A DNA stretch of 64,000 nucleotides from an uncultured cyanobacterium. Its GTDB lineage: Bacteria; Cyanobacteriota; Cyanobacteriia; PCC-6307; Cyanobiaceae. The position numbers and the translations under genes were made by a program. Below the pieces are notes generated by a model. That model worked only from the letters and a program-made list of their open reading frames with translations, had not been told where the DNA came from and searched no databases. Position 1 is the first letter of the stretch, and each line of letters begins with the position of its first letter. Positions 1 through 64,000 of the stretch are shown here, in pieces. Location of the stretch: contig CAVXWZ010000011.1 in the NCBI GenBank assembly GCA_963765575.1, positions 32,001 to 96,000 on the forward strand, written 5' to 3'.

Positions 1-899
1 GAGCCGCCCACCACGATCAGGAAGCCCTGGGCCAGGGGACTGATGGCGATCAGGGGCTGGAGCTTCAGCAGCACCCAGCCACCACCGGCCACGACCACCG
101 AATTGCGCAGCACCGACGAGGGCACCGGACCCTCCATGGCTTCATCGAGCCAGAGGTGGAGTGGGATCTGGGCGCATTTACCCATCGGTCCGGCGATCAG
201 GGCGACCAGGATCAGGCCGAAGCCCCGGGGCAGGCTGTCCGGGTTGGCGTGGGTTGCGGCCCAGTCGGCGAGACCCTGGAAGTTCCAGGTGCCTGTGATC
301 GGCAGGATCGCCACCAGGCCCACCAGCAGGATCAGATCACCGATGCGTTTGGTGAGGAAGGCATCGCGGGCTCCTTTGACCACCAGCGACTGGTTGTACC
401 AGGTGCCGATGATCAGGTAGGTGCCGAGGGTGAGCAGTTCCAGGATCACATAACTGATGAACAGCGAGTCTGTAAGCACCAGAGCGCAAAGACCGGCCTC
501 AAAGAAACTGAGCGCCCCGAAAAATCGTGGCCAACCCCAGTCCATCTCGAGATAGCCAATCGTGTAGATCTGGGTGAGCACATGTAAGCCCGTGATGATC
601 ACCATCGCCAGCAGGGCGGGTTGGGTGATCAATCCGTCGAAGCCGATGCTCAGTCCGGCGGTCGAGAGCCATGTCCAACTGACGTGGATCTCGGTGGCGG
701 GGTTGTCACCCAGCAGGGCCAGCGTGCTGTGGAGCAGGGCCACCACGGCCATCGCCAGGTTCACGTAACCGCTGGGTCGCGGCCCCGTGCGGGAGATCAG
801 TCCGGGGGACCAGGCCAGGGAGGCGAAGGCGGCGACGAGCGGGTAGATGGGGACCAGCCAGGCCGTCTGCGTGAAGTTGGCGAAGAGTCCAAGGGCCAT
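1..899 (-). CDS. ndhF3: NAD(P)H-quinone oxidoreductase subunit F3 (NDH-1 CO2-uptake complex), runs off the window start
   Basis: Manual translation from ATG 899: MALGLFANFTQTAWLVPIYP...WSPGLISRTGPRP...YLEMDWGWPRFF...NQSLVVKGARDAFLTKRIGD...HLWLDEAMEGP. The LEMDWG and NQSLVV motifs fit NdhF3 better than NdhF4. Confidence 0.85.
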   Translation of the reverse strand, partial: MALGLFANFTQTAWLVPIYPLVAAFASLAWSPGLISRTGPRPSGYVNLAMAVVALLHSTLALLGDNPATEIHVSWTWLSTAGLSIGFDGLITQPALLAMVIITGLHVLTQIYTIGYLEMDWGWPRFFGALSFFEAGLCALVLTDSLFISYVILELLTLGTYLIIGTWYNQSLVVKGARDAFLTKRIGDLILLVGLVAILPITGTWNFQGLADWAATHANPDSLPRGFGLILVALIAGPMGKCAQIPLHLWLDEAMEGPVPSSVLRNSVVVAGGGWVLLKLQPLIAISPLAQGFLIVVGG

Positions 900-945
900 T
901 GGGAAGGTGGTTGTTGGCTGGAACGAAATGCGGGAATTAAAACAG

Positions 946-1000
946 CTTCAATGAAACAGGTGCCGTGAAATCGGTTTTTCCGAAATAAGTTTCAATGAAA
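946..1000. promoter_or_regulatory. Paired dyad (T/C)TTCA-A-TGAAA upstream of ndhF3, candidate operator
   Basis: ttcaatgaaa at 947-956 and 991-1000; 990-1000 is a perfect TTTCA-N-TGAAA dyad in an AT-rich intergenic region. Confidence 0.45.
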
Positions 1001-1194
1001 TATCGCGACACTCGAGGGGGCGATTCAGGTCGCCCCAAGCCTGAACTGGAATGCTAAGGCTATCCAATTTGCTGCGATCTTACTGGGCTGATCATCGCAA
1101 CAGCGTGCCTGTTTGAACGCGTTTTGCTATCGGCCCCAAAAGCATTCTTAATCAAGCTGTCCTTCGCTGGGCCCACTGCAGCTCCGGGTGGGAG

Positions 1195-1704
1195 TCACAG
1201 CCACCACCAGTCGCTGAAGCGGGCCGCCTGGCCGCAGGGCCGGCCCTGCCCATCCAGCAGGGTCCAGAGGCGAGCGCCGCGGATCCGAAACGGGCGGCCA
1301 GCGCTGTCCACGCGGATGCCGCTGTAGTTCTCCAGGGCCCCACCGGCCGCGGCCCGTCGCAGCGCCTGGCCGCGACCCGGCCGTTCCGCCGCCGGCGCCG
1401 TGAGCCTTGAGGGCAGCCCCACCATCTGCGCCCAGGGCCGGCGCCAGAGGCGCAGCGCCGCCCGGTTGGCGTAGGTGAGGCGCGGCCCGGGCTCGGCCCC
1501 CGGGTCCTGGCCGTCGTGGGCCAGCACCACCAGCGGCGCGGCGAACAGGGCCTGGGCGCGCTGCTGGGGCCAGGCCTCGCCAGCCGGCAGCGCCAGCAGG
1601 GGCCTGCCGAAGGCCTGCCGGTAGCTATCGAGAAGGCGCAGCGCCAGCGCCACCCGGGGCTGCTCCAGCCAGGGCGCCTCCCGGAAGGGCGCAGCCTCAG
1701 GCAC
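1195..1704 (-). CDS. MEKHLA domain protein
   Basis: LLDSY...LFAAPLVVLAH...YANRAALRLW...LPSRLTA...YSGIRVDSAGRPFRI motifs. Confidence 0.85.
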   Translation of the reverse strand: MPEAAPFREAPWLEQPRVALALRLLDSYRQAFGRPLLALPAGEAWPQQRAQALFAAPLVVLAHDGQDPGAEPGPRLTYANRAALRLWRRPWAQMVGLPSRLTAPAAERPGRGQALRRAAAGGALENYSGIRVDSAGRPFRIRGARLWTLLDGQGRPCGQAARFSDWWWL

Positions 1705-2596
1705 CGCCGCCCGCGCCCTCGTTTAGACCGTTGCCCATCGCGCGTGCCATGGCCAGGTTGACCATGGCCTCGCCGTGGGCGCGGATGTGCTCGAGGAAAT
1801 GCTGGTTGGCCTCAGGGAAGCGGGGCTCCTCGGCCAGGGGCAGGGGGCCGGCGGCATCCAGCCCGGTGTCACCCTCGAGGGCCGGGGTGATCACCACCAG
1901 GTCTGGGTCCAGGGCGGCGCCATAGCGCCACCAGCGCGTGGGGTCGGTGATCGCCGCATGCACCGGCGGTGGCGGGGCCTCCGCCGCTGGCGGCTCCTGC
2001 CCGGCCGAGCGGGCCTGGCGGGCCTGGCGGGCCAGGGCCCGGCGGCGGCGCTTGGCCAGGTCGGTGAGCAGCTGGGAGCGGGTGCGGCCGCGCAGCTGAA
2101 ACAGCACGAAGGGATCCTCGCTGAAGCGCTCGCCCATCAGATAAAACACGGCGCTCACGTGCTTGCAGGGGTTGGCCTTGTCGGGACAGCTGCACTCGCT
2201 GCGCACCTCCTGGAGCTTGAACGGGAACAGCCGCTTGCCGCTGGCGGCGAAGGCGCGCTCGATGTCGGCCGGCATCACCCCGGCGAGCAGCTGGGCCGAC
2301 CAGCGGGCCTTCTGGCTGAGGGCATCGAGCACGTAGCCCCAGTCGTCATCGCTGAGCACATCGAGCCAGAGCTTCACCTTGTAGGGCTCGTCGTCGCTGC
2401 CCTGGACACGGGCATGCACCCGCCTGCCCTCGAAGCGGATCGAGCTGACGTTGCCGGAGCGGGCGTACTCCCAGGCCCGCTCGAGGCGCTTCTTGAAGCG
2501 GTAGGCCTGGATCAGCTCCATCCACTGCTCCACCCACCAGGGCTGATGGGCCAGTCCCTCGTCGCCGAGCTGGGTGTTGATGGGAGCGTTGGTCAT
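1697..2596 (-). CDS. SWIM zinc-finger family protein
   Basis: CSCPDKANPCKH SWIM motif and EDPFVLFQLRG; typical partner of the SNF2 helicase. Confidence 0.9.
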   Translation of the reverse strand: MTNAPINTQLGDEGLAHQPWWVEQWMELIQAYRFKKRLERAWEYARSGNVSSIRFEGRRVHARVQGSDDEPYKVKLWLDVLSDDDWGYVLDALSQKARWSAQLLAGVMPADIERAFAASGKRLFPFKLQEVRSECSCPDKANPCKHVSAVFYLMGERFSEDPFVLFQLRGRTRSQLLTDLAKRRRRALARQARQARSAGQEPPAAEAPPPPVHAAITDPTRWWRYGAALDPDLVVITPALEGDTGLDAAGPLPLAEEPRFPEANQHFLEHIRAHGEAMVNLAMARAMGNGLNEGAGGGA

Positions 2597-2630
2597 CGGA
2601 TCGGAACGGTGAGAGCAGTGTGCGGGCGGT

Positions 2631-3266
2631 TCAGCGGGGCGCGGCGGCGGCGGGCCGGTCCGGCATCAGCGACCGGGTGGCCAGGGCCAGCACCACGGCG
2701 TTGAGCAGGTGCCAGAGCAGATGGGTGCCGATGGGCAGCCAGGGGCAGAGGAGCTGATCGCTGCTGCGCAGCAGCAGAGAGACGCTGAACACGCCCCCTG
2801 CCAGCAGCAGCTGGGGATGGCGCCGCTGCTCCCGCCAGCCCAGCAGCAGCAGCACCAGCAGGGTGGGGCTGTAGGCCAGGGAGCCGTTGAGCAGCTGGGG
2901 AGCCGTGCGGCCGGCCAGGGTCGCCAGCAGGAACAGGCCCAGCAGCAGCAGCGCGCCCGGGGTGCCCAGCGCGGCGCGGCGACGCAGATACAGCCAGAGG
3001 AACAGCAGCTGGAACAGCAGGATCGGCAGCACATCGGCCACCAGAGCCCAGGTGGTGGCGACGGTGTGCAGCAGGCCGCTGCCCACGCCGATGGCCACCA
3101 CCAGCACGGTGAGGCCGGCGATGCCCCGATCCCCCCGCACCCCCAGCCGCCGGGCCCTGGCCTGGATCCACCAGGCTGCGAGCAGGAAGGCCCCGTTGGT
3201 CACGGCATTCAGCGGTTCGGCCAGCAGGCCAGGCCCCAGGCGTTCGCAGTACAGATCCAGGGTCAT
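2631..3266 (-). CDS. Ceramidase-like (CREST superfamily) membrane protein
   Basis: YCER...AEPLNAVTN, GSGLLH, D in ADVLPI, GTHLLWH; multiple hydrophobic segments. Confidence 0.75.
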   Translation of the reverse strand: MTLDLYCERLGPGLLAEPLNAVTNGAFLLAAWWIQARARRLGVRGDRGIAGLTVLVVAIGVGSGLLHTVATTWALVADVLPILLFQLLFLWLYLRRRAALGTPGALLLLGLFLLATLAGRTAPQLLNGSLAYSPTLLVLLLLGWREQRRHPQLLLAGGVFSVSLLLRSSDQLLCPWLPIGTHLLWHLLNAVVLALATRSLMPDRPAAAAPR

Positions 3267-3289
3267 GGCTCCTCCGGGTCAGCTGTGGC

Positions 3290-6200
3290 TCAGGCATCGC
3301 TGAGCGCCACGAGGTCGCGCAGCTGGCCCACGTCCAGCCCCCCCAGCCAGTCTTCGCCGGACCCCACAATCTCCTCGGCGAGCCTCGATTTCTCGCGGAT
3401 CATGCGGTCGATGCGCTCCTCCACCGAGCCGCTGGTGATGAACTTGTGCACCATCACCCGGTTCTGCTGGCCGATCCGGTAGGCGCGGTCGGTGGCCTGG
3501 TTCTCCACCGCCGGATTCCACCAGCGGTCGATGTGGAACACATGGCTGGCGCGGGTGAGGTTGAGGCCCACGCCGCCGGCCTTGAGCGAGAGCAGGAACA
3601 GCTGCGGGCCGCGGGGATCCTCCTGGAAGCGGTCGACCATCGCCTGGCGCTCGCTCTTGCTGGTGTTGCCGTAGAGAAAGGGCACCTCCTGGCGCCAGCG
3701 TCGCTGCAGGTGGGCCTGGAGCAGGTGGCCCCACTCGGCGAACTGGGTGAACAACAGCGCCCGATCGCCCGCCTCGATCACCTCCTCCAGGATCTCCTCG
3801 AGGCGCTGCAGCTTGGCGCTGCGGCCGCCGAACTCGTCGGCGCCGCTGCCCTGCAGCGCCGTGGTGCTGGGTTCCTTGAGCGCCAGGGCCGGGTGGTTGC
3901 ACACCTGCTTCAGCTTCGTGAGCAGGGCCAGCACCTGGCCGTGCTTCTGGCCCAGGGGCGCCCGGGCGATGGCATCGAGGCTCTCGTCCACGGTGCGGGT
4001 GTAGAGCTTGCGCTGCTCGGCGCTGAGGCCCACCCACTCCTGCAGCTCCACCTTCTCGGGCAGGTCGGAGATGATCGATTTGTCGGTCTTGAGGCGGCGC
4101 AGGATGAAGGGGCCGACGCGGGCCTTGAGGTCGCGCAGGGAGGCCATGTCGCCATAGCGCTCGATCGGCAGCCGGTAGCGCTGCTGGAAGAAGGCCTCAT
4201 CCCCCAGCACCATCGGGTTGAGGAAATCCATCAGCGCCCACAGTTCGCCCACCCGGTTTTCCACCGGTGTGCCGGTGAGGGCGATCCGAAACCGGCTGCC
4301 CCGGCTCGCCCGTCCCCCCCGGCCGCCGCCAGCGGTGCCGCCGCCATTGCCGGTCCGGGCCAGGTCGCGGGCCGCCATCGACTGCTTGGCCTGGGGGTTT
4401 TTGATCGCCTGGGCCTCGTCGATCACCACCCCCTGCCAGTCGACGCTGTCCAGCAGTTCGCTGTCGCGCTGCAGCAGGCCATAGCTGGTGAGCACCAGAT
4501 CCGTGCCCTTGAGGGCCTTCTTCAGGGCCGTCTCGCTGGCGGCGCGCCGGGGCCCGTAGTGCTCGTGCACCCCCAGCTCAGGGGTGAAGGCCGCCGCCTC
4601 CCGCTTCCAGTTGGTGAGCACCGAGGTGGGGGCCACCAGCAGCACCGGCCGCTTCAGCTCCTCCTCGGCCTTGAGGTGTTGCAGGAAGGCCAGCAGCTGG
4701 ATCGTCTTGCCCAGGCCCATGTCGTCGGCCAGGCAGGCGCCCTGGTCGAAGCGGTGCAGAAAGGCCAGCCAGCCCAGACCCCGCTCCTGGTAGGGGCGCA
4801 GCTGACCGCAGAAGCCCTCGGGGGCGGGCAATGGATCGGGGGCCTTCTGCTGGTGGTATTGCTCCAGCACCGCCTGCAGCCGCGGCCCGGCGGTGAAGGC
4901 GTGCACCGGCAGGCGGTGAAAGGTGTCGCCCTCGCTGGCGGTGAGCCGCAGGGCATCGTCGAGGCTGAGGCCCGGATCTGTGGCGCAGAAGCGCTCGGCG
5001 TTGCGCAGGTCGCTGGGCCGCAGCTCGATCCACACCCCGGCGTGTTGCACCAGGGGGCTGCGCTTGGCCGACAGCCGCTCCAGCTCGCGCAGGTTGAGGC
5101 TGACGCCGCCGATCATGAACGCCCAGTCCCACACCAGGCTCTCGCCCAGGGTGAAGCCCCGGGAGGTCTTGGGCAGCTCGGCCGTGATCGCCAGCCCCAG
5201 CCGGCTGGCCAGGCCCCCGGAGAGGCTGCTGGGCAGCACCACACCCACGCCCACGTCACGCAGCTGGGCCGCGGCGGTGCGCACGAGCACGAAGGCCTCG
5301 GCCGGTGTCAGCTGCATGCCCTCGGGGGTGGCCGAATCCAGACCCCGCTCGATCGGCTCGAACACACTCAGGGCCCGGCCCAGACCCTCCAGCAGCAGTT
5401 CGCTGGGCTGGGGCACGGCCACCTCCCCGAGCTGGAGGGTGCGATCGCCGCCCCCCCAGGCCGCCGCCGCCGGCACCCGCAGGCTGGGGTCGGCTTCCGC
5501 CTGCAGGCTGAAATTCAGCTCCCACAGCTCCTCCCCCTCGGGGGGGGTGAACAGCTCCAGGCAGGCCCGCGCCGGGGCCACCCGGCCCGCCACCGCCTCC
5601 CGCCAGTGGTGGGTGGCGATGGTGAGGCGTTCCTGGTCCTCCTCGTCCAGCCGCAGGCTGCCGTCGCCCCTGCTGAGGCCCTTCTGCCAGCCCAGCAGCA
5701 GCGGGTCGAGGCCGTCGGGCTCGGGCTGGAACCCGGTTCGCACCTGGCCGTCCAACAGGGCGGCGAGCAGGCTGGCCACCCTCAGCCGGCCGCTGCCGGG
5801 CCGCCGGCAGGCCAGGGCGGGATCACTCTCCAGTCCGGCCGCCAGGGCGCAGGTGGCCACCTGGGGGATGCCCATCGCCAGCTCCTCCAGCCGCCGGCGA
5901 TCGCTCTCCCGGTTGAGCAGGGGCTGCCAGCGGGCCCGGTCCTCCTCGATCATCGGCAGCCAGCGGCCCCGGGCGATCAGGCTCAGGGCCCAGCGCTGCA
6001 GATGGCTCCACCAGCGCAACTCATCGGCCATCTGGGCATGGCCGGCGGCCAGGGGCAGCCCACTGAGCCACTCGGCGGCGCCCGCCGGATCGAGGGCCCA
6101 GCCCTCCACCTGCCAGGGCCACCACTCCAGCTGCCTGGGGATCGGCTCGCCCGCCTGCAGCGGCAGACCGCTCCAGTGCTCGCCGCGCCCACGGCGCTGG

Positions 6201-6445
6201 CCCCGGCTGGCCTGGGTGCGGCTGGGCAGGGTGAGGGTGGCGCCGGCCGGCCGCAGGGCCTCGCTCCACATGCCGTTGTCGTCGAGCCAGTCGGCCACCT
6301 CGTCGGCACTCAGGGCCAGGGGGTGGGTGGGCACCTCCCGCTCAGGCTGCACCGGGCTGGCGACGCGCCAGGTGTCAGCCCACAGGAACAGGCGTCCCCC
6401 GGGGCCTTCGGGGGGGAACAGCCAGGTGGCGTGCAGCAGGCTCAT
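3290..6445 (-). CDS. SNF2-family helicase
   Basis: LADDMGLGKT, DEAQAIKN, ALTGTPVEN, SLKAGGVGLNLT, QATDRAYRIGQ. Confidence 0.95.
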   Translation of the reverse strand: MSLLHATWLFPPEGPGGRLFLWADTWRVASPVQPEREVPTHPLALSADEVADWLDDNGMWSEALRPAGATLTLPSRTQASRGQRRGRGEHWSGLPLQAGEPIPRQLEWWPWQVEGWALDPAGAAEWLSGLPLAAGHAQMADELRWWSHLQRWALSLIARGRWLPMIEEDRARWQPLLNRESDRRRLEELAMGIPQVATCALAAGLESDPALACRRPGSGRLRVASLLAALLDGQVRTGFQPEPDGLDPLLLGWQKGLSRGDGSLRLDEEDQERLTIATHHWREAVAGRVAPARACLELFTPPEGEELWELNFSLQAEADPSLRVPAAAAWGGGDRTLQLGEVAVPQPSELLLEGLGRALSVFEPIERGLDSATPEGMQLTPAEAFVLVRTAAAQLRDVGVGVVLPSSLSGGLASRLGLAITAELPKTSRGFTLGESLVWDWAFMIGGVSLNLRELERLSAKRSPLVQHAGVWIELRPSDLRNAERFCATDPGLSLDDALRLTASEGDTFHRLPVHAFTAGPRLQAVLEQYHQQKAPDPLPAPEGFCGQLRPYQERGLGWLAFLHRFDQGACLADDMGLGKTIQLLAFLQHLKAEEELKRPVLLVAPTSVLTNWKREAAAFTPELGVHEHYGPRRAASETALKKALKGTDLVLTSYGLLQRDSELLDSVDWQGVVIDEAQAIKNPQAKQSMAARDLARTGNGGGTAGGGRGGRASRGSRFRIALTGTPVENRVGELWALMDFLNPMVLGDEAFFQQRYRLPIERYGDMASLRDLKARVGPFILRRLKTDKSIISDLPEKVELQEWVGLSAEQRKLYTRTVDESLDAIARAPLGQKHGQVLALLTKLKQVCNHPALALKEPSTTALQGSGADEFGGRSAKLQRLEEILEEVIEAGDRALLFTQFAEWGHLLQAHLQRRWRQEVPFLYGNTSKSERQAMVDRFQEDPRGPQLFLLSLKAGGVGLNLTRASHVFHIDRWWNPAVENQATDRAYRIGQQNRVMVHKFITSGSVEERIDRMIREKSRLAEEIVGSGEDWLGGLDVGQLRDLVALSDA

Positions 6446-6455
6446 CCCAGGGTGA

Positions 6456-6917
6456 TCAGGGCCGGTGGGTGGAGGCCTGGGCGCCGACGGGTGGGTCGGC
6501 GGTGCGCGATGGCAGGACGCGTTGCGCGACCAGGCGGGCTCCGTGCAGCACCAGGGCGGCGCCGACCAGCGGCAACCAGGTGCGAAACAACCCCATCATC
6601 ACAGTCGGCGCGACCCCCAGCAGCGCCGCCGGCAGCGGCGTCTGCTCCGGCCAGGGCGCGATCGCCGGCAGCCCCAGGCTGTGGATGCCGCACACCGCCC
6701 CCACCAGGCCGGCCTGCAGATGGCTGTCGTCGGGATCGACCCGCTGCAGATGGAAGGCCAGCAGGCCGTAGAGAAGGCCGCAGCCGCCGGCCCGCAGGGC
6801 CGCTTCCAGACCCAGCGGCAGGCCCAGCAGCAGGGCGGCGAGGCCGGCCGTCAGCGCCCAGACGAGCGAGCGCCGGCGCAGCTGCTGGCGGGATGGCGAG
6901 GTGGCGGCCTGGCTCAC
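6456..6917 (-). CDS. Hypothetical membrane protein
   Basis: 153-aa ORF with hydrophobic segments, directly upstream of the SNF2 gene. Confidence 0.6.
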   Translation of the reverse strand: MSQAATSPSRQQLRRRSLVWALTAGLAALLLGLPLGLEAALRAGGCGLLYGLLAFHLQRVDPDDSHLQAGLVGAVCGIHSLGLPAIAPWPEQTPLPAALLGVAPTVMMGLFRTWLPLVGAALVLHGARLVAQRVLPSRTADPPVGAQASTHRP

Positions 6918-6976
6918 GGTGGCGCCCCGGAGGGCAGGGCCTGTGCCGGGCGATCATGCACCCCTGCCGGTCCGCC

Positions 6977-8020
6977 ATGCCGCCCCAGCGCACCCTCCAC
7001 CTCCACGCCGGCCCCCACAAAACCGGCAGCACCTACCTGCAGGCGCGGCTGCAGTGCAATCGGCGGGCGTTGGCACGGCTGGGCCTCCGCTACCCCACCC
7101 CCTGGGGGGAGCACTCCCACCGCCACCTGGCGCGGGCCCTGCGCGGCGGCGGGCTGGAGGCCCTCGACCAGCTGCTGCGGCGGCAGGGGCGCTGGAGCGG
7201 CGACCTGCTGCTCAGCGCCGAGCACTTCGTGCCCCTGCTGGGCCGGCCGGCGGGCCTGGAACAGCTGCGGGCCAGCGCCGCGGCCCACGGCTACCAGCTG
7301 CACGTGATCAGCGTCGTGCGTCCCCAGGAGGAGCTGCTCAATTCGTTTTATTGCCATGCGCTGGGGCGCCTCTACGGCAGCCCCGCCTTCCGCCCCTATG
7401 TGCGCGCCCAGCTGGCCGGCCGGCGGGTGCGCGGTGCCGCCCGCCGCCGCTGGATCCGCATGGCGCCGCTGGCCCTCGATCTCGAGCGGCGCTTCGCTCC
7501 CCTGCTGGCGGCGGCGGGGGTGCGCGCCTCGTTTGTGCCCTACCGCCCGCGGCAGGGGGATCTGTTCGAGCAGCTGATCGCGGCGCTGGGTCTGCCCGCC
7601 GCCGCCTGGACGCCGGCACCGCCGGCCCAGGCCAACGAACAGCTGGGCCGGCGCGGCCTGGGTCTGGCCTTTCTGCTCAACCAACGGCTCGATGAGCTGC
7701 CGCTGCGCCGCAACCGCCTGATCGCCGACCACGGCCTCAACCGGCTGGTGGACCGCCTCCGCGCCCTGGCCCGGCAGCAGGGCTGGGTGCAGGAGCGTTT
7801 CAGTGGCTGGAATGCCCCGCTGCTGCAGCGGGTGCGGCAGCGCTACGGGGGGGGCAATGAGCGCTTCGCCGCGCGGGTGTGGGGGCAGCCCTGGGCCGCC
7901 TGCTTCGACGATCCCGAGCTCCCTGGGCCGTCGGCGGCGGGACTGCTGCTGGAGCCTGAGCTGCGCCGCCAGGCCGACCAGCTGTACGCGGGCTACCGGC
8001 GGCGCTTGCCGGTGAGCTGA
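6977..8020 (+). CDS. Sulfotransferase-like P-loop protein
   Basis: N-terminal LHLHAGPHKTGSTYLQ, LLLSAEHF, VVRPQEELLNSFY. Confidence 0.7.
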   Translation: MPPQRTLHLHAGPHKTGSTYLQARLQCNRRALARLGLRYPTPWGEHSHRHLARALRGGGLEALDQLLRRQGRWSGDLLLSAEHFVPLLGRPAGLEQLRASAAAHGYQLHVISVVRPQEELLNSFYCHALGRLYGSPAFRPYVRAQLAGRRVRGAARRRWIRMAPLALDLERRFAPLLAAAGVRASFVPYRPRQGDLFEQLIAALGLPAAAWTPAPPAQANEQLGRRGLGLAFLLNQRLDELPLRRNRLIADHGLNRLVDRLRALARQQGWVQERFSGWNAPLLQRVRQRYGGGNERFAARVWGQPWAACFDDPELPGPSAAGLLLEPELRRQADQLYAGYRRRLPVS

Positions 8021-8054
8021 GGTTCTTACCCTGCGGGCTGCAGATCCGCTCTCG

Positions 8055-13536
<5,482 letters not shown>

Positions 13537-13693
13537 CCCCGGCGACAGACCGCTCGCCCGATCGGCGCTGGGATCAGGAGCTCTTGAAGGATCGGCAACC
13601 CCTGGTCGACTGCGGCTCCATCAGCTGGGGCACGTGCGTTCCGTGATCGAAGTCAGTTCGTGATCCAGCTCTGCCCGTGATTGAGGTCAGTTC

Positions 13694-15610
13694 GTGAGCA
13701 AGTCCGGCGCTCGTTCCTGGCTGCGCAGCCATCTGGTGTTCGTGGTCTGGGCCTCCGCCTGCACGGTGGGGTTTGCCCTCTTCGCCAACACCTATGACCA
13801 GTGGCAGCTGATGGTGGCCACCCGCACCCAGGAGTTGCGGGGGCCCCGGCAGCCGCCGGCTGGGGTGGTGATCGTCGCCATCGACGACGCCAGCCTGGTG
13901 CAGGGGGCCAACGCCGATCTCAGTGACGACCCCGAGCTGCGTCGTCTGGTCAGCTGGCCCTGGCCCCGGGCCATCTACGACCGGGTGCTCGATCGCCTCT
14001 TCGCCGCTGGCGCCCGGGTGGTGGGTTTCGACCTGCTCTTCGACGGTCCCAGCAGCCATGGCCAGGAGGACGATGATCGCTTTGCCCGCGCCCTGGGCCG
14101 CCATCAGGGCCAGGTGGTGCTTGGCGCCCAGGTGTTCGAGACCCGTGGACGGGTGGGCGGACTCACCCTCAGCAGTCCGATCGACCAGCTCGCCGCCGCC
14201 GCCGGACCGGCCAGCTCCGGTCTGCTCAATGGCCTGCAGGATTCCGATGGCTACATCCGCCTGCGGCCCACCACCTACGCCGCCCAGCTGAGCCGCAGCG
14301 GCGTGCTGGATGTTCCGCCCGGCCTGGCCGATCGGCTGATCGACAAGGGCGATCTCCAGGAGCTGCCCCCACCCCGCCTGGCCTCCTCCTGGCGCCCCCT
14401 GGTCGATCCCTACGGACCGGCCCGAACCATCGCCACCATCCCCATCTGGGAGGTGCTGGAGACCTCCGGTTTCGAGCGCCTGCTGGAGACTGGCGTGCTC
14501 CAGGGGCAGACGGTGCTGATCGGCCCCACCGCCAGCGTGTTGCAGGACATCCACCGCACCGCCTTCGCCGGGGCGGAGGGGATGCCGGGGGTGGAGATTC
14601 ACGCCACCGAGATCGCCAACCGCCTGGAGGGACGGGCCCTGTTCGTGCCCTACATCTCCCCACGCTGGGCACCACTGGTGGGCCTGGGGGTGCTGTTGCT
14701 GGGTTTGCTCTCGACGCGCTGGGAGCGGCCCCAGGTGCGGCTGGGTGCCCTGGCCTTGAGCGCCGGGTTGCTGTTCCTGGTGGCCCTGATGCTGCTGAGT
14801 TCCCAGGGACTGGGCATCGTGCTGGTGGGCCTCTCGGGCCTGATGCTCGCCACGGGCCTGGTGAGCGCGGGGGAGGCCACGGTGCGCCTGCAGCTCAACC
14901 GGCTGCGCCTGCGGCGCATGCTTGAGCGCTACCTGTCTCCGGCCGTGGCGTCCCAGATCGCCAGCCAGCCGGAGGAAGCCGATGAGCTCCTGGGCGGCCG
15001 GGTGTCCGAGGTGGTGGTGTTCCTGAGCGATGTGCGCGGATTCACCCAACTCACCACCCGCATGAGTCAGGAGGGGCGTGCCGGCGAGCTGGTGGCCCAG
15101 CTGAATGAGTATTTCGCGGTGATGGTGAGGGTCCTCCAGCGCCATGGCGCCACGATCGACAAATACATGGGCGATGCGGTGCTGGCGGTGTTCGGGGTTC
15201 CCCTCAGCCGGGGTCTGGCAGCCGAAGTTCAGGCGGCTCTTGAGGCCGTCAGCGAGATTAAGGAGGAATTCGCCGAACTCAATCAGCGCTGGATCGCCCA
15301 GGGCAGGGAACCCTGGAAGCATGTCCTGGTCCTGGCCGGCGGCCCTGTGATCAGCGGCAACATCGGCTGCGCCAACCGCATGGACTACACGATGATCGGC
15401 GACACCGTGAATCTCGCCAGCCGCCTCGAGTCGGTGGCCAAGCAGCTCGGCAGTGACGTGGTGATGAATCGGATCGTGGTCCGGCAGGCTCGCCAGGAGT
15501 GGATCATGCAGTCTCTGGGCGATTTCGAGATCCGTGGTCAGGGCAGCCAGGATGTGTTCGCTCTGATCGGCCGCCAAGACGATGATCCCGAACCCGATGA
15601 GGGTACCTAG
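13694..15610 (+). CDS. CHASE2-domain class III adenylate cyclase
   Basis: IVAIDDAS...WPWPR...VGFDLLF (CHASE2), transmembrane segments, SDVRGFT, DKYMGDA, YTMIGDTVNLASRLE. Confidence 0.92.
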   Translation: MSKSGARSWLRSHLVFVVWASACTVGFALFANTYDQWQLMVATRTQELRGPRQPPAGVVIVAIDDASLVQGANADLSDDPELRRLVSWPWPRAIYDRVLDRLFAAGARVVGFDLLFDGPSSHGQEDDDRFARALGRHQGQVVLGAQVFETRGRVGGLTLSSPIDQLAAAAGPASSGLLNGLQDSDGYIRLRPTTYAAQLSRSGVLDVPPGLADRLIDKGDLQELPPPRLASSWRPLVDPYGPARTIATIPIWEVLETSGFERLLETGVLQGQTVLIGPTASVLQDIHRTAFAGAEGMPGVEIHATEIANRLEGRALFVPYISPRWAPLVGLGVLLLGLLSTRWERPQVRLGALALSAGLLFLVALMLLSSQGLGIVLVGLSGLMLATGLVSAGEATVRLQLNRLRLRRMLERYLSPAVASQIASQPEEADELLGGRVSEVVVFLSDVRGFTQLTTRMSQEGRAGELVAQLNEYFAVMVRVLQRHGATIDKYMGDAVLAVFGVPLSRGLAAEVQAALEAVSEIKEEFAELNQRWIAQGREPWKHVLVLAGGPVISGNIGCANRMDYTMIGDTVNLASRLESVAKQLGSDVVMNRIVVRQARQEWIMQSLGDFEIRGQGSQDVFALIGRQDDDPEPDEGT

Positions 15611-15667
15611 ATTAAAAGCCTGGGTTCATAACCTCCCGATCCATGCGCTCCCAAGCCATACCCATCC

Positions 15668-16504
15668 ATGAGCGGCCTTTCCATGCGTACTGATCCCATG
15701 CGTACTGAACCCACCACCGTTCTGTTCACGAACTCCCGGCCGCGTCGCCTGACGACCCGCCCGCGGCTCCGGTTCCGCCCTGCCGGCGCCCTGGCCATGG
15801 CCGCAGCCCTGACCATGGCCGTTCTTGCTGGCGCTGCCCCGGCCCGTGCCGCCGCCATCCAGTCAGCCCAGGTCAAGCGCGTGATCGATGGCCGGGAGGT
15901 TTACATCGATGGCCGTACCGCCAAGCCCGGCAATGTCGCCCGCTCCGGGCAGCAGCTGCGCACCGGCCGCAGCCGCGCCGAGTTGCTGTTCGACGGTCGC
16001 ACGGTGGGCTTCATGGGTCGCTCCAGCGTGCTCAACGTCGGCAGCCAGTGTCTGCGCCTGGATCGGGGGGCGGTGCTGATCAGTGGCCCCCAGAAAACCT
16101 GCCTCGGCTCCAAGGTGCTGGGGGTTCGGGGCACCACCACCATCGTGCAGCGCGAGCGCGATTCCTACAACGTCATCACCCTCGAGGGGGTGGCCTACGT
16201 GGGCGAACCGGGGGGCTACGAGGAGCAACGGCAGAACCGCCCTGCCGATCAGAACCGTGCGCCCGAGACCCAGGGGGCCGCCACCGGCATTGGTGCTGTG
16301 GTGGATGCCGACCCCAGCGGCCGCACCACCTACATCTGTGGCTGTGAGGTGGCCCAGTTCAGCCTCAACGGTGAGTTCGAGCGCCAGGCGGCCCTGAGCC
16401 GCTCCCAGCTGCTGGCGGCCCTCAACCGCTTCACCGATGGCCAACTGGAGCTGCCCGCCGGCGTCGACGAGCGCATTCAGGAGTCGATCACCCGCTGCCG
16501 CTGA
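15668..16504 (+). CDS. FecR-domain exported protein (start uncertain)
   Basis: Signal-peptide-like hydrophobic stretch; LRTGRSRAELLFDG and LGVRGTT motifs. Confidence 0.75.
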   Translation: MSGLSMRTDPMRTEPTTVLFTNSRPRRLTTRPRLRFRPAGALAMAAALTMAVLAGAAPARAAAIQSAQVKRVIDGREVYIDGRTAKPGNVARSGQQLRTGRSRAELLFDGRTVGFMGRSSVLNVGSQCLRLDRGAVLISGPQKTCLGSKVLGVRGTTTIVQRERDSYNVITLEGVAYVGEPGGYEEQRQNRPADQNRAPETQGAATGIGAVVDADPSGRTTYICGCEVAQFSLNGEFERQAALSRSQLLAALNRFTDGQLELPAGVDERIQESITRCR

Positions 16505-16525
16505 CAGCTCCCGGGCCCGTCAGCC

Positions 16526-18004
16526 TCACCAGATCCGCGTGGTGAAGATCTGCTTCATGCGTTTGAGCAGCTGATTTTCGTGGGCCATCACGGCGGTGGT
16601 GTTCAGATCCTCCAGCTGATGGCGGCGGGCGGTCACCAGCCGGGCCAGCTCCTCCATCAGGCCTGGATTGCGTTGGATCAGGGGAGCGATGTGTTGCTGA
16701 GCTACCTCCAGCAGCACACATTCATCGCTGGCGATCACGCTGGCGCTGCGCGGACTGTCGCTGAGGAGTGACATCTCACCGAAGATGTCGCCGGGCTTGA
16801 GCTGGGCCACGGTCCTGGCGGCCTGGCCGGCCTGCCCCTTGCGCACCTCCATCCGTCCGATGACCAGCTGGTAGAGGGAATCGCCGGGATCCCCTTCCTG
16901 AACCACCACCTCGCCCGGGGAGAACCGCAGGCAGCTGGCCTGCTGGGCGAGACTGGCCAGCTCCCCATCGCTGAGCTTGCTGAACAGCGGATTGCGCTCC
17001 AGCAGCTTGATGCGTTCGTCGTCGACCAGGCGGTTGGGATGGTTGCCATCCACCGGGGCCCGCTTGGGCCGCAGCTCCCGCACCGGATAGGGCACGCTCT
17101 GCCCGGCGCGCTCGAGGGCATACCAGATCTGGGCGAGCAGCTCACTGCGCAGCTTCAACTGGTCGAGCTCAGTGCCGGGGCGCTGAAACACCAGGATCCC
17201 GTAGCTGATGGAGCTCTCCTCGAAACTCTCCACCAGCACCACCGGGGGCGGATCGTTGAGCACCTGCGGGTGCCGCTGCAGCACATCCAGCACCAGGGCG
17301 CAGGCCTGGGTGGTGGGCAGGGCGTAGTCGAGGCCCACATGGAAGCGGTTGCCCATGCTGCCGAAGCGACCGAAGTTCCTCACCACCGCCTCGGTCACGG
17401 TGGTGTTGGGAACCACCACCAGGGTGCCTGTCATGTCGCGGAGGCAGGTGTCATGCCAGTCCACCGACACCACCACACCCCGGTGCTGCTGGTCCACTTC
17501 GATGTAGTCCCCCACCTCAAAGACGTCGTCGAGCTGCAGCTCCAGTCCGGCGAAGAGATCCTTGAGCGGTTCCTGGGCCGCCAGGCCGAGCACGGCGGTG
17601 AGCACCGCCGAGGTGGTGACCAGGCCCACCACATCGAAGCGGGCCAGCTCCCGCAGCACGATCACCGTGGCGATGGCCGATCCCCCGAGCATCAGCAGCT
17701 GCACCAGGATCTGCGGCTGCGGTTTGCGCCAGCCCAGGGCCGGGGGCAGTTCGAGGGTGAGCCAGAGCAGCAGCCGAATCAGCAGGTAGCTGACCAGCAG
17801 CTCGTCGACGACCAGAAACCAGGTGCGAGAGGAGCTGGCAGCCAGTCCTTCGCGGAAGGAGCTCCCCACGGCCCAGGCCAGCAGCGCCGCCGCCGCCAGC
17901 TGCACGGGCAGATCGGGCAGCCTCAGGCGGCGGCTGAGCTGCTTGAGCGGCAGCAGCAGGGCCAGAAACGTGATGGCGGTCAGCCACACCTGCAGCAGTG
18001 GCAT
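16526..18004 (-). CDS. MscS-family mechanosensitive channel with C-terminal cNMP-binding domain
   Basis: VLGLAAQEPLKDLFAG, VGDYIEV, VVPN; FGEMSLLSDSPRSASV. Confidence 0.9.
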   Translation of the reverse strand: MPLLQVWLTAITFLALLLPLKQLSRRLRLPDLPVQLAAAALLAWAVGSSFREGLAASSSRTWFLVVDELLVSYLLIRLLLWLTLELPPALGWRKPQPQILVQLLMLGGSAIATVIVLRELARFDVVGLVTTSAVLTAVLGLAAQEPLKDLFAGLELQLDDVFEVGDYIEVDQQHRGVVVSVDWHDTCLRDMTGTLVVVPNTTVTEAVVRNFGRFGSMGNRFHVGLDYALPTTQACALVLDVLQRHPQVLNDPPPVVLVESFEESSISYGILVFQRPGTELDQLKLRSELLAQIWYALERAGQSVPYPVRELRPKRAPVDGNHPNRLVDDERIKLLERNPLFSKLSDGELASLAQQASCLRFSPGEVVVQEGDPGDSLYQLVIGRMEVRKGQAGQAARTVAQLKPGDIFGEMSLLSDSPRSASVIASDECVLLEVAQQHIAPLIQRNPGLMEELARLVTARRHQLEDLNTTAVMAHENQLLKRMKQIFTTRIW

Positions 18005-18163
18005 CCGGTGCGCGAATCAGAACGGGGGAGGCGGCTGCTCTGGCGACCACAGCTCGGCTCCAGCGCAGATTAGGTGGCGTCGCCGAGCCGGTGGTAGATC
18101 CGTGCCGTCGTCCCTGCGCTGGATCCTCACTGCGGTTGAGGATCGCCACCGCCCACCTCCGCC

Positions 18164-18880
18164 ATGACCCTTTCCTCCCCCTGGCCGGCGACGCTGGCCG
18201 TCATCACCGGCCTCGGCGCCGCCCTGGCCGCCCCCACGCCGCTGGCGGCTCAGCAGGTGCAGCTGCGCTGTGATGGCACCCTGCTGCAGGCCCAGGGCAA
18301 CGCCGAACAGAAGCGCCCGATCCAGGGCCTGCGGTTCTCCCTCGCTGTGGAGGGCGAGGGCGCCAGCACCGATGCGGCCCTCGGCCAGTTGCAGCAGCGC
18401 CTCGCTGCCGTGCGCTCGGCGCTGCAACGCCTCGACGTCCAGGAGCTGGACGTCAGCTCACCCTCCAGCTCCATGCGCCCGGCTGAGCGCGGACGCCCTG
18501 CCCTCGGCCGGGCCAGCCTGCGGGTCAGCGGTGGGCTGCGCCCGGAGCGTCTGCAGGCCCTGGTGCGCGAGGTGGGAGGCCTGCCCGGGGTGCGCCTGGC
18601 GCCGGTGAGCGCCGAGGCCGATGCGAGTGGGGCCGCAGCGGTGAGGCGCGAGCTGCTCCGGGCCGCCTACCGGGACGCCCTGGCCCAGGCCCGGGAGATG
18701 GCCGAGGCGATCGGCCTGGGCAACCCAGCCCCGCTGCAGGTGCAGATCCAATCGGCCTTTCGGCCCGTGCCCATGGCGGCGGCGGCGCGGGATGGGCAGT
18801 CAGTGCCCGACTTTGATCCCGGAGAGCTGCCCCAGCCCATCGATCGGCTGCAGCTGACGGCGCAATTCTGTGCCCGTTGA
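18164..18880 (+). CDS. SIMPL (DUF541) domain exported protein
   Basis: Signal peptide; LLRAAYRDALAQAREMAEAIGL pattern. Confidence 0.7.
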   Translation: MTLSSPWPATLAVITGLGAALAAPTPLAAQQVQLRCDGTLLQAQGNAEQKRPIQGLRFSLAVEGEGASTDAALGQLQQRLAAVRSALQRLDVQELDVSSPSSSMRPAERGRPALGRASLRVSGGLRPERLQALVREVGGLPGVRLAPVSAEADASGAAAVRRELLRAAYRDALAQAREMAEAIGLGNPAPLQVQIQSAFRPVPMAAAARDGQSVPDFDPGELPQPIDRLQLTAQFCAR

Positions 18881-18886
18881 TTCCTG

Positions 18887-18928
18887 CCAGGCCACAGCCA
18901 CGCCGTTCCAGGCCACAGCCACGCCGTT
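18887..18928. repeat. Perfect 21-bp tandem duplication
   Basis: ccaggccacagccacgccgtt x2, intergenic. Confidence 0.9.
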
Positions 18929-19005
18929 GGATACAACCGAGGCGATGGCATGGTGATGGTTAAAATACCCATGCTGAGCCAGTCTCTGATGGTGTCCTGC
19001 GGCTG

Positions 19006-19389
19006 ATGACTTCCCCCGGCGACCTCCTCCAGGCTGGGGTGCAGCTGGTCATGCTGCTGGCCATGGGCCACTTCCTGGGCGATTTCGGCCTTCAGAGTGA
19101 TCGCATGGCCCAGGAGAAGTGCCGGGGGAAGGATCACACCCTGCCCTGGCAGTGGTGGTTGATGTCCCACGCCGCCATCCACGGCCTGGTGGTGGCGGTG
19201 CTCACCGGGGTGGTGTGGCTTGGGGTGGCGGAGTGGTTGGCGCACATGCTCATTGACGATGGCAAATGTCGCCATCGTTACAGCCTTGGCTTTGATCAGT
19301 TGCTGCATCTGATCTGCAAAGTTTTGTGGGTGGTGGTGATGATCGCCAACGGCTGGCTGGGTGCCTCAGGCCTGGTGCGCCTGGCCTGA
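19006..19389 (+). CDS. DUF3307-family membrane protein
   Basis: HFLGDFGLQS, HAAIH, HMLID, DQLLH motifs. Confidence 0.8.
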   Translation: MTSPGDLLQAGVQLVMLLAMGHFLGDFGLQSDRMAQEKCRGKDHTLPWQWWLMSHAAIHGLVVAVLTGVVWLGVAEWLAHMLIDDGKCRHRYSLGFDQLLHLICKVLWVVVMIANGWLGASGLVRLA

Positions 19390-19403
19390 TTCAGCTGCCG
19401 ATC

Positions 19404-21422
19404 TCATTCGTCCCCGAGGTAGGTGGTCTGCTCGAGGCTGGATTTCAGGTGGGCCATGAGCCGGCGGGCGTCGGCGATGCCCAGCCTGCCCCTGCCGATC
19501 GCCGCCTCGCTGGCCATCCGCAGCCGCTCCAGCAGCAGCGCCGGATCGTGTTCCATCGCCTCCAGCACCTCGGCGTTGGTGTCGCCGCGCACCACGTGGT
19601 CCACCTGGTATCCCCCCCCGGCCGCCACCCGGATGTGCACCGCATTGGTGCTGCCGAAGAGGTTGTGCAGATTGCCCATCACCTCCTGGTAGGCGCCGGC
19701 GAGGAACAGCCCGATCCAGTAGGGCTCACCCGGCCGCAGCCCATGCAGCTCCAGCAGCGGCTTGACCTGGCCCCGGTCGATGAAGCGGGCGAGCTTGCCG
19801 TCGGAGTCGCAGGTGAGGTCAGCGAAGCTGCCCAGCCCCAGGGGCCGCTCGTTGAGGCGCTGCAGGGGCAGCACCGGGAACAGCTGGTCGATCGCCCAGG
19901 TGTCCGGGGCCGAGCGGAACACCGAGAGGTTGGCGTAGTAGGTGCCGGCCAGCACGGCCGGCAGGGCGAGCAGCTGCTCCGGCACCGGCTGGTCCGCAGG
20001 CAGGGCCGCCAGGTGGCGGTCGATTGCCTGGCAGCAGGCCCAGGTGAGCTGCTCGGCCTGGCCCCGCTCCGGCAGGCTGAGGTAGCCCAGCCGGAACGCC
20101 GCCAGGGCGTCATCGCGGAACTTGAGGGCATCGTTCCAGGCCTCCTGCAACTGCTCCAGCCCGCCACTGCCGGTCCCAGCGCCCGTGGGCGCCGTCCAGG
20201 CCTCGATCACCCCCAGGGTGTCGCGCAGGTTGCGCAGGATCAGGGCTTCCTCCCCCAGGACCTGCGGCACCGTGCCGGCCAGGGAGGCGCTGCCGAGCAC
20301 GTTGAACACCAGCACCGAAAAGTGGCTGGCGATCGCCCGGCCGCTCTCGCTCACCAGGGTGGGGGGCGTGACGCCGTGGGGCTCACAGCACTCGCGCACC
20401 GTGGCCACCACGTCGTTGGCGTAGTTCTGCAGCGAATAGTTCTTGGAGGCAGCGCTGGCGGTGCGGCTGCCGTCGTAGTCGACGCCCAGGCCTCCGCCCA
20501 CATCGAGATAGCCCATCGGTGCCCCCAGCCGGGTGAGCTCCACGTAGATGCGTCCCGCTTCCTGCAGGGCGTCCTTGAGCACGGCGATGTCGTTGATCTG
20601 GCTGCCGATGTGGAAGTGCAGCAACCGCAGGTCGCTCAGCAGCCCCGCCGCCCGCAGGGCCTCCACGCAGGTCAGCAGATCCGGCACCGAGAGCCCGAAC
20701 TTGGCCCGCTCCCCCACCGAACTGCCCCAGCGGCCAGTGCTGCGGGTCGCCAGCTTGGCGCGGATGCCGATCAGGGGCGCGGCGCCCAGCTCATGGCTGG
20801 CGGCGATGATCCGCGGCACCTCGTCGGCCTGCTCGATCACCACCACGGGCTGGCGCCCCAGCTGGCGGGCCAGGATCGCCGTCTCGATGTAGCGCTGATC
20901 CTTGTAGCCGTTGCAGATCAGCAGGGCGTCGGGGTCGTTGAGCAGCGACAGGGCGATCAGCAGCTCGGCCTTGCTGCCCGCTTCCAGGCCGAAATGCCAG
21001 CGCCGGCCGCTCTCCACCAGCTGCTCCACCACGTGGCGCTGCTGGTTGCACTTCACCGGGAACACCCCCTGATAGCGGCCGGCGTAGCCGTATTGGGCGA
21101 TGGCCCGCTCAAAGGCGGCGTGCAGCCGCTCCAGCCGGTCTTCGAGGATGTCGTCGAAGCGGATCAGCAGCGGCAGGCTCAGGTCGCGGCCCTGCAGTTC
21201 CCCCACCAGCTCCACCAGATCCAGCGAGCCGCCCCGATCGCCCCGCGGCTGCACCATCACGTGGCCGCGGCCGCTCACCGAGAAATAGGGGTCGCCCCAG
21301 CGGTCGAGGCCGTAGAGAGCGGCGCCGTCGGCGGCGGTCCAGCCGTCGGGCTGGGCGGCTGCCGGCCCGGCACGGTCGTCGCCGGGGGGTGCGTCGTGGT
21401 GGCGGCGATCGGCGAGCACCAT
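19404..21422 (-). CDS. speA: Biosynthetic arginine decarboxylase
   Basis: VFPVKCNQ, GLEAGSKAEL, HFHIGSQI, DVGGGLGVDYDG, DLTCDSDG, GAYQEVMGNLHNLFG. Confidence 0.95.
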   Translation of the reverse strand: MVLADRRHHDAPPGDDRAGPAAAQPDGWTAADGAALYGLDRWGDPYFSVSGRGHVMVQPRGDRGGSLDLVELVGELQGRDLSLPLLIRFDDILEDRLERLHAAFERAIAQYGYAGRYQGVFPVKCNQQRHVVEQLVESGRRWHFGLEAGSKAELLIALSLLNDPDALLICNGYKDQRYIETAILARQLGRQPVVVIEQADEVPRIIAASHELGAAPLIGIRAKLATRSTGRWGSSVGERAKFGLSVPDLLTCVEALRAAGLLSDLRLLHFHIGSQINDIAVLKDALQEAGRIYVELTRLGAPMGYLDVGGGLGVDYDGSRTASAASKNYSLQNYANDVVATVRECCEPHGVTPPTLVSESGRAIASHFSVLVFNVLGSASLAGTVPQVLGEEALILRNLRDTLGVIEAWTAPTGAGTGSGGLEQLQEAWNDALKFRDDALAAFRLGYLSLPERGQAEQLTWACCQAIDRHLAALPADQPVPEQLLALPAVLAGTYYANLSVFRSAPDTWAIDQLFPVLPLQRLNERPLGLGSFADLTCDSDGKLARFIDRGQVKPLLELHGLRPGEPYWIGLFLAGAYQEVMGNLHNLFGSTNAVHIRVAAGGGYQVDHVVRGDTNAEVLEAMEHDPALLLERLRMASEAAIGRGRLGIADARRLMAHLKSSLEQTTYLGDE

Positions 21423-21622
21423 GGGGCCGGAAGACGGTTTGCTGATCGTGCCATCCTCCCCAGACTGTCGGGGGATCCAAGGCCCCTGTGTGCTCACCGC
21501 AAGGGGCAGCCCCTGTTCCGGTTCGCTGGCAGGCGCTGGTCGGTAGCCAGCGTGCCGCCAGGGTCGCGGTAGGGGCAGGTTGGCTGCCCTCTGCCTCTGC
21601 CGTCTGTCCCCTGAGCCGAGCC

Positions 21623-22366
21623 ATGACGATCGCCCCCCGCACAGCCCCCCCCACGGCCCTGCACCTGCCCCGCTCCCTGGTTCACCGCCGACCGGCCTCA
21701 GCCGCTGCCGCCGGCACGGGGGGGTTGCTGGTGCTCCTGGCCGCCGGCCTGGGGGCGCCTGCGCTGCGGGCGGCCCCCCCGCCAGTGCTGCCGCGGGTGG
21801 TGGCGGTGCCCTCGCGACCCGCCTGGGTGCAGCCACCCGGGGCCCGCGAGCGGCCCGCGGCGGTGGGACAGAGCCTGGTGACCAACACGCTGGTGCGCAC
21901 CAGCAAGCCCGGACGCCTGCAGGTGCAACTGGCCGATGGCCGCAGTTTCCGCCTCGGCGGTGATGCCCTGCTGCGCCTTCGCCCCCGCTCGTTGAAGCTC
22001 GAGCGCGGCCAGATCATCGCCTGGGTCACACCGGGGAGCCCGGGCGCCGGCCCCCTGGAGGTGCGCACCCGCAGCGCCAGCGCCTCGATCGAGGGCACAA
22101 CGGTGTTTGTGGATGCCGGTGAGCGTGACCTGCGCCTGTTCAGCTGGGAGGGCCGGGTGCGGGTGGTCACCGATGCCGGCGACACCGTGATCCTCAACAG
22201 CGGCGAGGAGCTGGCCTTCCGCGATGGTGCCTGGCAGCCGCCCCGGCGGCTCAGCCGTGAAGAGGCGGCCAAGCGCAGCGCCCGCAGCCAGTTGCTGCGG
22301 GGCTTTGACGTGCCGATGGACACCCTGCCCCTGATCGAGGAGGCCCTCGAGATCGAGGTGCGGTGA
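21623..22366 (+). CDS. FecR-domain exported protein
   Basis: VQLADGRSFRLGGDA, LERGQI, ASIEGTT; stop overlaps the start of the downstream cyclase. Confidence 0.8.
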   Translation: MTIAPRTAPPTALHLPRSLVHRRPASAAAAGTGGLLVLLAAGLGAPALRAAPPPVLPRVVAVPSRPAWVQPPGARERPAAVGQSLVTNTLVRTSKPGRLQVQLADGRSFRLGGDALLRLRPRSLKLERGQIIAWVTPGSPGAGPLEVRTRSASASIEGTTVFVDAGERDLRLFSWEGRVRVVTDAGDTVILNSGEELAFRDGAWQPPRRLSREEAAKRSARSQLLRGFDVPMDTLPLIEEALEIEVR

Positions 22367-24219
22367 GGGCGCCTGCGGCCCTGCTCTGGACCCTGCCGCT
22401 GGCGCTGCCGCTGCTGGCGCTGCCGCCCCTGGCCTCCACCCCGGCGGGGCGAGGGCTGAGCGCCCTCGACGCCCAGCTCGAGGTGCTGGCCTTCCAGCTG
22501 CGCGGCCCCCGGCCCGCCCCGGACGACCTGGTGATCCTGGCCATTGACGGCCCCTCGCTCAGCCTCGACCAGCTGCTCAGCGCCGAGGAGCGCCAGGCCT
22601 CGCCGCTCTGGAGTGCCATGGGCCCCTGGCCCTGGCCCCGGGCGCTGCAGGCGGAGCTGGCGGCCCGGCTGCTCGAGCAGGGGGCTCGCCAGGTGGTGCT
22701 GAATGTGGTGCTGGCCGAGCCCAGTCGCTACGGGCCCGCCGACGATGCGGCCTTCCGGCGGCGGCTGCAGCCCTGGCGCGCCCAGCTGGTGCTGGCGGCG
22801 GGCTGGACCGTGGAGCGGCCGTCCCCCGGCCTGGCCCTGGGCAGCCTGCGCCGCCCCGGCCTCGTCGAGCCCTGGAGGGCTGAGGGCTCACCGACGCCCC
22901 GGGAGGGCCTGACCACGGTGCTGCAGTCCCCCCAGGGGGTGGTCGATGCCATCCCCGGCCGCGCCTGGATGGCGCGCAACCTGGCGGCGTTCCCACCGCC
23001 GCTGCCAACGCCCCTCGCCTATGCCGTGGCCGAGCGGGACCCCCCGCAGGCGCCCACCGGCATCAACTACCCCGGCCCGGCCGGCAGCATCACGCGCCTG
23101 AGTGCCTGGCAGCTGCCCCAGGCCGACCCCGCCTTCTGGCGCGGCCGCACCGTGGTGATCGGCGCCACCACCGCCGGCCTGGGGGACCAGCTGGAGACGC
23201 CCTTCGGCGCCCAGAGCGGCACCGATGTGCAGGCGGCGGCGATCGCCTCGGTGCTCAGCGACCGGGGCCTGCATCCGCTGCCGGCCCCCCTGGCGGCGGC
23301 GGCTCTGCTGGCCATGGTGGCGATCAGCGCCATCAGCCTGGGCCGCAGCCCCGGTTCCCAGCGCTCGCTGCTGCTGGGGGTGGGCCTGTGCCTGGGGGGC
23401 CTGCTGCTCGCGGCGCTGCTCTGGGGTCTGGCGCTGCGACGCTCCCCGGCCGCGGCCCTGGCACTGCCGCCCCTGGCGGCGGCTGGGCTGCGGGCCAGCG
23501 GCCAGGCGCGGGGGGAACAGCGCCAGCGCCGGGTGCTTCAGAAGCTTCTGGCCAGCCGCCTCTCGCCGGCGCTGCTGGAGGAGATCCTGCGGGATCCAGC
23601 CCCCTTCTGGACCCAGGCCCAGGGGTCCCGCTGCCGCTGCGTGGTGCTGTTCACCGATCTCGAGGGGTTCACAACCCTGAGCTCGCGGCTGGAACCCGGA
23701 GCTCTGTTCGCCCTGCTCAACCGCTATTTCGATGCCATCGGCGAGTCGGTGGTGGCCGAAGGTGGGCTGCTCGACAAGTTCATCGGCGATGCCCTGATGG
23801 CGGAGTTCGGCGTGCCCCGCTCCCGGGGCGAACGCCAGGAGGCGCTGGCGGCCCTGCGGGCCGTGGCCGCCATGCGCGAGCGGCTGGCGGCCCTCAACCA
23901 GCAGCTGGCCGCGGAAGGCCTGCCGCCCCTGCGCCAGCGGCTGGGGCTCCATGTCGGTGATGTCATGGCCGGCAACCTGGGCAGTCAGCGGCACCTGGAA
24001 TTCACCGTGGTGGGGGCGGCGGTGAACGTGGCCAGCCGCCTCCAGGAGCTGGGGCGCCAATTTCCCCACTGCGACCTGCTGCTCAGCGGTGAGTTGCGCG
24101 CCCTGCTGCCCGCCGACCTGCCGCTCCAGGCTCTGGGCCAGCAGCGGCTCAAGGGCTGGCCGGAGCCCATCGCCGTGTACGGCCTGGAGCGGCAGTGCCG
24201 CCTGCGGCTGCCGCCGTAG
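22363..24219 (+). CDS. CHASE2-domain class III adenylate cyclase
   Basis: ILAIDGPS...WPWPR; FTDLEGFT, DKFIGDA, FTVVGAAVNVASRLQ. Confidence 0.9.
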   Translation: MRAPAALLWTLPLALPLLALPPLASTPAGRGLSALDAQLEVLAFQLRGPRPAPDDLVILAIDGPSLSLDQLLSAEERQASPLWSAMGPWPWPRALQAELAARLLEQGARQVVLNVVLAEPSRYGPADDAAFRRRLQPWRAQLVLAAGWTVERPSPGLALGSLRRPGLVEPWRAEGSPTPREGLTTVLQSPQGVVDAIPGRAWMARNLAAFPPPLPTPLAYAVAERDPPQAPTGINYPGPAGSITRLSAWQLPQADPAFWRGRTVVIGATTAGLGDQLETPFGAQSGTDVQAAAIASVLSDRGLHPLPAPLAAAALLAMVAISAISLGRSPGSQRSLLLGVGLCLGGLLLAALLWGLALRRSPAAALALPPLAAAGLRASGQARGEQRQRRVLQKLLASRLSPALLEEILRDPAPFWTQAQGSRCRCVVLFTDLEGFTTLSSRLEPGALFALLNRYFDAIGESVVAEGGLLDKFIGDALMAEFGVPRSRGERQEALAALRAVAAMRERLAALNQQLAAEGLPPLRQRLGLHVGDVMAGNLGSQRHLEFTVVGAAVNVASRLQELGRQFPHCDLLLSGELRALLPADLPLQALGQQRLKGWPEPIAVYGLERQCRLRLPP

Positions 24220-24285
24220 CCGGCCCCGTGCTTGCCAAGCGGTAGGGCCGCCGCACACGATGGCGCCATTCCCTTTTTGTCTTCC

Positions 24286-24744
24286 ATGACTGCCGAACGC
24301 AGCTTCATCGCCATCAAGCCCGACGGCGTGCAGCGGGGGCTGGTGGGCGAGATTCTGGGGCGCTTCGAGCGCAAGGGCTTCAAGCTGGTGGGCCTCAAGC
24401 AGCTCACCCCCAGCCGGGAGCTGGCCGAACAGCATTACGGCGTGCACAGCGAGCGGCCATTCTTCGCTGGCCTGGTGGAGTTCATCACCTCCGGCCCGGT
24501 GGTGGCGATGGTGTGGGAGGGCGACGGCGTGATCGCCAGCGCCCGCAAGCTGATCGGCGCCACCAAGCCCCTGGAGGCCGAGCCCGGCACCATCCGGGGC
24601 GACCTGGCCGTCAACATCGGCCGCAACGTGATCCACGGTTCTGATGCCCCCGAGACGGCGACCTTCGAGATCGGCCTCTGGTTCCAACCCTCTGAGCTGA
24701 GCGACTGGACCCCCGCCGATCAGACCTGGCGCAGCGAGGGCTGA
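24286..24744 (+). CDS. ndk: Nucleoside diphosphate kinase
   Basis: [30 protein letters not shown]. Confidence 0.97.
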
Positions 24745-25910
24745 GGCTGCGGGCCGGGCTGGGGCCGCGGAGCTGCGGCGGTGCCGGCTCCGTTGCCAGC
24801 GAAGCGATCCCAGCGGAAGGCCCCCAGCAGCTCCCCCATGCCGGCATCCCCGGCGGCTGCGTCCAGCCCCGCCAGCTGAGCGCTGATCACCTCGGCGGTG
24901 ACGGCGGCCAGCAGCACGCCGTTGCGGTAGTGGCCCGTCGCCAGCCACAGCCCCTCGATCGCTGAGGGCCCCAGCAGCGGCGCCTGATCGGGCGTGCCGG
25001 GGCGGAACCCCCACCAGCGCTCCATCGGTGGCCAGTGGGCGGCCGCCGGCAGCAGCGCCTCAATGCCCTCCTGCAGCTGGCGCTGGCCCTGGGGGGTGAG
25101 TCCGGCGCCGAAGCCCGCCTCCGGCTCACTCGTGGCACCCACCACCAGCAGGCCGTCCCGGCGTGGCACCAGGTAGGTGCCCGGGCCGAACACCACCCGT
25201 CGCAGCGCCTCCTGCGGCCCCTGCAGCGACAGCATCTGCCCCTTGATCGGCAGCACCGGCAGCTGCGGCAGCAGCCGGGCGCTCCAGGCGCCGCAACTGA
25301 GCACGGCCCGCCCGCTGGCGATCAGCCGCTGCTGGCCCTCCACGGTGCGGGTCCAGACCCCGGCCAGGCGGCCGGCTGCGGTGTCCAGGCCCAGCACCTC
25401 ACTGCCCTCCTGGAAGCGCACCCCCAGGGCGCTGCAGGCCCGCTCCAGGGCCCGCATCAGCCGTCTGCGGTTGTCGATCTGGCCGTCCTGGGGGAACAGC
25501 AGGCCGCTGCGCCACCGCGGCCCGATGCCGTTCACCTCCCGCTCCAGGCCGCTGCGATCGATGGGGATGCCGTGGCCGGCGGTGGGGAAGCGGTCCCGCT
25601 CCGCGGCGCTCAAGAAGGGCACGACGATGCCGCAGCGCCAGAGGCCGCAGGAGAGGCCGGCATCGGCCTCGATCCCGGCCACCCAGGCGGGGACGCGCTC
25701 GAGGCTGCGCTGCCCCAGCTCGAGCATCACCCCCTCCAGGCCCTCGGCATGGGGGGCCAGCATCCCGGCGGCCACGAAGCCGGCCGCCTCGCTGCGCTGC
25801 CGGCTGAGCACCAGCACCGCCTGGCCGCGGCGGGCCAGGGCGTGGGCGGTGGCCAGTCCCATCAGGCCGCCGCCGAGCACCAGCACCGGTTCGCCACCTG
25901 CTGCCGTCAT
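24720..25910 (-). CDS. thiO: Glycine oxidase ThiO
   Basis: GGGLMG FAD motif, [31 protein letters not shown]. Confidence 0.88.
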
Positions 25911-26032
25911 CGCGACCACCGCGGCCAAGGGGATCCAGGATCCAGTGTTTCAGACGGATTCACGCCATCGAGGGGGCCCGAGTTGACGCCATCCATAGGA
26001 TCAGCCTGGCCTGCATCCCGGCGCGGCAGCAG

Positions 26033-26800
26033 ATGGCGGTTCCGGCAGTCCTGAGTTCAGCCCCGTCCACCTCCGCCTTCAGCCGCAGCCGCGCCGGTGC
26101 CGGGCTGGCCGCGGCTGCGTTGCTGCCCCTGCTGTTGGTGCTCGGCCCGGCGCCGGCCCATGGCCGCGAGGGCGCCACGGTGCAGGAGATCCTCGATGGC
26201 CGCGAGCTCTACATCGATCAGCGCCAGGCCAAGGTGAAGCAGCGGGCCGTGGCGCCCCAGGAGATCAGCACCGGCAGGAGCCGCGGCCAGCTGCTGTTCA
26301 ACAGCGGCGCCGGGGGACGGCTCACCAGCTTCTCGCTGATGCGCCTGGGCAGCGGCTGCTTCCAGTTGCAGCGCGGCCAGATTCTGGTTTCCGGCCCCCA
26401 GAGCGGTTGCACGCGCTCGGCCCGCCTGAGCGTGCGCGGCACCAACTACGTGCTGGAGGTGGACGCAGAGGGTGGCTCCGAGCTCTCCGTGCTCGAGGGC
26501 AGCGTGGCGGTGGAGCCCCTGGACGACGGGCAGCCGACCGGGGAGCCCGTCACCACGGTGGAGGCGGGCCAGCGGCTGGCGATCTCGCCCCGGGGCGTGG
26601 TGCTCACGCTGCTGGAGCTCAGCGCCGGTGATTACGGCCGGATCTTCAACGGTCCGCTGTTCGATGGCTTCCGCACGCCGCTGCCCGGCATCGGCTCGCT
26701 GGAGAGCTACGTGCGGCGCGCCGTTCCCGGTGTGAAGCTCCCCTCGGTGCCGGTCAGCCCGTCCTTCCCCGGCTTCAACCTGCTGCCGCGGCTCTTCTAG
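26033..26800 (+). CDS. FecR-domain exported protein
   Basis: Signal peptide; ILDGRELYID, LSVRGTNY, VLEGSV; similar to the 15668 protein. Confidence 0.8.
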   Translation: MAVPAVLSSAPSTSAFSRSRAGAGLAAAALLPLLLVLGPAPAHGREGATVQEILDGRELYIDQRQAKVKQRAVAPQEISTGRSRGQLLFNSGAGGRLTSFSLMRLGSGCFQLQRGQILVSGPQSGCTRSARLSVRGTNYVLEVDAEGGSELSVLEGSVAVEPLDDGQPTGEPVTTVEAGQRLAISPRGVVLTLLELSAGDYGRIFNGPLFDGFRTPLPGIGSLESYVRRAVPGVKLPSVPVSPSFPGFNLLPRLF

Positions 26801-26848
26801 GCCGCCACTCCGCTGCCGCCACTCTCCTGACGCCACTCCCCTGACCCC

Positions 26849-28774
26849 ATGCCACTGCCCCGCCCGGCTCCGGTGGCCGTGCTTTCGGCCCTCTGCACGC
26901 TTGCGGTGGCGGTGCTGAGCGCCGTGCCCCCCCAGGCGGTGCGCACCCTTGAGGGCGGGCTGGAGGCCCGGCTGCTGCGGCTGCGGGGCCCGCGGCCGGT
27001 TCCCGACGCGGTGGTGCTGGTGACCATCGACGACTCCACCCTGCAGCAGGGCGCCTGGTTCAGCGATGAGGGGGCCGCCGGGGAGCCGGTGCCCTCCTGG
27101 GCGCAGGGGATTGACACCCTGCCCTGGCCCCGGGCCCGCTTCGCCGACCTGCTCGAGCGCCTCAGGGAGGCCGATCCGGCTGCGGTGGCGGTCAACGTCG
27201 TGTTCCAGGGGAGCAGCGGCCAGGGCCCCGGCGATGACGCCGCCCTGGCCGTCGCCCTGGCCCGCTCCCGCGGCCGGGTGGTGCTGGCCGCCGAAGTGCT
27301 CGACATCACCGAATCCGGCTTCGCCGGCCTCAGCCTCGTGCAGCCGGCAGCGGTGCTGCTGAGCGCCGCCGGGCCGGCCAGTGCCGGACTCACCAACATG
27401 CTGCCGGCGACCTCGGGGGAGGCCTCACCGCGCCATCCCCAGGCCTACAGCCGCTCCCTGCAGGCCGTCAACGCGCCCTTGGCCCTGCCGTCGTTGCCCA
27501 CGTTGCTGCTGGAGCGGGGTGGGCGCCAGAGCCGCCAGAACGATGCCGAGCGCCGGCTCAACTTCTACGGTCCCGAGGGCCACTTCCTGCGGCTGCCGGC
27601 CTGGGAGGTGCTCGATCCGCAGCGCTGGAGCAACCATCCCAGCCGCAGTGTCATGCGCGGAGCGCTGGTGCTGGTGGGCCCGGTGGTGGTGCAGGGCGGT
27701 TCCGGCACCTCCAGCCCCTACGGCAGCCTCTCGGGGCTGGAGGTGCTGGCCACGGCCACGGCCAATTCGCTGCAGGGGGACGGCCTGCGGGCGTGGCCGG
27801 CCGCGCCCCTGCCGCGCGGGCTGCTGGCGGCGCTGCCGCTGCTGATCGTGGCGCTGCTGGTGCCGCTGCGGAGCCAACTGCGCTGGCGGCTGGGCCTGGT
27901 GGCGGCGGTGCTGGCCGCCCAGTTCGGCGCCGCCGTGCTGGCCCTGGCCTGGGCCCACGCCTGGATCCCCCTGCTGCTGCCCGCCCTGGGGCTGGTGGCG
28001 CTGGGGGGGCTGCACACGGGCTCGGCCTACCTGGACGAGGAGCGGGAGCGCCGCCGCCTGCGCCGCACCTTCGAGCGCTACGTGGCCCCCAGCGTGGTGG
28101 CCGAGATCCTCGCCGACCCCAGCGCTGCCGAGGGGATGCTGCGGGGCCGGCTGCGGCCGGTGACGATCCTGTTCACCGACATCAAGGGCTTCACCCAGCT
28201 CACCAACCGCCGCAGCCGCAGCGGCGAGATCGAACTGCACGTGCGCCAGCTCAACCACTACCTCGCCGCCATGGTGGAGGTGGTCACGGGCCATGGCGGC
28301 ACCATCGACAAGTTCATCGGCGATGCCGTGATGGCCGTGTTCGGCTCGCCGCTGAGCCGTGGCACGGCGGCCGAGGCCCTGGCGGCGGTGCGCTGCGCCC
28401 AGGAGATGCGCCGCACCCTGCGGCGCCTCAACCAGCAGTGGGCGAGCGAGGGCTGCACCGGCCTGGACAACGGCATCGGCCTGGCCTCGGGTGAGGTGCT
28501 GGTGGGTCAGATCGGCAGCCCCCGACGCATGGAATTCACCGTGATCGGCGACAAGGTCAACCTCGCCAGCCGCCTGGAGGGCCTCACCCGCAACCTCGAG
28601 GTGCCGGTGCTGTTCGATGCCGCCACCGCCGAGCTGGTGCGTGCTGAGATCCCGGTGCGCAGCCTCGGGGAGACCCCCATCAAGGGGATGGATCCCCAGC
28701 CGGTGTTCAGCTGCGAGGCCGTGGCCGCCCTGGAGGACAGCCCGGAGGGGCCGCCGGTGCTGGCCGGTCCATAG
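26849..28774 (+). CDS. CHASE2-domain class III adenylate cyclase
   Basis: LVTIDDST...LPWPR; FTDIKGFT, DKFIGDA, FTVIGDKVNLASRLE. Confidence 0.92.
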   Translation: MPLPRPAPVAVLSALCTLAVAVLSAVPPQAVRTLEGGLEARLLRLRGPRPVPDAVVLVTIDDSTLQQGAWFSDEGAAGEPVPSWAQGIDTLPWPRARFADLLERLREADPAAVAVNVVFQGSSGQGPGDDAALAVALARSRGRVVLAAEVLDITESGFAGLSLVQPAAVLLSAAGPASAGLTNMLPATSGEASPRHPQAYSRSLQAVNAPLALPSLPTLLLERGGRQSRQNDAERRLNFYGPEGHFLRLPAWEVLDPQRWSNHPSRSVMRGALVLVGPVVVQGGSGTSSPYGSLSGLEVLATATANSLQGDGLRAWPAAPLPRGLLAALPLLIVALLVPLRSQLRWRLGLVAAVLAAQFGAAVLALAWAHAWIPLLLPALGLVALGGLHTGSAYLDEERERRRLRRTFERYVAPSVVAEILADPSAAEGMLRGRLRPVTILFTDIKGFTQLTNRRSRSGEIELHVRQLNHYLAAMVEVVTGHGGTIDKFIGDAVMAVFGSPLSRGTAAEALAAVRCAQEMRRTLRRLNQQWASEGCTGLDNGIGLASGEVLVGQIGSPRRMEFTVIGDKVNLASRLEGLTRNLEVPVLFDAATAELVRAEIPVRSLGETPIKGMDPQPVFSCEAVAALEDSPEGPPVLAGP

Positions 28775-28802
28775 GATCAACCCTGGCGCACTCGCAACGG
28801 GC

Positions 28803-30275
28803 ATGGCAGGGCAAGCCGACTGGGAGGCCGTGATCGGCCTTGAAACCCACGTGCAGCTGGGCACCGCCAGCAAGATCTTCACCGCGGCCTCCACCGCCTT
28901 CGGCGACGACCCCAACACCCACATCGATCCGGTGGTGTGTGGCCTGCCCGGCACCCTGCCGGTGCTGAATCAAAAGGTGCTCGAGTATGCGGTGAAGGCC
29001 GCCCTGGCCCTGAATCTGCACGTCGCCGAACACAGCAAGTTCGACCGCAAGCAGTATTTCTATCCCGATCTGCCCAAGAACTACCAGATCTCCCAGTTCG
29101 ATGAGCCGATCGCCGAAAACGGCTGGATCGAGGTGGAGGTGGCCGAGAAGGGCAAGGACACCTACCTCAAGCGCATCGGCATCGAGCGTCTGCACATGGA
29201 GGAGGACGCCGGCAAGCTCGTGCACGCCGGCAGCGACCGCCTGGCGGGCTCCACCCACTCCCTGGTGGACTACAACCGCGCCGGCGTTGCCCTGGCGGAG
29301 ATCGTCAGCAAGCCCGACCTGCGCACCGGTCGTGAAGCCTCCGAGTATGCCTCCGAGATCCGCCGGATCATGCGGTATCTGGGGGTGAGTGACGGCAACA
29401 TGCAGGAGGGTTCGCTGCGCTGCGATGTCAACATCTCGGTGCGCCGCGGACCCGAGGCCCCCTTCGGCACGAAGGTGGAGATCAAGAACATGAACTCCTT
29501 CTCGGCGATCCAGAAGGCGATCGATTTCGAGATCCAGCGTCAGATCAAGGCCTATGAGGCCGGTGAGCCGGTGCGGCAGGAAACCCGGCTCTGGGATGAG
29601 GGCAAGCAGCTCACCAAGAGCATGCGCTCCAAGGAGGGCAGCAGCGACTACCGCTACTTCCCCGAGCCCGACCTGGGTCCGATCGAGGTGGCCGCGGCCC
29701 AGCGCGAGGCCTGGCGCGCCGAGCTGCCGGAGCTGCCGGCCGCCAAGCGCCACCGCTACGCCGAGGCGTTCGGCCTCTCGGCCTATGACGCCCGCGTGCT
29801 CACCGATGAGCGGCCGATGGCCGCCTACTTCGAGGCCGCGGTGGCGGCAGGCGCCGATGCCAAGGCGGCCGCCAACTGGATCACCGGCGACATCGTCGCC
29901 CACGTCAACGCCAACCGCCTGAGCTTCACCGACCTGCCCCTGGGCCCGCAGCAGCTGGCCGAGATGGTGGGCCTGATCGAGGCCGGCACGATCAGCGGCA
30001 AGATCGCCAAGGAGATCCTGCCGGAGCTGCTGGGCCAGGGCGGTTCGCCCGCGGCGATCGTGAGCGAACGGGGCCTGGGCATGATCAGCGACCCGGCGGC
30101 GCTGACGGCGATCGTGACGGAGCTGCTGGCCGCCCACCCCGATGAGGTGGAGGCCTTCCGGGGCGGCAAGACCAAGCTGCAGGGCTTCTTCGTGGGTCAG
30201 CTGATGAAGCGCACCGGTGGCAAGGCCGATCCCAAGCTCGCCAACCAGATCCTCAGCCAGAAGCTGAAGGGCTGA
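28803..30275 (+). CDS. gatB: Asp/Glu-tRNA amidotransferase subunit B
   Basis: EAVIGLETHVQL, FDRKQYFYPDLPKNYQISQ, EEDAGK, DYRYFPEPDL. Confidence 0.97.
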   Translation: MAGQADWEAVIGLETHVQLGTASKIFTAASTAFGDDPNTHIDPVVCGLPGTLPVLNQKVLEYAVKAALALNLHVAEHSKFDRKQYFYPDLPKNYQISQFDEPIAENGWIEVEVAEKGKDTYLKRIGIERLHMEEDAGKLVHAGSDRLAGSTHSLVDYNRAGVALAEIVSKPDLRTGREASEYASEIRRIMRYLGVSDGNMQEGSLRCDVNISVRRGPEAPFGTKVEIKNMNSFSAIQKAIDFEIQRQIKAYEAGEPVRQETRLWDEGKQLTKSMRSKEGSSDYRYFPEPDLGPIEVAAAQREAWRAELPELPAAKRHRYAEAFGLSAYDARVLTDERPMAAYFEAAVAAGADAKAAANWITGDIVAHVNANRLSFTDLPLGPQQLAEMVGLIEAGTISGKIAKEILPELLGQGGSPAAIVSERGLGMISDPAALTAIVTELLAAHPDEVEAFRGGKTKLQGFFVGQLMKRTGGKADPKLANQILSQKLKG

Positions 30276-30278
30276 GTT

Positions 30279-31222
30279 CTGAGCTGGATTCAGGCCACAG
30301 CCTTCCTGCTGGCCGCGGCGGCGGTGGTCGGCAACGACTCTTTGCAGACCCTGGGCACCTTCCTGGGCAGCAACCGCGGTCGCACCCCCCCGGCGGCCCA
30401 GATGGCGTTTCTGGTGGGGCTGACGGCCGTGGTGCTGGGCCTGGGATGGTGGCTCAATGGCGGCGATCCGGCCTGGGGCCGCCTGGCCCGCTTCCCCCTC
30501 CCCGAGGAACCCAGCTGGGTCGATCTGCTGCCCCCCCTGGTGGTGTTGCTGCTCACCCGCTGGGGCGCGCCGGTGAGCACCTCGGTGCTGCTGCTCACGG
30601 CCATCGCCCCCGCCAACCTGGCACCCGTGCTGCTCAGGTCGCTGGCGGGCTACGGCCTGGCCTTCGCCTCGGCGCTGCTGCTCTATGGGGCGCTGCTGTG
30701 GCTGCTGGAGTCACCACCGCCTGCGGCGGCGGCGCCCCGCAACGGGCCCCTGTGGCTGGCGTTGCAGTGGCTCTCCACCGCCTGGCTGTGGAGCCAGTGG
30801 CTCGTGCATGACCTGGCCAACATCTATGTGCTGCTGCCCCGCCGGCTGGACGCCTGGCAGCTGGCGCTGTCGGCCGCGGTGCTCGGGGTTGGCCTCTGCG
30901 TTCTGGTGGCCAGTGGCGGTGGCCCCATCCAGCAGCTGGTGCGCGGCAAGACCAACAGCGCCGACCTGCGCTCCGCCACCCTGATCGATCTGTTGTTCGG
31001 GGCCCTGCTGCTGGCCCTGGCTCGGTTCAGCCCCACGCCCCTGAGCACCACCTGGGTGTTTCTGGGCCTGTTGGCCGGCCGCGAACTGGGCCTGCTGCTG
31101 CGCCTGCAGCACCGTCCGGTGGCGGCGGTGGCGGCGCAGCTGGGCGCTGACCTGCTCAAGGCCACGTTGGCACTCGGCCTGAGCCTGGCCGTGGCGCTGC
31201 TGATCCAACCGCTGAAAATGCT

Positions 31223-31226
<4 letters not shown>
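30279..31226 (+). CDS. Integral membrane protein of unknown function (start uncertain, possibly CTG 30279)
   Basis: NDSLQTLGTF, PVSTS, HDLANI, PLSTTWVFLGLLAGRE motifs; many hydrophobic segments. Confidence 0.7.
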
Positions 31227-31888
<662 letters not shown>

Positions 31889-31980
31889 GGGCCGGCTCCA
31901 GAGCGCGTGGGGCCAGTCTGCCCAGGGCCCTGGGGCGGGTCCGCCCTGGGGAGAGGATGGGAGCCAGCTGTGTCGCGGTG

Positions 31981-33225
31981 TTGACCGACTCCTGGCGCCC
32001 GATCCCCGGCGGCATCACCGCACCGGCCGGCTTCCGGGCCGCTGCTGTCACCGCCGGCCTCAAGCCGTCGGGCAACCCCGACCTGGCCCTGCTGCTGGCC
32101 CCCGAGGGGGCCGTGTGCGCCGGCACCTTCACCACCTCGCGGGTGCGGGCGGCCTGTGTGGATCTCTGCGCCGAGCGGCTGCACGCCAGCGGCGGCCGCG
32201 CCCGGGCGGTGCTCACCAATTCCGGCCAGGCCAACGCCTGCACGGGCGAGCGCGGCCTGGCCGACAGCCTGCGCGCCACCGCGGCCCTGGCCGATCGTCT
32301 GGGCCTGGCCGCCGAGCAGGTGCTGATCTGCTCCACCGGCGTGATCGGCGTGCCGATCCCCATGGCCACCCTGGAGGCGGGCCTCGATCCCCTGGTGGCG
32401 GCCCTGGGCCCGGCCGGCGGTCCGGCAGCGGCCCAGGCCATCCTCACCACCGATCTGGTCGCCAAGGAGATCGCCCTGGAGGCCGAGTTGGGTGGCCGCT
32501 GCGTGCGCCTGGGCGGTATGGCCAAGGGCTCGGGGATGATCCACCCCGCCATGGCCACGATGCTCGGCTATCTCAGCTGTGATGCCGCTGTGCCGGCCGA
32601 GCTCTGGCAGGCGATGGTGCGGCGGGCGGTGGAGCGCTCCTTCAACGCGATCACGGTGGATGGCGACACCAGCACCAACGACACCCTGCTGGCCTTCGCC
32701 GCCGGCGAGCCCCTCGAGCCGGAGCACCTGGCTGCCCTGGAGGCGGGGCTGACGCAGGCTCTGCAGCACCTGGCCCGGGCGATCGCCCGCGACGGCGAGG
32801 GCGCCACCTGCCTGATCGAAGTGCGCGTGCAGGGTGCCCCGGATGACGCCGGCGCCCGCACCATCGCCCGCACCGTCTGCGGCTCATCCCTGGTGAAGTG
32901 CGCCGTGCACGGCCGCGACCCCAACTGGGGCCGGATCGTGGCTGCCGCCGGCCGCGCCGGGGTGGCCTTCGATCCCGGGGCGGTGGCCCTGTGGCTGGGC
33001 GAGCACCAGCTGATGGCGCGGGGGGAGCCGCTGCCCTTCGATCGGGCCGCGGCCTCCGCCTACCTGCGCGAGCGGGCCGCCGGCGCCTACCTGGGCGGCA
33101 GCGGCCCCGGCGGGGACACCGTGCTGATCCGCCTGCGGCTGGGCGATGGCGCCACTGAGGGGGTGGCCTGGGGCTGTGATCTCTCCGATCAATACGTGCG
33201 CATCAACGCCGATTACACGACCTAA
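31981..33225 (+). CDS. argJ: Bifunctional ornithine acetyltransferase/N-acetylglutamate synthase
   Basis: NSGQANACTG, STGVIG, AKGSGMIHPAMATML, VDGDTSTND, DGEGAT, YVRINADYTT. Confidence 0.96.
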   Translation: MTDSWRPIPGGITAPAGFRAAAVTAGLKPSGNPDLALLLAPEGAVCAGTFTTSRVRAACVDLCAERLHASGGRARAVLTNSGQANACTGERGLADSLRATAALADRLGLAAEQVLICSTGVIGVPIPMATLEAGLDPLVAALGPAGGPAAAQAILTTDLVAKEIALEAELGGRCVRLGGMAKGSGMIHPAMATMLGYLSCDAAVPAELWQAMVRRAVERSFNAITVDGDTSTNDTLLAFAAGEPLEPEHLAALEAGLTQALQHLARAIARDGEGATCLIEVRVQGAPDDAGARTIARTVCGSSLVKCAVHGRDPNWGRIVAAAGRAGVAFDPGAVALWLGEHQLMARGEPLPFDRAAASAYLRERAAGAYLGGSGPGGDTVLIRLRLGDGATEGVAWGCDLSDQYVRINADYTT

Positions 33226-33235
33226 CCTCCCCTCC

Positions 33236-33778
33236 ATGGAGAGTCCCATCCCGGCAGGCCGCGCCCGCGCCTCCCGCCCCCCCCGGTTGCCCTTGGCCCA
33301 GAGCTGGCGGTTGCCGCTGCTGGCGGGCCTTTGCTTCGGTCTGGGCTACACGGTGGTGCAGCGGCTGATGGTCATGGAGCTGCCCAGGGGAGACCAGCTG
33401 GTGGAGTCGTTCCGGATGCGTGAGTTCCCCGGCACCACCCTGGAGAGCCTGCGCCTGAAGCTGGGGGAGGCCGCGCGACCGGTCCGGGGCGATCTCGGTG
33501 GCCTGGAGCGCGCAGAGCAGCAGCGCAAGGCCGAGGCCGAGCGGCGCAAGCGTGACCAGGAGCTGGAAGCCGAACGCCAGCGTGAGCGCCTGGCGGCTCC
33601 CCTCAGCCGCGAGCTGGAGCCCATTCCTGCCCCCGCCCCGCTGCCCCCGCCCCGCAGCGCGCCCGCACCAGCACCCGCCCCCCGCCCCGCACCGCCGCCA
33701 GCGCCGGTGCCCGCCACCCCGCCCGCACCGCTGCCAACGCCGCCGCCGCCGCCGTCGCCCGCTGCGCCCGCCCCCTGA
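33236..33778 (+). CDS. Hypothetical membrane-anchored protein with Pro/Ala-rich tail
   Basis: One TM segment (LLAGLCFGLGY), charged coiled region, PA repeats. Confidence 0.65.
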   Translation: MESPIPAGRARASRPPRLPLAQSWRLPLLAGLCFGLGYTVVQRLMVMELPRGDQLVESFRMREFPGTTLESLRLKLGEAARPVRGDLGGLERAEQQRKAEAERRKRDQELEAERQRERLAAPLSRELEPIPAPAPLPPPRSAPAPAPAPRPAPPPAPVPATPPAPLPTPPPPPSPAAPAP

Positions 33779-33820
33779 GGGCTCCATCTGCCACAGTTCC
33801 CCCAGCTGCGGTCGGCCCCG

Positions 33821-34141
33821 ATGCCTGCTCCCCAGACCCTGATGCAGGCGGCCATCGCCCGGCTCGGTGCCCGCCTCGGCAGCGGTCTCCTGGATGCGGC
33901 CGCCAATGCCGCCGTGGCGTTGCAGGACGCGCCGGAGCAGGTGCGCCGGGAGGTGCGGCTGTTCTGGGATGAGGTGGAGCAGGAGGCCGAGCGGCTCGAG
34001 CGGGGCTCCTCCGACTCCGACCTGTCCACGCCCGATTGGTCCCACCAGGGCCCGCCGGCTCCTGCGGACCTGCAGGCCCACATCGATGCCCTGCGCGCCC
34101 AGGTGGCCGCGTTCGGCCGCCGCCTCGACCAGCCGTCGTGA
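33821..34141 (+). CDS. Hypothetical protein upstream of ABC1 kinase
   Basis: 106-aa ORF whose stop overlaps the GTG start of the kinase. Confidence 0.65.
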   Translation: MPAPQTLMQAAIARLGARLGSGLLDAAANAAVALQDAPEQVRREVRLFWDEVEQEAERLERGSSDSDLSTPDWSHQGPPAPADLQAHIDALRAQVAAFGRRLDQPS

Positions 34142-35824
34142 TCGGCCGGCCCCTCTTCTGGCGGCCGCTGCGCATCTGGTGGCTGGCGCTGCGTCTGAGC
34201 CTGGGGCTGTGGTGGGACGGCCGCAGCTGGAGCTACCCCGGGGGGCCCACCCCCGAGCGCCGTTCCCAGCGGGCACGACGGCGGGCCCGCTGGCTCACCG
34301 CCGAGTTCCTGGCCCTGGGATCGGCCTTCATCAAGCTCGGCCAGCTGCTCTCGGCCCGCCCCGACGTGCTGCCGGCCGAACTGGTGGAGGAACTGGCGCT
34401 GCTGCAGGACAGCGTGCCCGCCTTCCCCTTCTCCGTGGTGCAGGAGCTGCTGGAGGAGGGCCTGGGCGAGCGCTGCGCCGAGATCATCGACCTCGATCCC
34501 ACGCCGCTGGGCTCGGCCAGCCTGGCCCAGGTGCACCGCGCCAGCCTGCGCAGCGGCCGCCAGGTGGTGCTGAAGGTGCAGCGGCCGGGGCTGGAGCACC
34601 TGTTTCGCCTGGATCTGGAGGTGCTGCAGCAGGTGGCGGCGCTGGTGCAGCGCCATCCCCGCTGGGGCCAGGGGCCGCGACTGGGTGGGCATCGCCAAGG
34701 AGTGCCGGCGGGTGCTGCTGCGGGAGCTGGATTTCCGGCTGGAGGCCGAGCATGCCGCCCGCTTCCGCCAGCAGTTTCTCGACGACCCCGGCATCCGCAT
34801 CCCGGCGGTGATCTGGGAGCTCAGCTCCCGGCGCGTGCTCTGCCTCGACTACGTGCCCGGGATCAAGGTGACCGATCGCCAGGCCCTGCTCACGGCGGGG
34901 ATCGACCCGGCGGCGGTGGCCGAGAAGGGCGCCGCCAGCTACCTGCAGCAGCTGGTGCGCTTCGGCTTCTTCCACGCCGATCCCCACCCCGGCAACCTGG
35001 CGGTGGCGGCCGATGGCGCCCTCATCTACTACGACTTCGGGATGATGGGCCAGCTCTCCGGCGGCCTGCGCTCACGCCTGGGCCGGATGGTGCGGGCCGC
35101 CGCTGGCCGCGATGCCGCTGGTCTGGTGCAGGAGCTGCAGGCGGCCGGCGTGATCGCCGCGGGGGTGGATCCGGGGCCGGTGCGGCGCCTGGTGCGGGTG
35201 ATGCTCACCGAGGCGCTGACGCCGCCGTTTTCGGCCAACGTGATCGGCAAGCTCTCGGGGGATCTCTATTCCCTGGTCTACGGCCAGCCGTTCCGGCTGC
35301 CGCCGGAGCTGATCTTCGTGATGCGGGCCCTCTCCACCTTCGAGGGGGTGGGCCGCAGCCTCGATCCCGGCTTTAGCCTGGTGTCGATTGCCCGCCCCTA
35401 CCTGCTGCCCCTGATGACTTCGAGCGGTGGACCCGGTGGTACCGGCGGCGGAGCGGGAGGTTCCGATCTCTTCGGCGAGATCTCGCGCCAGGCGGCTGCG
35501 GTGGGCAGCCGGGCGCTGGGCATCCCCCGGCGCCTGGACGACAGCCTGGCGCGCATCGAGCAGGGCGACCTGCAGGTGCAGATCCGCGCCGGCGAGACCG
35601 ACCGCCTGCTGCGTCGCCTGGCCCTCGCCCAGCAGGTGGCCGGCCAGTCGATGCTGCTGGCCGGCCTGGCGGTGGCGGCCGCGCTGCTGGCCGTGAGCGC
35701 CCGGCCGGCGCTGGTGGCCGTGCCCCTGGTGCTGGGCGCACCGGTGAGCCTGAGCTGGCTGAAACTGCAGGGCCGGCTGCGCCGCGACGGCCGCCTTGAT
35801 CAGTTGCCGGGGATGGGCGGCTGA
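34138..35824 (+). CDS. AarF/ABC1/UbiB-family kinase, +1 frameshift near 34671 (G run)
   Basis: FIKLGQLLSARPD, ASLAQVHRA, LKVQRPG in one frame; ELDFRLEA, FFHADPHPGN, DFGMM in the next. Confidence 0.9.
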
Positions 35825-36039
35825 CCGGTTGCGCCCACGGCCAGCTGCTGACCGGCGGTTGTCCCGCCTCCGCGAATTGCTCGCCACCCAATCAGGCGAC
35901 CCCGCGGCGCAGATCTCCGGCAATCGAGGGATGTCAGCAACGAGAGAATAAAAAACCCCTGCCGTTTCCTGGGATGGAACGGCAAGGGATCTGCTGAGCT
36001 GGATTGAAGACAACCGGGACTTAAACCGTTGATGACCTA

Positions 36040-36379
36040 GACCAGGATCCGAAGCAATCGCTGCATATCTCTTGCGCAGTCGTTTGAAGCCCGTGGCAAG
36101 TATGGAGAGTGCCCCAAGAGCCCCGAAGGGTGCCGGTGCTGGTGCCAGACCTGAATTGAGCATCGATAGCGAAGGGATTCTGCTGTCCTTCTTCAGTAAC
36201 GATGAAATTTGTGCCGGAGGTAGGGAATTGCAAAGTCAGCTCGATGAACTCCGGGCCACCGTCAACGAGAATCACACCGTCGCTGGCTGAGTGAGGGTGA
36301 ACGCGGTCGCAGCAAGGGACTGCAGCGTTGTGAAATCCGGAAGTGCACCCAGCGAGGGTATCAGTGTTAGGTGTCTCAT
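36040..36379 (-). pseudogene. Degraded PEP-CTERM-like surface protein remnant
   Basis: Fragment APAPAPFGALGALSILATGFKRLRKR (Pro motif, TM, basic tail) with upstream parts in other frames; lower-GC patch. Confidence 0.4.
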
Positions 36380-36495
36380 CAACTTGGATCGGGATGATGG
36401 ATTGGGCTGTAAAGGGATTATTGGAATCGTCAAGGAAGCTGTAAGTGACAGCTAGATCTACACTGCTGATAGCCGGTGCGTTAATCGGAAAATTA

Positions 36496-38493
<1,998 letters not shown>

Positions 38494-38587
38494 TCACCCC
38501 CACGCCCACCGCTGCGGTCACCGCCCTGCCCACAATGGCCCCAGGCGGAAGCCCAGTCCGCCCGTGTCCCCCCACACCCCTGCGCCC

Positions 38588-38986
38588 ATGCGACTGCTGC
38601 ACACCATGCTCCGGGTGGGCGATCTGGAGCGTTCGCTCGCCTTCTACACCGATGTGCTCGGCATGCGCCTGCTGCGCCGCAAGGACTACCCCAGCGGCCG
38701 CTTCACCCTGGCCTTCGTGGGCTATGGCGAGGAGAGCGACCACTCGGTGCTGGAGCTCACCCACAACTGGGACACCAGCAGCTACGAGCTGGGCGAGGGC
38801 TACGGCCACATCGCCCTGGGGGTCGACGACATCCACGCGGTCTGCGCTCAGATCCGCGCCAAGGGCGGCCGGGTGGTGCGCGAACCCGGGGCGATGAAGC
38901 ACGGCAGCACCGTGATCGCCTTCGTGGAAGATCCCGACGGCTACAAGGTGGAGCTGATCCAGCTCTCCTCCCGTGCCGCCGCCTGA
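38588..38986 (+). CDS. gloA: Lactoylglutathione lyase
   Basis: [37 protein letters not shown]. Confidence 0.95.
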
Positions 38987-38987
38987 G

Positions 38988-41738
38988 ATGTCCAGCCCGT
39001 CGTCCACCCTCACCGGCGCCGAGCCCCGCGGCAGCCTCACCGGCGACCCCGATCGCTTCAGCGACGACGCCTGGGAGCTGCTGCTGGCCGCCCAGGAGAG
39101 CGCCCGGCGCTGGCGCCATGGCGCCATGGACGTGGAGCACCTGCTCCAGGCCCTGCTGCAGGAACGGCGCTTCGGCGGCTGGCTCGAGCGGCTGCCGATC
39201 GATGCCGACCGGGTGCTCGACGCCGTGGAGACCTTCTGCACCGAACAGCCCGGCGGCCAGGGCCGGGAGCTCTACATCGGCGATGCCCTGGAGGATCTGC
39301 TGGAGCAGGCCGACCGGCGCCGGGCGGCCTGGGGCTCGCGGCTGATCGACCTGCCCCACCTGCTCCTGGCCCTGCTGGAGGAACCCCGTCTCGGCGCCGC
39401 CGTGCTGGCGAACGAGGGGCTGGGGGAGGAGCAGTTGCTGCGCCACCTGCGCCCCGGGGTGGCCGCTCCCGAGCCGGCGCGGGCCGATGCCTGGATTGAT
39501 TCCCCCGCCCCGCCAGCCCCAGCCGCGCCCCCTGGCCGCAGCGGCGAGCGCAGGACCACCGCTGCCGAACCGCAGCTGAGCCTGGAGGCCGAGGCGGTTG
39601 AGGAGGCCGAGCCCACCGCCCTGGAGCGCTACGGCCGCGACCTCACCGCCGCCGCCCGCGCCGCCGAGCTCGATCCGGTGATCGGCCGCGACGTTGAGAT
39701 CCGCCGGCTGATCCAGGTGCTCTCGCGCCGCAGCAAGAACAATCCGGTGCTGCTGGGCGACCCCGGCGTGGGCAAGACCGCCGTGGTGGAGTCCCTGGCC
39801 CAGCGCATCGTCGCCGGCGAGGTGCCCGAGGCCCTGCTCGGCCAGCGCCTGGTGGCCCTCGATCTGGGGGCCCTGATCGCCGGGGCCAAGTTCCGCGGTC
39901 AGTTTGAGGAACGCCTGCGCGGCGTGCTGGCGGAGGTGCGGGACGCCGACCCCGGCGTGATCCTGTTCATCGATGAGCTGCACACGGTGGTGAGCAGCGA
40001 CCGCTCCAGTGCCGATGCCGGCAGCATCCTCAAGCCCGCCCTGGCCCGGGGTGAGTTGCGCTGCATCGGTGCCACCACACCGGAGGAATACCGCCGCAGC
40101 GTCGCCAAGGATCCGGCCCTGGAGCGCCGCTTCCAGCAGCTGGTGGTGCGCGAGCCCGACCTCGAGACCAGCGTGGCGATCCTGCGCGGACTCAAGGAGC
40201 GCTACGAGCTGCACCACGGCGTCACCATCAGCGATGGGTCGCTGGTGGCGGCCGCCCGGCTCGCCGACCGCTACATCAGCGACCGCAGCCTGCCCGATTC
40301 CGCCATCGACCTGATCGATGAGGCCGCCGCCCAGCTGCGCATGGAGGTGACCTCCAAGCCCCAGCCGGTGGAGGCCGCCGAGGCCGAGCTGCGCCGGGTG
40401 GAGCTGGGCCTGCTCTCCGCCGAAGCGGCGCCCCAGGCCGAGCGGGTGGCCCTGCAGCAACAGCGGCAGCGGGCCAGCGAGGTGCTGCTGGCGGTGCAGG
40501 AGCGCTGGCGGCGGGAGCGGGAGCAGCTCGCCGAGCTGCACGAGCTGTTCCAGCAGGAGGAGGATCTGCGCCAGGCCATCGCCGAGGCCGAGCGCGACGG
40601 TGCCTGGGAGGAGGCGGCCCGGCTGCAGGTGGACCGGCTGCAGGCCGTGCAGCAGCGCCGCGAGACCCTCGAAGCCGAGCAGCTGGCGGACCAGCGCAGC
40701 GGCGAGTCGATCCTGCGCGAGCAGGTGGAGGCGGGCGACATCGCCGATGTGGTGGGCCGCTGGACCGGCATCCCCGTGCAGCGCCTGCTGGCGGGCGAAC
40801 GCCAGAAGCTGCTGGAGCTGGAGAGCAGCCTCGAGGAGCGGGTGATCGGCCAGGCGGAGGCGGTGACGGCGGTGGCGGCGGCGATCCGCCGCGCCCGGGC
40901 GGGCATGCAGGCCCCCACCCGCCCGGTGGGCTCCTTTCTGTTCCTCGGCCCCACCGGCGTGGGCAAGACCGAACTGGCCAAGGCCCTGGCGGCGGCCCTC
41001 TTCGACGAGGACGACGCCCTGGTGCGGCTGGACATGAGCGAGTTCATGGAGCGCAACGCCGTGGCGCGGCTGGTGGGGGCGCCCCCCGGCTATGTGGGCT
41101 ACGAGGAGGGCGGCCAGCTCACCGAGGCCGTGCGCCGCCGCCCCTACGCCGTGCTGCTGCTCGATGAGGTGGAGAAGGCCCACCCGGAGGTGTTCAACCT
41201 CTTGCTGCAGGTGCTCGACGACGGCCGCCTCACCGACTCCCAGGGCCGCACCGTGGATTTCCGCCACACCGTGGTGATCATGACCAGCAACCTGGCCAGC
41301 CGGGCGATCCTCGAGAACGCCCGCGCCGGGGGGGATCCCGAGGTCCGGGAACGGCAGCTGGAGCAGGCGGTGGAGGCCGCCCTGGCCAGCCACTTCCGGC
41401 CGGAGTTTCTCAACCGCATCGATGAGCTGATCCGCTTCCGGCCCCTGGCGGCCGCCGACCTGCAGCGCATCGTGCGCCTGCAGCTGGCGGAGCTGGGCTC
41501 CCTGCTGGCCGAGCAGGGGCTGCAGCTGGTGGTGGAGGAGCCGGTGGTGCAGGCCCTGGCCAGGCAGGGCTACGAGCCGGAATACGGGGCCCGGCCGCTG
41601 CGGCGGGTGCTGCGCCGCCGCCTGGAGAATCCCCTGGCCACCGAGCTGCTGGCGGAGCACTTCAGCGGCGCCCACGGCGTCCAGGTGGAGCTGGTTGCCG
41701 AGGGCGGCGATGAACTCAGGTTCAAGGCCCTCCGGTAG
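38988..41738 (+). CDS. clpB: ClpB-family AAA+ chaperone
   Basis: Two AAA modules ([16 protein letters not shown]), [29 protein letters not shown]. Confidence 0.93.
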
Positions 41739-41820
41739 GGTGAGAGATTGTCCACACGCCTCGGCGCCTGCGGCGTCGCGATTCACCACCCCAGCCGAGC
41801 CCACCCCAACCCGATTCGCC

Positions 41821-42129
41821 GTGGAGCCCGACTCCCTCCAACCTGCCCAGTCCCGAGAGGAGGCCGCAACGGCCACCGAACCCGCCCCCGCAGCCGGGGC
41901 CGATGGGGATGGTGCAACCGCTGGTGATGGCGCGCCCCTCTCCAGCGCCGCCCAGCCCGCCAGCTTCGCCGCGGCCACCCTCGATGAGCTGCGCAAGGTG
42001 GTCTGGCCCAGCCGTCAGCAACTGTTCAGTGAGTCGGTGGCGGTGATCCTGATGGTGGGCCTGTCGGCTGCGGCGATCGCCGCCATCGACCGCTTCTTCG
42101 GCTGGGCCGCCTCCCAGGTGTTCAGCTGA
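41821..42129 (+). CDS. secE: Preprotein translocase subunit SecE (start uncertain)
   Basis: ELRKVVWPSRQQL followed by TM; position before nusG. Confidence 0.9.
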   Translation: MEPDSLQPAQSREEAATATEPAPAAGADGDGATAGDGAPLSSAAQPASFAAATLDELRKVVWPSRQQLFSESVAVILMVGLSAAAIAAIDRFFGWAASQVFS

Positions 42130-42176
42130 GCACCGCCCCCACCGTCCTCCCCCCAATCGCCGCCGACCGTCTTTCC

Positions 42177-42905
42177 GTGAGTCCCGTGTCCGAGTTTCTG
42201 CCCGAGAGCCCCACCCCCACCGCCGCCAGCGATGCCCCCCTCAGCGATGTGGTCGTCGCTGCCGCTGCAGATGCGGGTGCCGCTTCAGCCGCCAGTGCCG
42301 AGGCCCTGGAGGCTGTCGCCGCTGAGCAGGCTGAGAAGCGTCAGGTGGCCCGCTGGTATGCCGTGCAGGTGGCCTCCAGCTGCGAGAAGAAGGTGAAGGC
42401 CACCCTGGAGCAGCGGGCCGTGACCCTGGGCGTGGACAACCGCATCCTTGAGATCGAGATCCCCCAGACCCCTGGGGTGAAGATCAAGAAGGATGGCAAC
42501 CGCGCCACCATCGAAGAGAAGGTGTTCCCCGGCTATGTGCTGGTGCGCATGGTGCTCGACGAGGACACGATGATGGCGGTGCGCAGCACCCCCAACGTGA
42601 TCAATTTCGTGGGGGCGGAGGAGCGCCGCGCCACGGCCCGCGCCCGCGGCCACATCAAGCCCCGGCCCCTGAGCCGCCAGGAGGTGGACCGCATCTTCAA
42701 GCGCGCCGCCGAGAAGAAGCCTGTGGTGAAGGTTGATCTCAGCGAAGGCGACCAGATCCTGGTCACCGCTGGGCCGTTCAAGGACTTCCAGGGCGAGGTG
42801 ATTGAGGTGTCCGGCGACCGCAACAAGCTCAAGGCCCTGCTCTCGATCTTCGGCCGGGAAACCCCGGTGGAGCTGGAGTTTGCCCAGATCAGCAAGCACA
42901 CCTGA
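42177..42905 (+). CDS. nusG: Transcription termination/antitermination factor NusG
   Basis: WYAVQVASSCEKKV, VFPGYVLV, GPFKDF, IFGRETPVEL. Confidence 0.97.
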   Translation: MSPVSEFLPESPTPTAASDAPLSDVVVAAAADAGAASAASAEALEAVAAEQAEKRQVARWYAVQVASSCEKKVKATLEQRAVTLGVDNRILEIEIPQTPGVKIKKDGNRATIEEKVFPGYVLVRMVLDEDTMMAVRSTPNVINFVGAEERRATARARGHIKPRPLSRQEVDRIFKRAAEKKPVVKVDLSEGDQILVTAGPFKDFQGEVIEVSGDRNKLKALLSIFGRETPVELEFAQISKHT

Positions 42906-43008
42906 GGCGCCACCGGCGCAGCGGCCGTCTCCCTGCGGAGGGCGGCCGTCTTCCGACATACCCCCGGCGATGGGGGTCATCCGCAGATCCGCCCCCTAGC
43001 CCCAGACG

Positions 43009-43434
43009 ATGGCCAAGAAAGTCGTTGCCGTAATCAAGCTGGCCCTCGATGCCGGCAAAGCCAACCCCGCGCCGCCGGTGGGTCCTGCCCTCGGTCAGCA
43101 CGGCGTCAATATCATGGCGTTCTGCAAGGAGTACAACGCCCGCACCCAGGAGAAAGCCGGCTATGTGATTCCGGTGGAGATCTCGGTCTTTGAAGACCGC
43201 AGCTTCACCTTCATCACCAAGACTCCGCCCGCCTCGGTGCTGATCTCCAAGGCCGCCGGCATTGAGAAGGGCGCCGCCACCTCCGCCATGGGGTCGGTGG
43301 GTGCCATCAGCCGCGCCCAGCTCGAGGAGATCGCCAAGACCAAGCTGCCCGACCTCAACTGCACCAGTGTGGAGTCGGCCATGCGCATCATCGAAGGCAC
43401 CGCCCGCAACATGGGCGTCGCCGTCAACGACTGA
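43009..43434 (+). CDS. rplK: 50S ribosomal protein L11
   Basis: [28 protein letters not shown]. Confidence 0.98.
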
Positions 43435-43496
43435 GCGAGCGGGCCCCCAGGGTTGCGTTGCTCTCCGTCCATTCCGATCCTTCTTATCCACTCAGC

Positions 43497-43525
43497 GGGG
43501 GAGACCCACCGGTCGCCTGCACCCC
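43497..43525 (+). promoter_or_regulatory. Putative L1-binding autoregulatory RNA element before rplA
   Basis: GGGGGAG-ACC(CACC)GGT-CG-CCTGC-ACCCC: outer GGGG/CCCC stem with internal loop and short hairpin, resembling known L1 operators. Confidence 0.55.
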
Positions 43526-43534
43526 ATTCCTGCC

Positions 43535-44242
43535 ATGCCCAAGCTGTCCAAGCGCTATTCCGACCTGGCCGCCAAGGTCGATGAGCGGTCCTACGCCCCG
43601 CTCGAGGCCATCGAGCTGGTGAAGGCCAACGCCACGGCCAAGTTCGACGAGACGATCGAGGCCCACGTGCGCCTCGGCATCGATCCCAAGTACACCGACC
43701 AGCAACTGCGCACCACCGTGGCCCTGCCCCACGGCACCGGCCAGGCCATCCGCATCGCCGTGATCGCCCGCGGTGAAGCCGTGGCCGCCGCCAAGGCCGC
43801 CGGTGCGGATCTCTCCGGCGACGACGACCTGGTGGAGGCCATCGCCAAGGGGGAGATGGACTTCGACCTGCTGATCGCCACCCCGGACATGATGCCCAAG
43901 GTGGCCAAGCTCGGCCGCGTGCTCGGCCCCCGCGGTCTGATGCCCAACCCCAAGGCCGGCACCGTGACCACCGACCTGGCCGGCGCCATCGGCGACTTCA
44001 AGGCCGGCAAGCTGGAGTTCCGCGCCGACCGCAGCGGCATCGTGCACGTGCGCTTCGGCAAGGCCAGCTTCGAGCCCGCCAAGTTGCTCGACAACCTCAA
44101 GGCCCTGCAGGAAACCATCGACCGCCAGAAGCCCAGTGGCGCCAAGGGCCGCTACTGGCGCTCCCTCTACGTCACCTCCACCATGGGTCCCTCGGTGCAG
44201 GTGGACTTCGCCGCCCTGCAGGACATCAAGCAGGAGGGTTGA
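43535..44242 (+). CDS. rplA: 50S ribosomal protein L1
   Basis: [35 protein letters not shown]. Confidence 0.98.
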
Positions 44243-44441
44243 GGCCGAGAGGAGGGCGAGGCGGCGCGGCTGCTTCCCAGGCCCTGCCTGCTTCGATGAC
44301 CGTGACGCACAGTGGCCACGGATGGCCTGGTGCCGCTGACCCCGCCGCGCTAGCGGCAGCTGGCTCCAGGCAGGCGGCAACCTTGCGGCTCTCCTGCAGC
44401 TGTTCTTTCAGGGTTGGGAGGAGGAAGCTCCCGAGGCGGAG

Positions 44442-45862
44442 GTGATCTGGAGCACCGAGGGGTCCGTGCGGCGGCGCGAGTCTGACCTCGGCGGTACGCG
44501 AGGCCCGGCGGCAGCTGGCCAGCTGTGGATGTTGGCCGGGCCGCCGCCATGTGGGTCTTTACCTCGGAGACGACAGTCCCAACCTCGTGGCTGGGTTGGC
44601 CTTCTTTCTCGATGGCCATTGCCAGATCGTGCTGCCCCAGCACGCCCCCCGTGATCAACTGAGCCAGCAGCTCATCACCATGGGCTGTGATCGGATCCTC
44701 AGCGACCAGCCTGACTTCGTGCCATCAGGCTGGCAGCCCAGGGCGACTCTGGCCTGGGCTGGCGGCCGGCTCCAGCTGCTCTGCCCTGAAGCTGAAGAGC
44801 CGCCGGGGCCAGGCTGCGCCGGATCCGGACCTCGCCTCTGCCGCGTTTCAGATCCTCTCCTCGGGAACCACCACGGGGCTTCCTTCGCTGCAGAGCCGCA
44901 CGTTTTTCTCGCTGCTCAGCTACGCCACCGCTGGCGAAGACTGGCTCTACTACACGCCCAGGCGCCTGGTGTGGCGCAACCTGCAGTTTCCCGGGCCCCG
45001 GGCCCAGCTGCTCAACCTGATCCTGGCCGGTGGCTGCCTCTGCTGGTTCTGCGCTGAGCAGGAGGATCAGCTCGGGGAGCTCTATGGCCGTAGTGGTGCC
45101 ACCCGCCTCCATCTCTTCGTGCCGCTGCTGCGGCGGCTGGTGGCCCAACAGGCCCTGCTGCGCTTCCCCGCTGAGCTGCAGTTGCTGGTCGGCACCGACC
45201 GGGTGCCAACGGCCCTGCGCGCTGCCGTGCACCGCCAGCGCCCGTCCAGCCTGGCCATCACCTACTCCACCAGCCAGTGCGGGCCGATCACGTACCTGCC
45301 CGCCAACCGGGCGCTGGAGCAGCCGGAATCGGTGGGCTGGCCGCTGCCCAACGTCCAGGTGGGGTTCATGGCGCCGCCAGACCGTGATGGGGCTGCCGAG
45401 ATCGTGGTCGACAAGACCATCACCCTGGCCTATCCCTCGCCGCTGGTCGGCTGGCAAGAGCACACCCAGTCCGTGGCGGCACTTCGCCCTGGCGATCGGT
45501 TGCGCAAACTGGACGATGGCCAGTTTCTCTATGCCGGCAGGGCCAATGATGTTTTCCTGCTGCGGGGGGTGCTGGTGTCGCCCCACGAACTGGAGGCCTT
45601 CCTGGAAGCCCAGCCCGGGGTGCTCGAGGCGGTGGCCTTCGGCGCCGAATCGAGCACCTATGGCGCGGTGCCCATGGCGGTAGTCCAGCTGGCGCCAGGA
45701 TTGGACCCCACGACAACGGCCCAGCAGCTGCAACGGCGCTCCCGGCAGCTCTTTGGTTTCCGAGGTCTCTATGCCGTTCACATCAACCAGGAGGTGCCTC
45801 GGGGAGTGGGAGGCAAGCCGCTGCGGCGGCAGCTCGCCCAGATCTACCGGCTGAACGCCTGA
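44442..45862 (+). CDS. AMP-binding (ANL superfamily) enzyme 1; frameshifts near 44480 and 44810, start uncertain
   Basis: SSGTTTGLP P-loop, YSTSQ, PGD, GRANDVFLLRGVLVSPHELE, PRGVGGK. Confidence 0.75.
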
Positions 45863-45878
45863 CCCTGCAGGCAGGGGC

Positions 45879-46382
45879 TCAGCCGCCGGGTCGTTTCAGA
45901 AAGCGCAGGGCTTCGGCACGGAATCCCCGCCGTTCATAGAAGCGGTGGGCGTCGTGGTTGGCGAATTTGGAGAACAATTGAAAGGCCCTGGCACCCCTGG
46001 CCGCCATGAACTCCTCGGAGTGAGCGAGCAGACGGTTGCCGATGCCCTTGCCGCGGTGCTCCGGGGCGACAGCCAGGGCCAGGATCCAGCCCATGGGTTC
46101 ATCACAGGTGTAAACCGGAAGCAGGATCAGGCCAATGAACCCCGTCAGCTCGCCGTTGTTGTCGGCCACGAAGCACTTGTAGAGGTGGTCGGGCATGGCC
46201 TCCAGCCGCCGCTGGATCGCCCCGGGGGTGGAGGGATAGCCGAGGCTGCCCACCAGGCAGGCGATGGCGGGGAGGTCGCTGTCGCGCAGGTCACGGATCA
46301 GGCCGGCACAGGCCGCATGGCTTTCACCGCCGCCTCCGCTTTCTGGACGGTTGTCCCAGGGCAGCTGGGCAGGAGCTGTCAC
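45879..46382 (-). CDS. GNAT-family acyltransferase
   Basis: LAVAPEHRGKGIGNRLL, AHRFYERRGF; start overlaps the stop of the upstream AMP-binding gene. Confidence 0.9.
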   Translation of the reverse strand: MTAPAQLPWDNRPESGGGGESHAACAGLIRDLRDSDLPAIACLVGSLGYPSTPGAIQRRLEAMPDHLYKCFVADNNGELTGFIGLILLPVYTCDEPMGWILALAVAPEHRGKGIGNRLLAHSEEFMAARGARAFQLFSKFANHDAHRFYERRGFRAEALRFLKRPGG

Positions 46383-47970
46383 GACCTCAGGGCAAACTGC
46401 TCGGCCAACACACGCCGCAGGGGTTTGCCCGTGGGTCCGCGGGGGACATCCTCCACGATGACGACCTGCTTGGCCGAGCGAAAACCGAGCAACTCACGAC
46501 AGTGGTCCCGAAGCTGGGCGGCGATCTCCCTTGAGACCTCCGCTTCCGCTTCACCCACGGCCGCCCGGGCCGCTACGGCTGCACGGGCAGAGCCGCTCAG
46601 CATCACAGCGGCCATCGGGATGGCTCCGTAGGGGCTGGCCGGGGCGCCGAAGGCCACGCAGTCGGCCACGTCCGGTCGCTCTCGCAGCACGTCCTCGATC
46701 TCGAATGGAGACACCAGCACGCCACAGAACAGGAACACGTCATTGGAGCGACCCCCAAATCGGATCTGTCCGGTAGAGGATCGGGCCAGCAGATCGCCGG
46801 GGTTGAAGCTGCTGGTGTCCTCAAGCAGCTCGATCCTCCCAACTGCCATCGTTCCGGGGCAACCGCAGCCAGCGGCTCTTCCGAATCACCATTTCGTGAT
46901 AATCAAGCCCCTGCTTGTGCAGCAGCGCTGGACCATGGGGTTGGAAGCTCACACTCTCAAGGGGAAAACCCACCGATTCCACCTCGTCCAGCAGCTGCTC
47001 CGGAGGTAACCAGGTGAGCGGCCCCGTCTGGCTGGTGGCATAGGTGATGCCGAGCCGCAGCTTGCCGAGAGCTCGCCACCGCTCGACGCAGGTCCATGGG
47101 GATGTGGTCCGAGCCGGTAATGCAGAGAAATCCTTCCGGAAAACGACCGAGCTGTCCCTGCTGGAGCAGGCGCCGCAGGGTCAGGGGCGGGCAGGAGAAG
47201 CCGCTGGTGTTCGGGGGCAGCGAGCTGGGATCGAGCCCATGCCCGTCGCGCACCACGATGGGCTGGCCCCGCAGCAGGTAGCGCAGCTTGAACACCCGGG
47301 AGCTGTAGTCCTGCAGGCCCGGGCCCAGCAAGGGCTGCTCCAGGAGGTCGAAGGGCGACCAGTTCAGCCCCTGCTGCAGGGAGGCCATCCTCAGAAAGCT
47401 GATCCGGTGGATGCCCGGTCGACCGGAGGTGGTGCCTGACGTGATCGACAGAAAGGCGGCCGCATCGGCTCCCGCCTCGGCACCATCGTGATCCTTGTCG
47501 AAACCCGCCCCACGCCGATCCGATGGCCCTGGATCACGGATCTCAAGCAGCTGCAGACCCTCGGCGGTGATCCCCAAAGGGCGCACCTCCGCTTCGTCCA
47601 GGGGGCACTCTCCCTCGACGAGCAGGTGGGTGAGCTCCAGCCGCCGGATCAGTTCACGCCGTTCCCGCGCTGGGGCATAGCGGGCCAGCACGGCTTGGCT
47701 CATGCCAGCCCATACCAGCGCCAGCATGGCGATCAGATGCCGGGGGGAATCGCTGGCGTGAACCCCGACCCGGATCGGCCGGGACCTGGAGCAGCCTGAC
47801 AATGGATCCTGGAGCGCCCTGCCTTCCTGACGTAGCCGCTGCAGCAACTCCAGTCCAGTGATTCCAGGCAGATCGCCCCAGTCGATGACAACAATGTCTG
47901 AGGCGGCGACGAGCCGTTGCTCGAGCTCACCACGAAGCGTGTGGATTGCAAGGTCGCACCCGCAGCTCAT
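46379..47970 (-). CDS. AMP-binding (ANL superfamily) enzyme 2; frameshifts near 47065 and 46860
   Basis: TSGTTSGRP, GITYATSQTGP, NPGDL, GRSNDVFLFCGVLVSPFEIE, PRGPTGK across three frames. Confidence 0.8.
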
Positions 47971-48995
47971 ACCGCCGGCTGTGGGCTCAGTTCGAGGCGG
48001 TCACAACAGATCTGCATAATCTGATGTCCCAGGGCGGTGAGACGACCATGCCGCTGAATGGCACCCAGGGACGACTGCGTGAGTTCCTGCACAGAGGAGC
48101 GCAGTGTCTGCAGCTCCACGACCAGCTGGTCTCGGTCGGAGCGCCAGGGCATCGGGTGGCGGATAGCGGCGTCGAGAAAGGCCACCAGCCGCGCCGCCAC
48201 ATAAAAGGAATGGAGGATGCCGTTCATCGGCCTTGGATCGCGGCGAATCAGCACGCTGTAGCGCTCCTGGTCGGTGTTGGTGCACATCAGCTCGTTCTGG
48301 GAGAGCACGAACAGTTCGGCATGGGCGTATTCGTGGATCAGGGTCACAACCCAGGCGCAAAATGTACGCTCCATTGCCGCATTGATGATGCTGCCTCCCC
48401 TGAAGAAGAAGGTGGTGGCACTGCCGAACCATTGTCCCGCCTCCCTGGCGGCCGGTCCTGGCTCGGCCAAGATCACCACGGCTTGCAGGGCTTCCATGCC
48501 CCGTGCCAGAGGGGCATCGATTTTGCCAATGAAGTCGCGAGCTTCGCTGATGATGGCTGCCTGGGTGGTGCAACGGGCCGGAGCTGGGCTCTCGAGATCG
48601 AGCAGGAAATCGCCTCCTTCCGAGAAGAGTCCCACCAGCAGATCCCAGTGCTGGAGCGGCCGCGACTCCGCTCCATAGGCCAGGACCGTCAGTGGGGGCA
48701 GGAGATGTCTGATCTCCAGCCGCAGTGCTTCGATGAGGTCCGCAGCTGGGATGGCGTCAGGGTTTTGCAGCAGGATGCGGCCGATCTTCCAGTAGAAGAG
48801 ATACACCCATGGGCTCAGGGTGTTCTGGGCTTGCTGTTCAAAACGATCCTGCAGGGCTGCTGCCAACTGTGCTTCTGCCAGTGCAGGGGAATGGCCCTCA
48901 AAGGCCTGTATTGACCAGAGCAGATCAGATCGTCCGAGTGCCAACAGCTCAACGATCGACGCTACCTCAGGTGAGGTGTCGGATTTGAGAGTCAA
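47967..48995 (-). CDS. aKG-HExxH-type peptide-modifying enzyme
   Basis: FGSATTFFFRGG, LIHEYAHAEL, IRRDPRPMNGILHSFYV. Confidence 0.8.
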   Translation of the reverse strand: MTLKSDTSPEVASIVELLALGRSDLLWSIQAFEGHSPALAEAQLAAALQDRFEQQAQNTLSPWVYLFYWKIGRILLQNPDAIPAADLIEALRLEIRHLLPPLTVLAYGAESRPLQHWDLLVGLFSEGGDFLLDLESPAPARCTTQAAIISEARDFIGKIDAPLARGMEALQAVVILAEPGPAAREAGQWFGSATTFFFRGGSIINAAMERTFCAWVVTLIHEYAHAELFVLSQNELMCTNTDQERYSVLIRRDPRPMNGILHSFYVAARLVAFLDAAIRHPMPWRSDRDQLVVELQTLRSSVQELTQSSLGAIQRHGRLTALGHQIMQICCDRLELSPQPAV

Positions 48996-49177
48996 GCAGC
49001 ATTTCCACCATTGCCGGATTCGCCTTCACCCACTTTGGCCGAAAGGTGCGACTGGCAGGTGGGAACCGAGGCCGAGTTGCTGTGGTCGGGATCAATGAAT
49101 GGATCAGAGGGCTCTGCGCCTGAATTGGCTAGTGCCAAAGCTGCGAGTCGAAAACCGAAGAGATGACTGAGTTGCAT
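48992..49177 (-). CDS. Putative precursor peptide P0 (61 aa)
   Basis: MQLSHLFGFRLAAL...HLSAKVGEGESGNGGNAA; shares LFGF and KVG with the array peptides; stop overlaps the HExxH start. Confidence 0.6.
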   Translation of the reverse strand: MQLSHLFGFRLAALALANSGAEPSDPFIDPDHSNSASVPTCQSHLSAKVGEGESGNGGNAA

Positions 49178-49399
49178 GGTTGGCACAACAATAGTGGTGA
49201 AAAGGAGAACAAGCCTGGCAGCATCACCGGTCCGCCTCTCCTTCACTCACTTTGGCCGATAGCTGGGATGGGGATGTGTCGACCGCGACAGCTAGGTGCG
49301 TCACGGTGGCCTCCCCGAGGGTGGCTGGGCTGAGGCTGGGCCCACGGTTGACATCACGTATCAGATTGCGAGAAGGTCCCATGCTGACGAGTAGCCAGT

Positions 49400-49678
49400 T
49401 TGAGCCACGACCCAGCCCCAGACCGCGAGCTCGCCATGATCGGCAGCGCCCTGCGCTCCCTCTCCCTGCCGCCGCAGGATCTTGAGGGGCTTGAGGCTGA
49501 GCTGCGTCGTGACCACGCCAGTCTGCCGATCGAGCACCTGGGGCTGGACAGCCTCGGCCGCATGGAGTTCTGCATCCACCTGGAGCTCGACCACGGGGTG
49601 GTGATCACTCCGGAAACCCTGATCACGCTGAAGACGGTGGCGGCGTTGATCGAGTCGATCCAGGCCCAGTTGGTCTGA
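49400..49678 (+). CDS. Acyl/peptidyl carrier protein
   Basis: 92 aa, acidic, LGLDSLGRMEF phosphopantetheine-site motif. Confidence 0.8.
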   Translation: MSHDPAPDRELAMIGSALRSLSLPPQDLEGLEAELRRDHASLPIEHLGLDSLGRMEFCIHLELDHGVVITPETLITLKTVAALIESIQAQLV

Positions 49679-49682
49679 ATAG

Positions 49683-50718
49683 CTAGCCCGCCAGCTCTTC
49701 GGCCCCCACATCCCAGGCCAGGGGATCCAGGCCCTCTGAAGCCTCGTCTTGGCGAGCCTCGGTTCGCAGCAGGCTGGGCATGGCCTGCTCCAGATTCACC
49801 CCCTGCAGGAGCAGGTCGTGGAACAGGGTGTGGTGGGTGCAGCCCCTGTAGACGCGTCCACTGATCCTGCTCTGGCGCCGGTGCTGCTGCTGGTAGTAGC
49901 TGGCGATCGAGCCAGCGCAGGAGCGATCGGCGGCGTTGTGTTCGGGGTAGGCGAGCACCAGGCGGGTGCGCGGCCATCGCGGCCACCAGCTGCCGATGCC
50001 GCCGTGGGCCCTGGCCACGGCGCCGCCGGGCCGGAAGGTTTGGGGTTCACCACCTGCACCGATGGCCACACCCTGGGCCAGCCCCAGCTGCTGAGCCACC
50101 ACCAAAGCGGCCAGGCCGCCGGCGCTGGTGCCCAGGGTCTGCACCTGGGAGCGGCGCAGGCCACTGCGGCTGAGCCTGCCGAGGTGCTGACGCAGATGAC
50201 GGGTGATGTCTCGCAACACCTCGCCCTGGTGATGGAAATAGCCCTCGAGAGTATGGCGCCTGCACCAGCAGAAGATCGTGCCCGATTGTGCCGAGCGCCG
50301 AGAGGATGTAGGGCGTCGGCGCCATCAGCAGCCCCACATTGCCGGTGAAGCCGATCAGCACAGGCCGGGGCGGGCCATCGGAATCCGGAAGCGGAGCGGC
50401 TTGATAATGAATGATCTCGTGATACTTTCCCGGGTGTACCCGCCGGCTATAGCGGGCTGTGGCCGTCCTGTAGGAGGGCGAAAATCGTTTGGCTTTCTGT
50501 CGCCATCGCTTGAAATCGGAACTGGCGCCTGAATCGCGACGGGCCAGCCGCAACAGCGCTGCCAGCTCGCTGCCAGTGGCGAAGCGATCGATCAGCATCT
50601 GGTGCTGGTTGATGCGATTGGTGTTCAGCGCTTTGAGTCGCTCATACCACTGCGCCGGGGATTCGGCGCGCAGCTCTCGCTCCAGCTCCTCCCAGGGAAG
50701 TTGGGGGGGGCTGGTCAT
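49683..50718 (-). CDS. Alpha/beta-hydrolase-like protein; frameshift near 50260
   Basis: VLIGFTGN in the first frame and nucleophile elbow GTSAGG in the second; ATG overlaps the upstream stop. Confidence 0.6.
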
Positions 50719-53164
50719 GTCTGCAGGGCGTACTGCTCGCTGAGCAGCCGGCGCAGGGGCTTCCCGGTTGGGCCTGCGGGAATGGCATCGAGCGCCATGA
50801 TCCGGCGGGGACGGCGCTGGCCGAGGCCAGCGCGGGCCAGCTGGTCGAGTTCGGCAAGAACAGCGGGAGCTTGATGGCCGGTCCGCAGGCGCACGGCGGC
50901 CATCGGCACGCCCCCATAGCGCTTGGATTGGGCGCCGAAGGCCACGCATTGCTCCACGGCCTCGTGCTGGCTGAGCACCTCCTCGATCTCGTAGGGAGAG
51001 ATCAGCACGCTGGCGAACAGGAAGATGTCATTGGAGCGCCCCCCGAAGATCACCTGGCCCGATGCCGAGAAGGCCAGCAGGTCGCCCGGGTTGAAGGGGC
51101 TGTAGCCGGGCGCGCACACGATCACCTCACGGAAGCTGAGTCCGTCCCGTTCGTAGCGCACCGGACCGGTGGGCTCGAGCGTGACGCCCCGCAGGGGCCA
51201 GCCCACCGAATCCTTCTCCGCCAGCAGCGCTTCCGGGGGCAACCAGGTGAGCGGCCCGCTCTGGCTGGTGGCGTAGGTGATGCCCAGGCGCACGGTGCCG
51301 ATCGCCGCCACGGCCTGCCGCAGGTCCATCGGCACCCGGTCGCTGCCGCTGATCAGCAGAAACCCTGGCGGGCAGTGGCGCAGGTCGTCCCAGGCCAGAT
51401 GCAGCCGCAGCCCGTTGGGCGGCATCGGCATGCCATCGCAGTGCTCCGGGATGCTGCCGGCGGCGAACGGGGTGTCGCTGGAGCGAATCACCAGACCGCT
51501 TCCCTTGAGCAACACCACAAACTTGAACAGGCGGGCACTCCAGTTCTGGAGCCCCTCGCCCAGCAACGGCGAACGCAGCAGGTGGAAGGGGGAGTGAGCG
51601 TCTCCTGGATGCAGCATGGAGATGGCCTTCGCCTCCACCAGCCCCGGACGGCCTGAGCTGGTGCCCGAGGTGGTGCCGATCAAGAGCACGGGATTGCTGC
51701 CAGGCGCCTCGCCACAGACTTCAGGCGTGCTCTGGCGCTGCCAGCAGCCCAGGCCCGAGGGCAGGGAGCCGAGGCGGATCCAGTCCCCGGCGGTCTGGGG
51801 AGCCGGTGGCCGATGCGGTGGGTGAGGGCGAGGCGGTGTTCGAGCGCCTCCTGCTCGCGGGTGGTGGCGGTGATGGGCAGGATGGTCTGGGGCAGGGCCG
51901 AGAGCATCAGCGCCATCCCCGTGATCAGATTCACGGGGCCGTCTTCGATCTGAATGCCCACCCGGGCGGTGACTCCCCAGGTCTTGAGGGGGATGAGGGT
52001 GTGCAGTTCGCGCCGCTCGTTGGCGACCCGTTCGGCGAGGTTGTTGTAGCTGATGCTGTGTCCCAGCCAGTCGATGGCGGTGGCATCGGGCTCGGCACGG
52101 GTCAGCTCCCGCCAGCGCTCGTTGAGCTGCTCCTGCACGGGTTGCAGTGTCCCAGCCTCAACGGCGCTGGGCAGGGATACGGTGCCCCGGCCGCACCGCT
52201 CCAGCCGTTGGGCGGCAGCGTCCACCACCACCTCGCCGATGGGGGTGAGCCTGGCGTGCTCGCGCACCACTGCCAAAGAGGAGAGGCCCTGGGCCAGCTG
52301 TTGCTCCCGCAGTTGCTGAAAGGCGGCCAGGTCCTCCGGGCCAGTGAGGAGATCCATCGGCGGCTGGCTGAGGATCGTGTCGATCACGCCGATCACCCGC
52401 GAGACCACATGCAGGGAATGGAGGATGCCGTGCATCGGGCGGGGATCGGCGCGGATCAGCACCTGGTGGCGCTCCTCGTCGCGGTTGAGGCAGAGCACCT
52501 GCTCCTGCCCCAGGGCAAACAGCTCGCCGTGGGCATACTCATGCACCAGCACCTCCACGGTGGCAGCGAGGCTGCGCGGCAGCGAGGCGTTGAGCACACT
52601 GGCGCCACGAAAGAAGAAGGCTGTGACTCCGCCGAACGACTCTCCTCGCCGTTGGGAGCGGGGCCCGGGGATCGCCAGCACAAGCAGCCGCTGAAGCCGC
52701 AGCATCAAGCCATGCAGGTCAGGGTCGACCAGGGCAATCAGACGGCGTGCGGTCTGGATTTCCTGCTTCAGGGCGTCCAGGTGCAGCGCTGAGGGGGCAG
52801 AGAGATCCTCGACGAAGTCGCCACCTTCCTGCAGCACTGCCAGCAGGGTGGTCCACATCTGCGGGGACGCCTGATCGGAATCCCCGAACGCCACAACAGT
52901 GGGCCCTTGTGCAGGTGAGCCCCTCTCAGCAACGTGACTGTCGTGAGCCAGCCCATGCTCGGCCAGGGCCAATGCGGTGGTGAAGGCCCGCTGCCGTGCC
53001 TGGGAGCCAACCGGCAGATCGGACAGCACCACTTTGCCGAGCTCGTAGTAACCGAGATAGAGCCAGGGAGAGAGGGAGGTTGGCTGGTCCTCGATCCTTT
53101 GTTGAACTGTCTGCGGCAGTAAACCCCAGCCCAGCGATGGATCATGGGCGCTCAGCAAGGACAC
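50715..53164 (-). CDS. aKG-HExxH enzyme apparently fused to AMP-binding domain 3; frameshift near 51790
   Basis: LVHEYAHGEL and IRADPRPMHGILH, then in frame EPDATAIDWLGHSISYNNLA (ANL N-terminus); next frame TSGTSSGRP, YATSQ, PGDL, GRSND, PAGPTGK. Confidence 0.75.
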
Positions 53165-53345
53165 AGAGTCGGCTGAACTGCCGGTGGGCTGTATTCACCG
53201 CTCTGTGCACGCTGGAAGCGAGGTGGTTTTCGCCTGCGATCACGGGGAGAAGCTGCTTGGGGCTAGCCGAGTGGTTGAGTTGTGGCAGACAGTTTTACTT
53301 CAGCGTGGAAAAGGTTTGTTCAAGCGGGATCGAAGCTTGGGTTGG

Positions 53346-53498
53346 TTAATTTGGAATCATTTCAACGTTGATTCCCCGATGAGGGATGTCGATCTCATAT
53401 TCTCTACCCTCTCCGCCAATTTTTGGCTGAGTGCTGGAGGGGATGGCGTCGTGAGGCGCGAAGCCAAAAAGCTCGGTGATGAGAGCGGTATTGGTCAT
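53346..53498 (-). CDS. Putative RiPP precursor P1 (50 aa)
   Basis: MTNTALITELFGFAPHDAIPSSTQPKIGGEGREYEIDIPHRGINVEMIPN. Confidence 0.8.
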   Translation of the reverse strand: MTNTALITELFGFAPHDAIPSSTQPKIGGEGREYEIDIPHRGINVEMIPN

Positions 53499-53661
53499 GG
53501 AACTGTGGAGATGTGAATTCGAAGAGAATCGATTGAAGGCGTCATGATCGAGATATTGACGCTTCTACTTAATCAAACGAGAAACTGTTGCTAGCTGGTC
53601 TTTGCGGGTGGATGAATCCAGCTGGGAGGCCGAAGCGTGGTGGCTTCGTGACCTTTAAGGC

Positions 53662-53823
53662 TCACCAGATTTCAATCGGGGGCCACGGCTTTTCTACGCC
53701 GACGTGCTCAGTGGGAAACAATGGACGTCCAACTTTCGGCTGAGTGCTGGAGGAAATGGTGTGCTGACGGGCGAAACCAAAGAGGCAACCCGCGAGAGAA
53801 ACGTTGTCAGAGAGGATGGCCAT
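53662..53823 (-). CDS. Putative RiPP precursor P2 (53 aa)
   Basis: MAILSDNVSLAGCLFGFARQHTISSSTQPKVGRPLFPTEHVGVEKPWPPIEIW. Confidence 0.8.
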   Translation of the reverse strand: MAILSDNVSLAGCLFGFARQHTISSSTQPKVGRPLFPTEHVGVEKPWPPIEIW

Positions 53824-53848
53824 TGAACAGCAAATCACAATGTGACGC

Positions 53849-53877
53849 ATTTTTGCTGGGTTGCCAGAGTTTGTCAA
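53849..53877 (-). promoter_or_regulatory. Sigma70-like promoter upstream of P2
   Basis: TTGACA-17bp-AAAAAT on the minus strand. Confidence 0.4.
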
Positions 53878-54058
53878 GCCCCAGATCCGGGACGCCATTG
53901 ATCTCCCCGTCGCTCCCCGGGTTGACAGGCGATGAAGGCGAGCTGAGGGTAGGGCTAAGGCTTGATTTTGCCCGATGGGGTTCGGTCTGATCCACCTCTG
54001 CCCTCGGCCAGGGGCTCGCCGAACGACTGAATGCTGCCAGCCACGCCAGAGCTGGTCT

Positions 54059-54196
54059 TTAGGCTGGAATGGCTTCGTATCCGGGCGGCATGGGTTGAAC
54101 TGGGATGCCATTACCCATCTTGGGCTGGATACTGGAAGGAATGCTGTATTGACGGGCGAACCCGAAAAGCTTGTTTGCGAGGGCGGGATTGGTCAT
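54059..54196 (-). CDS. Putative RiPP precursor P3 (45 aa)
   Basis: MTNPALANKLFGFARQYSIPSSIQPKMGNGIPVQPMPPGYEAIPA. Confidence 0.8.
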   Translation of the reverse strand: MTNPALANKLFGFARQYSIPSSIQPKMGNGIPVQPMPPGYEAIPA

Positions 54197-54538
54197 GGGT
54201 TAAATGAAGTGAGAGGGCTGAAGTGAAGGTGGTTTGGCTGAGGTGGCTTCAACACTTAAAGATTTCGCTCTGCCAGGGAGGGGAGGTGCGTATCATAGGC
54301 AATCTAGAGCTGAAGAGATCTCAGCGGCTCAAAAGATCAGAGACGAGTTGCTTGACCCGCCTCCTTTTCAGATTCTAATTTCGCTCTTTCCCCCGAGATT
54401 GTCAAGCAGGAGCTGAGATCGCGAGGGGAGTATTTCAACAGGACTGACGGTTCTCTTCCCATGGCGCAGCGGGGGGGGCCGCCGGACAGCCTTCCAGAAA
54501 CAGTCAGCACAGAAAGGTAAGAATGCTATTCATCAGAC

Positions 54539-54566
54539 AAACCTCTGAGCAATTGCTCAGAGGTTT
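54539..54566. repeat. Perfect 28-bp palindrome
   Basis: aaacctctgagcaa|ttgctcagaggttt. Confidence 0.9.
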
Positions 54567-55247
54567 TTACTGCTACTGATTTTGGGAATCAATTGGCGAC
54601 CTCTAACCCGTGGCACTCACCATGCGCTGCTTTGCTGGGATCGACATGATCACCAACCGGACCCCGGACGGGACTACGATTCTGGCGTTTCAGGGCCCCA
54701 TGGTTGACGATGTGGCAGGGCATCGGAAAGTGGCCAGATATGGGTGACAGCAAGACGGAGTTCAGGATCGCCTTGCGGCCTGGGCACCGCAAGGAACTGC
54801 CTGATACGGCCTAGGACAGGTTGAGCATGCCTTCCCGGTGGTTAATCAGCAGTATTGCTTTGAGAAGACATGGACTCGGGCCATGGAGAAAACCGTTGCA
54901 AGGAGATCCTGCTGACTGCACGACCAAGAAATCTGGCCTAAATGCTCAACATTCAGCCAGCGGACGTTGGCTTTGACAAGCTGTTTGGTTGACGGAGTTG
55001 AGCGGACCATGTTGCAGATAACTTCAGCAACTGCGGCTGTGTGGTAACCAAAGTTCTGTACCTGCGGGCCTTGAGATGCTTCCCGCAGGCGATCGGAGGA
55101 ACAGGGACCGGATGGGTTCCGCCAAAGCAGTAGTTGTTGAAAAATGGAGTATTAGACGCTCGCTTTTTTAGAGCGGACTAGTCCGAATTTAAGACTAATG
55201 TACTCAACTTTGCGCTCTTGAAGCTAACTCTAAGTTTCCGGGTAGTT

Positions 55248-55399
55248 TTAGTTTTCTATGATTTCGCCTGGAGGGAGAGGATTCTTTGGGCCGACATGCA
55301 CTGAGCTCTCCAATTTTGGGCTGTGTGCTGGAGGGAATCGTGTGCTGACGGGCGAAGCCGAAAGAGGCCATCGACAAGAAGCGAGCTTGAATAAGGCAT
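55248..55399 (-). pseudogene. Precursor P4 with two apparent +1 frameshifts
   Basis: MPYSSSLLVDGLF / GFARQHTIPSSTQPKIG / VHVGPKNPLPPGEIIEN* in three successive frames. Confidence 0.65.
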
Positions 55400-55672
55400 A
55401 GTCACGGCAATGTGGATGGAATTGTAGTCACCATGCATTTGCTGCCCGAATTCGACAAGCCCCCGATCCGGGCCGCCAACGGGCTCTCTGGGGGTGCCTG
55501 ACATGGTGAAAGCTTCTGGCCTAATCACCAACTCCAAAGGCGTCGCAGACCATTTGGGGCGGGTCTCAAGCCTGACTCCCCCCGATGCTGCTCTAGTGTG
55601 ATCCAACTCTGACCTTGGACAGGGGGCTCGGCGAATGACTGAACGCTGCCAGGCCCCCCCCAGAGCTGATGT

Positions 55673-55810
55673 TTACTCTGGATTGGCTTCGTAGGCGGGG
55701 GACCTGGGTCTGAAGTCTGGGCCACCACCGATCTTGGGCTGAGTGCTGGAGGGGGTGGTGTATTGAGGTGCGAAGCCAAAAAGCTTGGGGATGAGAGCGG
55801 TATTGGACAT
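55673..55810 (-). CDS. Putative RiPP precursor P5 (45 aa)
   Basis: MSNTALIPKLFGFAPQYTTPSSTQPKIGGGPDFRPRSPAYEANPE. Confidence 0.8.
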   Translation of the reverse strand: MSNTALIPKLFGFAPQYTTPSSTQPKIGGGPDFRPRSPAYEANPE

Positions 55811-56028
55811 GGAATTGCAGGAATGTGATTCGAAGGTGACCGAAAAAAGAGGCGTCGTGATCGAGATATTGATACTTTTGCTTGATCAAGCGAGAGTGTC
55901 TTTGTCGCGCTGACCTTCCCGGGGGGATGAATACAGCGTACAGATAAGGAGGGCCCCCTAGTGCCCTATGGAGTGTTGAAAGCAAGCCTCAGAGTAATTT
56001 TAGCGGTACTCTGCTTCCATCGGGGGCT

Positions 56029-56148
56029 TCACTCGCGGCGTGCACGGCGACCCCCAACTTTCGGCTGAATGCTGGAGGGAATGGTGTGCTGACGCGCGAA
56101 ACCAAAGAGGTTGGTCACGAGAGCAGGATTTCCTGAAAGCTTTGCCAC
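56029..56148 (-). CDS. Putative RiPP precursor P6 (39 aa as written; may extend to 56000 if the G5 run lacks a base)
   Basis: GTG start, MAKLSGNPALVTNLFGFARQHTIPSSIQPKVGGRRARRE; alternative tail SPCTPRVKPPMEAEYR. Confidence 0.72.
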   Translation of the reverse strand: MAKLSGNPALVTNLFGFARQHTIPSSIQPKVGGRRARRE

Positions 56149-56419
56149 TGGAGGAATTACTATGACTCCTCTCACCTTGGCCTGGTTGCCAGGGTTTGTG
56201 CAACCCCAATATCCGGGACGCCATCGACCTCTCTGGAGATCCCTGCCGACCCTGGCAGTACTCACCATTGCTCCGCGGGGCAGAGAGGCGCTGAAGCCGA
56301 GCTGAGGGCAGGGCTCAGGCTTGATATCGACCGATCGGGTGCGGTGCTGATCAGCCTCTGCCTTCGGCCAGGTGCTGGCCACGCGAGTGAACTGCTGTCA
56401 GCCACGCCAAAGCTGGTCT

Positions 56420-56548
56420 TTAGGTTGGATTGGCTTCGTAGGGGGGTTGAACTGGCGTGCCCACACCCATCTTGGGCTGAGTGCTGGAGGGGATGGTGTA
56501 TTGACGGGAGAAGCCAAACAGCTTGTTGACGAAGATGGGATTGGCCAT
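56420..56548 (-). CDS. Putative RiPP precursor P7 (42 aa)
   Basis: MANPIFVNKLFGFSRQYTIPSSTQPKMGVGTPVQPPYEANPT. Confidence 0.8.
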   Translation of the reverse strand: MANPIFVNKLFGFSRQYTIPSSTQPKMGVGTPVQPPYEANPT

Positions 56549-56705
56549 GGGATGCATCGATTGGGTGAGATAGTTGGCAAAGATGTCGGGCTTGGAGCTG
56601 AATCAAGTGAGTCCACCGAATCGCAACTGAAGCGCCAGTTCAGGCAGAAATCCAATGATCCCGGCTCAGAGCGGTGCAGGCTTGATCTTGGCAAATCGCT
56701 TATTT

Positions 56706-56734
56706 ACTTTAATTGTATCTTCCCTCTTTGTCAA
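56706..56734 (-). promoter_or_regulatory. Near-consensus sigma70 promoter heading the precursor array
   Basis: TTGACA-17bp-TAAAGT on the minus strand in an AT-rich patch about 160 bp upstream of P7. Confidence 0.6.
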
Positions 56735-56904
56735 TTTAACGATCAGTCTCCTGGGCCAGGGGCCCAGCCCGCCGCGAGGTGACGCCACCGGGGCCGATGG
56801 GTTCAGCATGCCGCTGTGCGCCGGGTCCTGGGACGGTCCAGGGTCTTTCTTGAGGGTAGGCTGCTATGGTGATGAGCTGGCTTCGGCCAGACGGGCACGC
56901 GCCC

Positions 56905-56975
56905 GACCCCAGACAGCAGGTTGGACAAGGCTCCGGTTCGCCGGTGAATCCTTATTCGTAAGCCCTGCCGAGGTG
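56905..56975 (+). promoter_or_regulatory. L10 leader (rplJ autoregulatory RNA)
   Basis: AGACAGCAGG...CCTGCCGAGG motif upstream of rplJ. Confidence 0.75.
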
Positions 56976-57142
56976 AACGCGACAGGTTTCAGCCTCCAGT
57001 GCACCAGCGGCCTCCTGCCGCCGGCGAGCTGGTCGGGCCCGGAGCATGCAGCGGCCTCGCCACCAGTTCTGAGCCGTTTCCCGGCGCAGACGGTGTCCCA
57101 GGGCCGCGTACCCCGCTTGTTCCCCCGATCCGTTCCTTCCCT

Positions 57143-57676
57143 ATGGGCCGCACGCTGGAGAGCAAGCAACAGATCGTCGAAGAGCTCAAGGGGCTCCTCG
57201 GTGACGCCGAAATGGCGCTGGTCCTTGATTACAAGGGCCTGTCCATCAAGGAGATGTCTGACCTGCGGACCCGTCTGCAGGCCAGCAACGGTGTCTGCAA
57301 GGTGACCAAGAACACCTTGATGCGCCGGGCCATTGATGGCGACAGCGCCTGGTCGGAACTCGATTCCCTGCTCACTGGCACCAACGCCTTCGTGCTCATC
57401 AAGGGCGACGTGGGTGGTGCGGTGAAGGCCCTGCAGTCCTTCCAGAAGGACAGCAAGAAATCGGAAACGAAAGGAGGCCTGTTCGAAGGCAAGCTCCTCT
57501 CGCAAGCCGAAATCCAGGCCATCGGGGATCTGCCCTCCAAGGAGGTGCTCATGGCCCAGATCGCCGGTGCGATCAATGCCGTGGCCACCCAACTGGCGGT
57601 GGGCATCAACGAAGTTCCCTCCGGCCTCGCCCGGGCGCTCCAGCAGCACGCCGATGGCGACGGTTCGGCCTCCTGA
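57143..57676 (+). CDS. rplJ: 50S ribosomal protein L10
   Basis: [35 protein letters not shown]. Confidence 0.97.
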
Positions 57677-57750
57677 GGCCAACCCGCGATCGGCCCTGCA
57701 GGGCTCCTCGATTCGACTGTTTCCCACAGATCTGTTGCTGATTCTCAACC

Positions 57751-58140
57751 ATGACCGCTACCACTGACCAGATTCTCGACCAGCTCAAAACCCTCTCCCT
57801 GCTGGAAGCTTCCGAGCTCGTCAAGCAGATCGAAGAGGCCTTCGGTGTGTCTGCCGCCGCCTCCGCCGGGGTGGTGATGGCCGCTCCCGGCGCCGGCGGT
57901 GCCGCCGCTGAAGCCGTGGAGGAGCAAACCGAATTCGATGTGATCCTCGACGGTTTCGACGCCGCCGCCAAGATCAAGGTGCTCAAGGCCGTGCGCGAAG
58001 CCACCGGCCTCGGCCTCGGCGATGCCAAGGCCCTGGTGGAGGCCGCTCCCAAGGCGGTCAAGGAAGGCATCACCAAAGACGACGCCGAAGCCCTCAAGAA
58101 GGCCATCGAGGAGGTGGGCGGCAAGGTCACCATCAAGTGA
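57751..58140 (+). CDS. rplL: 50S ribosomal protein L7/L12
   Basis: [42 protein letters not shown]. Confidence 0.98.
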
Positions 58141-58174
58141 TCAGCTGCTGATGCCTCAGCCCCGGCTGAGCCCG

Positions 58175-58199
58175 CCGGCCCCCAGGGGCCGGTTTTTTT
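58175..58199 (+). terminator. Rho-independent terminator after rplL
   Basis: ccggcccc...ggggccgg hairpin followed by T7. Confidence 0.85.
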
Positions 58200-58226
58200 A
58201 TGGCAGCCTGCGCCAAAAGCCGGCAC

Positions 58227-58251
58227 AAAAAAAACCCCGCCGAAGGCGGGG
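58227..58251 (-). terminator. Rho-independent terminator of the convergent gene
   Basis: A8 then ccccgcc-gaa-ggcgggg. Confidence 0.8.
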
Positions 58252-58388
58252 CTCAGGGCTTGGAACGGTTTCCGGGAGTCTGTCCTCGTTTCGACCCCGG
58301 AATGGTCGTTCCGCACTCCTCACACCCCATGAACATAAAAGATGGTGAGGTGTGCAGCAAGGCTTGGGGGACACTCCTGCGATTGGTC

Positions 58389-59222
58389 TCAGGGCCGATA
58401 GGGCACCACCTGCAGGGCGATCACGCCGCCGGCCTCCGCCTCGGCGCTCGTGTTCTCCTGCGACCAGGCGCGAGCCCCCGGGCGGCCCAGGCGCAGGCTC
58501 TCCAGCCGGGCCAGGCGGGACTGGCTCGTGCTCGACCGGGAGACTCCCCTGGAGTCCCTGGAGCTGCGGGAGCTGGCGGCCCTGGCGGTGGCGGTGTCCA
58601 GCGCGCTGGGGGGCGGCGGCGGTGTGGCCAGGCCGAGCAGGGGGTCGCCACCGGCGTTCGCCCGGGCCAGCAGCACCGGCAGCGGCTCCGCGTTGCTCAC
58701 ATAGAGGTGTTGGAGGCTCTGGCCGCCGAACACGCGACGCTCGAAGGCCCAGCCTTCAGCCAGTTGCAGCTCCACCAAGCCGTCGCCGCTGGGCTCGGCG
58801 CTGCCCACCACCAGGGGGCTGGACTGCTCGGGGCTGCTGGCCAGCAGCTCCAGGCGCCCGCCGCGGCTCTCCACCCGCAGGCGCCAGGGATGGCTGAGGT
58901 CGTCGCCGGCGATGCGCAGAGAGTAGGCGCTGCTGGAGGAGTAGAGGCCGCAGCTGGTGGCGGGCAGGTCCTTCTCGTAGGTGGCCACCGAGCCGTCGTC
59001 GAAGCGACGCCAGCAGGGGCGGGTTGGTTCGAGCTGCTCGAGCACGACCAGGTTCCAGCGGTTGCCGCTGAGGGGCTGGGCCAGGGCCATGGTGCGCTCG
59101 GCCTCCACCGGGGCGCTGTCGAAGCGCGCGGCCGCCCGGGCCCACTGCTGGGGCAGGACAGCGGCCGCGAGGCTCACTGCCCCTGCGGCTGCCAGGTAGC
59201 GTCGCTTCAGCCTCAAGGTCAT
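58389..59222 (-). CDS. DUF3747-family cyanobacterial exported protein
   Basis: Signal peptide; WNLVVLEQL..RPCW, YSLRI, GWAFERR..LQHLY motifs. Confidence 0.7.
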   Translation of the reverse strand: MTLRLKRRYLAAAGAVSLAAAVLPQQWARAAARFDSAPVEAERTMALAQPLSGNRWNLVVLEQLEPTRPCWRRFDDGSVATYEKDLPATSCGLYSSSSAYSLRIAGDDLSHPWRLRVESRGGRLELLASSPEQSSPLVVGSAEPSGDGLVELQLAEGWAFERRVFGGQSLQHLYVSNAEPLPVLLARANAGGDPLLGLATPPPPPSALDTATARAASSRSSRDSRGVSRSSTSQSRLARLESLRLGRPGARAWSQENTSAEAEAGGVIALQVVPYRP

Positions 59223-59296
59223 CGCCGTGCTCCTGTCCCCGTGGGGGACGTGGACAGATCAGAGGGATTGTCTAGCGGAGATCGACATGTTGTCCA

Positions 59297-60082
59297 GTGG
59301 CGGATGAGCCGGTGAGGGTTGTGGCAGCGGCCTGTGACGGCGCCTGCAGTGGCAACCCGGGGCCCGGGGGCTGGGGCGCCTTGATGCGTTTCGAGGACGG
59401 CTCGGTGCGGGAACTGGGCGGAGCCGATGCCGCCACCACCAACAACCGCATGGAGCTCACGGCGGCTCTGGCGCTGATGCAGGCGCTGCGTTCCCTGCCG
59501 CGGCACCCCGATCTGGTGCTGCGCACCGACAGTCGCTACCTGATCGACGGCCTGGGCCGCTGGATCCAGGGCTGGAAGCGCAAGGGCTGGCGCACCGCCT
59601 CTGGCGGTCCGGTGCTCAACCGCGACCTCTGGGAGCAGCTCGACCGCGCCCGCCTGGCGGACGTGCCCCTGCGCCACGTGCGTGGCCACAGCGGCGATCC
59701 CGACAACGACCGCTGCGACACGATCGCCGTGGCCTTCTCCCGGGGCGGGCAGCCCCGCCTCGCTGATCGCCTCTGCCAAGGCGGTGGTGATCCAGGGGGT
59801 GATCCCGGTGGCGATCCCGCCGATCCAGCTGGCGATCCCCTTCTGGAGGCCGCCCCCGCCGAACTTCAGCGCCTGCTCAGCCGCCTGGAGCTGGCCGATC
59901 GCCTGGCCCGCGGCGGCCATGGCCTCAGCCTGGTGGAGCTGGCCCAGCTGGTGCAGCAGCCCCTCAGCCGCCTCGAGGGTCGCAGTGCCTCCTGGTGCTG
60001 GCGCGACTGGCAGGTGGAACCCCTGGAGGGGGGGCGCTGGCGCCTGCGACGTGGGACGTCAGGATTGCCTCAGCAGGAGTGA
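59297..60082 (+). CDS. rnhA: Ribonuclease HI with C-terminal extension
   Basis: [46 protein letters not shown]. Confidence 0.95.
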
Positions 60083-61269
60083 CGGCAGGAGTGAAGGAGG
60101 TGACAGAAGCAGGCGGCACCGGGCCGCTGTACGAACGGCTGGTGGGGCCCCTGCTCAGCCGCGATGAGGGAGCTGATGCCGAGCAGCTCAGCCAGATCAG
60201 CCTGGCGGCCCTGGGCCAGGCCTGCCTGCGGCGCGAGTGGCCCCTGGTGAGCGGGGTTCTGGCCGGGCTCGGGGCTGAACTACGCCACCAGGACCCCCGG
60301 CTGGCCCAGACCCTCTTTGGTTGCCGCTTCGCCAATCCGGTGGGTCTGGCCGCCGGCTTCGACAAAAACGGTGTCGCCGCGGCCATCTGGCATCTGTTTG
60401 GTTTCGGCTTCGCCGAGGTGGGCACGATCACCGCCCAGGGCCAGCCAGGCAACCCACGCCCCCGCCTGTTCCGCCTGGCGGCGGAGCGGGCGGCCCTCAA
60501 CCGCATGGGCTTCAACAACCGCGGCGCCCAGGCCTGCCGCCGCCTGCTGGAGCGCCAGCGCCTGGCACCGCCCGGCCAGCGTCCGGCGGTGCTGGGCATC
60601 AACCTGGGCAAGTCGAAGCTCACGCCGCTGGAGCAGGCCCCCGACGACTACGCCGCGTCGCTGGAGCTGCTGGCCCCCCTGGCCGACTACGCGGTGATCA
60701 ATGTGAGCTCGCCCAACACCCCCGGGTTGCGCGACCTGCAGGATGAGGTGCTGCTGCGCCGGCTGGTGGAGCGGCTGCGGCGCCTGCCCGGCTGCCCGCC
60801 GCTGCTGGTGAAGATCGCCCCCGATCTGGAGGACGACGCCATCGATGCCATCGCCCGCCTGGCTTACCAGGAGGGGCTGGCCGGGGTGATCGCGGTGAAC
60901 ACCAGCCTCGACCGCCTCGGGCTTGAGGGGCGTCGCCTCCCCCAGACGGGCCGCACCCTCGCCGAGGAGGCCGGTGGGCTCAGCGGCGCACCCCTGCGCC
61001 AGCGGGCCCTGGAGGTGCTCAGGCGCCTGCGCGCCACCGCCGGCCCGGCGCTGCCCCTGATCGGCGTGGGCGGGATCGACTCGCCCGAAGTGGCCTGGGA
61101 GCGGATCACCGCCGGGGCCTCCCTGGTGCAGCTCTACACCGGCTGGATCTACCGCGGCCCCGGCCTGGTACCCGAGATCCTGAAGGGGATCAGCCAGCAG
61201 CTCGACCGCCATAGCCTTGGCCACATTGGTGAAGCTGTGGGATCGTCTCTGGCGTGGAGAGAAAACTAA
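60079..61269 (+). CDS. pyrD: Quinone-dependent dihydroorotate dehydrogenase
   Basis: [49 protein letters not shown]. Confidence 0.96.
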
Positions 61270-61302
61270 GCTAATTTCAGTACGCGTTCGCGCTGCGACC
61301 GC

Positions 61303-62184
61303 TTGGTGCTGGCGGGACTCCAGGAGAAGTTTCTGCCGCTGCGGGCCGAGCTGTTCCCTGACATCGTGCTGCTCGACTTCAGCCATCCGCAGCTGCTGAT
61401 CGGCCAGGGCCTCAAGGGCGGCCAGCCCGCCGAGCCGCTCTGGACCGCCCCAGTACCGGCCCGCACCCTGCGCGATGGCATTCCGATCGTGGCCGATGCC
61501 CTCGGCGATTTCATCGGCGATCTGCTGCTGGAGCACAGCCGTCCCTACGCCGGCCTGGTGGTGGCGCTGCCCTGGGCGCTTGGCCAGTGGCGGGTGATCG
61601 AGTGGCCCGGCGGCCGGCAACCCAGCGACCCCCGCGCAGCCCTCGGCGCTCGCGGCGCCGAACTGGGCGCGCCCTTCGGCCTCAATGACGCCTGTTTCGA
61701 TCTCCAGCCCTTGATGGGATCGGGGGCCTGTTCGCTGTTGGCCGGCGCCCCACGCCAGGCGGTGGAGGCCTGGATCGATGTGTTCGCCATCGCCGGTGGC
61801 AGCTTGCGCCACCTCTTCCCCTCCCAGACGGTGCTGATGGCCGCCCTGCAAACGGAGCTGGAGGAGGCGCCGGCGGGCGAGCTGGTGGTGCTGCTGCAGC
61901 CCACCATCAGCGACTGCCAGCTGGTGGTGTGGCGGGAGGGTATCCCGGAATACGAGCGCACCCTGCCCCTGGCGATCGACCAGCTGATCCCCGTGCTGCG
62001 TCAGGTGCTCGGGTTCTGCCGCAGCTGCCTCGGCGCTTCCGGGGTGCGCCTGATCCTGGGCGAAGCGCTGGAGGGCAGTGAGGCCATCGGCGAGCAGCTG
62101 GGCCTGCCCCTGACCATCGCCGACCGGGGCGACTACGGATCCCTGCATCTCCAGGGCCTCGGACAGTTGGAGCTGGCGTCATGA
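61303..62184 (+). CDS. PilM-like type IV pilus assembly protein (divergent)
   Basis: First gene of an overlapping pilM-N-O-Q-like series; assignment mainly positional. Confidence 0.55.
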   Translation: MVLAGLQEKFLPLRAELFPDIVLLDFSHPQLLIGQGLKGGQPAEPLWTAPVPARTLRDGIPIVADALGDFIGDLLLEHSRPYAGLVVALPWALGQWRVIEWPGGRQPSDPRAALGARGAELGAPFGLNDACFDLQPLMGSGACSLLAGAPRQAVEAWIDVFAIAGGSLRHLFPSQTVLMAALQTELEEAPAGELVVLLQPTISDCQLVVWREGIPEYERTLPLAIDQLIPVLRQVLGFCRSCLGASGVRLILGEALEGSEAIGEQLGLPLTIADRGDYGSLHLQGLGQLELAS

Positions 62185-62888
62185 GCAGCACACCGTTTGA
62201 CCTGCTGCGCGAGAAGCGCGAAGAACTGGGCCTCCTGGAACCGGCCGAGGCCACGGCCGAGGCCCGCGAGACGCTGCTCAAGGGGGTGGTGATCGGCGCC
62301 GTCCTGCTGGGCCTGATGCTCGGAGTGGCAGTGCTGCTGGCCCTGCGCGCCTCCATGCAGGCCTCACGACTGCAGCAGCTCAAGATCGTGGAGGCGGAGG
62401 TGGAGCAGTTTGAATCCCGCCTCGAGGCCGAGCGTTCCAGGCTTACGAAGCTCAACAGCGCCAATCAGGAGTTGGTGAAGGGTCTGGTGAGCTCCCGCTC
62501 CGGTTCGGCCCTGATGCGCGACCTGCAGCTGCGGGTGCCCCAGGGCGTCCAGCTCACCGAGGCCACGGAGCAGGGCAATGGGCTCAACCTCAAGGGTCAG
62601 GCGCGTGATCCCCAGGCTTTCGAGCGCATCAACGCCCTGCAGCTCGATCTCAAGCGCTCCCCCCTGGTGGATTCCAACCAAGTGCGCTTGGTGAAGGGGT
62701 CCCGCCAGTTGCAGACCGCCGGCTCCGGCGGCAAGGCCGCATCGGCGGAGATGGTCGACTTCGAGCTTCAGGTGGGATTCCGCCCCTCGATCCCGCCGGC
62801 GGCCGAGAAGGCGATCCTCGAGGAGCTGGGATCCGATGGCCTGGCGCGGCGACTGGACCTGCTGGAGCAGGAGGGGGTGCTGCAATGA
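62181..62888 (+). CDS. pilN: PilN-domain protein
   Basis: FDLLRE N-terminus, single TM, coiled coil, RVPQGVQL, INALQLDLKRSPL. Confidence 0.75.
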   Translation: MSSTPFDLLREKREELGLLEPAEATAEARETLLKGVVIGAVLLGLMLGVAVLLALRASMQASRLQQLKIVEAEVEQFESRLEAERSRLTKLNSANQELVKGLVSSRSGSALMRDLQLRVPQGVQLTEATEQGNGLNLKGQARDPQAFERINALQLDLKRSPLVDSNQVRLVKGSRQLQTAGSGGKAASAEMVDFELQVGFRPSIPPAAEKAILEELGSDGLARRLDLLEQEGVLQ

Positions 62889-63640
62889 CCAACTTCCAGC
62901 AGGCCGCCAACCGCGATCAGCAACGGCTACAGCAGCGCCTGCTGTTGGGCCTTCCCATCGCTGTCGGCGCCGTCCTGGCGGCGTTGGTGCTCGGCTTTGC
63001 GGTGGTGCCCCAGTGGCTGGCGCTGCGGGGCAACCGTGAGCGCATCGACCGGATCGAAGAGCTGGAGCAGAGCCTGCCCCTGCTGCGCGACCAGCTGGCC
63101 AAAACCTCGGCGGACCAGGAGCAGGCCAGCAGCCGCCGCGAGCAGATCCTCACCCTCATCCAGGGCAGCGGCGAGTTCAACACTTTCCTGGCCCAGCTGG
63201 ACCGGGAGGCGCGCCGCAACCGGGTGCAGCTCGACTTGTTCGAGCCCGTTGTGGCCTCAGAGCCGGCTGCAGAGGATGCCGACGGGCAACGTGGCGGCGA
63301 CTCTGAGGATGCAGCCCAGGAGCCGCTGGAGGCGGCGGGGCTGTCGTCCCAGGCGATACTGCTCACCGCCCAGGGATCCTATCCAAATTTGCTGGCCTTC
63401 ATGAGGGCTGTCGAGAGGCTCAGTTTGCTTGTGGTGCCTAGCAATTTCGCCATCGCGCTGGTGGAACTTCCCACTCCACCGGGAGCCCCCGACCGGCCGG
63501 CGACGGCCCCGCCGCCCACCACACCCCAGCTGAAAGTGCAGCTCAAGTACTACACCCCATCTCCGGGTAATGGAACTTCAGCTGATTCTGCCCAGACTGG
63601 TGAATCTGCCAGCCCTGGAGATTCAGAACCGGAAACCTGA
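62885..63640 (+). CDS. pilO: PilO-like protein
   Basis: Single TM, coiled coil, GSYPNLLAFMRAVERL. Confidence 0.7.
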   Translation: MTNFQQAANRDQQRLQQRLLLGLPIAVGAVLAALVLGFAVVPQWLALRGNRERIDRIEELEQSLPLLRDQLAKTSADQEQASSRREQILTLIQGSGEFNTFLAQLDREARRNRVQLDLFEPVVASEPAAEDADGQRGGDSEDAAQEPLEAAGLSSQAILLTAQGSYPNLLAFMRAVERLSLLVVPSNFAIALVELPTPPGAPDRPATAPPPTTPQLKVQLKYYTPSPGNGTSADSAQTGESASPGDSEPET

Positions 63641-63712
63641 AGAAATCAGTCGGCCCAGCGGTTGAATCCCATGCACTCTCGGTACAATTTTGCAACGATG
63701 TGTTTTTTAGCA

Positions 63713-64000
63713 GTGGCCAGATCAGGGCGCAGCAACAGACCACGCCCCACGCGCGCCCTGATGGCGGCCGTTGCTGCTTCTGCTCTCGCTCTGCCCCTGG
63801 TTGGTGGTCAGGCCCGAGCTGAGGCCGTGGAGGGCGGAGAAGCCGCTGCGCCGCTGCTGGCCACTGCGCAGCTGTTAGCCCAAGCCAGCACCACTCCGAG
63901 CCGCGGCCCCCTGCAGCTGCGCGTGCGCCGCCTGCCGGACGCGGTGGAACTGGTGATCGAAGGCACCGGTCCCGGCCCCCAGCTGCAGCAATCCACCTCC
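63713..64000 (+). CDS. PilQ/GspD-like secretin, N-terminal part only
   Basis: Signal peptide, then LQLRVRRLPDAVELVIEGTG; follows pilN/O; secretin domain lies outside the window. Confidence 0.55.
   Translation, partial: MARSGRSNRPRPTRALMAAVAASALALPLVGGQARAEAVEGGEAAAPLLATAQLLAQASTTPSRGPLQLRVRRLPDAVELVIEGTGPGPQLQQSTS

Follow-up and report, generated by a model that had tools for sequence, protein, structure and literature searches.

The island between rplA and rplJ

Positions 44243-56750 of the window (the whole 64,000-nucleotide stretch of DNA analysed) hold a lower-GC gene island of 12.9 kb, with rplA on one side and rplJ on the other, in a small cyanobacterium of the Cyanobium-group picocyanobacteria. 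It contains eight genes for LFGF...K[VIM]G peptides, two for aKG-HExxH oxygenases, three for ANL (AMP-binding) enzymes and one each for a carrier protein, a GNAT and an alpha/beta-hydrolase.

43535..44242, + strand: rplA, left island border (single-piece tblastn matches to relatives' rplA)
44305..45862, + strand: ANL-3, AMP-binding, accessory type (Pfam AMP-binding and AMP-binding_C; one frameshift)
45879..46382, - strand: GNAT acetyltransferase, intact, accessory (Pfam Acetyltransf_1, 9.8e-22)
46379..47970, - strand: ANL-2 (Pfam matches on pieces; two frameshifts)
47967..48995, - strand: aKG-HExxH oxygenase 2 (HExxH-2), intact, 342 aa (TIGR04267, 70.7 bits; HEYAH and RRDPRPMNGILH motifs; alignment)
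48992-49177, - strand: P8, 61 aa (LFGF and SAKVG motifs, resembling relatives' peptides)
49400..49678, + strand: acyl/peptidyl carrier protein, GLDSL serine site (Pfam PP-binding, 1.3e-07)
49683..50718, - strand: alpha/beta-hydrolase-fold protein, GTSAGG (fold; tblastn with the L006 orthologue; one frameshift)
50715..52150, - strand: ANL-1 (N-terminal part in frame with HExxH-1; one frameshift)
52150..53164, - strand: aKG-HExxH oxygenase 1 (HExxH-1) (TIGR04267, 74 bits; motifs)
53346..56548, - strand: seven-gene precursor array P1-P7 (ORFs, repeat family, coding signature)
53346-53498, - strand: P7
53662-53823, - strand: P6
54059-54196, - strand: P5
55204-55377, - strand: P4 (degenerate)
55673-55810, - strand: P3
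56029-56148, - strand: P2
56420-56548, - strand: P1
57143..57676, + strand: rplJ, right island border (tblastn)

This inventory agrees with a preliminary description of the same DNA. Its eight LFGF...K[IVM]G peptides were all located as listed, including the degenerate P4; its two HEYAH...R-x-DPRPM-x-GILH enzymes both scored above the TIGR04267 cutoff of 40 bits; the three AMP-binding domains, the DSL carrier protein and the GNAT gave Pfam matches; and the GTSAGG hydrolase was recognized as an alpha/beta-hydrolase by its fold. The overlapping start and stop codons that it reported correspond to four 4-base overlaps (the P8 stop with the HExxH-2 start, HExxH-2/ANL-2, ANL-2/GNAT and ANL-1/hydrolase), and the island contains no radical SAM gene, as had been stated. 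The frameshifts in the ANL and hydrolase genes, the reading of HExxH-1 in frame with ANL-1 and the rplA-rplJ position had been missed. Pfam/NCBIfam scans of the island ORFs detected neither a protease nor an exporter.

In three genomes of the same genus without the cassette, rplA and rplJ are separated by ~330-350 nt, an empty site, and comparison with these places the insertion in the ~340-nt gap that separates the rplKA operon from the rplJL operon. The cassette was seen at no other location among the loci examined. In this genome the island is enlarged by duplication, giving two HExxH, three ANL and eight precursor genes.

Five frameshifts were found in four genes (ANL-1, ANL-2 twice, ANL-3 and the hydrolase), the orthologues of which are intact. 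In ANL-3 the shift lies near 44814, where the L025 orthologue aligned by tblastn in frame +1 (44317-44958) and frame +2 (44747-45853), and a relative's contig is one base shorter at 44814. ANL-2 was matched by the L006/L003 ANL in three frames (tblastn; 47937-47068, 47072-46887 and 46807-46382). The ANL-1 shift is near 51790-51806 (tblastn; 52138-51785 in frame -3 and 51797-50718 in frame -2), with one extra C after 51806 in a relative's contig, and the hydrolase is shifted near 50206-50264, the intact L006 orthologue aligning in two frames (tblastn). Since frameshifts affect the hydrolase and every ANL gene, the pathway here is perhaps inactive or the assembly faulty; this copy of the island may be decaying or mis-assembled. 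We give even odds to the island being a remnant that was duplicated, then inactivated by frameshifts, and that is without a product, irrespective of the family's activity in other genomes. The five shifts, together with the frameshifted P4, argue for decay, as do their positions (none inside a long homopolymer), the nine flanking genes without a frameshift, and the compensating single-base differences in relatives' contigs at both covered sites (44814 and 51806). Arguing against it are the intact state of both HExxH genes, the ACP, the GNAT and seven precursors, the purifying selection on the precursors, and the chance that assembly or polishing was misled by the paralogous copies of ANL. The alternatives for mechanism weighed below do not depend on this question.

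Precursor peptides and the aKG-HExxH oxygenases

The array is a seven-copy repeat family, split by an unrelated 1-kb spacer (54230-55200), and all seven copies were recovered by a whole-genome peptide search. In P4 one extra base within the LFGF codons gives SFGF and a shortened N-terminus. Across the FGF..K[IVM]G block (18 codons, seven array copies) the variable columns at codon positions 1, 2 and 3 number 5, 4 and 13, respectively, and pairwise comparison gave 117 synonymous and 86 non-synonymous codon differences in frame versus 19/155 and 11/158 in the other frames. This synonymous excess and third-position variation mark the peptide ORFs as genuine coding genes; codon comparison also indicates that the precursors are under purifying selection.

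The precursors begin with a short anchor of the form M-x(1-12)-LFGF; after it come one to four S-x4-K-[VIMF]-[GSA] core motifs, often with E-P behind them. All 18 peptides compared share an invariant L, F, G, F, S and K, and in every precursor K-[VIMF] precedes a Gly, Ala or Ser. Multi-core precursors with two, three or four repeats exist, and in two the sequence stops directly after the last repeat. More than the tail of a leader, the conserved K[VIM]G block resembles a core, the portion that would be modified.

The HExxH alignment profile matched the solved structure of ChlH (8s5f; E 1.5e-5), with HExxH and R-x-D-x-RP-x-x-G-x-LH aligned. The open frame of HExxH-1 (51680-53164) runs on into ANL-1 with no stop; in L006 the HExxH and ANL genes are separate, a stop being followed by an ATG. 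A complex model of HExxH-2 with P5 scored 0.79 (best of three controls, 0.02), a value that expresses the model's own confidence and is no measurement; 116 of 157 solved complexes and two of 215 mismatched pairs scored this high, counts that apply only roughly, since our own alignments were used here. Contacts agreed to at least 66% across runs and the partner pLDDT was at least 58. Peptide residues 9-13 contact enzyme residues 21-35 and 68-79, and residues 18-30 contact 190-197, H221, E222, H225 and H262. The model supports a predicted arrangement in which LFGF sits on the N-terminal helices of HExxH and the core lies over the HExxH motif.

Characterized aKG-HExxH oxygenases include ChlBH/ChlH, which occur with radical SAM cyclophane enzymes, BpmH (biphenomycins), PflC/PosC and the nitrilobacillin proline hydroxylase; they act on Asp, His, Gln and Pro (PMC12636437; PMC13060819). 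The island enzymes resemble them in belonging to the same family by TIGR04267, in the HExxH...R-x-D-x-RP...LH motifs aligned to ChlH and in having an adjoining precursor. They differ in that radical SAM, MNIO and asparagine-synthetase partners are absent from the island, the constant partner being an ANL enzyme, and in the precursor family, with its LFGF anchor and S-x4-K-[VIMF]-[GSA] repeats, to which no NCBIfam or Pfam model matched.

In the mechanism that we propose, the N-terminal helical domain of HExxH would grip LFGF and position the core at the Fe site, where a core residue would be oxidized by beta-hydroxylation, as by characterized family members. Alternatively, HExxH might be an oxidative cleavage enzyme: the small residue that follows K-[VIMF] would be hydroxylated and the backbone broken at that point, releasing the LFGF leader or core pieces with a C-terminal amide for processing by the ANL system. 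The precedent is PflC/PosC of the same family, which cleave at a conserved motif, depend critically on its first small residue (Ala) and generate an amide (PMC12636437). Cleavage of this kind would fit the constant Gly, Ala or Ser and the placement of peptide residues 18-30 on the metal motif in the complex model; no protease is encoded, and multi-core precursors would need cutting. We nevertheless consider it unlikely, as most characterized members carry out hydroxylation alone and the Cyanobium proteins stand far from the rest of the family.

A conserved core in related picocyanobacteria

The same core (LFGF peptide, HExxH and ANL, usually with hydrolase and ACP) occupies this site in another 24 Cyanobium/Synechococcaceae loci (eight genome loci, three further loci and 13 metagenome loci), counts that are not independent because every locus belongs to a single bacterial family and several nearly duplicate one another. 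In the neighbourhood comparison suggested by the preliminary description, LFGF peptides accompanied the homologous enzyme clusters in all 23 loci whose sequence extends upstream of HExxH; two loci begin inside the gene. ANL adjoins HExxH wherever there is enough sequence (21/21 loci), and of the 15 loci reaching rplA, 14 carry both hydrolase and ACP. Both the rplJ and rplA flanks were seen in 12 loci and a single flank in six. Across the 401 family genomes searched, matches to the peptide profile (E <= 1e-5) were restricted to G000, G033, G132, G173, G247, G028 and G047. This HExxH subfamily was found in exactly these seven, and the LFGF peptide is absent from the four genomes of the set with distant HExxH proteins. 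Strong ANL matches were confined to G000, G247, G047, G132 and G033. To judge from these gene neighbourhoods, the conserved core comprises a precursor peptide, an aKG-HExxH oxygenase and an ANL enzyme, to which most loci add a carrier protein and a hydrolase.

The GNAT and a second ANL are additions in a few loci. The GNAT was found only in the window, L006 and L025 (3/25 loci) and, adjoining rplA, in the fragmentary locus L028, and it is therefore accessory; its earlier assignment as the acylator of the pathway is not supported, since it falls outside the conserved core. That assignment followed the logic of GNAT-acylated RiPPs, with which the window shares a GNAT, a carrier protein and an invariant Lys. 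Goadvionins and lipolanthines undergo ACP-dependent N-terminal acylation by a GNAT, and selidamides, some of them cyanobacterial, undergo Lys/Orn side-chain acylation by a GNAT (PMC9811515). Apart from the accessory status of its GNAT, the island differs from these systems in having no lanthipeptide enzymes, PKS or arginase, and the leader is not of the NHLP/Nif11 type (no NCBIfam match at E 0.01).

L003 has neither ACP nor hydrolase, and a carrier relay is therefore not essential to the core chemistry. L030, from another genus, has the ACP-ANL-hydrolase trio with neither HExxH nor LFGF peptide, so this module can serve something besides these peptides. On that basis ANL, ACP and hydrolase might make or recycle a small acyl metabolite, the small ORFs being unrelated or regulatory, which would also suit the distant hydrolase homologues fused behind A-T didomains and the missing exporter and protease. 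We regard this as very improbable given the strict co-occurrence of peptide, HExxH and ANL, the coding selection on the peptide, the repetition of its cores, the complex model of HExxH-2 with P5, and an HExxH family known from peptide modification only. A RiPP-type relation between precursors and enzymes is, in our judgement, likely.

Adenylating enzymes and proposed chemistry

In 11 ANL sequences the P-loop, Asp (A7), Arg/Asp (A8) and Lys (A10) are invariant. The AF2 model (pLDDT 85) has TM ~0.7 to MenE, oxalyl-CoA synthetase, aryl-acid adenylating enzymes and the amide-bond synthetase McbA, and ANL appears to be a dedicated, very divergent adenylating enzyme. The Ser, Asp and His of the hydrolase, its catalytic triad, are invariant in 65 sequences; an orthologue model (AF2, pLDDT 90) matched esterases at Z ~16. 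The hydrolase had no Pfam match and no sequence match in the PDB, and its fold matches were to generic esterases only. Carrier-protein orthologues in relatives have the same opposite orientation.

We interpret the whole as an uncharacterized, lineage-specific RiPP-type island combining Fe/aKG oxidation with ANL-driven acylation or ligation (probability about 0.45). Most likely the enzymes oxidize and acylate the short peptides, although we infer every chemical step, oxidation and acylation included, and ANL-dependent acyl transfer to the peptide, taken singly, is a tentative assignment at somewhat less than even odds. The lack of a protease, an exporter and a donor-making gene in the island, the generic fold matches of the hydrolase and the frameshifts in this genome all weigh against this reading. 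ANL would activate a carboxylic acid with ATP. In loci with ACP and hydrolase the acyl group would pass to the carrier, and the hydrolase-fold protein would transfer it to the peptide (at the invariant Lys or the new hydroxyl) or edit it; in loci with neither, such as L003, ANL would ligate directly in the manner of an amide-bond synthetase. The former loci may, by analogy, follow the logic of NosI/NosJ/NosK in the thiopeptide RiPP nosiheptide, where an acid is activated, loaded onto a carrier and released or transferred by a hydrolase-like protein (PMC5585349). The likeness to this side-ring relay lies in roles: an adenylating enzyme, a discrete carrier and a hydrolase-like enzyme occur together. 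The island differs in having no NosL-like donor-making enzyme, in the absence of the relay from L003 and in an unrelated peptide scaffold.

Instead of an external acid, ANL could adenylate the ribosomal peptide itself, at a Glu/Asp side chain or the C-terminus, with attack by the invariant Lys, the invariant Ser or an HExxH-made hydroxyl giving side-chain macrolactams or macrolactones in each core repeat; ACP and hydrolase would then be later additions to a graspetide-like chemistry that dispenses with an ATP-grasp enzyme. Graspetides (omega-ester/amide peptides) likewise have one leader and several short core repeats rich in Ser/Thr, Lys and Glu, the residue types that become cross-linked in them (PMC8939145). 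In the island, Pfam scans of the submitted ORFs found no ATP-grasp ligase, and cross-links here are hypothetical. Such ligation would explain why ANL always accompanies HExxH and peptide, even in L003, why the HExxH and ANL genes are translationally coupled (a single frame in the window) and why no acyl-donor biosynthesis gene is present at the cassette; the core repeats also hold Ser/Thr, the invariant Lys and usually Glu within a few residues. We think it improbable: the structures nearest to the ANL model are small-acid and aryl-acid ligases, Glu is far from Lys and variable in position in the array peptides of the window, and ACP and hydrolase would be left unexplained in 14/15 loci. To our knowledge no ANL enzyme activates a peptide side chain, and a literature search on ANL enzymes in RiPPs yielded only reviews.

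Literature searches likewise yielded no description of this peptide/enzyme combination, in keeping with the preliminary description, which recognized it from no described class; to that extent the combination is undescribed and the cassette unstudied. As a whole, that earlier interpretation is partly supported. Its peptide 'library', with eight precursors, is particular to this genome, most relatives having one to three. Prochlorosin-type arrays of marine picocyanobacteria combine many paralogous precursor genes with few enzymes in a small genome. The present array differs from these in its leader and enzymes, in having no LanM and in being exceptional among its relatives; it resembles them in placing many paralogous precursors beside few enzymes in a small cyanobacterial genome.

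Setting and gene content of the island

The source genome (2.71 Mb, 11 contigs, 99.97% complete) is that of a high-GC picocyanobacterium, with a GC content of about 0.72 in the flanks and 0.54–0.68 in the island (window positions 44243–56750). The island borders are exact, with the end of rplA at 44242 and the start of rplJ near 57143; secE, nusG and rplK are further upstream and rplL is downstream. Three complete genomes of the same genus without the cassette (an LFGF peptide, an aKG-HExxH oxygenase and an AMP-binding adenylating enzyme, ANL, usually with a hydrolase and a carrier protein, ACP) have a gap of ~330–350 nt between rplA and rplJ, so that the 12.9 kb found here are an insertion or variable island. 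All of the elements named in the preliminary description were located in 44243–56750, arranged as follows.

Genes of the island (window coordinates, strand, description)
44305–45862, + strand: ANL-3, adenylating enzyme; one frameshift near 44814
45879–46382, − strand: GNAT
46379–47970, − strand: ANL-2, adenylating enzyme; frameshifts near 47070 and near 46850
47967–48995, − strand: HExxH-2, oxygenase; passes TIGR04267
48992–49177, − strand: precursor P8, of the type seen in relatives; directly before HExxH-2
49400–49678, + strand: carrier protein (ACP); PP-binding, GLDSL
49683–50718, − strand: hydrolase; frameshift near 50206–50264
50715 to about 52150, − strand: ANL-1, adenylating enzyme; frameshift near 51790–51806
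About 52150 to 53164, − strand: HExxH-1, oxygenase; passes TIGR04267; runs into ANL-1
53346–56548, − strand: array of seven precursor genes

Domain and profile scans of the island ORFs gave no protease or exporter; many RiPP clusters likewise have no dedicated ones (PMC12636437). The proposal that the system is free of radical SAM enzymes was upheld by profile scans, in which no radical SAM cyclophane enzyme domain was found between rplA and rplJ, and all 25 loci with the cassette (the window and its relatives) either leave no room for such an enzyme or hold only the listed genes. A scan of 48900–57200 gave two promoter-like sites (1.9 expected) and three terminator-like sites (6.4 expected). 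The Cyano-1 RNA motif was found at 58259–58329 (− strand), just 3′ of rplL and outside the island (44.7 bits; gathering score, 41).

Precursor peptides and distribution of the cassette

The count of eight LFGF peptides was correct: seven copies (P1–P7) form the array and P8 precedes HExxH-2. A peptide search of the whole genome returned the seven array copies and no others, of which P4 is degenerate through a single extra base within the LFGF codons. The array is a higher-order repeat with conserved intergenic DNA and arose through segmental duplication. It is split by an unrelated low-GC spacer of ~1 kb (54230–55200; 54230–55260 compared), which has no similarity to related loci and whose small ORFs gave no Pfam match; the transposase of the related locus L025 gives no match in the window. 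A perfect palindrome of 22 nt, seen by eye near 54543–54564 and followed by a T-run on the + strand, looks like a terminator directed against the array.

Over the 18 codons that run from FGF to K[IVM]G in the seven array copies, variable columns number 5, 4 and 13 at codon positions 1, 2 and 3, respectively, and pairwise codon differences are 117 synonymous and 86 non-synonymous in frame compared with 19/155 and 11/158 in the other frames. This codon-position pattern argues for coding peptides. The array was also considered as a non-coding RNA repeat, a reading that was rejected: apart from Cyano-1, which lies outside the island, an Rfam search of 43000–58500 (E ≤ 1) returned nothing but a chance match to an miRNA. 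No tRNAs were found.

Alignment of 18 peptides shows complete conservation of L, F, G and F, together with a single Ser and a single Lys. The layout is M-x(1–12)-LFGF followed by S-x4-K-[VIMF]-[GSA], usually with a Glu (often Glu-Pro) a few residues on. This core motif is present once in most peptides and at most four times (twice in L006a, L024, L029/L032 and L034, three times in L025/L036 and L033, and four times in L037). Because the peptides of L033 and L037 stop immediately after the final repeat, the modified core is most plausibly the repeated motif and not the variable tail, with LFGF as the most plausible recognition anchor. The peptides fit the division into recognition and core segments that characterizes RiPP precursors, with an invariant LFGF anchor, S-x4-K repeats and agreeing contacts in a predicted complex. 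The array peptides of the window are a diverged subtype, with the core PSS[TI]QPK[IVM]G and tails of 7–34 residues rich in Pro/Glu, and P8 retains the common type.

HExxH-2 has 60 homologues in a large protein collection, every named one from Cyanobium or Synechococcaceae. When 185 579 species, each represented by one genome, were scanned for the pattern, eight loci emerged, all in the Cyanobium/Synechococcaceae group; together with the window, three loci from a 401-genome family sample and 13 from a metagenome scan, the total is 25, although such locus and genome counts overstate independence, given the kinship of the genomes and the near-identity of some metagenome loci to genome loci. The leader search and neighbourhood check called for in the preliminary description came out in its favour: a small LFGF precursor gene adjoins HExxH in all 23 loci with sequence upstream of it, the other two loci starting inside the gene. 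Such a conserved neighbour is what a RiPP system would have, and a non-RiPP role of the cassette is judged to be highly improbable. An ANL gene follows HExxH in all of the loci with enough sequence (21/21, two of them partial), and of the 15 loci extending to rplA, 14 have both the hydrolase and the carrier protein and one, L003, has neither. The GNAT did not prove to be a conserved core enzyme; it and a second ANL gene are limited to the window, L006 (with ANL remnants), L025 and the fragment L028.

Both rplJ and rplA flank the cassette in 12 loci and one of them in six, and no locus was found at another location. This fixed site between the L11/L1 and L10/L12 operons, empty in close relatives, offers a clear example of how the streamlined genomes of picocyanobacteria can carry a variable island; within the genus, the cassette is present in four of 29 sampled genomes. 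Among the 401 genomes, the peptide profile (E ≤ 1e-5) matched only G000, G033, G132, G173, G247, G028 and G047, which are the identical seven that hold the HExxH subfamily. Four genomes of this sample with distant HExxH proteins have no LFGF-type peptide, and a marginal peptide match in G070 (E = 0.0065) is probably due to chance. Strong ANL matches were confined to G000, G247, G047, G132 and G033, the contigs of G173 and G028 being too short for the gene to be seen. In the window and all relatives, the ACP gene runs opposite to the HExxH, ANL and hydrolase genes and co-directionally with rplK–rplA; in simple loci it comes immediately after rplA, so that readthrough from the ribosomal operon could reach it. 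The complete relative L025 carries a DDE transposase gene (PF13586, PF05598; 3483–5051, − strand) between GNAT and ACP, and a fused solute-binding/permease ABC transporter gene (9997–11538, − strand) between precursor and rplJ.

Enzymes and proposed pathway

The proposed aKG-HExxH identity was borne out by HMM searches, in which the two proteins scored 70.7 and 74 bits against TIGR04267/IPR026337 (cutoff 40). Across an alignment of 19 family members, the HExxH and R-x-D-x-RP-M-x-G-I-x-H blocks do not vary, and HExxH and R-x-D-x-RP-x-x-G-x-LH were matched in a profile alignment to the solved structure of ChlH (8s5f_A; E = 1.5e-5). HExxH-2 was co-folded with the array peptide P5 using an own alignment for each. 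The median score of three runs was 0.79, compared with 0.02 for the best of three controls; in calibration, 116 of 157 solved complexes reached that score, as did 2 of 215 mismatched pairs, counts that are only approximate here because own alignments were used. The runs shared at least 66% of contacts, with a partner pLDDT of at least 58. In the predicted complex, P5 residues 9–13 (K-LFGF) lie on HExxH-2 helices 21–35 and 68–79, and residues 18–30 (core) run along strand 190–197, on His221, Glu222, His225 and His262. As a prediction, the model lends support to binding and the anchor/core split. No natural HExxH–ANL fusion was found among proteins of 600–2000 amino acids, which is weak evidence.

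The ANL proteins are very divergent, with Pfam scores close to the cutoff; the adenylation residues (P-loop, ribose-binding Asp, hinge Arg/Asp and catalytic Lys) are invariant. An AF2 model of the intact L006 orthologue has a complete two-domain ANL fold (pLDDT 85, pTM 0.78), and its nearest structures, at a TM of about 0.7, are MenE, oxalyl-CoA synthetase, 4-chlorobenzoate ligase, the aryl-acid adenylating enzymes CahJ and FscC and the amide-bond synthetase McbA. The discrete carrier protein has a PP-binding domain with GLDSL as the serine attachment site. The hydrolase gave no Pfam match and no PDB sequence match; its AF2 model is an α/β-hydrolase behind a helical N-domain (pLDDT 90, pTM 0.90; fold match Z of about 16), and Ser198 (in GTSAGG; L006 numbering), Asp264 and His296, invariant in 65 sequences, form the catalytic triad. 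Its profile retrieved 509 proteins (E ≤ 1e-3), in some of which the hydrolase domain follows an adenylation–thiolation didomain, which argues for a functional tie to carrier-bound acyl groups. P0136, P0161 and P0128 are distant homologues of this kind, C-terminal in didomain proteins of ~910 amino acids, one of which also has a fused sulfotransferase domain. Another genus of the family has an ACP–ANL–hydrolase trio (L030, 5909–8758, + strand; 27–53% identity) without an HExxH protein or LFGF peptide and with proteins of 396 and 267 amino acids downstream; the former was rejected as an HExxH protein (hhalign probability 0.45%).

The reading to which we commit is a RiPP-type pathway, of which we infer the chemistry. 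The HExxH enzyme, held on the LFGF anchor, would oxidize the precursor core, and the ANL enzyme would provide ATP-activated acyl chemistry. With carrier and hydrolase, this could take the form of a relay in the manner of NosI/NosJ/NosK of nosiheptide, by analogy (PMC5585349); without them, direct ligation may occur. The likeliest acceptors would be the invariant Lys and the newly made hydroxyl. The cassette and NosI/J/K, likened by gene kinds and description, share an ANL with adenylation residues, a discrete carrier and a triad hydrolase, whereas the island has no NosL-like donor-making gene and the window ANL copies are frameshifted. The reactions of characterized aKG-HExxH enzymes are hydroxylation of Asp, His, Gln or Pro, or backbone cleavage (PMC12636437, PMC13060819); for the cassette, oxidative cleavage of the PflC type at the small residue that follows K-[VIMF] seems unlikely.

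The ANL could instead activate the peptide's own carboxylates to form rings, which we regard as doubtful. More broadly, it is improbable that the divergent ANL acts directly on the ribosomal peptide, yielding either a ring per core repeat or a thioester to the carrier protein. In the ring variant, side-chain or C-terminal carboxylates would be activated and the invariant Lys/Ser or an HExxH-installed hydroxyl would close the ring; in the carrier variant, the ANL would thioesterify the peptide to the carrier protein and the hydrolase would catalyse cyclization or release. If true, direct action would be a new RiPP macrocyclization route borrowing NRPS-type activation.

The RiPP-type pathway differs from described classes. 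The ATP-grasp macrocyclase of graspetides is absent from all island ORFs covered by the domain scans, and the fused or adjacent radical SAM cyclophane enzyme of radical SAM/HExxH triceptide clusters is absent between rplA and rplJ. Acylation of RiPPs by GNAT and ACP is established for goadvionins and selidamides (PMC9811515); the GNAT at the core of those systems is sporadic in cassette loci. The partners of characterized aKG-HExxH enzymes are radical SAM, MNIO or asparagine-synthetase-like proteins (PMC12636437, PMC13060819). A full-text literature search, covering main texts, returned no report that connects HExxH enzymes to ANL enzymes, carrier proteins or Cyanobium peptides, consistent with the earlier claim of an undescribed combination, and the cassette was therefore filed as a new candidate RiPP family: the partner (ANL) and precursor family are the candidate novelty and the oxygenase class is known. 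This class of RiPP tailoring enzymes was recognized recently and few partners or reactions are known; HExxH, ANL and repeated-core precursors together point to undescribed peptide chemistry, oxidation plus ATP-driven acylation or ligation. The cassette is compact (3–5 genes), occurs as intact orthologues in cultured strains of Cyanobium and lends itself directly to co-expression tests.

Frameshifts in the window copy

Five frameshifts interrupt four window genes (ANL-1, ANL-2 twice, the hydrolase and ANL-3), the orthologues of which are single intact ORFs in all relatives, and HExxH-1 continues into ANL-1 without a stop, the two being separate genes in L006. The sites are not in long homopolymers, and nine flanking genes gave one-piece alignments over at least 0.93 of the orthologue. 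A run listing for the stretch gave no RNA run and only two metagenome DNA runs, both of one study, with 7–8% of sampled words; their contigs cover the island piecewise, including two of the five frameshift sites (three were missed), and are from relatives ~89–94% identical. These relatives have compensating differences (a base missing at 44814 and an additional C after 51806), and the lesions are therefore private to the present assembly or strain. They may reflect either decay or an error of assembly or polishing caused by the paralogous ANL copies. The chance that the window copy is inactive is about even, independent of how the mechanism is read.

In one relative's metagenome contig, window position 44245 is joined to 46385, placing the rplA end directly onto an ANL-2-like 3′ end, so that this variant of the island is without ANL-3 and GNAT; another contig omits 44242–44394. 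An ORF derived from L004 matches window positions 37636–38983 in two frames, which may represent a spurious antisense ORF or a further frameshift.

Follow-up and report, generated by a model that had tools for sequence, protein, structure and literature searches.

An Apparent HExxH-Adenylation Fusion in a Picocyanobacterial Peptide Cluster Is Probably an Assembly Indel between Separate, Coupled Genes

In a 64,000-nucleotide stretch of DNA from an uncultured cyanobacterium of the Cyanobiaceae (here referred to as the window), the open reading frame of an alpha-ketoglutarate HExxH (aKG-HExxH) oxidase runs without a stop into the start of an adenylate-forming (ANL) enzyme. We consider it probable that this join is an assembly indel hiding a stop codon and that HExxH and ANL are separate but coupled genes of a conserved cassette predicted to hydroxylate and acylate ribosomal peptides. 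The original prediction had read the join as a fusion linking peptide oxidation with adenylation. The functional link is supported by gene neighborhood, because the two genes adjoin in 13 related loci and share a cassette in 2 more, but a single fused polypeptide, which occurs in this indel-rich assembly alone, is not supported.

Judged from sequence, the conserved picocyanobacterial cassette consists of LFGF-leader precursors, an aKG-HExxH enzyme, an ANL enzyme, a Ser-Asp-His alpha/beta-hydrolase, and a carrier protein. It appears to be of the RiPP type, with short putative precursor ORFs sharing a conserved leader and core beside modifying enzymes. The features in the window are as follows.

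53346..56548, reverse strand: putative precursor array upstream of HExxH-1, six with LFGF..SS(T/I)QPK(I/M/V)G plus a seventh
52160..53243, reverse strand: HExxH-1, aKG-HExxH non-haem iron oxidase (TIGR04267); probable start GTG 53243, HEYAH motif from 52543, probable end near TGA 52160-52158
52136..52207, reverse strand: disputed junction, ~24 codons without a stop in the HExxH frame
50715..52156, reverse strand: ANL-1, adenylate-forming enzyme of ~480 aa (PF13193), 57 to 72% to the stand-alone 479-aa P0188 and P0020; frameshift near 51800
49683..50718, reverse strand: alpha/beta-hydrolase-fold protein, predicted acyltransferase, 71% to an intact 353-aa orthologue; ATGA overlap with ANL-1, frameshift near 50260
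49400..49678, forward strand: stand-alone acyl/peptidyl carrier protein with a DSL serine motif (PF00550, E 1.3e-7), convergent on the enzyme genes and present in related cassettes
48992..49177, reverse strand: putative precursor with LFGF leader and SAKVG core, just upstream of HExxH-2
47967..48995, reverse strand: HExxH-2, intact stand-alone paralogue, 36 to 39% to HExxH-1 (TIGR04267, 70.7 bits, cut-off 40)
46379..47970, reverse strand: ANL-2, separate gene (PF00501 and PF13193), 4-base overlap with the HExxH-2 stop; frameshifts near 47070 and 46850
45879..46382, reverse strand: GNAT acetyltransferase, accessory (PF00583), in 2 of 22 related loci scanned
44687..45862, forward strand: ANL-3, short third adenylating enzyme, accessory, 391 aa (PF00501), 66% to a 564-codon frame in locus L037

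The aKG-HExxH ORF spans 53164-51680 on the reverse strand (494 aa) and matches TIGR04267 at residues 138-316 with 74 bits (cut-off 40). Its stop-free run into an ANL N-terminal region is as originally described: about 115 residues match the N-termini of stand-alone ANL enzymes, the ANL-like part (window 52138-51797) at 57% to P0188 residues 7-120, and beyond the frameshift near 51800 the remainder is 71.8% to P0188 residues 122-478. Likewise confirmed was the second module, where these two domains are encoded by separate genes that share four bases (ATGA) at 47967-47970. One frameshift near 51790 and a product of about 815 aa had been proposed; the break was located near 51800, and a related strain's contig (X2 record 16) has one additional base behind 51806. 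The length requires revision to about 842 codons when bridged, because the probable start GTG 53243 lies behind a second frameshift near 53175. The orthologue N-terminus matches another frame from that GTG, and by this comparison 53164 is probably not the true start of HExxH-1.

Within the junction lie a TGA that is out of frame (52160-52158), a TTG that overlaps this TGA, and a GTG at 52138 that is in frame; the TGA sits roughly where close orthologues terminate. Both frames are well supported, HExxH to ~52163 and ANL from ~52144 (GC3 12/13 and 13/14), which confines a possible indel to only ~20 bases. The closest HExxH relatives terminate 31 to 34 residues past an LTxxG motif, and ANL relatives mostly carry a DW motif at residue 26 to 31; these ends and starts meet within one set of four codons at the TGA, leaving no surplus sequence for a linker. 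The length-limited searches behind this comparison were used for end positions only and could not reveal a fusion. A codon model across the junction scores the fused frame weakly best, with no other frame better. The sequencing runs listed for the locus were two marine metagenomes sharing 0.07 to 0.09 of words, and their contigs do not extend to the TGA. The closest listed contig piece ends at 52153, short of the junction TGA, and the five clipped letters past that point fit an indel or a wobble change and were given no weight. No RNA runs matching the locus were found among the sequencing runs listed.

A stop separates HExxH from ANL in all 13 of the loci where they adjoin (about 9 distinct lineages once near-duplicates are merged), with a 4-base start/stop overlap in 8 of them. 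A stop and restart between the domains, which the original prediction had named as evidence against a fusion, is therefore the state of every one of these relatives; the other possibility that it raised, that the architecture is already common, was not borne out, as no such fusion was found in the searches run. In the nearest locus (L001/L016), TGA is followed at once by ATG with both genes in one frame, so that a single substitution in that lineage would make a real fusion.

Broader searches gave the same picture. Among the best 150 of 757 phmmer hits to 1.84 billion representatives, no HExxH-ANL protein was present (0/149 non-self); within these 150, the 17 non-self matches below 1e-30 measure 197 to 381 aa and none extends past query residue 328, while the sole two exceeding 500 aa combine HExxH with TPR and sulfotransferase domains or with GT2. 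P0090, at first sight a possible fusion, was rejected as TPR plus sulfotransferase. Nine other genomes of 401 have matching open frames of 336 to 406 aa, none of them fused. A word-index search for relatives of 798 to 2275 aa found none among 8000 candidates, which is weak evidence, and nothing ANL-like was seen by eye in 699 residues of G747, a 914-codon frame with a weak TIGR04267 match below the cut-off.

Because relatives keep the two genes separate, we attribute the stop-free join to a likely sequencing slip, with a stop concealed by an assembly indel, and are rather confident that no genuine, selected fusion protein exists. The missing stop itself is weak evidence, since the cluster's five enzyme genes carry five frame breaks between them (near 53175, 51800, 50260, 47070, and 46850). 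Across the 6.4-kb cluster this amounts to ~1 break per 1.3 kb, ~6-fold denser than the ~1 per 8 kb of conserved genes, where a rough count gave 15 frame changes in 104 ORF matches (39,734 aa). The enolase frame in the window likewise continues past an out-of-frame TGA and extends to 661 aa. Gene-end read-through is nevertheless rare in the assembly, at 1/95 after inspection (the enolase): of 6/95 first counted, three were overshoot of end calls, and two more were dropped without a closer look, one as a shadow ORF on the antisense strand and the other as a gene divided between contigs.

That low baseline is among the points favoring a real, functional, strain-specific HExxH-ANL protein of ~840 aa, produced by stop loss between tightly coupled genes, with only the breaks near 53175 and 51800 being errors. 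Such a protein would also explain the absence of an in-frame stop at the junction and the weak preference of the codon model; one TGA separates the genes, in one frame, in the nearest locus, and tailoring domains (GT2; TPR-sulfotransferase) are joined to HExxH in other proteins. We nonetheless regard it as unlikely, given that 0/13 related junctions and no protein in the wider searches are fused, that a TGA remnant lies at the expected place with no extra linker, that indels are locally so dense, and that the HExxH protein (P0001) and the ANL fragment are singletons from a single contig. A true fusion in this strain would, moreover, add little to the reading of the cassette. Somewhat less probable still is that the assembly is correct and the cluster is decaying, its frameshifts and read-through being real, unselected mutations in a dead pathway. 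The ~6-fold excess of frame breaks fits this, as does the breakage of ANL-3 in L016 too, but genes taken as essential are also frameshifted (presumably alanyl- and valyl-tRNA synthetase and FabI, named from their N-termini), in-frame nonsense codons are absent within aligned pieces, and the catalytic motifs are all intact. If the fusion is an artefact, as we favor, it is a warning about domain architectures taken from indel-rich assemblies.

The enzymes of the cassette retain the residues expected of their families. H208/E209/H212, R238, D240, R242, and P243 are invariant in 22 HExxH sequences, and in a set of 50 sequences the invariant residues are H221, E222, H225, R251, D253, R255, P256, and H262; HExxH-1 matches and aligns with ChlH (8s5f) at E 4.9e-6, and HExxH-2 falls outside the HExxH-1 clade in the tree. 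Pseudomonadota clusters include some that resemble HExxH-2 and the hydrolase. The ANL enzymes match PF00501/PF13193, with S163-G164-T165, D358, R373, and K465 invariant in 24 sequences; we take these to be the P-loop TSGTT, A7 Asp, A8 Arg, and A10 Lys. The Mg-binding Glu of the A5 motif (YGxTE) is replaced by an invariant Gln (Q298), which weakens assignment to any named ANL subfamily, and scores lie far below the NCBIfam cut-offs for every such subfamily. A PF01648 phosphopantetheinyl transferase was found in the genome. The hydrolase residues S198, D264, and H296 are invariant in 10/10 rows, two of them near-duplicates. A predicted model of its orthologue (pLDDT 84.5) matches alpha/beta hydrolases (Z 15.5, rmsd 3.6 over 225 residues), but generic matches are tied at Z 13.4 to 15.5, leaving kinship to NosK undistinguished; among the rows listed, the hydrolase shows no greater likeness to NosK than to the rest of the alpha/beta hydrolases, and look-alikes include S9 peptidases. 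NosK is absent among the fold matches listed, which excludes nothing, and a search of the hydrolase against plasmids was match-free.

In 31/31 cores of the putative precursors the pattern S/T-x4-K-[VIMF]-[GAS] holds, with position -5 being Ser in 30 and Thr in the remaining one, and in 20 aligned putative precursor peptides L-F-G-F, Ser(-5), and Lys are invariant. The seventh putative precursor of the array, near 55320-55370, is without the leading Leu. No NCBIfam family matched these peptides.

Carrier, hydrolase, and precursors, unmentioned in the original finding, would explain the role of the ANL enzyme. We modestly favor, by analogy, a cassette that hydroxylates a peptide and then acylates it by the logic of NosI/NosJ/NosK. 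The LFGF leader would be bound by the HExxH enzyme, as suggested by L-x-G-F...AK[IV]G peptides that also adjoin related HExxH genes lacking the ANL/carrier/hydrolase trio. The core would then be hydroxylated with Fe(II) and alpha-ketoglutarate, the invariant Lys or the Val/Ile that follows it being the likeliest site. The ANL enzyme would adenylate a carboxylic acid and tether it to the carrier's phosphopantetheine arm, from which the Ser-Asp-His hydrolase would pass the acyl group on to the peptide. The most probable acceptor would be the Ser lying five positions ahead of Lys; failing that, it would be the new hydroxyl group or the amine of Lys.

An alternative that we consider doubtful keeps the genes separate but makes the hydrolase a leader peptidase, with the ANL enzyme acylating the Lys amine directly or via GNAT, like an amide-forming ligase. 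S9 peptidase clusters do occur among the hydrolase look-alikes, and the cassette showed no other protease; Lys is invariant in the cores, and the best solved relative of the ANL enzyme by sequence is Cfl (7a9j, E 3e-24), which we take to be an amide-forming ligase. However, on every contig of sufficient length a stand-alone carrier accompanies ANL and hydrolase, which counts against direct amidation because that would need no carrier. GNAT occurs in just 2 of the 22 loci scanned, and Ser(-5) is fixed in ANL/carrier cassettes, compared to 4/9 cores (counted by eye) beside ATP-grasp-type HExxH loci. Oxidation of the carrier-bound acyl group rather than the peptide, as by NosN on NosJ-bound indole, is improbable: carrier-bound tailoring is known in the nosiheptide pathway (PMC5585349) and a true HExxH-ANL fusion would fit it, but in L038, L040, and L064, loci in which no carrier gene turned up, related HExxH genes are still accompanied by the same leader and AK[IV]G peptides, and the characterized HExxH enzymes in the literature consulted act on peptides.

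Hydroxylation followed by carrier-dependent acylation, the preferred reading, draws on two known systems. The cassette enzyme resembles the alphaKG-HExxH peptide beta-hydroxylases (TIGR04267/IPR026337; ChlBH/ChlH, BpmH, PflC/PosC, PesO) in HExxH, R-x-D-x-R-P, and third His, lies above the family cut-off, matches ChlH, and adjoins short precursor genes. In contrast to those systems, the cassette is without a radical SAM, MNIO, or nitroreductase gene; its leader is LFGF, its core S-x4-K-[VIM]-G, and its partners ANL, carrier, and alpha/beta-hydrolase. Radical SAM-HExxH fusions of the ChlBH type are a known precedent for HExxH in a two-domain protein, but here the partner is ANL and the fusion is probably not real. 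Known HExxH enzymes hydroxylate His, Asp, Phe, Gln, and Pro (PMC13060819). According to PMC5585349, NosI adenylates and loads the carrier NosJ; release of the acyl group falls to the alpha/beta-hydrolase NosK, which is proposed to transfer it to the peptide. The cassette likewise has an ANL enzyme, a stand-alone carrier with a Ppant serine, and an alpha/beta-hydrolase beside a RiPP precursor, with a predicted flow from acid to acyl-AMP, carrier, hydrolase, and peptide. This likeness would be one of working only; the matches listed do not tie the hydrolase to NosK specifically. Unlike nosiheptide, the cassette ORFs scanned include no YcaO, dehydratase, or NosL/NosN gene, and the cores have no conserved Cys; it is not a thiopeptide system. 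Selidamides are Lys/Orn fatty-acylated RiPPs of cyanobacteria with Nif11/NHLP leaders and a GNAT-type maturase. The cassette similarly appears to be a cyanobacterial RiPP system with a conserved Lys that could be acylated and with GNAT in some loci, although here GNAT is accessory; to our knowledge, selidamides have no HExxH and no dedicated ANL-carrier-hydrolase trio.

No description of an HExxH/ANL/carrier/hydrolase cassette, nor literature combining HExxH, acyl carrier protein, and precursor peptide, was found in our search of mostly open-access literature. We give even chances to this being a new picocyanobacterial RiPP class. Its stand-alone aKG-HExxH enzyme would hydroxylate a core containing Lys, and an ANL/hydrolase module that depends on the carrier would acylate the fixed Ser(-5) and Lys of each repeat, or even bridge them. 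The class would be a single branch of a broader LxGF/AK[IV]G peptide family, in which HExxH enzymes exchange one partner for another (ATP-grasp ligase, ANL-carrier fusion, glycosyltransferase, sulfotransferase). We know of carrier-dependent acylation by an ANL-carrier-hydrolase trio from thiopeptides only. In the literature consulted, the targets of characterized aKG-HExxH enzymes are His, Asp, Phe, Gln, Asn, or Pro, with radical SAM or MNIO partners alongside; a Lys-centered core, if true, would be a new substrate for them. The four enzyme/carrier genes and a 50- to 80-residue precursor are intact in a named Cyanobium genome (L001), and because this gene set is small and intact, the chemistry is directly testable in E. 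coli. The cassette outweighs the fusion in importance and, if true, adds a specialized-metabolite pathway to picocyanobacteria.

The cassette at 44240-57100 of the window lies between genes that we take to be rplA and rplJ, within what is presumably a run of ribosomal protein genes, and relatives of the same genus use this same site with differing gene orders. The source assembly comprises 2.7 Mb in 11 contigs, the closest locus (L001) comes from Cyanobium sp. ATX 6A2, and the GC content of the cluster is 54 to 68%, compared with mostly 67 to 75% in the flanks. The cassette is real and conserved, and its conserved unit consists of a precursor peptide, an aKG-HExxH non-haem iron oxidase (HExxH), an adenylate-forming enzyme (ANL), a 350-aa protein without a name and a carrier protein on the opposite strand. 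Putative precursors precede both HExxH genes:

53346-56548, minus strand, six or seven putative QPK[IMV]G precursors in an array before the first HExxH gene (HExxH-1)
One putative SAKVG precursor before the second HExxH gene (HExxH-2)

The array copies are ~330 to 700 bases apart, have variable tails and occupy the stretch of the window where GC is lowest. Upstream of the intact SAKVG copy, 49224-49330 (minus strand) may be a second, degenerate precursor, with a SAKVS core and without the LFGF leader. A third ANL gene (44687-45862, plus strand) is short here, broken in locus L016 and a 564-codon frame in locus L037, with GNAT alongside in those loci.

The original prediction joined HExxH-1 and the adjacent ANL gene (ANL-1) in one polypeptide. 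Profile and motifs place HExxH-1 in the aKG-HExxH family: the domain lies in an open reading frame at 53164-51680 (minus strand, 494 aa; TIGR04267, 74 bits, cut-off 40), which does run stop-free into the ANL start, aligning there with residues 1 to 120 of ANL enzymes encoded by separate genes. A single frameshift near 51790 had been proposed; the ANL remainder indeed lies in another frame after ~51800, but a further break occurs near 53175. A related-strain contig has one additional base behind 51806, so the break near 51800 is not common to both; a related contig also has a loose end near the 53175 break. The proposed start at 53164 is probably wrong, since the orthologue N terminus aligns in a different frame starting at GTG 53243. 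As anticipated, the second module has the same two domains in separate genes (47967-48995 and 46379-47970) with an ATGA overlap.

At the junction, a TTG overlaps an out-of-frame TGA (52160-52158), and an in-frame GTG lies at 52138, where residue 7 of the protein representative P0188 aligns. The closest HExxH relatives end 31 to 34 residues past the LTxxG motif, and most ANL relatives have a DW motif at residue 26 to 31; the HExxH end and the ANL start converge on the same four codons, leaving no linker. The relatives speak against a fused polypeptide, as a stop is present in all 13 related loci with adjacent HExxH and ANL genes (~9 lineages, given four near-duplicate pairs; L001 and L016 encode identical proteins and were counted once). 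Eight of these junctions have a 4-base overlap, one a 1-base overlap, two a longer overlap and one a 17-base gap, and in one the TGA is followed directly by ATG; carrier and precursor separate the two genes in 2 further loci. When 1.84 billion representatives were searched by phmmer, HExxH plus the ANL start as query gave 757 matches; among the best 150 of these, the 17 non-self matches below 1e-30 are 197 to 381 aa long, two rows align to the ANL part alone from their own N terminus, and the only rows above 500 aa are HExxH-TPR-sulfotransferase and HExxH-GT2 proteins. These two (P0090, 1,007 aa, and P0066, 599 aa, the latter with a family 2 glycosyltransferase) are singletons from one contig each and candidate fusions in their own right. 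Across 401 genomes of the family, HExxH frames span 336 to 406 aa in nine other genomes, and no ANL fusion is visible among the TIGR04267 matches (seven of the 401 cyanobacterial genomes).

Weighing the local error rate of ~1 per 1.3 kb against zero fused forms in relatives, we consider it probable, as our estimate rather than a computed value, that the HExxH-ANL fusion is an assembly artefact. The assembly is rich in indels: roughly counted, 15 frame changes occur in 104 conserved ORF matches (some rows are shadow frames or repeats of one gene), including in genes we take to encode alanyl-tRNA synthetase, valyl-tRNA synthetase and FabI. A frameshift at window ~34670 (position 66670 of contig C11 in the source genome), breaks a 563-aa gene, presumably an ABC1-type kinase, that is 94% identical to relatives. 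The enolase frame (36493-38478, minus strand) served as an internal control: it reads 661 aa versus ~430, with an out-of-frame TGA where the orthologue stops, and its read-through is likely an assembly indel. Against an indel at the HExxH-ANL junction, read-through is scarce in the assembly (1/95 gene ends), only ~20 bases are available for it, and none of the contigs listed spans the junction TGA. A real, working fusion gains from a codon model that weakly favors the fused frame, and no other, across the junction, and from the nearest locus, where both genes share one frame, so that one substitution would fuse them; no relative has the fused form, however, and we judge it unlikely. That the five breaks within 6.4 kb across the cluster's five enzyme genes are real mutations of a truly decaying cluster seems to us quite improbable.

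Sequence and a structural model identify the 350-aa protein as an alpha/beta-hydrolase: its Ser198, in an LG(T/S)SxG(G/A) elbow, Asp264 and His296 are invariant (10/10 rows), and the model of an intact orthologue (pLDDT 84.5) matches alpha/beta-hydrolase folds at Z ≤15.5 (rmsd 3.6 over 225 residues). Of the 401 family genomes, 8 encode it, and 5 of these 8 encode the close HExxH type as well. In locus L060 (positions 1-3659, genome G313), ANL, hydrolase-like and ATP-grasp-like genes are consecutive, and the query used found no HExxH there. The carrier protein matches PF00550, and the genome encodes a PF01648 transferase. The ANL retains the P-loop, A7 Asp, A8 Arg and A10 Lys; an invariant Gln (Q298 in the ANL alignment A3) replaces the usual A5 Glu, and the closest solved structures are Cfl and MenE.

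In keeping with its characterized relatives, whose hydroxylation targets are His, Asp, Phe, Gln and Pro (PMC13060819 and PMC12636437), the HExxH enzyme likely hydroxylates the precursor core; less probably, it acts on a carrier-bound acyl group. The ANL would charge the carrier with an acid, and the hydrolase, alternatively a leader peptidase, would pass the acyl group to the peptide, in our preferred reading to Ser at −5, or else to the new hydroxyl or the Lys amine. In nosiheptide biosynthesis, the adenylating enzyme NosI charges NosJ, and release of the acyl group falls to NosK; its transfer to the precursor is proposed, not observed, in PMC5585349. The cassette is predicted from its genes to work like NosI/NosJ/NosK but, unlike nosiheptide, is not a thiopeptide cluster.

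The putative precursors share an L-F-G-F leader and an S/T-x4-K-[VIMF]-[GAS] core, with up to four core repeats per peptide (in locus L046); position −5 is Ser in 30 of 31 cores and Thr in one (20 peptides). More distant HExxH genes adjoin similar LxGF...AK[IV]G peptides, with an ATP-grasp ligase as partner in loci L038 and L040 (Pfam) and L064 (by eye). In L039 (7458-12728), after HExxH with AKIG precursors come an 845-aa ANL-carrier fusion, which has an extra C-terminal domain, and an ATP-grasp protein; in L064 (1-3360), from another cyanobacterial family, four LLGF...QAKI(G/S) precursors precede HExxH and ATP-grasp-like genes. Such peptides beside HExxH genes with other partners suggest that the leader and Lys motif are tied to HExxH, and that the fixed Ser belongs with the ANL, carrier and hydrolase that form the acylation trio. 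The cassette is apparently undescribed: the literature searched, mostly outside subscription papers and including PMC12257519, holds no description of it. Its chemistry is easy to test.

Follow-up and report, generated by a model that had tools for sequence, protein, structure and literature searches.

Closest described systems

Prochlorosins are the class II lanthipeptide libraries of marine picocyanobacteria, and to our knowledge they are the only well-known peptide libraries of picocyanobacteria. The hosts, Cyanobium/Synechococcus-type picocyanobacteria, are abundant primary producers. The seven small genes described here, P1 to P7, come from the same host group and, like the many prochlorosin precursors, encode peptides with a conserved N-terminal and a divergent C-terminal part. 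Unlike prochlorosins, they have no Nif11/NHLP leader match (E ≤ 1), no LanM synthetase was seen in the island or among the ORFs scanned from 38.7 to 64 kb, and the copies, seven rather than dozens, form one tandem array beside the enzymes.

Graspetides are made by ATP-grasp ligases, and plesiocin is a multi-core graspetide; conserved cores are found in multi-core graspetides and in fungal dikaritins. Relatives of the window peptides likewise carry 2 to 4 Ser/Thr- and Lys-rich units plus Glu after one N-terminal recognition element, and an ATP-dependent carboxylate-activating enzyme is present here too. The activating enzyme differs, being an ANL enzyme (acyl-adenylate), scans of the window island and of related loci revealed no ATP-grasp domain, and cross-linking is hypothetical here.

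The aKG-HExxH enzymes have recently been recognized as RiPP tailoring enzymes. The window enzymes belong to the same family as the RiPP oxygenases ChlBH/ChlH (triceptide-type), BpmH (biphenomycins), PflC/PosC, and PesO by NCBIfam model, profile, and predicted fold, and as in those pathways, the gene stands beside small precursor genes. In the available portions of two reports, all published aKG-HExxH enzymes act on RiPP precursors, catalyzing His, Asp, Phe, Gln, and Pro hydroxylation or oxidative backbone cleavage that favors small residues; the partners are radical SAM, MNIO, asparagine-synthetase-like or GNAT enzymes, and the authors regard the reactions as not yet predictable (PMC12636437, PMC13060819). 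In the present cassette, by comparison, the HExxH enzyme is coupled to an ANL enzyme, with fusion of the two in the window, an alpha/beta hydrolase comes next, and the LFGF...K-V-G precursors fit no described family. A literature search returned no description of the combination of HExxH, ANL, hydrolase, and LFGF precursor.

In selidamides, some of them cyanobacterial, GNAT enzymes attach fatty acids to Lys or Orn side chains, and the precursors have Nif11/NHLP leaders with Gly-Gly sites, according to the accessible part of the source (PMC13647313). The window peptides share an invariant Lys, and a second cassette contains a GNAT gene, an acyl-carrier-protein-like ORF, and extra ANL genes; their leaders are unlike those of selidamides, and the minimal cassette, as seen in the related loci scanned, contains neither GNAT nor ACP.

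P1 to P7 are probably an expanded precursor set of an uncharacterized RiPP-like pathway in picocyanobacteria (Prochlorococcaceae), whose conserved machinery, in gene order, would begin with an HExxH oxygenase of the Fe/alpha-ketoglutarate type and continue with an ANL enzyme tightly coupled to it and an alpha/beta hydrolase with Ser-Asp-His.

Organization of the seven-gene array

The array lies at positions 53346-56557 of the window, the whole stretch of 64,000 nucleotides analyzed, and consists of seven minus-strand small ORFs. The ORFs of the initial annotation were all recovered at their positions, together with every tail that it listed. A box of 19 residues, LFGF-x12-K-[IVM]-G, is common to P1 to P7 and is followed by divergent Pro/Glu-rich tails; the pattern is in frame in six of the seven copies, the exception being P4.

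Three genes of 45 aa with an ATG start have a QY-type box, namely, P7 (56420..56557, tail VGTPVQPPYEANPT), P5 (55673..55810, tail GGPDFRPRSPAYEANPE), and P3 (54059..54196, tail NGIPVQPMPPGYEAIPA). QH-type boxes were found in P6 (56029..56148, GTG start), P4 (about 55248..55399), and P2 (53662..53823, 53 aa from ATG, tail RPLFPTEHVGVEKPWPPIEIW), the last with an ORF open further upstream. P1 (53346..53498, 50 aa, ATG) combines the box LFGFAPHDAIPSSTQPKIG with the tail GEGREYEIDIPHRGINVEMIPN. The tails of P4 and P6 had been suspected to lie outside the box frame, and this was borne out. P4 is spread over three frames holding the start MPYSSSLLVDGLF, the box, and the tail VHVGPKNPLPPGEIIEN, the splits being due to two extra bases, one at about 55360 and the other at about 55306; its box reads SFGF because one extra base separates LF from GF. 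In P6, the frame of the window stops after GGRRARRE, and a family-like tail, SPCTPRVKPPMEAEYR, is read in another frame down to 56000, past a run of five G (ORF 56000-56224), which suggests a frame change. The motif P-x(0-2)-[YIGM]-E, described initially as recurrent near the C terminus, was present in six of seven tails, with N-V-E in its place in P1. The array had also been called hidden, which applies only in part, since P7 already figures as a predicted protein (P0015) in a public record of the same contig.

The repeat finder recovered a 71-nt unit in seven copies with 66-79% identity to the reference copy, and a P-peptide profile search of the 2.71-Mb genome matched exactly the seven P sites. 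The regular expression LFGF..K[VIM]G gave seven matches in 5.33 million six-frame residues of the 2.7-Mb genome, of which six were P copies and one was B1, the second cassette's precursor; none fell outside the island. The seven-copy box pattern is far above chance. No further P-type box turned up among 400 genomes sampled from the family, and it was present in only two small metagenome proteins among 1.84 billion representatives. P1 to P7 and nine relatives matched no Pfam or NCBIfam family at E ≤ 1, Nif11 and NHLP included, in agreement with the earlier view that the leader is not Nif11-like.

Coding signal and duplication history

The box is conserved in the manner of coding DNA. The mean pairwise difference over the 19 box codons was 0.12, 0.10, and 0.41 at the first, second, and third position, and pooled pS was 0.53 versus a pN of 0.11, which puts figures on the synonymous variation of leader codons noted at first sight. 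Since the variation falls mostly at third codon positions, selection acts on the protein. None of the box copies contains an in-frame stop, and pN/pS was low in every pairwise comparison, including those with P4 and P6. Conservation is at the protein level; conservation confined to nucleotides is what the initial annotation had named as a refutation. Other genomes keep the amino acid motif even though their codons, spacer lengths, and GC content differ. As part of the overall reading that we consider probable, P1 to P7 would be real protein-coding genes; with one conserved and one variable part under protein-level selection, they resemble RiPP precursors.

The array appears to comprise two copies of a triplet, P7P6P5 and P3P2P1, along with P4 and the remnant of an IS5 element. 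Comparison of the two triplets gave identities of 82-93% for the boxes, of 64-75% for the intergenic DNA, and of only 40-43% for two of the three tails. The remnant of an IS5-type (DUF772) transposase gene (54618..54691, plus strand) lies within the spacer of about 1 kb between P4 and P3, is 85% identical to G000:C9:5815-5888, part of a DUF772 transposase ORF, and occurs at high depth in metagenome contigs. The GC content of the array is 0.55 compared to 0.69 for the window.

Enzymes encoded beside the array

Directly 3' of the array come three genes, whose predicted products are, in order, an aKG-HExxH oxygenase, an adenylating enzyme of the ANL type, and an alpha/beta hydrolase with Ser-Asp-His. 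P1 is followed, after about 100 nt, by HExxH-A (52202..53243, minus strand), a predicted aKG-HExxH-type peptide oxygenase that matches TIGR04267 with E 1.4e-20 and 74 bits (cutoff 40); the co-location with HExxH genes proposed for checking was thereby found in the window itself. The first 33 codons of HExxH-A are in another frame, with a frame change near 53175, and the ORF continues stop-free into ANL-A. HExxH-A is 54% identical to its homologue in Cyanobium sp. ATX 6A2 and is sister to that enzyme in the tree (support 91/99); the ATX 6A2 locus has a three-gene short-spacer precursor set extending to the contig end. HExxH-B of the second cassette (47967..48995, minus strand, 342 aa) is intact, 36% identical to HExxH-A, and matches TIGR04267 with E 1.5e-19 (70.7 bits, cutoff 40). 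Both were assigned by sequence to the aKG-HExxH family TIGR04267/IPR026337 (ChlBH-type). The HExxH motif and the downstream R-x-D-x-R-P...L-H were invariant in 14 sequences and align with the solved ChlH 8s5f, which the HExxH profile matches over HExxH...RxDxRP...LH. The fold comparison was based on the HExxH-B model (pLDDT 88.7), which matched the HExxH domain of ChlBHExxH, 8s5f, with TM 0.70 and E 2.5e-11; the next unrelated fold reached TM 0.27 and zinc metallopeptidases TM ≤ 0.27.

ANL-A, a putative adenylate-forming (AMP-binding) enzyme (50718..52138, minus strand), has a frame change at about 51785-51806 and was recovered by tblastn with the ANL of the related locus L010 in two pieces, 52% and 72% identical. 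One in-frame stop marks the HExxH/ANL boundary in L010, and the two are fused in the window. The AMP-binding_C domain was recognized in ANL-A with E 8e-11 and in the window and relatives with 42-49 bits (cutoff 24.5), the N-terminal domain weakly, with about 30 bits. Invariant in 11 sequences were TSGTxSG of the P-loop, GDL, GGRxND, and PxGxxGK; with the P-loop, the GDL Asp, the GRxxD hinge, and the catalytic Lys of PxxxxGK present, the adenylation motifs are intact.

The third gene, g3 (49695..50739, minus strand, frame change at about 50221-50264), encodes a conserved, predicted alpha/beta-fold serine hydrolase that is 70-71% identical to g3 of L010 in two frames, with Ser-Asp-His invariant in nine homologues. 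The nearest solved folds to the L010 g3 model (pLDDT 81.6) were esterases at a low TM of 0.37-0.40, and a protease role is therefore not specifically supported; among predicted-structure clusters, the S9 peptidase/DLH type was matched with TM 0.56-0.64. No transporter was found among the scanned ORFs of the window island and related loci, and no leader-binding domain or dedicated protease was recognized in the cassette ORFs scanned.

The cassette in related genomes

The same cassette, with one to three LFGF...K-V-G peptides, occupies the site between rplA and rplJ in other Prochlorococcaceae. The LFGF...K-[VIM]-G peptide and one HExxH clade occur together: of the 22 loci with close HExxH homologues, 21 had such a peptide, namely, 19 of the 20 cyanobacterial ones and both of those from two further genomes, the single exception having no upstream DNA, compared to none of seven loci with distant HExxH homologues. 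The order HExxH-ANL-hydrolase was fixed, with ANL located 3' of HExxH in 18 of the 22 loci, the remaining four contigs ending first, and the hydrolase next in 12 of the 13 loci with enough DNA. The peptide genes precede HExxH in most loci and follow it in L011 and L017. Thus, small ORFs adjoin and are co-inherited with a predicted peptide-modifying enzyme, as in RiPP clusters. Loci with the peptide and the HExxH-ANL pair span GC contents from 0.27 to 0.67. Occurrence is patchy: of the 400 genomes sampled from the family, 10 had HExxH matches, and the chromosomal site never differed.

In some relatives, the S-x-K-V-G-E unit or the whole box is repeated two to four times per peptide: DSSLTTKVGE has four copies in L025, the unit is present three times in L029 and two to three times in L021-L023 and L010, and the whole box of 19-20 residues occurs twice in P0016 and P0018. 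An acidic residue follows K-x-G after 0-2 residues in all 20 peptides of relatives and after 1-12 residues in the window P peptides, which are therefore perhaps not equivalent to them as substrates.

Proposed roles of box, tail, and enzymes

The initial annotation had recognized the RiPP library pattern of a conserved leader and variable cores. Conserved and variable parts were indeed found; the division into leader and core is made doubtful by relatives in which a single peptide contains several copies of the S-x-K-V-G unit or of the entire box. In the arrangement that we put forward, for which the chances appear about even, the enzymes would recognize the N-terminal LFGF element, the S-x-K-[VIM]-G unit would mark a junction or processing site, and the Pro/Glu-rich tails would be the diversified part. 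The array would then be a small combinatorial library with two alternating box types that arose from duplication of a three-gene unit.

Under the opposite anatomy, which is rather improbable, the product would form by modification of the LFGF...S-x-K-[IVM]-G box, or of its second half, as a conserved core, and the variable acidic and Pro-rich stretches would be discarded spacers or followers. The unit is repeated within single peptides (two to four units in 7 of 27 distinct peptides) and offers nucleophile-type residues (Ser/Thr, Lys) followed by Glu, and the repetition of the box rather than the tail argues against a simple leader then core. However, each window peptide contains a single box, the tails are long and show a recurring P-x-Y/I/M-E motif of their own, and the two divergent tails of the triplet changed faster than the intergenic DNA, the usual mark of diversified cores.

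For the individual enzymes of the RiPP-like pathway, we can only guess at reactions, each of low probability. The oxygenase may hydroxylate tail residues, with Pro, Glu, and Asp as candidates, or cut oxidatively at the invariant Gly. The ANL enzyme may activate a peptide carboxylate (Glu or the C terminus) for attack by the invariant Lys or Ser, or else activate a small acid and then acylate Lys, and the hydrolase may trim or release the product. A bolder and doubtful proposal is a new RiPP class, in which the ANL enzyme and the Fe/aKG HExxH oxygenase would perform the class-defining step on the repeatable S-x-K-[VIM]-G(+Glu) unit, with a seven-member, two-type library within the rplKAJL row. 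This step would be either Lys/Ser-to-Glu side-chain macrocyclization through an acyl-adenylate instead of the ATP-grasp acyl-phosphate or direct ANL-catalyzed acylation of the invariant Lys.

With at most four genes, the cassette is a compact test case for an ANL and HExxH pairing that we did not find described in RiPP maturation, and the new precursor family can be mined with a simple motif. If the reading is true, picocyanobacteria possess a second, unrelated library-type system, patchy and bound to one chromosomal site, which bears on how such diversity arises and is exchanged; if the chemistry is plain hydroxylation and trimming, it is a routine new RiPP family.

Frame changes in the island

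About ten frame changes were counted within 12 kb, two in P4, at least one in P6, one each in HExxH-A, ANL-A, g3, and ANL-C, and two in ANL-B, and the flanking clpB, nusG, rplA, rplJ, rplL, and pyrD read through intact. With two of the seven small genes (P4 and P6) and most island enzymes affected, this strain may lack an active pathway. A decaying relic, with the array and cassette duplicated, hit by an IS element, and inactivated by frameshifts so that the seven ORFs are no longer productive in the strain, would also account for the IS5 remnant within the array and its low GC content, and we consider it unlikely. The boxes have kept their frames free of stops with a low pN/pS, and near-identical or closely related metagenome contigs were unbroken at all four frame-change sites that they cover (P4, HExxH-A, and ANL-A). 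One contig is identical over 55229-55421 (193 nt, no substitutions) minus exactly the two extra bases of P4, one base fewer is present at 53175 in HExxH-A, and an extra C behind 51806 restores a single ANL-A frame. Because these contigs are unbroken and that of P4 is otherwise identical, assembly indel errors or very recent events fit better than long decay.

Peptide-enzyme linkage

The peptides could alternatively be unmodified or differently used small proteins of signaling, immunity or regulation that are merely neighbors of the enzymes, a view that takes up the absence of a recognized transporter or dedicated protease; it is very unlikely given that peptide and HExxH-ANL pair stay together in 21 of 22 loci across the whole GC range and in both gene orders, and that the HExxH family is known, as far as the accessible text of the reports on it extends, only from peptide modification. 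A structured RNA or DNA repeat mimicking a reading frame is effectively refuted: intergenic DNA in the duplicated blocks is conserved as well, and hairpins can be drawn for the spacers 3' of P7, P5, and P3, but variation at third positions is 3-4 times that at positions 1 and 2, the amino acid motif is kept elsewhere with different codons, the covariation term of the spacer fold was unfavorable (+2.24), and an Rfam scan of 44000-58500 gave nothing but Cyano-1, which falls outside the array.

Second cassette and island borders

The island is bordered by rplA on the left (43262..44242, plus strand; TIGR01169, E 2e-97) and rplJ on the right (56999..57676, plus strand; NF000955, E 2e-45), and the cassette between them is on the opposite strand to both. 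A second, divergent cassette adjoins the main one. In addition to HExxH-B, it contains the putative precursor B1 (48992..49177, minus strand; MQLSHLFGFRL...SHLSAKVGEGE...) and B2 (49224..49382, minus strand), a possible degenerate precursor with SQLSAKVSEGE and LFGF in no frame. ANL-B (46382..47937, minus strand) is spread over three frames, with changes at about 47070 and about 46840, and is followed by a GNAT-family acetyltransferase gene (45879..46382, minus strand; several GNAT models, E about 1e-13). The acyl-carrier-protein-like ORF (49400..49678; PF00550 PP-binding, E 1.3e-7, 32 bits, cutoff 20.8) and a third, partial ANL, ANL-C (44551..45859, frame change at about 44850), are located on the plus strand.

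Array of seven small genes and its genomic surroundings

The seven small ORFs P1 to P7 (53346-56557, minus strand) are coding genes. They are inherited together with genes for a serine hydrolase, an adenylating enzyme, and an oxygenase whose family has no known role outside peptide modification. In six of the seven, the box of L-F-G-F, 12 residues and K-[I/V/M]-G is in frame (P7, MHPMANPIFVNKLFGFSRQYTIPSSTQPKMGVGTPVQPPYEANPT; P3, MTNPALANKLFGFARQYSIPSSIQPKMGNGIPVQPMPPGYEAIPA). The start codon is ATG nine codons 5' of LFGF in P1, P3, P5, and P7, ATG 13 codons 5' in P2, ATG 11 codons 5' in P4, and GTG 13 codons 5' in P6. The box comes in two alternating variants: QY in P7, P5, and P3, with P-x-YEA-x-P tails, and QH in P6, P4, and P2, with PP-x-E tails. 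Seven copies of a 71-nt unit were detected by a repeat finder. The peptide profile matched the 2.71-Mb genome at these seven places only, and the strict motif gave seven matches in the six-frame translation (5.33 million residues), all inside the island. The GC content was 0.55 in the array, 0.69 in the window, and 0.65-0.69 in the adjoining enzyme genes.

The spacers 3' of the QY-type genes, 235-270 nt long, are kept in three copies (56149-56419, 55400-55672, and 53824-54058, minus strand). They contain an ATG-GCG-TCC-CGG-AT... start (MASRI...), in frame with P2 and out of frame with the P6 box, which may stand for an extended leader or an element of the 5' UTR, or be no more than duplicated DNA. 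Beside possible longer P2 and P6 models that would begin at this ATG, an alternative start 11-13 codons before LFGF was present in all three QH-type genes and likewise in relatives. The promoter and terminator scan returned two sites of each kind, not above shuffled sequence, and the tRNA scan found no tRNA. A promoter-like site is located at 56734-56706, upstream of P7.

In the gene row nusG-rplK-rplA-rplJ-rplL, the island (44.3-56.7 kb) separates rplA from rplJ. Its first cassette, on the minus strand, comprises HExxH-A (53243-52202; TIGR04267, "aKG-HExxH-type peptide beta-hydroxylase", 74 bits at a cutoff of 40), ANL-A with an AMP-binding_C domain (52138-50718), continuous with HExxH-A with no stop between them, and the serine hydrolase gene g3 (50739-49695). 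The second cassette (46382-49382), also on the minus strand, contains precursor B1 (49177-48992; MQLSHLFGFRL...SHLSAKVGEGE...), a candidate degenerate precursor B2, HExxH-B (48995-47967), and, after it, ANL-B and a GNAT gene. An ACP-like ORF on the plus strand (49400-49678; PF00550 PP-binding, E 1.3e-7) lies between g3 and the second-cassette precursors, and a partial third ANL gene, ANL-C, is also on the plus strand. The second cassette is divergent; HExxH-B is 36% identical to HExxH-A and forms a lone long branch in the tree, where HExxH-A clusters with the enzyme of Cyanobium ATX 6A2 (support 91/99), so a recent duplication as the origin of the two cassettes was rejected. A Cyano-1 RNA (RF01701; 44.7 bits, gathering score 41) was located just 3' of rplL at 58259-58329 on the minus strand.

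Coding selection and duplication

The initial annotation had taken the synonymous variation of the leader codons as a sign of selection on the protein, and this was borne out. Pairwise differences within the 19-codon box averaged 0.12, 0.10, and 0.41 at codon positions 1, 2, and 3, with a pooled pS of 0.53 and pN of 0.11. It had also named conservation at the nucleotide level only, as in a structured RNA, as a case that would speak against coding; the Rfam scan of 44000-58500 found no family within the array, and folding the three conserved spacers to a consensus gave no covariation support. On these grounds, the reading of the array as a noncoding RNA or DNA repeat was rejected.

A three-gene unit has been duplicated, with P7-P6-P5 (56551-55725) aligning to P3-P2-P1 (54199-53413) over 848 nt at 69.6%, and P4 and a spacer of about 1 kb lie between the two triplets. 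Compared copy to copy, the boxes are 82-93% identical and the intergenic DNA 64-75%, which shows that the box is constrained more than neutral DNA. The tail pairs P6/P2 and P5/P1 are 40% and 43% identical and P7/P3 76%, so in two of the three tail pairs divergence has outpaced that of neutral DNA. The spacer between P4 and P3 (54200-55200) contains, at 54618-54691 on the plus strand, 74 nt left over from an IS5-type (DUF772) transposase gene. This remnant matches a transposase ORF on contig C9 at 85% identity, and metagenome contigs show it at very high depth; it may be a trace of the event by which the two triplets became separated or rearranged.

Frame changes in the island genes

Some ten frame changes of a single base each cluster in the island genes, with one in each of ANL-A, g3, and ANL-C and two in ANL-B, and the flanking clpB, nusG, rplA, rplJ, rplL, and pyrD have intact reading frames. 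In HExxH-A, the initial 33 codons lie in a different frame. Single bases at ~55360 (inside LF|GF) and ~55306 divide P4 among three frames, and in P6 a family-like tail is shifted to another frame after a five-G run. Comparison was made with contigs from two marine-metagenome DNA runs (shares 0.09 and 0.05), which inform on the indel sites and not on expression or habitat. One contig over 55229-55421 equals the window minus a base at each of 55306 and 55360, a second has an extra C behind 51806 that by frame arithmetic joins both ANL-A frames, and a third is without one base at 53175, the site of the HExxH-A frame change. All four covered break sites are thus unbroken in the wild. We consider the breaks in the window fairly likely to be assembly indels, with very recent events as the less probable explanation, and their clustering could be a polishing artefact confined to strain-specific DNA.

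Conservation of the cassette in related genomes

A collection of 5.8 billion proteins contains 12 homologues (323-381 aa) of the 494-aa HExxH-A ORF, including one from Cyanobium sp. ATX 6A2. Pattern scans derived from the alignment of HExxH homologues yielded eight cyanobacterial and three proteobacterial loci in reference genomes and 12 metagenome loci. Of 400 genomes searched within the family, 10 gave HExxH matches (E <= 1e-10), among them 4 of the 29 that belong to the same genus. Co-location of the peptides with HExxH genes, suggested in the initial annotation as a check, held: one to three LFGF small ORFs stand beside HExxH in 19/20 cyanobacterial-type loci and in two further genomes, and at the only locus without one the contig begins inside the HExxH gene. 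The small ORFs of the relatives start with M-x(2-10)-LFGF[RKQ]L; further on comes S-x-(L)-S/T-A/T-K-V/I/M-G with Glu/Asp after it, in many cases as E-P. The Cyanobium ATX 6A2 locus, whose genes are unbroken, has three short-spacer precursor genes that reach the contig end. Beside distant HExxH homologues, no LFGF peptide was found (0/7 loci).

The gene order of the cassette is fixed. HExxH is followed by ANL in 18 of 22 loci, the contig ending in the remaining four, and g3 comes next in 12 of the 13 loci with DNA past ANL (missing in L014). Upstream, rplJ-rplL lie on the opposite strand in 12 loci, and rplA is downstream in 11 and on the other side in L022. The HExxH and ANL frames, fused in the window, are separated by one in-frame stop codon in locus L010. 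The GC content of the cassette can be as low as 0.27 (L025) and as high as 0.67.

The three proteobacterial loci are without ANL and carry tandem peptides of a different kind. In Rhizobiaceae and in one gammaproteobacterium (L018, 3650-3916; L019, 9029-9142; L020, 2142-2539), tandem small ORFs with the pattern M-x-K-x-I-K-L-D-x-x-K-L-L-G-x-x-x-x-G-x-x-M-A-G lie 5' of distant HExxH homologues, with adjoining glycosyl- and sulfotransferase genes and ANL not nearby. They may constitute a separate precursor family.

Peptide family and its repeatable unit

The word-indexed search for P3 homologues gave no candidate, in an index that represents small ORFs too poorly to indicate absence. The peptide profile gave two weak matches in the 400 family genomes (E 0.004 and 0.008; 17-18 bits), which on inspection were not LFGF peptides. 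The exhaustive profile search of 1.84 billion representatives returned four matches, namely, P7 itself, the small metagenome proteins P0016 and P0018 (e.g., MISDLFGFDLQNQAPSTVQAKVGEPPVNPEPSELFGFELQNQTPSSVQAKVGEPVGVNPEPLAPDAA), and a 1981-aa eukaryote-like repeat protein that matches AAKLFGFIENWSIPSF only and was judged spurious. P0016 and P0018 were the only outside relatives of the window's short-spacer type in this search, and each contains the entire box twice. The K-[VIM]-[GSA] unit occurs two to four times in 7 of 27 distinct peptides (e.g., LFGFKLLTQKEKFEEISSDSTLSSKVGEVALDVDSSLTTKVGEKILVDSSLTTKVGERILIDSSLTTKVGENE in L025), which together with the doubled boxes indicates that the unit acts as a repeatable module. 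The distance from K-x-G to the next acidic residue is 0-2 residues in all 20 nonwindow peptides and 1-12 residues in P1-P7, and 23/27 tails have an E-(x0-2)-P motif. Lysine-rich precursors with three to four internal repeats of DSSLT(T/S)KVGE were observed at L025 (441-686) and L029 (37-255); both loci have the same HExxH, and L025 also has ANL.

The peptides are probably the substrates of the cassette enzymes. The repeatable unit would be either a modification site or a mark ahead of each variable segment. A division into LFGF for recognition and tails as diversified cores has roughly even chances, and the alternative, with the box as the core, is less likely. RiPP-type clusters as a kind and the oxygenase family are already known. 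The precursor family, the combination of HExxH, ANL, and hydrolase, and the seven-gene array are absent from Pfam and NCBIfam and were not found in the main text of openly accessible papers.

Possible roles of the enzymes

The HExxH family profile aligns to ChlH (8s5f) over HExxH and R-x-D-x-R-P...L-H, and the AlphaFold model of HExxH-B (pLDDT 88.7) matches 8s5f over the full length (TM 0.70, E 2.5e-11). The predicted complex of P3 with HExxH-A (338 aa, its N terminus missing through the frame change) scored 0.02, a value taken neither for nor against an interaction. In two preprints (PMC12636437; PMC13060819), Asp and His hydroxylation is described for ChlBH-type HExxH enzymes, Pro hydroxylation for PesO, and Gln hydroxylation with oxidative backbone cleavage for PflC/PosC, where small residues, e.g., Ala and Gly, favour alpha-hydroxylation and cleavage; aKG-HExxH reactions "at present cannot be predicted" according to the authors. 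As a guess, the oxygenase would hydroxylate Pro, Glu, or Asp in the tail or, alternatively, perform oxidative scission at the invariant Gly.

In all 11 aligned ANL sequences, the P-loop, the GDL Asp, the GGRxND hinge, and the PxGxxGK lysine are kept. The family is otherwise remote from characterized ligases, the best PDB matches covering the C-terminal domain only (E ~1e-12). ANL would conceivably drive Lys/Ser-Glu cross-linking or, alternatively, Lys acylation. In the second cassette, the presence of a GNAT, an ACP, and an additional ANL gives a hint of acyl transfer as in the selidamides (PMC13647313), but these three lie outside the minimal cassette.

The Ser (in LGTSxGGLAAL), Asp, and His of g3 are invariant. 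An assignment of g3 as an S9-type leader peptidase was reduced to serine hydrolase without a named specificity, since the PDB fold search with its model (pLDDT 81.6) returned esterases, lipases, thioesterases, and, lower down, a lasso-peptide isopeptidase, all at TM ~0.4. Against predicted-structure clusters of the S9 peptidase/DLH type, the g3 model reached TM 0.56-0.64.
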